A stretch of DNA of 41,383 nucleotides from Nemertoderma westbladi (taxonomy: Eukaryota; Animalia; Xenacoelomorpha): NCBI GenBank assembly GCA_032718475.1, contig JAUCBJ010000366.1, positions 1 through 41,383 on the forward strand, written 5' to 3'. Of this stretch, positions 1-41,383 are shown in pieces (position 1 is the first letter of the stretch; every line of letters starts with the position of its first letter). Below the pieces are notes generated by a model. The model worked only from the letters and a program-made list of their open reading frames with translations. It did not search any database and was not told the DNA's origin. Both the position numbers and the translations under genes were made by a program.

Positions 1-1002
1 CATTGAATCATTAAGTTATAAATTGGATAGCTTTGATAATAGCTATGCTTTCTATAATTTAGCCTACTAATGTTCTTATAAAAAGGCAGAAAACATTTCG
101 CTATATCAAAACGGTCTTAAAACACTGATAATAAAGTCTCAAAATCCTAACAAAATCATAACCAAAAGTCCCGTGACTTTAGCTCTCTTATTTTCCAAGA
201 ATCCCGTTCAACGCATGTAATCAGCAGTGAGACAGGATAATTTCAGTTCAGTAGCTCGGGATTGGTCGAAATCAGAACTAACTCAACGCAGGGCTATGGG
301 TAACTAGGGCAACCTTCCCAAGCAGGCTGGCCAATCGAACAGCTCAGATCCCTCCTAAAGGATTCCAACGCCTTGGAGGGGGGAACTGGTTAGCAAAGAA
401 AACAAATCAGTCATATCCCAGAAAAACCTTTACAGTAGGTTTCAGAGTATTTTAGCGTATGGGGGAAAAACTGGGTTGCGGGGCGAAGGGCCAGTTACAT
501 CCCACAGAAGCTTTTACAAAACAACTTTCATGTCTATGCATTATAGAGCAATGTCAATTGATATTATTGAATTTTAGCTAAATGATTTTACAAAATTTTA
601 AATAAATAAAACTTTTATGAAAATAAATAAAACTTTTTAATATAAAACTTAGAGAATGACTGGGAATGCGTTGAACGGGGCTATTATAGAGGGAGGCTAG
701 AATGGATTATCCAATCAGAGTGCGAGGGTGAGTTAGGCAGCCAATCAGGACTCGAAGGAGGAAGGTTAGACAGCCAATGAGAGAGCAGATGCGAGTACAG
801 TGGTAAAGCGCCGGCCATCCATGGTGAGATAACGTCACACTAACTCTCAAGGATAGTTATACTCACCATTCAAATATCCCTCGCAAACCAGATTCCTCCC
901 AGCATCTAAAGTATTCCACTTCAATGCAAAATATATAGAGCTTTAGTTGGATTTGAACCTGTGCTACCTGTGCTTGTAAACTCTTTTGTGCTCGTATATT
1001 GA

Positions 1003-2192
1003 AGTGAGGCATAGACTATGCCTCACTGAGGCATAGTCTATGCCTCAGTGCCTCAGTGAGGCATAGTCTATGCCTCAGTGAGGCAGAGTCTATGCCTCAG
1101 TGCCTCAGTTAGGCACTGAGTGAGGCATAGTCTATGCCTCAGTGAGTCATAGTCTATGCCTCAGTGCCTCAGTGAGGCATAGTCTATGCCTCAGTGAGGC
1201 CTAGTCTATGCCTCAGTGGGGCATAGTCTATGCCCCAGTGAGACATAGTCTATGCCCCAGTGAGGCATAGTCTATGCCTCAGTGCCTCAGTGAGGCATAG
1301 TCTATGCATCAGTGAGTCATAGTCTATGCCTCAGTGCCTCAGTGAGGCATAGTCTATGCCTCAGTGAGGCCTAGTCTATGCCTCAGTGGGGCATAGTCTA
1401 TGCCCCAGTGAGACATAGTCTATGCCCCAGTGAGGCATAGTCTATGCCTCAGTGCCTCAGTGAGGCATAGTCTATGCCTCAGTGAGGCATAGTCTATGCC
1501 TCAGTGAGTCATAGTCTATGCCTCAGTGCCTCAGTGAGGCATAGTCTATGCCTCAGTGAGGCATAGTCTATGCCTCAGTGAGTCATAGTCTATGCCTCAG
1601 TGCCTCAGTGAGGCATAGTCTATGCCTCAGTGAGGCCTAGTCTATGCCTCAGTGAGGCATAGTCTATGCCTCAGTGAGGCCTAGTCTATGCCTCAGTAAG
1701 GCATAGTCTATGCCTCAGTGAGGCATAGTCTATGCCTCAGTGAGGCATAGTCTATGCCTCAGTGAGGCATAGTCTATGCCTCAGTGAGTCATAGTCTATG
1801 CCTCAGTGCCTCAGCGAGGCATAGTCTATGCCTCAGTGCCTCAGTGAGGCATAGTCTATGCCTCAGTGAGACATAGTCTATGCCTCAGTGCCTCAGTGAG
1901 GCATAGTCTATGCCTCAGTGCCTCAGTGAGGCATAGTCTATGCCTCAGTGAGTCATAATCTATGCCTCAGTGAGGCATAGTCTATGCCTCAGTGAGTCAT
2001 AGTCTATGCCTCAGTGCCTCAGCGAGGCATAGTCTATGCCTCAGTGCCTCAGTGAGGCATAGTCTATGCCTCAGTGAGACATAGTCTATGCCTCAGTGCC
2101 TCAGTGAGGCATAGTCTGTGCCTCAGTGCCTCAGTGAGGCATAGTCTATGCCTCAGTGAGTCATAGTCTATGCCTCAGTAAGGCATAGTCTG
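1003..2192. repeat. Tandem palindromic minisatellite; 22-bp unit GAGGCATAGTCTATGCCTCAGT, with 30-bp variants (extra GCCTCAGT)
   Basis: Directly visible. Each unit contains TGAGGCATAG-T-CTATGCCTCA (10-bp arms, 1-nt loop). Higher-order duplications have periods of 170 bp (1141/1311) and 208 bp (1781/1989). Confidence 0.95.
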
Positions 2193-2260
2193 TGTCAGGT
2201 CTTAAATGAGAGTCTTAGAAATTCGAACGTCAACGAACAAATTCGACGGTTACTGTTCCA

Positions 2261-2330
2261 CCTTGGTGTAGTGGTTGCATTGAATTCACATCTCCCATAT
2301 GTCATGGGTTCGATCCCTGCATGAACCAGG
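2261..2330 (+). promoter_or_regulatory. tRNA-like Pol III internal promoter (SINE head or tRNA pseudogene)
   Basis: A-box-like TGGTGTAGTGG at 2264-2274 and B-box GGTTCGATCCC at 2307-2317, at tRNA-like spacing. No convincing cloverleaf. Confidence 0.55.
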
Positions 2331-2433
2331 GCAGGTTTCGTTCGGTCAGCAATAGACCTAACGTTGCAAAATACAGTATTATTGCCTAGTAACCAATTCA
2401 TGGCTGCCATATGGTTTTCACTTTGAGACATTT

Positions 2434-3090
2434 CGCCCTCTAACGGCAGACTGGGGAACTTCAGACTACTCTATGACTCCGCAAAAGATATGGCCTATGC
2501 CGTAGTAGATGCCGATTGGGGGTCAAAATTAAGTAATAATATATCTAAATAAGCCTCAAACATCTTGCCTCATGGCTCGCCCCTTAGAACTCTTTAGCAA
2601 TATAACTTCATAGTTTTGCGGATTGTAAATAAAAAAGCTAGAGAAGATGTTAATTTTAAAATAATACGCCCCCTAGCGGCAGACAGGGGAACTTCAGACT
2701 ACTCTATGTCTCCGCAAAAGATATGACCTATGCCGTAGTAGATGCCGATTGGGGTGTCAAAATCAAGTAATAATATATCTAAATAAGCCTCAAACATCTT
2801 GCCTCATGGCTCGCCTCTTAGAACTCTTGAGCAATATAACTTCATAGTTTTGCGGATTGTAAATAACAAAGCTAGAGAAGATGCTAATTTTCAAATAATA
2901 CGCCCTCTAGCGGCAGACAGGGGAACTTCAGACTACTCTATGTCTCCGCAAAAGAAATGACCTATGCCGTAGTAGATGCCTACCGAGTTTAAACCTATTC
3001 GGAATGAAAATAGCAAAGTTAGAGAAGATGTTAATTTTCAGATCATACGCCCTCTAGCGGCAGACTATGGAACTGCAGACGGCTGGATAT
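2434..3090. repeat. ~234-bp tandem repeat (two full and two partial copies)
   Basis: Units start CGCCC(T/C)CTA(G/A)CGGCAGAC at 2434, 2667, 2901 and 3048. The first three continue with near-identical GGGGAACTTCAGACTACTCTATG. Confidence 0.85.
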
Positions 3091-3426
3091 AGGTAAAAGT
3101 AATTAGTAATCAGAGCTGTCACGAGAGGGGGGCGGGGCGCTTGGATACAACAATTATTAATAAGCTGTTGCTTGGTTAAAGCTAATTGGGGGTCAAAGGT
3201 CAACGATAAAGCTGTCTGGATATAGATAAGAGTAATTAGTTACCAGTAAGGGAGCTGTATACCCTATGGCTAAGTATGGCTAAAAAATCAATGTATAAAG
3301 TAAAAGTAATACAATTAATTAATTTAAAATAAAGGACAAATGAATAATTAATTAAAATTAAATATAAATAAATAGGTATTAATAAATAAAAGAGCCGCGG
3401 TGTCACTTATGTCACCATTTGCTCCT

Positions 3427-3732
3427 CTCGGCGACAGTTAGACCTCACTGACACCCATTGTGTGTCAGGGCGCTAATCAGTCTGATTAATTAGGATAATC
3501 AATTAAACCCTAATTAGGAGTCGTAAGACACCTATTAGGGTTTAATTGTACTAATTAATTGATGCCACCTACCAATTAGCCTAATTGGGAGGTGTCACCC
3601 AGACAGTCTGGCGCCAATGATACCCTATGGGTGATAATAGGGTGTCATATGACTCCAGATGACACCCTATGGGTGATAATAGGGTGTCATATGACACCCA
3701 ATGGGTTTCAGTGAGGTCTAACTGTCGCCGAG
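3427..3732. mobile_element. MITE (non-autonomous DNA transposon), 306 bp
   Basis: ~40-bp terminal inverted repeats CTCGGCGACAGTTAGACCTCACTGA... / ...TCAGTGAGGTCTAACTGTCGCCGAG, with internal GACACC/GGTGTC motifs. TSD is not clean (CCT vs CCG). Confidence 0.75.
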
Positions 3733-3752
3733 CCGTACAAACCCCTACTACT

Positions 3753-4231
3753 GGCAGATGTACAGTCTACAGATACAGACCAAACTCACGGGAAAACAAT
3801 CCCCGCGTAGCGAATCCTAACTATCGCTAATGGACCTAAATACTGTAAACTTGCCGCGGTGTGATTTATATGGGTATAATACGAGCTAGCGGGTCAACGA
3901 CACTAGCGTAAGAAACAATACTGCCGACAGAAAAAGCAGTCAAAAGGGTGCCTGATCAAACAAATACCAAATACCTCTACAAATAATAATAATCCTATCT
4001 GTAAATCAATAAATCTCAAGATGCGTGTGTGTGTGTGTGTTAGGATAAAACAATGTTGGTGTACCGCTGTTATACTAGGTTTTGGTGATTTTAACCAGAT
4101 AACAATACCAGGTGCTAGCTACTTGAATAAGCTAATCGCACGCTGTGAGCGCAATACTTACAAACTGACGTCAAAAGGGCTCTCTCCTCCTATATTCACA
4201 ACTCAGTCGGGCAATTACGGTGTTAGTAACT
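3753..4231. repeat. ~470-480-bp dispersed direct repeat, copy 1 (possible LTR or LTR-leader)
   Basis: Closely matches 32129-32593 (GGCAGATGTACAGTCTAC...GGTGTTAGTAACT). Contains a TATA-like run, AATAAA and TGACGTCA. Confidence 0.8.
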
Positions 4232-4244
4232 GTAAGAGTGCGGC

Positions 4245-4581
4245 ATGTCTTTAAACACTTACCGTAAGAGCCAACTGGAAGAAGTTCTCAGTCAATTACG
4301 AGCTGAAAATGACGATTTCAAAATGCCAGCAACGAAAAAGGAAATCATTGAAGAACTTGATAAAGAGAACCTAACTGTTATTAAAATTCTGCTCAGCCAC
4401 CCGCAATCAGCTAACCAACAACAACCAATGGCGTCTGGAGGTGAGATCAAACAAAAGGTAAGGTTACCTGAATTCTACCCAAAAGACGCACGTGTTTGTT
4501 TCCAGCAGGTTCAAGCGGTATTGCTGGGACACAGTCACTCATCTATGAAATCGAAACTATTAGCAGCATTACCACACACAA
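4245..4581 (+). pseudogene. Ty3/Gypsy gag N-terminal remnant
   Basis: KVRLPEFYPKDARVCFQQVQAVL resembles the Gypsy gag motif VKLPxFWxxDPxxWFxQVEAxF. It continues beyond the LINE insertion at 19574. Confidence 0.6.
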
Positions 4582-5466
4582 GAGCGCAAACCAGTTGTAC
4601 TGGCATTTATTATCATTAGATTAAAATTGGGTAAAATTTAAATATGAACAGATATGCGTTATGAGAACACTAGTAGCATATATCAACGGTATATGACGCA
4701 TTTGAACAGTAGTATATATCAACAATAGTATCATATACAATACAACTGACTGACACACTAAAATTGTACGACATGAATAATGTCAATGGAAACTGAGAGT
4801 AAGTATATATAATACGACTTCCATTCAGTAAGAGTTGTACAGTATATGCGTAGAAGTTCATCAGGTAGTAATCGCAAAAAAAAATCCTCACAAATCAACC
4901 CATCAAAGTATTTAAGTATCCATTAAATTAACCAATTAAATATTAATTAAAACATTTACAAACCACGGTTCACAAAGTAGCGCTCTAATCCCATGGGAGT
5001 AAAATTGTGCAAAAATATTAACAATATATAGCTTTAAAACGAGGCAGGCACGGTACTGGTAAAACAATAATTTAAACGGTGGACCAGCATAATAGTAGGA
5101 TAATCATGAAATTTTAATAAAGGTTCCGTTTAGTGTACGGGATGGACATTGAACACTCCTGGTTAAGTATCTCAATTATATATCATCATCAATAGGCACA
5201 CCGGTCAAGCCGGTTTATAATAAATAAAATTAAGACATTATAAAAATAAGTATACATTTCACATATAACACCAAAATGGACGTCGGTCAATATATATATT
5301 ATCCTATTACTCAGGGTTAATTGTATTCGATCGAGATTCCGTCGGGTGGTGCAACATGCAACCCGTTAATAAGTGGGCCATAAGTCAACATTCGTACGTA
5401 CTTTTACAGCTGTTAATGAGTGTCATACGGGACGAGTATTCTAGAGGTACGTTGGATCGGTATCAA

Positions 5467-6423
5467 TTAATTCCAAAGAACTGTAGGATCCTTCGTTTTT
5501 TTAGCAGCAAATGAGGTGTTTTTCAATGCGTAGCAGTCACGGAGAAATTGCGCCGTGAGTATATCAGCTCGTGGGGGTGGTCCTATGTCAATCCTCGTTA
5601 AGATGTTGGGTGTGGAATATTTGTATGTAAGCAGGGAGTATAGTCTTGGGAGTTGAAATTCGTGTTTAGCCTTATTGTATCCACTGGAAACCCCACAAAA
5701 TTGTTTCTTATGATTCAGGTTCGACAAGGCACGGAAGGATCCTTGCAGAGTGACACTGGGACATGTGGCGTATCGGAGAGCCATTGCAGTGCATTCCTTA
5801 AAAGCCATGACTGAGATTGGTTTGCATCCAGTAAGTGTATAGAGGACGCAGTTAGAAACGTAGGAGCCTGTGTGAATGAGCCCTCTTAGTGATTTGCGGT
5901 AGTAGGAGTCAAGGCTATCAATTTCAGATGAGGATAATGCACCGATATTGAATCGCGTGCTATATATTATAGAAGGTAACGCTACAGACTTCCATAGTTT
6001 AAAGGTTGTCTCCACGTTCAACCATCTAGTGGTCCAGCCGTTGTTATGAAAAAAGTGGGACATGGATGCGATGGATTTCACGCAGTCTGTGTACGCAGTT
6101 TTTCGGTTAGATATTTTGAACCCAAGGAAGGTTAGAGTGTTTGATTCGGTTATCGTGTTCCCAGCATTGACAAGGGGGTATCTCTCAGTCTTAGTTAAGT
6201 GTGTTCTTCCCCAACACATCCATTTAGATTTACTGTGTTCAATCTCTAGGTTAAGTTGTGCACACTGGTCGGTCACGATAGCCACCATTCGTTGTATGTC
6301 CTTAAACGAAGTGCTCAAAATTAGGAAGTCGTCGGCGTATGCTAGAGCTCCCAACCAAACATCATTTATCTTACCCCTGTTTAACCCCCCTGAGTACTCT
6401 GATACATTCGCTATCTGAGTCAA
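5467..6423 (-). pseudogene. LINE ORF2 C-terminal part (RT YADD motif and thumb)
   Basis: LGALAYADDFLILS, KSKWM, TFLG. It is out of frame with the upstream RT; the LSPxLF block expected after GVKQG is missing. A degenerate CCHC remnant (AHLLTGC) lies near 5355-5410. Confidence 0.85.
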
Positions 6424-8051
6424 TAAAGGTGCCGAACTTCAGGTAGACTTTGCTGATGGAGTAATAGTGCATGAGCGTCATTAGTATGTGAGGGTTCAGG
6501 ATTTTTTCAAGTTTATTAAAAAGAAGTGAGTGATCGACATTGTCGAATGCTGATGCTAGATCGAGTTGTAGCACATACACAGGTGAGCCGCTACTCTTGT
6601 AGTGTTGCAGACATTCTAGGACTGTTCCAATCACCAGGTCCGTCCCGATTTTCTTCTGGTAGGCGACCTGATTGGGATGTTGTTTACAGTCTGTGTCGAT
6701 GAGTTCAGAAATTACAATTTGTTCGAACACTTTTGCTAAAAGACAAATTATGGACACAGGCCGATACGAGTTTGGATCGGCGTGGCTACGCCGTTTTCCC
6801 TTGTACACACTTGCGACAATCGTCTTACCGAAGTCAGTGGGGACCTTGTGTAATCGAAAGCACGAGTTGATGATAATGGTAATGAGAGGGCAGATGGCGT
6901 CAGGGTTGACATGCAGAATATGTTCTACTTGTATAGATGCGTAATCAGGTGATTTGCTTGTAGAGAGTGATGCAATCGCTCGTCTCACTGTAAGGGGTGA
7001 GATTGACGGTGATACAGACCCACTGGACTGGTTGTATAAGCGCGATGACAATTGTTCCATATTCTGTTCATAGTTGCAGGGAGTGGTATAGTTGCAGGGA
7101 GTGGTATAGTTGCAGGGAGTGGTATAGTTGCAGGGAGTGGTGAACTTCTTTGTGTAATGTTGTCGGAGCTTGGTTTGCATGGACAGTGGGATTGTGTTCT
7201 TGCTGCTGGGTTTGAACCGTTTCCAAAATGTGTGTTGGTTGTTACGGGAATACGCCCAGCTGTTTGCTTTATTGGCAACAACATTCTTGGACAACCAGTT
7301 TTTCAGACGCCGTGTGTTACGTTTCGATTCCTTGAACTCATTATGAATAGGATCATCTTGTGTTTTACCTCGCTGCTGCCACATAGTGTATAGGTCCTTT
7401 GTCAGTCTGATACGCTGTGTAAGCAGCATTGACCTAATCCGTAGGTTGTGGGATCGCTTGCGGATCTTTATTTTGGGGAGATGTAGATCAGCTGCGGAAG
7501 TAATAATGTCTTGTAACTTACTCGTGATGTCGTTGAGTTGGTCTAACGTTAACAGATTTGGATTGTTAACACTGCATAGGAGGTTGTTAGTGTTGAGTTC
7601 CACGTCTTCCTTGTATCTATTCAGGTCGCTCTCAGTTGCTCGTTCCCAGCATATCCTAGGTTTCATTTTCCTTTGGTGTCCTGGGCAATTGTCTTTTTTC
7701 GGGCTACCGAGAGGACAGATGAAACTGCACACAACCGGTACATGATCAGATAAATTGGTTGGGGGATCACGTTCATAGACAGCACCATTGATGGGGGAGA
7801 GTGAGCTGTTTGTAACAATATGATCAATGTAGGACTCTCCATTACCGTGGAAAGTTACGCATGGTCCACTGAATGGGGGATTAGTGTCAGATGCTAACAA
7901 GGCATTAGTTTCAAGGAATGAGCAGAAAGTTTTACCCCTAGATGTGGGAGATTGGCGTGACGAACGAGGACCCTGAAGGGGTCCCAAGTCGGCATTTGCG
8001 TCTATGAGGAGGATAGGTTCTGCGTCACAGTGGGCTTCAATGATTGCCTCT
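6371..8051 (-). pseudogene. LINE ORF2 middle part (endonuclease C-half, linker, RT N-half)
   Basis: DANADLG, SYIDHI, SDHVPV (APE motifs); NSYRPVS, LDLASAFDNVDH, GVKQG (RT motifs). The first ~58 codons of the tracked ORF 6371..8224 are antisense LTR sequence. Confidence 0.9.
7071..7141. repeat. 18-bp x4 in-frame tandem repeat (TTPCNY)
   Basis: TAGTTGCAGGGAGTGGTA repeated four times inside the ORF2 linker. Confidence 0.95.
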
Positions 8052-8286
8052 TGTGATATCTTAGATATATTATTATGTTTACATGGTTGCTTAGCAATAT
8101 ATATTGGATAGTCAGCTGGTGGCTGGGTATGTCGGTATGTGGTACGGCCTGACAGTCCCCATGTAATATCATATTCAGTAGCATAGCTATACCGGTACAT
8201 AGACAGATATAAATATACATTCATTATATGGAAGTATTATATGACTATTATATGTTCATTATATAAACAAACTGAAAGACATAACA
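8052..8286 (+). repeat. 5' LTR
   Basis: TGTGATATC...CATAACA, directly followed by the PBS. Confidence 0.97.
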
Positions 8287-8364
8287 TGGCGCAGTGTGTT
8301 TTTAGCCAATTCGGCTAACGAACCTTCGAGGGATAAATACACCCACAAACACAATTACCGGTAA

Positions 8365-9581
8365 ATGGCTACCGCTATTTCGCAAGATGATTGGCTGGAC
8401 CTCACCCTCGAGGAGATCAACGAACTCGATCGCGCGGTTCTCCTCGTACACTGCCGAAACGCCGACATCAAATTTAACAGTAAAACGTCAACGGTAATTC
8501 TGCGCGAACGATTATCCGCCACGATATCGGGCGAAACACCACCCCCTTCCATAAACCCAAACCTGGGGGAAATCCTGGCCCTATTGCAACGGGAACGGAT
8601 CGAAGAGGACGAACGTCGGGAGAGCATCCGTGCTGCAGAACGGGCAGCAGAGCGAGCGGAACTCTTTGAACTGCTTAACCTAAGCAGAGGCGGCACCAGC
8701 AACGCATTGACACCGGATCGAAATGCCGATGCAAGGGGGCATGATGGGGTTAAATACACGGCCCGAGTCCCCGATAAACTCGACACTGATTTCAATTATC
8801 AGCGTTACAAGCGCTGGGAGGTGCAGTGGAATAACTATTGTAAAATTATACACATTGATTCCAAACCCCTAGGAGACCAAACAGCTATCTTCTTCTCCAA
8901 CTGCACGCCCGAGTTTCTCAGCCGTATCCACCACCGTCTCAACATCCCTCCCGATACAGACAAACCTTTGCGGCAAATCCATGACGAGATACGAACATAT
9001 CTCCGAGCAGAGAGCAACATCGTGGTAGACAGACACAGACTGGTTGAACTTAAACAAACTGAAGGACGAACGTTTGATGACTACTATGTACGCCTCTGTG
9101 AACTAGCCGAGGACGCAGAGCTCAGTTCGATGACCCCGGACGACTGGATAAAAACAACCCTTATCCGTGGAGTCAGAGATGATGAATCCCGGGAGGAGAT
9201 ATTTACAAAGCACCCTCCTCTAACCCGAGAGGAAACGCTGGACTTCTTCCGAGCGAGGGAAACAGCAGCTAAGGACGTTAAGCTGCTTAGAAACCAACGA
9301 GTCTGTCCAATTAACAGAAGGGAGGACCATGCTGGTAACTCTGGGCGCGCCGCCGGAAATCAAACCCGAAGGCCGTGGAATCGTAGCAGCAGTCATAAAC
9401 GCGGGAAAAACGACGGACGCAATCGGTCGCCATCAACCACCCGTTCTAACTCGAACAACAGGGAGTCGGTTATGAAAACGATACGCCACGCCAAGGAGCG
9501 GGGCCTCTGTCTATACTGTGGAGGTGACTGGCCCCATGGCGAACATAAACCGTGCAAGGCCAGTGGTCACAACTGTAAAAC
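8365..9581 (+). CDS. gag: Gag (capsid plus zinc knuckles)
   Basis: YKRWEVQWNNY and KQTEGRTFDDYYVRLCELAED capsid motifs; knuckle CLYCGGDWPHGEHKPC. The second knuckle CKxCGKSGHFASQC is split by a frameshift at ~9577-9582. Confidence 0.9.
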
Positions 9582-12500
9582 TGTGGAAAATCCGGCCACT
9601 TCGCCTCACAGTGTTTCCAACCAAAACATCCCCAAAAAACCGGCGCTATCCAAATTGCAGACATTGGCGGGTACACCAAGGATCGTTACAAGCCGCTTAT
9701 CGCCGTTGATTTCTTCAAATCCGGTGAATATATAGGAAACAAATGCTGCATAGCAGACACCGGCGCTCAGGTGACTGCAGCGGGAACCAACGTTATGAAT
9801 GAACTGGAACTCCCAAAATGTGCGAAAATTATTAAACCCGATTTACCGCTGGAATCTGTAAATAGCGACCGTATCAATTGCGATGGAATGGTCCAGTTGG
9901 AGCTATCTATCGAAAATAAACTCCACAAGGAGTGGGTTTATGTCTGTCCGGATCTGGGGAGTGACATCTACCTGTCACTAACTGCCTGTAAGGGTCTTGG
10001 GGTCGTCCATCCAGATTTCCCCACACCAATCACTACGACTGCGGTTATAAACTCGATAACTACACAACGGGATGACACCGAAACGATTAAAGTTAAACTC
10101 ATGGAGGAATTCGATGACGTATTTGCCAAGGATGGTCGCCGCCTTCAAACAATGGTTGGGCCTCCGATGACGATCGAACTCGTTGATAATGCGACTCCAT
10201 TCTGCCTGTACGCTGCGAGACCAATTCCCTTTCCCTATCGGGAGAAGGCATATCGAGAACTACTCGACATGGAGTCAAAAGGCGTCATTGAGCGGGTAGG
10301 CGACAGACCGACGGCTTGGTGCCACCCAATCGTGGTCTGTCCCAAACCGAACCGCCCGGGGGAGATCCGCATGACAGTGGATCTTACCAAACTCAACTCA
10401 CAGGTCCGGAGAACGGTACACAACTCCCGGACTCCCCTCGACGTAGTCTCGGATCGAACACCCGGCGCAAAATTCTACACTACCCTCGATGCTAAAAGTG
10501 GGTACTGGCAGGTAGAACTCGACGAGGAATCCCGGGACTATACTACATTCCTGACCCCGTGGGGAAGGTTCCGCTACTGCAGGGCGCCCATGGGCTTTAT
10601 ATCGGCGGGCGACTCCTATAACTTCCGCGGTGATATGGCCCTCGACGGCATTCCTCGTGTCCATAAAATCGTGGACGATATCCTAATTGAAGACAAAACT
10701 CTCGAGGACCACGTACAGCGAGTCCGGACGGTGCTCGGTAAGTGCCGCAATGCCGGAATTACTTTACACCCACCCAAATTTCAATTCGCCAAGCAAAGCG
10801 TAAAATTCGCCGGGTTCGTAGTATCCATGAACGGGATAGAAGCCGATCCGGAGAAAGTAAAGGCCATCGGAGAGTTCCCAACACCCAGCAACATAACGGA
10901 CCTCCGCAGCTTCATGGGGTTAGTCAACCAACTTGGACACTTTAGTAGCGAAATTAGTACCGCCGCAACCCCCTTACGAGATCTTCTTCGAACCCGAAAC
11001 CAGTTCATCTGGACTAGCAACCACGAAGAGGCATTCCTTAACGTTAAACACGCCCTCATACAACCCCCTATCCTAGCAACCTTCGACCCCGGCGCCGAGA
11101 CACGTCTGGAAACCGACGCCAGTCGATTACACGGGTTTGGCTACGACTTACTTCAACTCCACGGCAACCTATGGAAGTTAGTTGCCTGTGGAAGTCGGTT
11201 CATCTCCGACGCGGAGACCAGATACTCAACAATCGAACTCGAGACAGTTGCGATCCGCTTTGCGATAAATAAATGTCGGGTTTATTTGTCTGGGCTTCCA
11301 ACATTTATGGTGGTCACTGATCATAGACCGCTCGTTACGGTTTTCAACGATTATACTATCACGCAGATCGAGAACTTGAAGATACAACGGATCAAAGCAG
11401 ACCTACAATCGCAATACCAGTTCCGAGTCGTCTGGACTAAAGGGAAGTCGCATCGTATCGCGGACTGCCTCAGCCGCTCACCTGTGGACGACCCAACTCC
11501 GGACGATGACTCCGGAAACATCGAACCGATTATAATCGCATCCATTTTCTCCATCCTGTCTAACCAGAATGCAGAGGACGCCAACATGGACCCGGTATTG
11601 GAGGAACTCCGAACGGTCGGGCTTAAAGATCCTAACTATCAGGAACTCATACAGGAAATAAAACATAACTTCCGATCTGGGCAGAAACCGTCGCCATATG
11701 TGACGAAGTTCAACTCAATCGCCCACGAACTCTCGATTACTAACGACATAGTTTTATATGGCCGGCGCATTGTTGTCCCAACGGATCTACAACCAGAGAT
11801 CCTCAAGCGTCTACACGCCTCCCACCAAGGGATGACGCGTACTAAACAACGGGCGAGACAGGCGGTGTACTGGCCCGGAATGAATCGGGATATCGAACTA
11901 ACTGTTAGTCGCTGTGAATCATGTCAGGAACTCCGACCGAGTCTCCAGAGAGAAACACTTAAAACGGACGAGTTACCACAGCGCCCCTTTGAATCCGTGT
12001 CCGCCGACCTATTCTCAATCAGTCGAAACCACTACCTCGTCTACATCGATAGACTATCCGGTTACCCCGTGGTCCACGAGTGGCGACATGATCCCACATC
12101 CAAGGACGTCTCCAATGCCATTAGACCATGGTTTGTAAACTTAGGAATCCCAACTAAATTCAGGTCAGATGGGGGACCACAGTTTGCCGCCTCTTCATTC
12201 GACACTTTCCTCCAACGCTGGGGTGTCAAGTGGAGTCCAAGTACCCCGCATTTCCCATCCAGCAACGGACACGCGGAGGCCGCGGTTAAACTTGTGAAAC
12301 ACCTCCTCCGGAAGGTTCCCCGAAACTCTATACACTCCGAAGAATTCCAAACCGGATTACTCGAAATTCGAAACACCCCCCACGCCAATGGGCGTTCCCC
12401 CAATGAAATAGTCTTTGGGAGACTACTGCATTCTCGAATTCCCGCACATCATTCTGCCTACTCACAACAGTGGCAGGAGAAGGCAGACGAAATCGACCAA

Positions 12501-12872
12501 CATGCAGCGAATTTCCGCCTAGAGGCCGAAGAGAAATACAACCATTCCGCCCACGACCTGCGCCCCCTAGCAGTGGGGATGCCAGTCCGTATCCAGGACC
12601 CTCAAAAAAGGAACTGGGTGCGTACAGGGACCGTGATCAGCGTGGGTCCGAAACGGGACTATCGAGTCAAACTCCCATCGCGACGGGTTTGGTGGCGCAA
12701 CCGCCGTTTCCTACGGGAAGACACAGCACAACCCGTCCAAACTGAACGAACACCTAACCCACAACCAAACAAAATCGAAACTACCCCGAACGAACCCCTA
12801 GCGTCACAACCCCGACGCAGCGAGTGTTCACGAAGACCCGTAGTACATTTTGGTGCTACCACCATAATCTAG
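9582..12872 (+). CDS. pol: Pol: aspartic protease, RT, RNase H, integrase
   Basis: The pol frame reads from CGKSGHFASQC at 9582 through ADTGAQV (protease), LDAKSGYWQ and IVDD (RT), ETDAS and TDHRPL (RNase H), HASHQG..CESC, SADLF, SDGGPQF and NGHAEAAV (integrase). Confidence 0.95.
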   Translation, partial: CGKSGHFASQCFQPKHPQKTGAIQIADIGGYTKDRYKPLIAVDFFKSGEYIGNKCCIADTGAQVTAAGTNVMNELELPKCAKIIKPDLPLESVNSDRINCDGMVQLELSIENKLHKEWVYVCPDLGSDIYLSLTACKGLGVVHPDFPTPITTTAVINSITTQRDDTETIKVKLMEEFDDVFAKDGRRLQTMVGPPMTIELVDNATPFCLYAARPIPFPYREKAYRELLDMESKGVIERVGDRPTAWCHPIVVCPKPNRPGEIRMTVDLTKLNSQVRRTVHNSRTPLDVVSDRTPGAKFYTTLDAKSGYWQVELDEESRDYTTFLTPWGRFRYCRAPMGFISAGDSYNFRGDMALDGIPRVHKIVDDILIEDKTLEDHVQRVRTVLGKCRNAGITLHPPKFQFAKQSVKFAGFVVSMNGIEADPEKVKAIGEFPTPSNITDLRSFMGLVNQLGHFSSEISTAATPLRDLLRTRNQFIWTSNHEEAFLNVKHALIQPPILATFDPGAETRLETDASRLHGFGYDLLQLHGNLWKLVACGSRFISDAETRYSTIELETVAIRFAINKCRVYLSGLPTFMVVTDHRPLVTVFNDYTITQIENLKIQRIKADLQSQYQFRVVWTKGKSHRIADCLSRSPVDDPTPDDDSGNIEPIIIASIFSILSNQNAEDANMDPVLEELRTVGLKDPNYQELIQEIKHNFRSGQKPSPYVTKFNSIAHELSITNDIVLYGRRIVVPTDLQPEILKRLHASHQGMTRTKQRARQAVYWPGMNRDIELTVSRCESCQELRPSLQRETLKTDELPQRPFESVSADLFSISRNHYLVYIDRLSGYPVVHEWRHDPTSKDVSNAIRPWFVNLGIPTKFRSDGGPQFAASSFDTFLQRWGVKWSPSTPHFPSSNGHAEAAVKLVKHLLRKVPRNSIHSEEFQTGLLEIRNTPHANGRSPNEIVFGRLLHSRIPAHHSAYSQQWQEKADEIDQHAANFRLEAEEKYNHSAHDLRPLAVGMPVRIQDPQKRNWVRTGTVISVGPKRDYRVKLPSRRVWWRNRRFLREDTAQPVQTERTPNPQPNKIETTPNEPLASQPRRSECSRRPVVHFGATTII

Positions 12873-12982
12873 AATCCCCAAAACATAGCTATTCTATAGA
12901 CCAATCTCGCATAAATCCGGTGATGGGTTTTTATAACATTATATAAAACATTTAAACTCGTTTGATCTCGGAGAAAGGGAGA

Positions 12983-13217
12983 TGTGATATCTTAGATATA
13001 TTATTATGTTTACATGGTTGCTTAGCAATATATATTGGATAGTCAGCTGGTGGCTGGGTATGTCGGTATGTGGTACGGCCTGACAGTCCCCATGTAATAT
13101 CATATACAGTAGCATAGCTATACCGGTACATAGACAGATATAAATATACATTCATTATATGGAAGTATTATATGACTATTATATGTTCATTATATAAACA
13201 AACTGAAAGACATAACA
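12983..13217 (+). repeat. 3' LTR
   Basis: Matches the 5' LTR and is preceded by the polypurine tract. Confidence 0.97.
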
Positions 13218-13222
13218 CCTCT

Positions 13223-13887
13223 AATCTGCCGAGAAAGTTGAGGTATTCAGCACTACTTTTTCCACTGTCTGGGGCATAGCAGCTTAGAATGAGAAATTTG
13301 TTATCTGATTCCACTAGTGTGATTTTAGATCCTACAATATCACCGTCAGATTCAATGGGGGAATGTTCTGATACACAATCCTTACGTATAAACAATGCAA
13401 CTCCACCTGAGCCGCGTTTTCTGTCTGGATTACACATGGCCAAACCAGGGGTGTGTTCACAGTAGAATCTGCTATCGAGACTGTCCAAAAGAACTTCACT
13501 TTCTAGACGATCTAGCCAATGCTCCTGAATTCCTAAAAAGTCGCACATGTTCAGTAATCTACAGATGTAATCAGAGTTGCTGCAGAACCCACGGGTATTG
13601 AAGGTTCCTACCGCAAATGTTGAAGCTCCACTTACAGTAGGATGGTCAATAGTTATATGCGCACGTTTATCATCAATCCTCACTTTCTGTTCCTCTACTG
13701 AAGTATCTTTTGCGTTAAAGGTACTGTCTATGAGGGGCAGGAGTACGATAGGCACGAGGCCATTCACAAGCCTGTTGGTACTGGGATGAGTCTGTATATT
13801 TTGGTGTGGTATATCTTGTTGGTTTCCTGTCCGAGGAGTAGTCCCTGGTCCAGTGGTGGGCAGGGGGATCACTTGCAGATTTATCAC
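13223..13887 (-). pseudogene. LINE ORF2 N-terminal part (APE endonuclease N-half)
   Basis: GTFNTRG, LGIQEHWL, GSGGVALFIR, SCYAP. Excising the LTR element and one TSD copy joins LGRLE|AIIEAH in frame. Confidence 0.92.
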
Positions 13888-15680
13888 CTAAGGAGGAATA
13901 CCTTGACAGTCGACGAGCAGGCTGATCCGGGTAGGGGATCTGTTGCTGTTGGAAGCAGTTGCTGTCGCGTCGTTCATTGTACTGTTGGTTGAGCTTTATA
14001 TTTGATCGACATTGTGGGTGTATTGTCTGGTAAATTATCGGTAGATTTCGGTTGATATCGTCATCATTAAAGTGCGGATTGCTGACTGGCGAAGTTTTTG
14101 AGGTTTTGTGAGCTACTCGGAAGTTGTATTTCCACTCTCTACAGGAAATCCCGTGTGGCCAGAAGCGTTCATCGGTCACCGTGGCAAGTTTCTGTTTGCA
14201 TACTTCTACTTTCATGTTCTTTGAATCTTTGTATATGTGTGTGGTGATGCGGTTGACGTCAATGTGCTGGTCCTCTAAAAACCTAACAACATCTTCTTCC
14301 GAGTTCCTGTGGTGTATCCCAGTCACATATATGGCAGTGAACTTCTTGGAATGAGAACATTCAAGGTTTGCTGTTTGTGAACCGCGACCATGTAGTGTGT
14401 GCGATGCGATGTTATTGTTTCGGGTATAAGCTCTATCAGCCTTCCTGTCCTTGACTTTGAAATTCTGTTGAGGGTAGGAGGCAAGGATAGGTTGATTTAC
14501 TGTTGAAGCGTGCAGAAAGCCTGGTGGTTTCAGGTTAGTATCACTGTTAGGTGTTGGCTCATCAGCATCGAGGCATGCAAAACGATTCCGGGTACGATGT
14601 TGTGGGGTATTAATATTGGTTGTTCCTGTTCCAGTGTGGGTGGGTCTGCGGACCGAGTTGGTATCGCTGGTATGAGCTGGATGTTGCTTGCGGGTTCTTA
14701 CATAATTCCATGGAACGTCATCATCGTCATATCCAGTTGGAGACGCAATGGAGTCGAGGATAACATACTGAGAGTGATCGTCACTGGAAGCATTTTCAGG
14801 CATGTTTAGCGCCTGGAATTTCGCTTCCAGTAGTGACCTGGCATGGCGTTCGAATGACAATTCTTCATTCAATGTGTTGTGGGCTTCTTTCATTTTGCTC
14901 TGTTCGTTTTCCATGATGCACAATCGTGCTTGAAGTACACCAATAGCTGCAATCAGGTCATGTACCTGGGGTAGGGCAGTGGTCATATTGTCGTCAGGAG
15001 TACATTTCTTCAGCCGCTTGCGGCAAGATTCCAGCAGCTGTTCTTCCTGGCAGCAGCGCAATAATTCATATAAATCTATGGAAGCTTCAGGTACTGATGA
15101 TCTGTGTCGTAATTGTTGTGATACACATTGAGTCGGTGACATGAAAGGTTTAGTAGATTTAAATGTCATTTCTCTGGTGTCCAGCAGCTTGTCCATGCCC
15201 ATCATGGAAAATTCTCTGAGCGCTTTAGCTTTTCCCTCTTGGACGATTTTTAGGAGGTCTGGTACTGATTGTGAAGTTGTTGTTAAAAGTGCGGTGGCTT
15301 TATCGAGGCTTGGTGATAGGGGTATTCTGGGGCTGCAGCCTTTTATTAGTTTAATTCTAGAGCGTGTTTCATGTATTGGTTCTGATGTGGTGCGGGCTCT
15401 CGTAGATATGTTTCGAGTAAAGTTTTTAGCGTGCCTGGTCTGCTCCTGGTGATGGTGGCCATTCTCTAGCTCGTAAGGGTTGCTGTATTTTATATTATTT
15501 AGAATATCCTGGATCCACTTGCGTGATGATCGAGAGTTCAGGAGGAGGTGCTTAGGAATAAAACGTTGGTTATGGGCAAAAGCAGCTGCATAGAGGCATA
15601 CCATTATGCCACAGTCAAAGTCGTTTGTTTGTTTTGGTAGGTTTTGTCCAAATGTATCCTTGGAATTAATGCATCTCCAT
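13715..15680 (-). CDS. LINE ORF1 C-terminal part: protease catalytic Cys motif, coiled coil, NRFxxL motif, RRM-like domain
   Basis: The frame is open upstream of the tracked ATG: WRCINSKDTFGQNLPKQTNDFDCGIMVCLYA. Also heptad region LQARLCIMENEQSKMKEAHNTLNEEL, TRNRFACLD, and AIYVTGI...FWPHGISCREW, which is typical of LINE ORF1 proteins. Confidence 0.8.
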
Positions 15681-18600
15681 CATGTTTCACATGAGATTCC
15701 GATAAGTGGCGCCAGTATTGTTCATCCATTTTGTTAAAAACTGCACAGATTCTTTGGGTTATGTCATTAGGGTTACTGTTTCCGAGGGGGCACATCTTGA
15801 ATATTGTTCTATTCCTTATATTTACTACATGCAATACATGGTGGTTATTTGAGCACTCTGGTATGAATATGTAGCTGGGTGATGTCATTTCCTTGTTTGA
15901 GGAAGCCAAGAAATAGCTTCTGGCAATGTATTTGGCGGCCTCGACTTTATTGTATTGTTTGAATTTTAATTTCTGTGATAGCTCTTCGGTGATCCACGTT
16001 ATGTTTGGCATTGAACGTTCCAGCATCCAACAGAATGCATCAATTGCTCCATTGCTTACCAGGTTTTCATCTTCTAGTGATTTGAGGTCTATATCTGTTG
16101 GCTGTGAAATTCCATAGTAGAAGTTTGACGTATCAGCAATGTGTATCTTTTGCGCAATATTGTATATTTGTTCGTTTATTTCAGAGATGGTGGGTCCTGC
16201 TTTCTTAGGGCCGGTGTTAGGGACCTCAATTATAGATGAGGAGATATCTGCAAAATTCAGGTCGTCCGACCAGATAGGGCATGGGGCGACTGTTCCACCT
16301 GAGTCCGATGTATCCAAAAATCCTATTGGTGGTCTTGTTATATCTTGGTTAACGTGGGAATTTGGAAATGGTGCGATTGATTTAGTGTTGGATGTATTAG
16401 TTGGTTGGGATGATATTGGGTCTTTCAGTAGCGGCTTTTGACAGAAGGTTTTGTGAGGGGGTTGGGTTTTGTTAGTGGAAGCAGTAGGTGCCGTCACAGG
16501 TGAGTCAGTGTATACCATATGTGGTGTTGATGTGCCGAAGTCAACTGATGTGCGTGTGTCAGGGTTCAACGCAAGTGGACTTTGTGTATTAATAGTGCGT
16601 AAGGAAGATAGAGGGGTGTGTGAAGTGGTGGGGGTGTGTACAGTAGGTGAGGTGTGTATGGGACTCATAAGTATAGTTTTAGTATTAGATGTTGATGTAG
16701 TTGTGATGCTGCTAGTGGTTGGTAGGGTTGTGGTTGGTAGGGTTGTGGCTGGTATATAGCATTGGACTGATTCTCCTAAGATGTCAGAGAGGTTATTAGG
16801 CAATGGTGCTTCTGTCATGGTAATGGAATCGTAGATGTTGCTTTCCGTATTATCTAGTTTATGTGGTACAGATACGGTGCTCTCGCCAGTCATCCGATTG
16901 TTGGCAGTAGTAAAAGGAGTATGAGTGGTGACACCCACATTGTATAAACCACTATGATTCGAATTGATGCAGGATGGTTTACACTTGTTGATGTTTGGTA
17001 TCTGAAGAGCATTAGTGTTTGGAATGGCACGGTTTTCCCATGATCCATCATCTTGGAGATCGTGAATTTCTATCCAGTTTCTAGTATTCTCAGGGATACT
17101 GCTTTGAATCTCCTCCTGCCGATTATTACAGTCAGTAGTTTGGGCACATTGTGTCGAATTTATCCCTCTTTGACTTCTTGTAATCGGCCTATGTTGAAGT
17201 GCATTCGTCTTGTGTTGTCTTTGTTTTCTATTTGAAATTTTTGTATGCGTTGGTGAGGAAGCCTGTGTTTTATGAGGTTTGGAGGGCTTTGTATTGGAAG
17301 ATGGTGTGGTTGACGGATGTGGTGCTGTGGAAGTTGTGTGTACTGATTGTGGTGATAGGGCGGAAGTGTATGTCATGGCAGCGGAGGGAACTTTATTAGA
17401 TGGAATTGTGGTATATATGGCGGAATTGGTCAACACTGTGGTGTTACAATCAGTGATGATATTGCGTGCAGTTATCGGGGTATAAGGTATAGGGTCAGTG
17501 TACATCAAGGTAGGTGAGATAGTAGAAAGTGGGTTATATGTTCGTGGGCCTTGGGCTGTGTACACTAAGTTATCAGAGTAACTAGTTGATATGCTTACTG
17601 TAACTACTGAAAATGTAACAAACCCAATTTCCGATGTGTCCTTAGTCCTGTCTTCAGACATAGTTGGCGACCCGATGACTCCACTCGCCAAGCACCCTTG
17701 GTCCAGGTCACAGGCTGTATGGATGCCCGGGCCTACCTGGACCAGAGATGCTAGGCTTAGGGGAGTTCTGGATATGATTGGCTTCGCTGTTAAACCCAAT
17801 GTCGAAACCCCGGATTTATCGATCGTGGACGATAAGACCGCGAATTTATCGATCGTGGACGTCGTTGTTTTCAAACCCGACATTGAGACCAAGGGTATAT
17901 CGATCGTGGACGTCGTCGTTGTTAAACCCGACGTCGAGACCCCAGATTTGTCGATCGCCGACTTCGTCGTTTTCAAACCCAACATCAAGACCCCGGATTT
18001 ATCGATCGTGGACGTCATCGTTGTCAAACCCGACGTCGAGACCCCGGATTTATCGATCGTGAACGTTGTTGTTTTCAAACCCGACGTTGAGGCCAAGGGT
18101 ATATCAATCGTGGACGTCGTCATTTTCACACCCAACATCGAGACCTCGGATTTGTCGATCATCGACGTCGTCGTTTTCAAACCCGACATCGAGACCCCGG
18201 ATTTATCGATCGTGGACGTCGTCATTGTTAAACCCGACGTCGAGACCCCAGATTTATCGATCATGGACGTCATCATTGTTAGACCCGACGTCAAGATCCC
18301 GGATTTATCGATCGTGGACATCGTCGTTGTTAAACCCGGCGTCGAGACTCCAGATTTATCGATCGTGGACGTCATCGTTGTTAAACTCGACGTCGATATC
18401 TCGGATTTATCGATCGTGGACGTCATCGTTGTTAAACCCGACGTCGAGATCCTGGATTTATCGATCGTGGACGTCGTCGTTGTTAAACTCAACAACGATA
18501 TCTCGGATTTATCGATCGTGGACGTCATCGTTGTTAAACCCAACGTCGAGATCCCGGATTTATCGAACGTGGACGATAAGACCCCGGATTTATCGATCGC

Positions 18601-19458
18601 GGACGCCGTCGTTTTCAATCCCAACGTCGAGACCCCGGATTTATCAATCGCGGACATCGTCGTTTTCAGACCCGACATCGAGACCCCGGATTTATTGATC
18701 GTGGACGTCGTCGTTTTCAAACCCGACGTCGAGACCCCGGATTTATCGATCATGGATGTCGTCGTTGTCAAACCCGACGTCGAGACCCCGGATTTGTCAA
18801 TCGTGGACGTCGTCGTTTTCAAACCCGACGTCGAGAACCCGGATTTATCGATCATGGACGTCATCATTGTTAGACCCGACGTCAAGATCCCGGATTTATC
18901 GATCGTGGACGACGTCGTCGTTGTTAAACCCGGCGTCGAGACTCCATATTTATTGATCGTGGACGTCGTCGTTGTTAAACTCGACATCGATATCTCGGAT
19001 TTATCGATCGTGGACATCATCGTCGTTAAACCCGACGTCGAGATCCTGGATTTATCGAACGTGGACGATAAGACCCCGGATTTATCGAACGCGGACGTCG
19101 TCGTTTTCAATCCCAACGTCGAGACCCCGGATTTATCGATCGTGGATGTCGTCGTTTTCAGACCCGACGTCGAGACCCCGGATTTATTGATTGTGGACGT
19201 CGTCGTTTTCAGACCCGACGTCGAGACCCCGGATTTATTGATCGTGGACGTTGTCGTTTTCAAACCTGACGTCGAGACCCCGGATTTATCGATCGTGGAC
19301 GTTGTCGTTATTAAATCCGACGCCAAGGACAAGGGACTGGAAACAGTCGTGTTTTCGATGCCTGAGTTGTTAGAGTTGAGACGTGGTATTCTGCTATTCC
19401 GCTGTAGATCCCGCACTCGCGTGGACGACTTGACCGGAGTACGGCAGATGGTTGGCAT
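15604..19458 (-). CDS. LINE ORF1 N-terminal part: Thr/Ser-rich mucin-like repeats, low-complexity region, Ulp1-like protease N-half
   Basis: 1284-aa ORF with an ATG 115 nt inside the inferred 5' end. 17-aa repeats TTTTSTIDKSGVSTSGL; C-terminal DLKSLEDENLVSNGAIDAF...YIFIPECSNNHHVLHVVNIRNRTI. Confidence 0.75.
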   Translation of the reverse strand: MPTICRTPVKSSTRVRDLQRNSRIPRLNSNNSGIENTTVSSPLSLASDLITTTSTIDKSGVSTSGLKTTTSTINKSGVSTSGLKTTTSTINKSGVSTSGLKTTTSTIDKSGVSTLGLKTTTSAFDKSGVLSSTFDKSRISTSGLTTMMSTIDKSEISMSSLTTTTSTINKYGVSTPGLTTTTSSTIDKSGILTSGLTMMTSMIDKSGFSTSGLKTTTSTIDKSGVSTSGLTTTTSMIDKSGVSTSGLKTTTSTINKSGVSMSGLKTTMSAIDKSGVSTLGLKTTASAIDKSGVLSSTFDKSGISTLGLTTMTSTIDKSEISLLSLTTTTSTIDKSRISTSGLTTMTSTIDKSEISTSSLTTMTSTIDKSGVSTPGLTTTMSTIDKSGILTSGLTMMTSMIDKSGVSTSGLTMTTSTIDKSGVSMSGLKTTTSMIDKSEVSMLGVKMTTSTIDIPLASTSGLKTTTFTIDKSGVSTSGLTTMTSTIDKSGVLMLGLKTTKSAIDKSGVSTSGLTTTTSTIDIPLVSMSGLKTTTSTIDKFAVLSSTIDKSGVSTLGLTAKPIISRTPLSLASLVQVGPGIHTACDLDQGCLASGVIGSPTMSEDRTKDTSEIGFVTFSVVTVSISTSYSDNLVYTAQGPRTYNPLSTISPTLMYTDPIPYTPITARNIITDCNTTVLTNSAIYTTIPSNKVPSAAMTYTSALSPQSVHTTSTAPHPSTTPSSNTKPSKPHKTQASSPTHTKISNRKQRQHKTNALQHRPITRSQRGINSTQCAQTTDCNNRQEEIQSSIPENTRNWIEIHDLQDDGSWENRAIPNTNALQIPNINKCKPSCINSNHSGLYNVGVTTHTPFTTANNRMTGESTVSVPHKLDNTESNIYDSITMTEAPLPNNLSDILGESVQCYIPATTLPTTTLPTTSSITTTSTSNTKTILMSPIHTSPTVHTPTTSHTPLSSLRTINTQSPLALNPDTRTSVDFGTSTPHMVYTDSPVTAPTASTNKTQPPHKTFCQKPLLKDPISSQPTNTSNTKSIAPFPNSHVNQDITRPPIGFLDTSDSGGTVAPCPIWSDDLNFADISSSIIEVPNTGPKKAGPTISEINEQIYNIAQKIHIADTSNFYYGISQPTDIDLKSLEDENLVSNGAIDAFCWMLERSMPNITWITEELSQKLKFKQYNKVEAAKYIARSYFLASSNKEMTSPSYIFIPECSNNHHVLHVVNIRNRTIFKMCPLGNSNPNDITQRICAVFNKMDEQYWRHLSESHVKHDGDALIPRIHLDKTYQNKQTTLTVA
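17790..19320. repeat. 51-bp CpG-rich coding tandem repeat, ~30 units
   Basis: Consensus GTCGTCGTTGTTAAACCCGACGTCGAGACCCCGGATTTATCGATCGTGGAC. Confidence 0.95.
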
Positions 19459-19573
19459 TTTGACTACCTCCTACCAGATAAGCAATTGTAAATTATATAA
19501 TTCAGTACCGGTAATTTATATATATGTGGCTGGCCACGAGAAAAGGGAGGCACACTGACTAACTGGCCATCAG

Positions 19574-20108
19574 ACACAATTACAGCTAAGGGCTTTGTTT
19601 CCATACAGAGATGATATTAGATGCAGGTGTCAATGTAACGGATTCTTTTGACATCATTCGGAGCAACATCATCACTCACCTCGCCGATAGTGATGACAGA
19701 CGCTTAAGGAGACTCCTGGCAGAATAGGAGCTCGGCTACCGAAAACCGTCAGCGGCTTGCTTGCAACCGGGCCATAGTGCTACTACCATTTCATCTACGG
19801 TAAAGAGGCATCGAAGTGTGAACCTCCATGTAACTGGAAAGATTTCTCAAAGGCAATCTCAACAATGCCAGGTAACTCAAATCAAAATTATAATAATACT
19901 AGCGATGTCAACGCTATACATGTACAAGCTTTACCTATAGGTGTATTATTAGTAGATTCCGGAAGTGACCTCTCCATTTTGCCACCATGTTTAAAAATGT
20001 ACTTAGAAGAATTAGTACCAAATTCTGAAAGTTTAACAGCTGCGAATCATTCCAGTATAAAATCTTACGGTAAAGGTAAACTTTCTTTTTCTATACCGGA
20101 ACTATCCA
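19574..20108 (+). pseudogene. Ty3/Gypsy gag continuation and aspartic protease remnant
   Basis: SFDIIRSNIITHLADSDDRRLRRLLAE*ELGYRKPS (LGDRKPS-type gag motif) and LLVDSGSDLSILP (protease). Confidence 0.75.
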
Positions 20109-20524
20109 TTAAGGGGGGGGGGGGGGGGGGGGGGGGGGGTACACCATTTTGGTCCAAAATATGTTGAAATTTTTTTTATGGTCTATTATAATGCACCCTT
20201 GAATGGTGTTTCCAAATCTGAAAACCGCTATGTAATAGCTCTTTTAGTTTTCATGTTATCTAAATTTTCATTTAGGGAATCCTATTGAAATTACTATTAC
20301 TATGTATAATGAAAGGTTGATTATCTCCAAATATTTTTTTCATGAAATTGTCAACTTCAAAACCCTACTACTTCTACAATTTTTGAGTAATTAGTCTGAA
20401 ACTTCCTGTGGGTGTCTAGATAGCCACCCTGCATAAAAGTATCAGACAACTTTTCGAAATTTTTTGTTAATAAAATTTAATACTATTTATAAAAAAACCT
20501 AAAAATTTGCATAAATTTGCAGCG
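20109..20524. mobile_element. Probable end of a non-autonomous TTAA-targeting DNA transposon (Kolobok-like)
   Basis: The protease remnant ends abruptly at TTAA (20109-20112), followed by a 27-nt G run and AT-rich non-coding DNA. The partner end was not found. Confidence 0.35.
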
Positions 20525-21492
20525 CTAGAATTTTGTTACCATGGTGGTCTGCAGTAAATACCTATCAGTACATGGCAAGGCGGTAGATTGTTAGTAAACC
20601 TCCCTTAGCCAAAATGTGTGCCGGTAGCAGAAAGATGCCCCTTTACCTGATCAAATACTTTGGACTCAGACAGGTCAGTCAAACTGCAAGGCCTACAGGG
20701 CTAACCGGTACTGTAGGCCTACTGCTAGTACGGCAAATCACCAAATTATAGAGCGTGCTATTTGCACCTAGTGTACTTGCGCGTACTGACAAACACCATC
20801 AGCTCGCACCTGTAAGAGATACAGGTTGACCCGGGTTTTTCTGTCTGAATCTGAGGTATTTGTTCCTAAATTTTACGGCGTCCCAGGACGTCGTCACGCT
20901 TCACCCTGATCTAGGGAACTTACGGCGGGCAAAGGCGTCAAACAAAGTCTTACCTCATCTGACGTGGGCACGATCAGGCAATAGGGTCATACTTCCAAAT
21001 GGGCGTGGGCGAAGATAGTGGGGGCTCCTTTATGCGTTGTGGACATCCCTTCCCCTTGCGTTGCTGTAGCCTAAAGGTTTAGGCAGCCATTCCCCAAAGC
21101 GTTTGGCTGTTCAAGATAGATACGCTAAAAACTACATGTTCTGATTTTGCAGTATATTTTTAATGTAAATGACAAAAGATTTATCGAATATAGACTAAAC
21201 TTTACAAATTAACTTATAAGTATAAGCTAATGATATTAGTGATAACCGAAGGGCAAATGGCACCATATATAGGAAATCCTAAGCTTGGAATCCACTAGAA
21301 CATTCTACCGCATTCTATGAGCTTACATTGGACCAATAAATCATTAAACACCCTTCGATTAGCCCAACTAATCTGTCCATGTGTTGTACGCACTCCATTG
21401 GCTTATCTTGTTTGGTGAAACCGAAAATAAATTGCACAAAATAGACATTTTATTGACCCAGATTCGAACTCTCGACCTACCTAGGATGTAAC
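20525..21492 (-). mobile_element. ~970-bp non-coding dispersed element, copy 1 (Helitron-like or SINE-like)
   Basis: Aligns with 32696-33550 plus 36422-36531. Both copies stop at CTAG on the left; a B-box-like AGTTCGAATCT lies on the minus strand near 21460-21472. Confidence 0.65.
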
Positions 21493-23399
21493 TCTCTGTC
21501 TCTGTCGCGTAATGTTTGGATCCACCTATGACTTTGCGAGCTTGGCTGTACTCCTTGCCATGCTCTCAACTCCAAACACGCAAAAGTTCTTGGCTCCATA
21601 ATGGTTGAACGGTGCCTGGTGCTCCTGTTCTTGTGTGAATCCCTGTCGTTGCTCCTTGTGGATCCTCTCTGCCATTATACGCATATGTATCGGTTACGTA
21701 TGCCTCTACTAGAGGAAGCACAAACAAAGGTTAGATGTGAGGAGACTTAGAGTTTGTCAGCTTTTGGCTCAACTTTGCTCTAAACCCCTAACCATTTGCC
21801 TAAGATTTAGGGTTCCGCATGATTTTGCACTGGCTCCTAATCAAAAAATTGTGCTGATTAAAAACGATTTTGGGCAAACTAGCCGTGAGTCTAAATACTC
21901 ACTTTTTAATCCCAAACTACTTCCCAAAATATAAAGCAGTCAAGAATTAGTCAGAGTAAAATAAAATAATAGACACGACTATCGGAACAAGGCCATTTTT
22001 TATTTTTCAAAAAAATATCGGAAGGCTCGCAAGCCTTCCATCCACTCTTGTCCCCCCCTAATTTTGGTTCAATTTTGGGATGTAGTTCGTTGGAGATTTG
22101 ATTGTGGTCCAACTTCTTTAAGGCTCTGGCAATTTCGCCCCTCGCACCCACAAAGTTGGTCCCTTGGCCGCAGTGTATGGATTTGACCAATCCGCGTCTA
22201 GCGATAAATCGCCGTAAAGCTAGGATAAAAGTGTTGGTGGTTAGATCTGTCACGCATTCAATATGAACTGCTCTACTGGCCATGCAGGTAAAGATCAGTC
22301 CCCAATGTTTCACCTGTACGCGTCCACGTTTTGCATTTATAGGTCCAAAACAGTCAATCAATGTCTCGGTAAATGGGGGTCTAAACGCCTGTAGTCTAGC
22401 TAATGGTAGTTCATCATTTCCTGGTGTCCTATCCTCGCTTGTACCTTCTTACAGATAATACAGTTGCGCGTCACTGAACTCAATGCCTTACTAGGTCTAA
22501 TCAATACAAACCTCGAGCGTAAGTGTGATAAACAGTGATGTCTACCTACGTGTTTGAGTTGTACCGTACATGTGTGTCCAGTATCATAGCGCGCTGTAAC
22601 TCATGGTGTTGCGGTATGATGATAGGATACCTAAAGTCAATAGCAAAGTCAATGTTTTGGAGTCTGGACTTATGACAAAGTAAGCCCTTGTATATTATTG
22701 GACTCCAACGCAGTATCAGTGAAGACTTTATTTGTTTACCTTGATTGATCGCTGTGAACTCTCGTGCGAAATATCGCAATTTATAATGTCTAATAATATC
22801 AATTTCACAGATATCAACTTCGTCCAAGGTTAGTCTTCATGGACAGTCGCGCTTGCATTTGGCATATTGTCTCAAACGTTTGGGCCATGCCAGTTTGCGA
22901 CAAGCGTCTGACCATGATCGTGTCAAGTTGACTATCCGGTCGATGTAAGTGTTGGTGACATCATCAGGTAAGGTATAGGTATGGTGTGGATACTTGTTTG
23001 AACTTGGTAGGCCCACGGGCCTTCCAGTGAAGGTCTCCCTTTGTGCAATGGGTTTATCCTAGTCCTCAAGTACCTTGGTTTCTACGGTCCGTCAGCACTC
23101 AATGGGTTGACCTGTAGTAATGGTTTCAACTCTACGAGATTTGCGTGTTCCTGTGGACTTATAAGTCTCCTAACTTTAGTCTCACGTTTAGCCATAGGCT
23201 GTAAGTCGGGTATTTTCCTTGAACGTAGCGTGATACCTGTATTTACATTTTGATGGGCACGACCCATATTTGTAATACCTGTAGCCACACCGTTATCATG
23301 GTGACTCAAGGAAGTCAAAGTAGGTAAGTTGGTAATACCTAATGGGTTAATACTAGTCCGCTCCAATGGGGTAATTGCGGCGTTATAGTACATGTTGTT

Positions 23400-23890
23400 A
23401 CATTCTGGTAGAATGTCTGGTGAATGGTCTGGTAGACAGTCTGGTGAGACGTTTGGTGAAACACATCGCAGAACATCCGGCGAAATGCTCTGCCATACAT
23501 CCGGTAGAAAGTCTGGCGTAACATTTGGCAGAATGTCTGGTCTAAAGTCTGGTTGACAGTCTGACGAGATGTCTGGTGGAAAGTCTGGTTGACAGTCTGG
23601 CGAGATGTCTGGTCGAAAGTCTGGATATATTTCCAGCAGAATGTCTGGTGGAAAAAATGGTAAGATGTCCAGTAGACAATCAGTCGAAAGATCCAGAAAG
23701 CAGTCTGGCGAAGAATTCAGAGAATAATCTGGTGGACAGTCTGGCAAACAATCTGGCGAAACGTCTGGTGAACAATCTGGCAAAACGTCTGGTGAAATTC
23801 CCCATGGAACATCCAGCAAAAGATTTATTGGAACGTCTGGTAGAATGTCTGGTGAGATGTTTGGCGTATTGTCTGGTGGAGTGTCCAGGT
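23400..23890. repeat. Degenerate 12-bp tandem repeat (GTCTGG core) encoding xPDx tetrapeptides
   Basis: About 40 units such as GTCTGGTAGAAT and GTCTGGCGAGAT; the minus-strand ORF reads SPDVLPDCSPDVSPDCLPD. Confidence 0.9.
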
Positions 23891-26267
23891 TATTAGACTT
23901 AACTCGTCCTTGTTTCCTTTTGACCTTGGCGCTGGCTTTTGCTTTCGACTTGACTGCAGTGTCGATTTTTATCTCAAAATCTGATTTCTTCTGTTATGGT
24001 GTTCGATGTCGTGTTGAATAGCGGCGGCCATTCATCCGATGGTCGTTGTAGGAAGTCGGGTCCTTTAAACCAGAAGGACTTATTGTCCGGTTTACAAAAG
24101 TCTATGGGTAACATTCCTCATGACGCGATGTCAGCCAGGTTCAGCTTTCCTGGGCAGTGACGCCAGTCCTGTTTGAGCGACCTGTCTAGTATTTCAGCCC
24201 ATCTGTTGGCCACAAAAGTCTTGAACTGAAACGTCTCATTGTTGATGTACACAAGCACCAACGTTGCGTCGGTCCAGCATGTGACTTTCAAGTTGGCCTC
24301 CAGCTCGCGTTGGACTAGACTGACGATGTCGGTAGATATCGTCCCGGGTTGAAGCTCTCCCCGAGGCACTGTCATATACTTCAGAGGCATTGTCTTAGCC
24401 TTTGAGGTAACGAAAGATACCTCGTAACTGTCTGATGTCACTTGTCTACGTAGGTATAAGGTAACCCCCAGTCCATCCTTACTAGCGTCACTGAAACTGT
24501 GAAGTTCCAGACCCGCAGGAAAGGTGGCCTGTAAGGGAAAGTATACCCTCTGGATGGTATAGTCTTATAGGAGCATCAGTTGTGACTCCCAGTCCCTGCA
24601 CAGCTAGTTTTTCTGGGATGGGATCATCTCATTCCAGTCTGGCATGACAAATGCTGCGGAGTATGATCCTTGCGTGTAGGATCACTGAACTGATAAAGCA
24701 CAGCGGGTCATACAAACAACTCATGGTCGATAAGCAGGTCCTCTTTTGGTCCTTGTCTGGTCGTTGGTTCTTACGCGCACCCTAAAGTTGTTGGTGTTCG
24801 GGTCCCAACTGAGTCCTAGGACTTTGGTCGTAGGCAGAGGTTCTAGGTCTAAATCTAGGTCACCCCCGCCCCGCTAGGGTCAGTAGGGTCAAATGAATTC
24901 ACTAGGTCGGAGTTATTGGAGGCGAATTTGGTGAGGCGAAATCCGCCCTTGGTGAGACTGACTGTCCTGGAGTTGGTGTGCCACTGTTGCAGCATGCTCC
25001 AGAGTGTCGCAGCTCTTGAGGCCGTCATCCATGTAGAAATCCCACTCCACTGTCCGAACCACGTCTGGGTCTAACTTGTCGCGTCGGTCTAAAGCTGTCA
25101 GCTTTAAGGCGTACATGGTACAGTTGGGGCTGTCCCGGGCCCCAAAAACTCTTACCTGCATTTGGTAGGTTTCTGGTGGAAGGTTTAAATTTCTGTCCGG
25201 GTACCAAAGAAACCTCAAACTGTCCCTGTCCTGCTCCAAAGCCTTAACCTGGTGAAACATGGCCTCTACTTCACAGCTGAAGGCCACCTTGCGTTGTCTG
25301 AAATGCATCAGGACTCCCATGAGGTAATTGTTCATATTTGGCCCGTCCATCAATTCGCTGTTCATGGACATCCCCTGGTGGCAGTCGTTGACGACTCGTA
25401 CCTTACCAGGTTTGTCCGGATGCCATAAGGAATCATGTGGCAGATAATATGTTTGGTCTGTTGTTACCTCAGGGTTTGTCATCGTGATTGCGTTCCCCTT
25501 TTGGAGATACATCTGAAGCTGCGTGTTATATTGCATATGGGCCGTCTCATCATGCAACAACCACTGCAGTATTGACTAAAGTAGTTTCAAGGTAAGCGGG
25601 TAGTTGTTGATAAGCTTAGGTTGTCCATGGCGCCACAACATCCCAACTTCGTAGTGGCCATTCACGGTCTGCCGAATGGTATCCTTCATAATCTTTAAAG
25701 ACCATTTTTCCTGTTCTGACATAGTGGTCTCATAACTACCTAGTTCTGCTGAGTCCTGTTCCAACCACTTAATGGTTTTCTCAGTCAACAGTCTGTCAAG
25801 CGCTGCTTGCACTGTACCATGGTCCTTGTCTTCAACGTCATCTGCTGCAGTGGCTAGTATCAATGTGGCTGGTAGGCTCGCAAGCCTTCCTGAGTCACTA
25901 GTCAGCATCGAAACATTCCGAGGCGGTTTGATGACCTTTGGATCTGTCGGTAGACTTGCAAGCCTTCCAAGATCCCCGACTGGTGCTGAAGCATTGTAGA
26001 TGGGGTCGGGATGGATGGGGATGAAGCATTATAGATGGGGTCTACAAACTTGGAATCTGTCGGTAGGTTCACAAGCCTTCGAAGATCCTCGTTCGTCGAG
26101 ACATCCACAGCTTCAACCCTTTGGCCTTCGGTAGTCGATGCAACCTGTTCCGCTGCAAGAAGCTGTGGTGTCGTCTAAGTCAGTTACGTCGGTGTCTGTA
26201 GCGACATAAGTCTGTCGTGGTACTGACTGTACAGTAGGACCACAGGAATGTGAGGGAGAATTGGCTA

Positions 26268-27699
26268 CTACTACTACTAGGATCGGCATGCTGCATTGCA
26301 GCTGCATTTTTAAGAATGCTGTGCCGGCTTGTCAACAAAATTGCACCGCCACAACTCCCTATCACCCATGACATTTGCTAGATCATCCGCATCTTTAAGG
26401 CCAGTGTCCTTTAAGATGCGTCTCAAGAAAGTCATGGGCTGTCCACCATGCTTATTCACTCCATGAGGCTGCCAAAGTACAAGATTATGCACTGACTGGT
26501 CCTCACGGCGAAAGCAATGTCCTGCAAAGCGGAGGCGATTTTGTTCTAGTGTCAAGCTTGGGGGAACCAATGAGACACCTCCAATGTTATATAGTGTCTG
26601 GTTGGAGATGTGTGCATTGTACTTGACACAATGTACCCGGCGTAGCATTCTTGTGAATGTGCCATCCAGAGATTTGGCGTCCTCAGCAGTTAGAGCCCAG
26701 CATGGACTCCCGTAGAGGAGTACTGGAACTACTGCTGCTCTAAATAATCGGACCTTAAGTTTCCGATTAATTCTAGGTGACTTCCAAATCCTGGAAAGCC
26801 TATTCAAGGCTGCCCATGCCTTTCCCTTACGTATTCGAAGGTCCTCACCTGACTTCCGGATCCATGATCCCAGGTAACAGAAGTCGTCCACATGCTCAAG
26901 CATACCATCCTTTGAGCTTATGCTCATCCGATCAGAGACTTGCTGAGGACTTTCAAAGTTAACTGTCAGAATTTTGGTCTTTCTGGAGTTAATAAAAAGA
27001 CCAACACTAGAAGCAGCATGTTCTAATAAGCTGAGGAGCCGTTGGGCTCCCTCTAGTGATTCTGAGAGTACTCCTAAGTCATCAGCAAAGTCTAGATCAG
27101 TTAGGTACTTGGCAGGATTTCCTCGACTTCTGGAGCCAGTAGGTGGAGCTATCATCACCCCATCATCATTATGATGATCTAAGGACATGCGTAGAACATA
27201 GTCAACAACAATTATGAACAAGAATGGTGCAAGTGTGTCTCCCTGGAGGACGCCCCATAACACTTCAAATGGTTCTGTGTCACCGTCAACAGTAGACACA
27301 AATGTTGTCGAACCATCGTATACTGATCTGATTGCTGCAATAATTTCATCAGGAATCCCATATAATGAAAGTATGCTGAACATACGTGAGCGAGAGACTG
27401 AATCAAAGGCCTTGAAGAAGTCAACAAAGATAACAGCCAGATGCCTGTCTTTCTTTTTTGATAACTCTTCAATTATCCTTCTAAGTGCCAAAATGGGCTC
27501 CATGGTCCCACGACCTTTACGGAACCCATTCTGATTTCCACGTAACAGTCTCTCAATGGGATCCCTGATGCGATTTAATAGAATTCTATTGTATAGTTTT
27601 GCAGCAATCGAGATCAATGAGATTCCCCGAAAAGAACCATAGAGTGTTAGGTTGCCCTTCTTGGGAACTGGCACCAACTTATTTGTTTTCATTTCTTGT
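26268..27699 (-). mobile_element. 5'-truncated RTE-clade LINE; RT ORF 26310-27692
   Basis: PVPKKG, RGISL, FVDFFKAFDS, GVLQGDTLAPFLF, DFADD; (TAG)n tail; 14-bp TSD GGGAGAATTGGCTA at 26254-26267 and 27700-27713. Confidence 0.95.
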
Positions 27700-30600
27700 G
27701 GGAGAATTGGCTAATGTAGTAGTTAATAGACTACACATACTTAGAATGTCGTCCTCCTGGTCACTTACCTCTAGTGAACGCACAGGCGATCTTGTATACC
27801 AACCTATGGGAGTTCTACAAGCGTAAGGGTTGCCCGCTGTTACCATGGATGGGCGTGTCTCCCATACTTGATGCAAGTTGAACTGCTCCATCCCTATCAA
27901 CATCGCGATGGAGCGATAGTTAACTGGACATTCCGGTATTCCAAGATGTCGGAAATACTTCCGGAGATTGTTCTGGCACAGGACCAAGTAAATTACTAAA
28001 GTCCTTAGTGGCAGCAAACATAAGGTTTCTTATTGGAAGTAATGAGCGTTCCTCTCTACTATGCTCCACTGTGGAAAGAAGGTTATCCAGGGTCAGCTTG
28101 ACCCTCCTAATGGTATCGCTCTCTTACCATGCATGCTTACAGTATACTGAGCAGTCTTACCTTTGCTCATGTCAGTGACTACATCGGCTACCAGTTCGTC
28201 AACGTAACTATGCAAAGATGCAGAGTCCAAGATAGCATATATACGCTTGCTCCCTTGGGTTCCAGTGATCTTGATGGGAATCACGCTAAACCCTTTCAGC
28301 TGATTTTGCTTAAGGAGAGTTATAGATGGCTGTTCTTCTCCCCCCACATGCACATAAAAGGTTTCGTTCTCCGAGTCATCTTCGTCCAACAATCCTGATT
28401 GGTCCATGTAGTCCATGTAGGAGGTACCGACTTCCTGCGGCGCACGTTCCTTATAAAGTGCATTGCATTTTGCCGCTTTATCGGGATATTCGCATCAAAA
28501 ACGCTTAGTCGGAGTATGACTAGTCGCGTGGAGCAATGCGTCATAGTTGCGTCCGCACAGAGGACAAGTGTTGTCACCCGGACAGTCCTTCCAGACCTGC
28601 CCAGGCATTGTACATCTCCAACAAGAATCCAACGGAAGGATCTGGAGCCTTCTCTCCTCTACTTCTAGATCCTTAAAGGCGCAACATCCGCGTAACTTGT
28701 GTCCATTGTATCGTCCACCGTTTCGCTCACAGAACTGGCATCCAACAAAGTCTGCCGAAAACTGCTGTCATGGGTGTTTGGCTCCAATAGGTGTCAGAAC
28801 CTTGGAGGTATCCGTCGGTGTAGCGTAAGTCACGGCTTTCGCATTCGTCGGTAGTTGTTTGGTCCGGTTCGGTGCCACTATCGCGACCCCTTCCACCACT
28901 ATGTGGTAGTTGGTGTAGTTCGACCATGTTTCTACTACAGCCTCCTGTAAGATCAATTTGTAGACATCCATTAATTTCAGTAGTTCGCCAGCCACTCCGT
29001 GCTGATACTCTATCCTGCGCCATTCTCGCGCAACCGATGGTGGAGTCGGCCAATAATCCGGATTATAACCGTCGGCGCATTGGCGTACTCGAGTTGACCA
29101 ATGGACCGCAAAGTCCCTATAGCGTTCTTAATCTCGTCCACCAATCGTAGAAGATCGATGGGTTTCGAGATAGGTTTGCCTCTACAGAGGTCTTCTATAA
29201 TGGATTTGGCCATAGCGACATTACCACCGTATATGGAAAATAGATGGTCGTACGGTAGCTCGAAGGCGTCTGGAACACAAATAAAGGTTTCAGCCAACCT
29301 CTTCAGCTCACCCGATAACACTTGAAGCAGGTAGTTAAACTTCTCCGTTGAGGTGAAGGCACACATAGCGATCTGGAACTCTACGTAGTCTACCAGTGTA
29401 CGCCAGTGTTTCGTGTTGCCAGAGAACTTCGGCGGTTGTTGTGCCGGTAATCCGTGTCTGGCCGCAAATTTAGCGATCTCGTTAACTATGTCTAACTGTC
29501 TGCGTCCTTGTCTGGCGATAGCATTCAGTCGTTCTTGTCCGCGTGTCATTTGTTAATACGGATTGTAGTTGTTGGGATCTTCTCCTTGAGGATTTAGGGT
29601 CTGCCATGCTTCCGGCTCTCGATAGGGTGGTCTCTGTGGTCAAGGTTGAGGTTGTTCTAACTCCACTCTGGTTCGCGATCGATCCAACGGCGGCGCTTCA
29701 AGCCACTCTTTGAGTTGAGCCAACAGTCTGCTACAGGTCACATTATCTCAGTGAGTTGTTTGGCACTAATCGTCTCTGCTGGTTGCGACATGGGTTTCCT
29801 CAAGGGTGTTTCTCATGGAGGGTTGTCAATGTACAGGTTTGTCGATCTTTCCTCCCGCTTGTAATCGCCTGCCGCTCTGGTACGGAATATTTCCCTTTCC
29901 ATCGACTCCGTATAGCTGTATGAATCGCTGTCGTCGGGATACGGTGGTTGGTGGGTTTGCGTTCGGCGTATTACTCTAGTTGGCCGCGTTTGTTTGGGTT
30001 TGGCGTCCACTGTTCTTCGTTGTTCGGTAGGCTCGCAAGCCTTCCACGAATTCGTAGGTCTCGATAAACGCAGTATGAACCTGTGGGTACTACCCACGTC
30101 TACGGTTCTCCGTCGTTTGGTAGGCTCGCAAGCCTTCCACGAAGTCGTAGGTCTCAATACTCATTGAGTGAGTGGTCTAGTAAAAACGTCAGATTTAGGA
30201 GTCACTGTTGGTTTATAAATAACAAGGTTCGTGCAGCACGTCACAGGTTTAACTGGAACCGGTTTACTTACCTGTTTTATTGTCATGAATACGGGTTCGT
30301 CCTTCCCTACAAGTAAATTACGGCTTACAGTGGGTGGACTGCTTACCTTACCTGTTAGAATCGGTGATGAAGTCGCTCGTGGCTGCGGAACTGATTCCAG
30401 TCTAACAAACTTGCTACGGTATTTATTGCAAATCGACTTGGCGTCTGCTCGGAATTTAGCTCTTCTATCATCGCTCTCCCTGCGTCGTCTCTCTCCTTCG
30501 GCAGCAACTTGTGCATTCTCAATCCGTGCTTCTTCTATGAAGTTGCGTTGCTGGGGTGCGATCTCCTGCCACCGTCGAGCAATTGCCGGCGCCATCCAAT

Positions 30601-32128
30601 TAATGTCGCTCTGTATGCTAGCGAACGATCTATCCAGTTGTGGAATTTGGTAGGCTTGCGAGGGTACCGTAGTTAGAACTTCCATCGTCCCTCTCGGTAC
30701 AACTTCCGGTTGTTCGATAGGTATGCCGCATCTACGGAGAAAGTTGGTAAGTGTCTCCAATCTCCCGCCCAGGCAGTATAGTTATTCTTCCTCTGTGGGT
30801 TGCAATAACGCATCGGAAACAGACTCACCCATCAGTTGGTCGAGTTGCTCTCTCTGAGTCGATCCTACAACCGACTTAAACTGAATGAGACTTTCCCTCG
30901 CACTTACCAGTTTATCTATTATCTTTACCTGAGTAAAGTTGTCACCACCATGCGAAAACCTTCCCCGATATTTCGATTTATCTGAGCCATATGTCCTCCT
31001 ATGCTCCTAATAATGTTCTCCTGGCTCCCAGTCGAACTTACCATGTCCGGTTCCCACGATCTGGTTTGCAGGACGGTAAGGAAGTCTTCGGTTCTACCGT
31101 CACCATGCGCTACGGCTTCCGGTATTTCCATTGGTGGTACCGGCGACGCACTCGGTGTGACATCGGTAGAATCGCGAGTCCTCCTCCTTGGTTTGTCTAG
31201 TGCCGATCTGTCTGCGTCACATGAGTCATAGTCGGTAGATGGGTGTCTAGTTGAGTCTGGTGTATCACTCATGTCTATATCATATACTTCAAATATGGGT
31301 AATAAATGTCAAAGTGTCAGAATGTCGAAATGTCAAAATGTCGAAACTTACCTTGGTATTTATATAAACTATATATACCCTAACTGGTACAAATAAAATC
31401 AAAAGGTATGTAATAAAATAATAATAATTCAGTCTACCAGCTAAATCTGTACAAATAAGGGAGATAGTGGTATACGCTACCAAAATATAGATCAAAAAGT
31501 ACAAATAATAAGGCAAAATAGCAACAACTAGGGGAAAATAAGTACCAACAAATGCATAAATTAGACAGTGGAACCCACAAATTTTGAGTAATACTGTGCT
31601 CTAAGTTTAAAGTTTTACGGACTACTCTACGAAAAACTTTTCCTAGGTACCGATACAAATTGGTCTTTAAACCTTGCGTACCTTTTCAAGTACCGAAAAA
31701 AGGACACACACGGCCTAAGACAAAATAATTACAAACTAACTAACTATTTATAGCTAGTCAAATACAAAACTAAACTAAATTACGCAAGAACGTGTATAGA
31801 CCTAAATTATGTACATATCTCTTACTGTATTACAGAACGAGTACTAGTTGATATTAACTAATTAATATCATATCTCTTACTGTAAAGTTCAGTAGTATAC
31901 CGCCTACCGAATCCTAGTAACGAAATACCTTACTGTAGAATCCAGCAGTGTACACGGGTTCATACAGTATCTAACAAGAAATCCCAGTCCAGGGTGTCTA
32001 AATAAACAGATACCAAGTAAACAAACTACTACTGGCGAGGAATGGAGCCTGATATCTCTTCTAATACTTGGGAGAATCAATTGCCAGGGCTAACTAGACA
32101 AACAGGATGCTTGGCCTCTAACCGGTGA

Positions 32129-32593
32129 GGCAGATGTACAGTCTACTGTTACAGACCAAACTCACGAGAAAACAATCCCCACGTAGCAAATCCTAACTAT
32201 CGCTAATGGACCTAAATACTGTAAACTTGCCGCAGTATGATTTATATGGGTATAATACGAGCTAGCGGGTCAACGACACTAGCGTAAGAAACAATACTCC
32301 CGACAGAAAAAGCAGTCAAAAGGGTGCCTGATCAAACAAATACCAAATACCTCTACAAATAATAATAATCCTATCTGTAAATCAATAAATCTGCGTGTGT
32401 GTTATGATAAAACAATTTTGGTGTACCGCTGTTATACTAGGTTTTGGTGATTTTAACCAGATAACAATACCAGGTGCTAGCTACTTGAATAAGCTAGTCG
32501 CACGCTGTAGGCACAATACTTACAAACTGACGTCAAAAGGGCTCCCTCCTCCTATATTCACAACTCAATTGGGCAATTACGGTGTTAGTAACT
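32129..32593. repeat. ~470-480-bp dispersed direct repeat, copy 2 (possible LTR)
   Basis: Matches 3753-4231 and lies just upstream of the BEL leader. Confidence 0.8.
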
Positions 32594-34280
32594 ACCCCCG
32601 CGATCAGCACTGATACCAGATTCTGATTGTGAGATAAGGAAATAGGGTGTTAATTTACTACCGTACGCCTAGCTGATCTGGTATTTAATTTGATTCTAGA
32701 ATTTTGTTACTGCGGTGGTCTGCAGTAAATACCTATCAGTACGTGGCAAGGGCGCGGTAGATTGTTAGTAAACCTCCCTTAGCCAACATGCTTGCTGGTA
32801 GCAGAAAGCTGCCCCTTTGCCTGACCAAATACTTTGGACTCAGACAGGTCAGTCAAACAGCAAGGCCTACAGGGCTAACCGATACTGTACCGCTAGTATG
32901 GCAAATCACCAAATTATAGAGTGAGCTATTTGCACCTAGTGTACTTGCCCATACTGACAAACAGCATCAGCTCACACCTGTAAGAGATACATGTTAACCC
33001 GGGTTTTTCTGTCTGAATCTGAGGTATTTGGTCCTAAATTTTATGGCGTCCCAGGACGGTGTCACGCTTCACCCTAATCTAAGGAACTTACGATGGGCAA
33101 AGGCGTTGAACAAAGTCATACCTCCTCTGACGTGGGCGCGATCAGCCAATAGGGTCATGCTTCCAAATTGGCATGGGTCAAGATAGTGCGGGCTCCTTTA
33201 TGCGTCGTGGACATCCCTTCCCCTTGCGTTGCTGTGGCCTAAAGGTTTAGGCAGCCATTCCCCAAAGCGTTTGGCTGTTCAAGATAGATACGCTAAAAAC
33301 TACATGTTCTGAGTTTGCAGTATATTTTTAACGTAAATGACAAAAGATTTATCGAATATAGACTAAACTTTACAAATTAACTTATAAGTATAAGCTAATG
33401 ATATTAGTGATAACCGAAGGGCAAATGGCACCTTATATAGGAAATCCTAAGCATGGAATCCACTAGAACATTCTATCACATTCTATGAGCTCACATTGGA
33501 CCAATAAATCATCAAACGCCCTCCAATTGGCCCAACTAATCTGTCCATGTCGTGGGGCGGGTGGTAAAACGTCCTAGGTCTAAAAATGTAGTTTTGAGAA
33601 AACACGTTTTTTGTTTACTATTTCAACAAAACTGCAAATTTATTCTGTTTTATTTCATTTTCTAACATAAAAAGGGTCTTAAATCGTTTTCTGATACCAG
33701 AAATATAGATACATAGCCTTCTGGTAGTGTTTTTTGACAAATTTGCAACATAGGACGTTTTACCAAATTCAATTTTAATGCGACATAGGACATTTTACAA
33801 ACTTATTACTACACTATTGCTTACTTATTACTCTATTCTCTATTAACCGGTACAGGTTATGTACCGATAGTAACTATGATCCGATACTATATGAATGCCC
33901 CCATTAAAATTTCGGTTCTTGTTTAAAAACAAGAATAAGTTTTATCAAAAGTTATAATGAATTGTTTGGTACTGATAGTGTCTAAGTCCCGTCTATCTAC
34001 TGCTACAGTGGTAGGATAGGGTGTATAGCAATTTTAATTTTGTAACGCACTGGTGTCACAGACGAAAATACCGCCAAGGCGAGATTGCCCGGGGGGTGGT
34101 GGGGGAAATTTTGTTTTGGTACACTTTATTAAACACTTTGGCCTAGCGCCAAATGCCCCTTCCCGCGCTGTATCCCCCCCCCCCCCCCCCCATTTGCCAG
34201 TTTTTTTAAGTTACTAACCAATGCAAACCAAAACTTGTCACCGATTTAAGGAAAGGAACGCGGAGGTTAGAGAGACTGTC

Positions 34281-34610
34281 TTTTCTAACCAAAACAATAA
34301 ACGATCTAGTTAACAATGCAGGGAAAGGGGCAGGTTGCAGTCGCAACTTTTTCTAACAAAAACAATAAACCATCTCGTTAACAATACATTGAAATGAGCA
34401 GGTTACAGGCACGGGCTTTTCTAAACAAAACAAAAAAACGATTTTATCAGCACTACATGGGAAGGGGCAGGTTACAGATGCAAGCTTTTCTAATCAAAAC
34501 AGTAAACCATATCATTAACAATACATGGAAAGGACCAGGTTACAGGGGCAGCCTTTTATAACCAAAACAATGAACGATCAAATTATATTGAAGGAAAGAA
34601 ACAGGTTACC
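34281..34610. repeat. ~68-bp tandem repeat x5
   Basis: Units TTTTCTAA-CAAAACAATAAAC...CAGGTTACAG recur near 34281, 34349, 34417, 34486 and 34554. Confidence 0.8.
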
Positions 34611-34720
34611 AAGTAGGCTATTTAAAAGATTAAAATATTTAAAAGTTACATAGTATCAAAATGCTGTAATTATATAGTTAATAAATTACCATATTAACAC
34701 ATTACATTTCACATTCAGAA

Positions 34721-35165
34721 TCAAGTACAATGCACAGATATCCAATCAGACACTATATAACGTTGGAGGTGTCTCATTACTCTCCCCTAGCTTGACAATT
34801 CAACGGCGCCGCCTCCACATTATAGGAAATTGCTTTCAGCGTGAGGACCATCCAGTGCGCAAACTTGTGCTTTGGTGGCCTCGTGGAGAAAATAAGCATG
34901 GTGGACAGACCATGGCTTTCGCAAGATGTATCTTAAAGGACACACACTGGCCTTGAGGATGCCGATAATCTCGACAAAGTCATGGGGGAAAGGGAATTGT
35001 GGTGGTGCAACTTTGTTGATAAGCCGGCATACCATTCTTAATGCACGCTTCATTTGGCTTGCCAATTGTGGATTGCATGGTAGTGGCAATAATGTTTTTG
35101 TTAAACCAGAATATCATCTCAATGGTGCAGATTCAATGCAGCAGGCCGATTAATAGTAGTAGTTA
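34721..35165 (+). pseudogene. Diverged 3' fragment of the RTE family
   Basis: Reverse-complement match to ~26300-26628, plus a tail-like AATGCAGCAGGCCGAT..TAGTAGTAG at ~35135-35163. Confidence 0.8.
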
Positions 35166-35409
35166 TGTGGCAAATTCGCCTTAGAAGATTTTGCCCAGGG
35201 TGCACTACGGACTAGGCGATTATGGATTATGCCCAGTGGAGGGGGCATAATGCCCTAGGCGATTATGACCGGGGTGGAGGCATTTATTACATTTGGGCAA
35301 TTTCGACTGGGACACCGTTAAGTACTATACAATTGCCACCGTCAGACTTTTCCTGAATGTATAATTCAATTATTGTAGTGAATATTTTAGGTTAAAAATC
35401 TCATAATAT

Positions 35410-36043
35410 TACTCTAGGATCGGAAGCTGCAATTTTAAGAATGATGTGCCGGCTTGTCGACAAAATTGCGCCGCCACAACTCCCTATCACCCATGACATT
35501 TGCTAGATCATCCGTATCTTCAAGGCCAGTGTCCTTTAAGATGCGTCACAAGAAAGTCATGGGCTGTCCACCATGCTTATTCACTCTATGAGGCTGACAA
35601 AGCACAAGATTATGCACTGGCTGGTCCTCACGGCGAAAGAAATATCCTGCAAAGCGGAGGCGACTTTGTTCTAGTGTCAAGCTTGGGGGAACCAATGAGA
35701 CACCTCCAATATTATATAGTGTCTGGTTGGATATGTGTGCATTGTACTTGACACAATAAACCCGGCGTAGCATTCTTGTGAATGTGCCATGCAGAGATTT
35801 GTTGTCCTCAGCAGTTAGTGCCTAGCATGGATTCCCATAGAGGACTACTGCTGCTCTAAATAATCGGACCTTAAGTTTCCGATTAATTCTCGGAGACTTC
35901 CAAATCCTGGAAAGCCTATTCAAGGCTGCCCATGCCTTTCCCTTACGTATTCGACGGTCCTCACCCGACTTCCGGATCCATGATTCCAGGTAACAAAAGT
36001 CGTCCACATGCTCAAGCATACCATCATTTGAGCTTATGCTCAT
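35410..36043 (-). pseudogene. 5'-truncated RTE LINE copy
   Basis: Near-identical to ~26276-26927 (LEHVDDFCYL...KYNAHISNQTLY), with small deletions. Confidence 0.9.
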
Positions 36044-36689
36044 AATATTAACATTGTGACGTGACATTGGTCTTTCCGGAATCACTAATGCCACTCAGCA
36101 ACAAATACTACATACTAATAGTAATGGATACTTCCCGGTGGGCGGACATTCAACTTGACAAAACGTCCTATGTTTCACTTACGTAATTAGTTTTGTTTGA
36201 CTTAGGACAACTTACCACCATAAGTAAAATGTTAGGACGTTTTACCATCCGTAGCCTTAACTTAGGACAATTGAAAATTTGCAAATAACTCTTTTACACT
36301 GTTATGTTATCACTAATCCTTTGGTAGAAAGGAGGGAAATTCAATTTTATACCCGATTCACTTAAAACATGAATTTTGAGAAAATTTGACTTAGGACGTT
36401 TTACCACCCGCCCCACGATGTGTTGTACGCACTCCATTGGCTTATCTTGTTTGGTGAAACCGAAAATAAATTGCACAAAATATAATTTTTACTGACCCAT
36501 ATTCGAACTTTCGACCTACCTAGGATGTAACCTGCACCTTAACCTACTGGACCACTGCGCCAGTAGCAACCCATACCAAATTATAACTAGAGTTGGTAAT
36601 ATGCAAATTATAACAAACTGTAAAATAAGGCAAATGCTTTGGATTTTGACATTTTTTTACGTAGTACCAATTACAAATATCTACCTCGT

Positions 36690-36966
36690 AGTGAAATAAT
36701 CCCACACCGTACCCTCTTCGCTTGCGGCACCTGGGTCTCCCGACCGTCGAGTATTGTCGCCATCGCGCTGATCTTATTCTGGTTTATCGGTATCTGTCGG
36801 GACTTGCTGAATTGAGTCGGTCGACCATCAATTTATTCTATCACCCAGCAGTACTCGTGGCCACTCCTTAAAACTCCAGAAACCACGTGCGAGATTACTC
36901 CAACGAAACTCAACCTTTCACTTCCGGGTCATTGACCCATGGAATGCGTTGACCGATGATGTAGTG
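36690..36966 (+). pseudogene. CR1-like LINE ORF2 C-terminal remnant
   Basis: Translates to RADLILVYRYL...STRGHSLKLQKPRARLLQRNSTFHFRVIDPWNALTDDVV, the typical CR1-type TRGHxxKL...RVxxxWNxL terminus. Confidence 0.75.
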
Positions 36967-37210
36967 AATGAATGAATGAATGAATGAATGAACGAACGAA
37001 CGAACGAACGAACGAACGAACGAACGAACGAACGAACGAACGAACGAACGAACGAACGAACGAACGAACGAACGAACGAACGAACGAACGAACGAACGAA
37101 CGAACGAACGAACGAACGAACGAACGAACGAACGAACGAACGAACGAACGAACGAACGAACGAACGAACGAACGAACGAACGAACGAACGAACGAACGAA
37201 CGACGAACGA
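36966..37210. repeat. Compound microsatellite (GAAT)6(GAAC)~53
   Basis: Directly visible. Confidence 0.97.
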
Positions 37211-40200
37211 ATCTTGGGCACAGTGACCCCCAGCCAACAATGGCTTATAAGACATCAAATTTTATACAAATTAACTACCAAATACTACTAGGATCGGCAT
37301 GCTGCATTGCAGATGCATTATTAAGAATGCTGTGCCGGCTTGTCGACTAAATTGCGCCGCCACAACTCCCTATTACCCATGACATTTGCTAGATCATCCG
37401 CATCTTCAAGGCCAGTGTCCTTTAAGATGCGTCTCAAGAAAGTCATGGGCTGTCCACCATGCTTATTCACTCCATGAGGCTGCTAAAGTACAAGATTATG
37501 CACTATCTGGTCCTCACGGCGAAAGCAATGTCCTGCCAAGCGGAGGCGATTTTGTTCTAGTGTCAAGCTTGGGGGAACCAATGAGACACCTCCTCTCCAA
37601 TGTTATATAGTGTCTGGTTGGAGATGTGTGCATTGTACTTGACACAATGAACCCCGCGTAGCATTCTTGTGAATGTGCTATCCAGAGATTTGGTGTCCTC
37701 AGCAGTTAGAGACCAGCATGTACTCCCATAGAGGAGTACTGGAACTACTGCTGCTCTAAATAATCGGACCTTAAGTTTCTGATTAATTCGCGGTGACTTA
37801 CAAATCCTGGAAAGCCTATTCAAGGCTGCCCATGCCTTTCCCTTACGTATGCGAAAGTCCTCACCTGACTTCCGGATCCATGATCCCAGGTAACAGAAGT
37901 CGTCCACATGCTCAAGCATACCATCTTTTGAGCTTATGCTCATCCGATCAGAGACTTGCTGAGGACTTTCTAAGTTAACTGTCAAAATTGTGGTCTTTCT
38001 GGAGTTAATAAAAAGACCAACACTAGAAGCAGCATGTTCTGATGAGCTGAGGAGCCGTTGGGCTCCGTCTAGTGATTCTGAGAGTACTCAGCAAAGTCTA
38101 GATCAGTTAGGTACTTGGCAGGATTTCAGGATTTCTGGAGCCAGTAGGTGGAGTTATCATCACCCCATCATCATTATGATGATCTAAGGACATGCGTAGA
38201 ACATAGTCAACCACAATTATGAACAAGAATGGTGCAAGTGTGTCTCCCTGGAGGACGCCCCATAACACTTCAAGTGGTTCTGTGTCACCGTTAACAGTAG
38301 AATGATGTTGTCGAACCATCGACTACCAAATCAACTACCAAATAATACACAATTAACCAATTTACATCACAAATTAGATACAAGTCAGATTAAATTCTTC
38401 CATTTATTATTTCGCACCTACAATTGTACAAACCCGCTCAACAGCCGCGTGCACTATTTACTTGGTCACTACTCACTACACATTAAAAATTTCAACTTCG
38501 CGCTGTTCTCATCATCATAAAAATCTTGTGGGAAGAACCTCCTATCTAGGGCGTCACATTTATACAAAAAATGACTTTCGTCTTCAATTTCGCCCGACTT
38601 ACATACACAACATATTCTATCTTCTAAGGGTTTGCCCTGATATCGACCCACTTCAATACCCAACGGCAAAACACCGGACCTAAACTGCGCCATGATTGAC
38701 CATTCACTGTGGTTGATTTTTGACTTGACATAAAGTTCTGTGTCAAAGTTCGTTTTAAATAACTTGTAAGTACGCAGTTTCGGTTTAAGTAATACACTTG
38801 ACGCCAAGATATTTGAAAAATAGTCTGTACAATGCTTATCTAAATTATCTAGATCACATTTGATACAGCTAGTGTATATGTCATATAAATTCAACAATTT
38901 GAATCCTTTACAGACTTGTCTGCACCAACCAGACTTATTCGCGTACTGTTAATTAAAAATCTGCTTCTGGATCCTGGATTCATCACTGCAGGCTATTAAC
39001 CGGTTCCATCTACGGCCTAACGCCAGATACCTTCTGTGCTGTGAGTAAGACCAGCCCATGTCACCCTCAATGGCTAGACTGGAAGTGAACGTGTGGACGC
39101 CTAAAAATGGCGCATCACTTTAAGTTGAACTTTATCAATATCGTATGACGCAATACTGCCCCAGACACCAGAAGCATAATCTAAAATAGGTGTTATACAC
39201 GACGTATATAATTTACTGTAAGTATCAAATAGAAATCCACAAACAAACCCTACGTGATTTGGCTACAATCGCACCAAAAGCTCTCTTAGCTGACCCCGTT
39301 AGCACATTTATTGCTTTAGAGTAAGTTAAATGACTATCAAAATAAAGCCCTAAGTACTTGTAGCTATTTACAATAGCTAAAACACCATTGGATACTGAAA
39401 AATTATATTTAGTACAAGATTTATGCGGTTGACGAAAATGTACTACATTCGATTTATCAATATTTATAGACATTTTCCACCTAGTAGTCCAGCTAGACAA
39501 AAGATCTAATAATTGTTGCAAGTCATTTTCGCTGCCGCGAACAAGGCTATATCATCAGCATACACCAAAATGGATACTAATAGATCACCAAATTTAATAC
39601 CGATACCCGACGCTTTCACCTCTTCTATGAAACTATTAATAAAAATATTAAACAGAGTAGGGGAGATATTATCTCCTTGTCTAACACCTCCAACTGTGGC
39701 AAACCAAGGGGTTTTATAATCATTTATAAGTACTGCCGAGACAGTTCCAGCAAAAAGGGATTTGATGCACCGATACATATTGCCACCAATACCGATGGAC
39801 ATTAATCTATATAAAAGTAGGAGTAGGTCACGATCTATACAGTCAAATGCTTTCGAGAAGTCAATAAAAGCAACAAAAGTAGATTCACCCTTATCCATAC
39901 GGTCCTTAATAATAGAATGCAATGAGAAAATATGGTCCTCACATGATCTACCTGGGCGGAATCCGTTTTCGGCTAGCAAATTATTTAATTCACAGTAAGT
40001 TAGCAACCTATTATTTAATATACTTGTAAATAGTTTACTAAAACATGATAACAAACTGATACCTCTATAATTAGATGGGACTCTAGCATCTTTAAAAGCA
40101 CTTTTAGGGATTGGTTTAATAAGCGCCTGTTTCCATAATGTGGGGATTATACCACTAAGTAAAATCTTTTTAAATAAACATTGAATACAAGTAAAAACCT

Positions 40201-40730
40201 CGTTCGGAATAGAATCGACGCCGAGGGATCGAGGCAGTTTATTAATTGCCTGCTGAATTTCATCCATAGAGAACAACATATTAGTCATGCTATCAGGTTC
40301 AAATCTTGGCGAATCCATTATCCATTCCAATTCTTCCTTACCGTTCGATACATTTGTAAAATAATCTGTCATGTTGGGGTCTGATTGACTCTGTGGGTTC
40401 AATAACGATTCCCAGCTATGACGGTCCAAGCGACTTTAAATAATTCCAGAACATATTGGGGTTTATTTCCTCTACATTATTACGAACCTCCCAGCGATGA
40501 CGGCGTTCCTTTTGACATAATGTTTTGTCAAACCGCATACGTGAGTTAATGTAACCTTCCCGCATAGACTTTAATGCAGTGGACGACAAATTTCCTTGTT
40601 TGCAGGCGCGCAAATACAGTTTCTCACTTATGCTGTAAATTTTCCATAAATCAGTTAGTTCTGAGTCCCAATAAGGCTTGTAATTTTTCAAACGTTTACC
40701 GCATGATTTTGAAGCTGTACCACAACGATT
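37211..40730 (-). mobile_element. Decayed 5'-truncated LINE (RTEX/L2-like ORF2)
   Basis: ORF pieces 40416-40691, 39506-40429 (NYRGISLLS, FIDFSKAFD, GVRQG, YADD), 39225-39521 (YKYLG) and 38469-38897 (CCVC...EDESHFLYKC zinc knuckle). The 3' UTR runs into the microsatellite. Confidence 0.85.
37285..38332 (-). mobile_element. 5'-truncated RTE LINE copy in the 3' UTR of the previous LINE
   Basis: Matches ~26272-27318; short (TAG)n tail; TSD AACTACCAAATA at 37273-37284 and 38333-38344. Confidence 0.92.
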
Positions 40731-41184
40731 AGCAGGAAATAACCAAGTCGTAGAGGATTACATCTCTCGTAATCTAGAAACACCGTCCAAGCGACAAACA
40801 TTATAGGGATGAATTTTTTTGCAATTTATATTGCGGTTGAGTTTCGGATTATTAGGCCTTAATTATTAATATTATATTGAATTATATTCGTTTTACTGAT
40901 TGTAGTTATTATTTATACGTTGTAAACCACGATGTACCTTAAGTACGTAAATGTACGGAACTTTGTAACATAACAGGCTGGGAAATGATATTAACTTGTA
41001 AAAAACGCATTGTTATCTTTGAAACACCTATTCTTATCCGTCAAATTTACTATAAATTTGACAGAAATTGGCAATAAATCATTATTTATGGAAGTTCCAG
41101 GAACATATTTAAAATTAATGTTGACAATGGAAACCAATTATCTATATATGTATGTTCCAAACACAATGCGGCAACTAAAGCACT

Positions 41185-41233
41185 GGGACGTTAGTGCCCG
41201 CGGGCAATAATGTCTCGCGGTCACTAACGTCCC
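41185..41233. repeat. GC-rich inverted repeat / hairpin
   Basis: GGGACGTTAGTG...CACTAACGTCCC, with a third GGGACGTTAG at ~41254. Confidence 0.7.
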
Positions 41234-41383
41234 CCATCCTGTAAAGGATTGTGGGACGTTAGCCACTAACCAGTGATGGTCTGATGGATGAGACTTTCTT
41301 TTCATAACGCCACCTTGCGGTTTATTTATTTATTTTCTCCCCCGAGCAGATATTCAAGTTACTCCATAAATTATATTGGGTTC

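What the first reader, a model, noticed from the sequence alone, without database searches (positions are those of the whole stretch)
15500..16090. Hidden Ulp1/SENP-like (C48) cysteine protease inside ORF1 of an APE-type LINE
Seen: the end of ORF 15604..19458 and the frame upstream of ORF 13715..15604 join across a one-base shift near 15640-15682. The joined sequence reads DLKSLEDENLVSNGAIDAFCWML...YIFIPECSNNHHVLHVVNIRNRTIFKMCPLG...WRC...LPKQTNDFDCGIMVCLYAAAF...SRKWIQDIL. Established: this follows the Ulp1/SENP motif order (DLxxL..WLND..I; PI..xxHW.L.V; YYDS; PxQxNxxDCG; R..I..IL), and Ulp1 domains are known from the restriction-endonuclease-type NeSL LINEs and some DNA transposons. Here His (15841-15843), Gln and Cys (15611-15613) are present, but the catalytic Asp position reads Cys and the substrate-clamping Trp residues are replaced. 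Inference: a de-SUMOylase/deubiquitinase-like module in ORF1 of an APE LINE could counter SUMO-dependent transposon silencing or process the element's own protein. I do not recall this architecture, but cannot confirm that it is new.
Basis: partly seen in the sequence, partly recalled or inferred. Interest (0 to 1): 0.88.

Follow-up and report, generated by a model that had tools for sequence, protein, structure and literature searches.

The report
LINE ORF1 carries SUMO-protease-like domain
A jumping gene (a LINE retrotransposon) carries a SUMO-protease-like domain inside its first protein, broken in this copy but in frame in other copies; it likely strips protein tags that the host uses to silence such elements, but its active site is partly altered and its activity is untested.

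Summary
Observation confirmed. Each half of the domain separately passes Pfam's Peptidase_C48 cutoff (29.3 and 23.7 bits against 20.7). Contigs from 3 public runs (2 studies) hold one extra base at 15680/15681, so in those copies the protease and the downstream coiled-coil part form one frame, 1,914 residues from ATG 19458 if the unlaid 5' array is also intact. The element is an APE-RT LINE at 4582-19573. The window copy is dead (frameshifts, a Gypsy insertion, an RT deletion); the contigs lack these breaks. His, Gln and Cys sit at SENP1 spacing, the Asp position is Cys, and both clamp Trp are replaced. Cys at that position also occurs in 2 of 12 NeSL/Utopia proteases, and two other motifs are NeSL-like, so the module may have moved between retrotransposon lineages. 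No relative turned up among 1.84 billion proteins; folds were uninformative. Activity and substrate are unshown. Ten literature searches found no C48 in an APE-LINE ORF1, but Repbase and key Kojima papers were unavailable. This scan earlier noted C48 domains only in NeSL-like elements on other DNA.

The parts
4582..19573 (-). Whole LINE copy (14,992 bp; 9,821 bp without the nested Gypsy element and one copy of its target duplication)
   Evidence: Flanked by complementary halves of one older gag-like domain (DUF7041 positions 1-30 on the left, E 0.16; 57-84 on the right, E 0.083) and a 6-bp direct repeat at 4576-4581 / 19574-19579; loose contig ends with unlike flanks at 4578 in X2; lengths. 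Boundaries inferred.
19459..19573 (-). 5' UTR, 115 nt
   Evidence: Between the inferred 5' end and ATG 19458; inferred
15682..19458 (-). ORF1, upstream part (residues 1-1259)
   Evidence: ORF 15604..19470, ATG at 19458
17835..19322 (-). 51-bp tandem array encoding 17-residue Ser/Thr-rich repeats (ORF1 residues 46-542); CpG-rich
   Evidence: TRF; 0 stops in the ORF1 frame and 0 in one plus-strand frame, no synonymous bias (44 of 133 differences against 43 of 153 possible), 55 of 133 CpG-type; CpG o/e 2.2.
17690..17755 (-). Strong hairpin inside ORF1, core shared with other repeats
   Evidence: z -4.47, 0 of 200 shuffles fold as well; short pieces with unlike flanks in all 4 runs; no Rfam match
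16141..17661 (-). Ser/Thr/Pro-rich linker of ORF1 (507 codons); holds the only Gly-Gly of ORF1 (residue 1054)
   Evidence: 0 stops against 22 and 43 in the other frames, 0 of 2000 shuffles open; no Pfam match; Gly-Gly count
15682..16089 (-). C48 protease-like domain, N-half: DLxxL motif, Leu at the first clamp-Trp position (16062-16060), catalytic His 15843-15841 followed by His, Cys at the triad-Asp position 15792-15790
   Evidence: PF02902 29.3 bits; codons
15680..15681 (-). One-base frameshift of this copy; other copies are in frame here
   Evidence: table 4 (X1, X2, X3)
15500..15679 (-). C48 domain, C-half: oxyanion Gln 15631-15629, nucleophile Cys 15613-15611, closing helix
   Evidence: PF02902 23.7 bits; weak SENP/Ulp1 matches in PDB
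14800..14971 (-). Predicted coiled coil of ORF1 (residues about 1497-1554)
   Evidence: 12 of 17 a/d positions hydrophobic in the best of 7 registers; weak coiled-coil family hit FPP E 0.004
14125..14338 (-). RRM-like segment of ORF1 (residues about 1708-1779); identity recalled from other LINE ORF1 proteins, not proven
   Evidence: Only weak hits to ferredoxin-fold families (BLUF E 0.051; U2AF large subunit E 0.017); single-sequence fold pLDDT 52 with no match at E<=0.001
13218..13714 (-). ORF2 start: APE endonuclease, N-part (no in-frame ATG seen before the domain)
   Evidence: Exo_endo_phos 25.9 bits; translation
8052..13217 (+). Nested Ty3/Gypsy LTR element that interrupts the APE domain in this copy only
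   Evidence: Identical 235-nt LTRs, 5-bp target duplication 8047-8051 / 13218-13222, RT, RNase H and integrase hits; contigs run across the site without it
5467..8046 (-). ORF2 rest: APE C-part and reverse transcriptase; this copy lacks 77 bases at 6373/6374 and has one extra base at 5496
   Evidence: Exo_endo_phos_2 31.6 bits, RVT_1 44.9 and 36 bits; contig pieces and indels
4582..5466 (-). 3' UTR
   Evidence: Contigs of X2 and X3 start at 4588, loose ends at 4578; inferred

Best explanation
The C48 domain is an in-frame accessory module of the ORF1 protein of an APE-type LINE, and it likely works as a cysteine isopeptidase that removes SUMO or a related tag from proteins near the element's RNA-protein particle, which would weaken host silencing. 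Shown: the domain, its in-frame link to the downstream coiled-coil part in other copies, the APE-RT ORF2 behind it, and His, Gln and Cys at SENP spacing. Inferred: (1) the family is young and has several copies; (2) ORF1p binds its own RNA through the coiled coil and RRM-like part, as other LINE ORF1 proteins do, and so carries the protease to granules or chromatin; (3) the Cys-His pair is active with Cys instead of Asp as third residue, as in two NeSL/Utopia domains; (4) the target is a SUMO-type conjugate; (5) the module came from another retrotransposon or transposon, not recently from a host SENP gene. My odds: architecture 0.9, some catalytic activity 0.55, the whole chain 0.35.
For: Pfam scores above cutoff for both halves. 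Frame restored and Gypsy absent in contigs of 3 runs from 2 studies; one X2 contig spans 13218-16656 with 33 differences and 1 gap, joining linker, C48, ORF1 end and APE. In X1 the contigs over 15118-15680 and 15705-16656 have 4 and 2 differences, all listed and none in the four active-site codons. ORF2 is in frame in contigs (77 more bases at 6373/6374, which fits the frame offset). Depth rises from ORF1 to RT in all three runs (28 to 115, 82 to 209, 139 to 375), as 5'-truncated copies would give. The domain has drifted beyond phmmer reach of 1.84 billion proteins yet keeps His, Gln and the D-C-G motif, and shares the element's A-rich strand bias (A 0.36 against 0.34-0.35), which fits long residence under selection. 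By eye against S5 Fig of PMC4640811: P-x-C before the His is in 11 of 11 NeSL rows, 0 of 10 cellular rows, and here; C-G-x-x-x-C-L is in 10 of 12 retrotransposon rows, 0 of 10 cellular rows, and here; Cys at the Asp column is in 2 of 12 retrotransposon rows, 0 of 10 cellular. SUMO is required for piRNA-guided silencing in Drosophila (abstract, 10.1101/533091). An active accessory enzyme in ORF1p has precedent (ZfL2-1 esterase, passages of PMC3905857).
Against: Both Trp residues of the Gly-Gly tunnel are replaced (Leu, His); the second is kept in 22 of 22 rows, the first in 17 of 22, and a review calls these Trp essential and says triad mutations abolish activity (passage, PMC4397505). The WLND motif (recalled) reads LVSN. 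An open frame proves little about the domain itself, because it lies upstream of the coiled coil in the same ORF. Retention of the motifs is partly circular, since they are how the domain was found. For X2 and X3 only part of the differences were listed (40 rows shown, 70 not). Contig depth is not a copy number. The RRM call is unproven. A diverged linker variant carries a net 8 extra bases, which would break its frame. The host and its silencing pathways are unknown.
Confidence: 0.35

Rival explanations
1. Self-processing protease: the domain cuts ORF1p in cis and frees the C-terminal coiled-coil/RRM part from the 1,100-residue low-complexity front end, as CE-clan viral proteases process polyproteins (recalled: adenain, poxvirus I7, ASFV pS273R).
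For: The domain sits at the border between the disordered front end and the RNA-binding end. The only Gly-Gly in 1,914 residues lies 70 residues before the domain, against 4.3 expected over the whole protein. Loss of SUMO-contact motifs would not matter for a cis cut.
Against: One Gly-Gly in the linker is near chance (0.39 expected there), and the deficit elsewhere follows from the repeat unit. Those viral proteases keep His-Trp (recalled). A passage of PMC3894237 says APE-type ORF products are not processed.
Confidence: 0.2
2. Non-catalytic or nearly dead domain kept as a SUMO- or ubiquitin-binding decoy or as a structural module of ORF1p.
For: Third triad residue and both tunnel Trp are changed together. 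An earlier unchecked note of this scan describes a preserved dead C48 copy in a NeSL-like element (e1-9187044; a lead only).
Against: The nucleophile Cys, His and oxyanion Gln are all kept at the right spacing, whereas pseudo-proteases usually lose the Cys or His (general knowledge); the changed residues are the ones that would bind the tag.
Confidence: 0.22
3. Passenger: a protease fragment captured from a DNA transposon or another retroelement rides in ORF1 without function and is decaying; the frame is kept only because the coiled-coil/RRM part lies downstream.
For: No relatives with this architecture were found; several motif positions deviate; Ulp1 domains are common in DNA transposons (PMC2836005 passages), so donors are at hand.
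Against: Base composition matches the rest of the element; motif order and spacing are complete across 190 residues; no transposase or terminal repeats were seen around it.
Confidence: 0.15
4. The locus is not a mobile family but one or two loci, and ORF A and ORF B are unrelated pieces joined by chance.
For: A single contig covers 3.0-3.4 kb of ORF1 in X2 and X3, which low copy number would also give; a third study's run (X5) has no cover on the domain.
Against: The join lies inside one Pfam domain and is in frame in three runs; depth rises towards the 3' end, three contigs leave the 3' end into unlike flanks, and a diverged relative with a poly(A) end is in X5; the whole unit splits one older gag domain.
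Confidence: 0.05

Closest known systems
NeSL elements of nematodes and Utopia-1_TSP (PMC4640811; passages and S5 Fig read)
   Same: Non-LTR retrotransposon with an Ulp1-like cysteine protease; relaxed third triad residue (Asn or Cys in 5 of 12 rows); P-x-C before the His and C-G-x-x-x-C-L after the nucleophile
   Different: Those use a restriction-like endonuclease and carry the protease at the N-terminus of the single RT protein; here the endonuclease is APE and the protease lies inside a separate ORF1, upstream of a coiled coil. They keep His-Trp; this one does not.
ORF1 proteins of CR1/L2/RTEX with an accessory enzyme, e.g. ZfL2-1 esterase (PMC3905857, passages); ORF1 types I-V (PMC4120745, abstract and passages)
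   Same: APE-RT element whose ORF1 holds a captured enzyme domain beside a coiled coil; ORF1 modules are known to be shuffled between lineages
   Different: The enzyme is a C48 protease, not an SGNH esterase or PHD finger; the words protease, peptidase, Ulp1 and SUMO do not occur in the 448-element survey's main text; ORF1 here is about 1,900 residues
Ulp1-bearing DNA transposons: Ginger1, Mutator (PMC2836005, passages); CACTA (PMC8978399, search listing only)
   Same: Mobile element with a C48 domain proposed to act on SUMO or ubiquitin pathways during transposition
   Different: There the domain is tied to a DDE transposase of a cut-and-paste element; no transposase is found here
Cellular Ulp1/SENP proteases (PF02902; SENP1 His533-Asp550-Cys603, PMC4397505 passage)
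   Same: Motif order, His, Gln and Cys, and spacings 17 and 6
   Different: Asp replaced by Cys, both tunnel Trp replaced, no phmmer match at E<=0.001 in 1.84 billion proteins
Dualen/RandI elements (recalled, Kojima and Fujiwara 2005; paper not held)
   Same: Recalled as encoding an APE together with a cysteine protease domain
   Different: Recalled as a Josephin-type protease in a single ORF with two endonucleases; not checked here

Membership tests
Peptidase C48 (Ulp1/SENP, PF02902) | Profile score above the curated cutoff | tested here: met
   29.3 and 23.7 bits for the two halves, 24.1 for whole ORF A, cutoff 20.7; whole ORF B 20.0, just below
Peptidase C48 (Ulp1/SENP, PF02902) | Catalytic His and Cys, oxyanion Gln, in the order His...Gln...Cys | tested here: met
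Peptidase C48 (Ulp1/SENP, PF02902) | Asp as third triad residue | tested here: not met
   Cys at His+17; also not met by 5 of 12 retrotransposon members
Peptidase C48 (Ulp1/SENP, PF02902) | Two Trp residues lining the Gly-Gly tunnel | tested here: not met
   Leu and His; second Trp kept in 22 of 22 rows
Peptidase C48 (Ulp1/SENP, PF02902) | CE-clan fold | tested here: inconclusive
   Single-sequence model of the N-half only, pLDDT 43.6; three strands fall where expected, but Foldseek gave nothing at E<=0.001 and VIA-align best Z 3.1
Peptidase C48 (Ulp1/SENP, PF02902) | Cleavage after Gly-Gly of SUMO or another ubiquitin-like protein | not testable with these tools
   Needs an assay
APE-type non-LTR retrotransposon | ORF2 with APE endonuclease followed by reverse transcriptase | tested here: met
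   continuous in contigs
APE-type non-LTR retrotransposon | Separate upstream ORF1, no LTRs of its own | tested here: met
   ORF1 ends at 13715 in another frame than ORF2; the only LTR pair belongs to the nested element
APE-type non-LTR retrotransposon | Target-site duplication and dispersed, 5'-truncated copies | tested here: inconclusive
   6-bp repeat found, but a 6-mer match is expected by chance in that search; split gag halves, depth gradient and unlike 3' flanks support it; no genome held
Type II ORF1 (coiled coil, RRM, CTD) | Coiled coil upstream of one RRM | tested here: inconclusive
   Heptad pattern present; RRM only weakly supported; no Transposase_22 hit
NeSL clade / Utopia | Restriction-like endonuclease after RT, single ORF with N-terminal protease | tested here: not met
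   APE before RT, two ORFs, protease in ORF1
Named LINE clade (CR1, L2, Crack/Daphne, Proto2, RTE-X) | Position of the RT in a reference tree | not testable with these tools
   No named references; best RT relative is one unnamed protein at 31% identity (P0001)

The most novel reading that the evidence does not exclude
A recently active APE-type LINE family has taken a NeSL-like SUMO protease into its ORF1 protein, making a new ORF1 type: an RNA-binding particle protein with its own deSUMOylase that works with a Cys-His-Cys site and disarms SUMO-dependent piRNA silencing in cis. It would be a built-in anti-silencing enzyme in a LINE, and a case of a protease module crossing from the restriction-endonuclease lineage to the APE lineage.
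Probability: 0.2. Interest if true: 0.88.

Novelty: new variant of a known kind. Interest (0 to 1): 0.64.

Why it matters
ORF1 is the variable part of LINEs, and its known add-ons (PHD, esterase, zinc knuckles) do not include a protease in the surveys I could read. SUMO is needed for piRNA-guided silencing, and transposon-borne Ulp1 domains have long been proposed to act on that system without a direct test that I found. A compact domain from a young family, with naturally in-frame copies and an unusual active site, makes both questions testable: whether transposon C48 domains are active, and on what. If it is inactive, it is still an unusual ORF1 architecture.

Tried and rejected
Homologue searches were blank: C48 N-half against longer proteins, 0 of 276 candidates (lengths 98-312 not searched); ORF B against proteins of similar length, 0 of 6052; N-half against 1.84 billion representatives, 0 at E<=0.001; viral contigs, 1 pattern match, no relative; the 9 metagenome loci found with the RT are distant (25-36% identity) and hold no match to any ORF1 piece. 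These libraries are thin for repeat-masked eukaryotic DNA, so the blanks do not show uniqueness. The RT search gave 1 of 2740 candidates. Both folds were single-sequence and uninformative (pLDDT 43.6 and 52.2). No RNA holder was listed. Of 6 listed runs I laid 4; X5 has no cover on 13200-17595, which proves nothing. Rfam found 0 matches in 3000-22000. The bacterial promoter scan is irrelevant. Selection tests were weak: window-versus-contig changes in ORF1 are 4 synonymous of 16 listed, as neutral decay gives; the diverged linker variant has 7 of 16 (P 0.10), or 6 of 10 after dropping 6 rows beside the indels (P 0.026). Rejected: programmed frameshifting (other copies simply have the base); assembly error as the only cause (X1 holds both forms); a second C48 copy in the window (tblastn self-hits only); a recent host SENP retrocopy (no SENP match). 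A first search for the LINE's target duplication gave only chance 7-9-mers. I ran no complex prediction. Papers not held: Kojima's review of transposable-element diversity, the Vingi, RTclass, Dualen and NeSL-1 papers; supplements of the ORF1 surveys were not read and may list rare domains.
Full report
OBSERVATION. The end of ORF 15604..19470 and the start of ORF 13715..15679 each match Peptidase_C48 on their own: 29.3 bits (E 9.6e-7, profile positions 35-168) and 23.7 bits (E 4.8e-5, positions 158-189), cutoff 20.7; no other family reaches E 1 for either piece. His is at 15843-15841, Gln at 15631-15629, the nucleophile Cys at 15613-15611, and the residue 17 after the His, where SENP1 has Asp550, is Cys (15792-15790).

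THE FRAMESHIFT BELONGS TO THIS COPY. Six public runs were listed, three holding 68-83% of the sampled words; I laid four. In X1, X2 and X3 (2 samples, 2 studies; X1 and X3 are one sample, and it may be the window's source) contigs hold one more base behind 15680 or 15681; X1 holds both forms, 16.1 of 25.8 with the base. One X2 contig covers 13218-16656 with 33 differences and that single gap; one X3 contig covers 13626-16656. So linker, protease, the rest of ORF1 and the APE start are one continuous unit in another individual. From ATG 19458 the in-frame ORF1 has 1,914 residues, provided the 5' array, which I did not lay beyond 17900, is intact too.

THE ELEMENT. Behind ORF1 lies an APE domain cut in two by a Gypsy element (8052-13217, identical 235-nt LTRs, 5-bp target duplication), then RT. 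The contigs have no Gypsy at that site (loose ends at 13218 that read on into the far side), hold 77 more bases at 6373/6374, which matches the frame offset between the two RT pieces, and one base fewer at 5496. The window copy is therefore dead, while the common form in the runs looks intact. The LINE itself splits an older LTR element: the left flank matches positions 1-30 of the gag domain DUF7041 and the right flank positions 57-84 (E 0.16 and 0.083, each weak, together complementary), with a protease-like DSG motif further right and a 6-bp direct repeat at 4576-4581 and 19574-19579 (a 6-mer match alone is within chance). That sets the element at 4582-19573 with a 115-nt 5' UTR, and puts the repeat array and the protease inside it. 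Contig depth rises from ORF1 to RT in all three runs (28 to 115, 82 to 209, 139 to 375), three X2 contigs leave the 3' end into unlike flanks, and two linker variants about 9% apart are present in all three runs. Depth is not a copy number, but the pattern fits a young family with 5'-truncated copies. The clade could not be named; the nearest RT found is an unnamed protein at 31% identity. The host is probably an animal, judged from the Gypsy, BEL/Pao and LINE content of the window (inference).

ANATOMY OF ORF1. Residues 46-542: 17-residue Ser/Thr repeats, CpG-rich, with no synonymous bias (44 of 133 against 43 of 153 possible), so their coding role is uncertain. About 600-1105: a Ser/Thr/Pro linker that is open over 507 codons where 0 of 2000 shuffles are. 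1124-1320: the C48 domain. About 1497-1554: a predicted coiled coil. About 1708-1779: a segment that I recognise from memory as the RRM-like domain of LINE ORF1 proteins; tools gave only weak ferredoxin-fold hints and an unusable model.

IS THE PROTEASE ALIVE? For: His, Gln and Cys are kept at SENP1 spacing, also in X1 contigs, whose differences over these codons are fully listed; for X2 and X3 the list was cut. I read S5 Fig of PMC4640811 whole: at the Asp column 7 of 12 retrotransposon rows have Asp, 3 Asn and 2 Cys, against Asp in 10 of 10 cellular rows, so the Cys has precedent (activity of those domains is not shown there). Two more features side with the retrotransposon rows: P-x-C before the His (11 of 11 NeSL, 0 of 1 Utopia, 0 of 10 cellular) and C-G-x-x-x-C-L (10 of 12 against 0 of 10). 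This is a comparison by eye, not a tree. Against: the Trp after the His is kept in 22 of 22 rows and is His here; the first tunnel Trp is kept in 17 of 22 rows and is Leu here (my note undercounted the exceptions as 3); a review passage calls these Trp essential for placing the Gly-Gly and says triad changes abolish activity (PMC4397505). No relative was found to settle it, and the fold test failed for lack of an alignment.

MECHANISM. Best reading (0.35): ORF1p packages its own RNA and carries an isopeptidase that strips SUMO-type tags from nearby host proteins. SUMO and a SUMO ligase are required for piRNA-guided silencing in Drosophila (abstract of 10.1101/533091), and a role in transposition was proposed for Ulp1 and OTU domains of DNA transposons (PMC2836005 passages). 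Every step after the architecture is inferred. Rivals: a binding-only domain (0.22), self-processing, for which the single Gly-Gly 70 residues upstream is a weak hint (0.2), a passenger (0.15), a chance join (0.05).

KNOWN AND NEW. It works like, and partly looks like, the Ulp1-type domain of NeSL and Utopia-1_TSP, but it is not a member of that clade (APE, two ORFs, protease in ORF1). It scores as a C48 domain but fails two features of cellular SENPs, so I do not file it as a SENP. Ten library searches (seven aimed at this architecture) listed no paper with a C48 in an APE-LINE ORF1; I saw most hits as listings only. Word searches of main texts found no protease, peptidase or Ulp1 in the 448-element ORF1 survey PMC4120745 or the L1 survey PMC5203782, no protease or peptidase in the 2026 CR1-group survey PMC13343379, PMC3708506, PMC10294476 or PMC5786205, and only unrelated uses in PMC5718144. 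Repbase, Dfam and five key papers were out of reach. From memory, Dualen elements pair an APE with a cysteine protease, and Repbase entries of marine invertebrate LINEs may hold similar fusions; I put the chance that this architecture is already catalogued at about 0.4. Earlier notes of this scan concern NeSL-like elements only; other look-ups were blank or irrelevant.

VERDICT. A real, in-frame C48 domain in the ORF1 of a likely young APE LINE family; a new variant of a known kind; function open. Interest 0.64.

Noticed in passing
window 17690-17755: Strong hairpin on the LINE's sense strand (z -4.47; extended form 17640-17780 z -3.11). Its core at 17699-17745 recurs in several contigs with unlike flanks in all four runs, including X5: a shared structured motif of unknown kind; no Rfam match.
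   Followed up: partly
window 17835-19322: The 51-bp array has CpG o/e 2.2, unlike the rest of the element, and is open in one frame on each strand; it may be a promoter-like repeat as much as coding sequence.
   Followed up: partly
window 8052-13217: Very recent Gypsy insertion (identical LTRs, target duplication); gag 8365-9735 and pol 9579-12872 overlap in different frames.
   Followed up: partly
window 4236-4581 and 19580-20110: Older decayed LTR element on the + strand split by the LINE: three layers of nesting.
   Followed up: partly
window 13714-13600: ORF2 has no in-frame ATG between the ORF1 stop and the APE domain; start may be non-AUG or coupled to ORF1 termination.
   Followed up: no
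window 17020-17520: Two variants about 9% apart in X1, X2 and X3; the diverged one has a net 8 extra bases.
   Followed up: partly
window 5191-5906: Run X5 holds a diverged relative of the LINE's 3' part (66 differences, 16 gaps in 771 nt) that ends in a poly(A) at 5191, a shorter 3' end.
   Followed up: no
window 7070-7141: Four perfect 18-bp repeats in frame inside ORF2; an X3 contig has only one unit.
   Followed up: no
window 21951-30781: Decayed BEL/Pao element (Peptidase_A17, DUF1759) with another LINE RT nested at 26310-27710, parts of which recur at 35425-36043 and 37311-38301; a 12-bp repeat ORF at 23082-23993; a further LINE RT at 39506-40435.
   Followed up: no
window 1003-2191, 2434-2980, 36966-37211: 22-bp palindromic satellite, 234-bp tandem repeat and a (GAAC)n microsatellite.
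   Followed up: no
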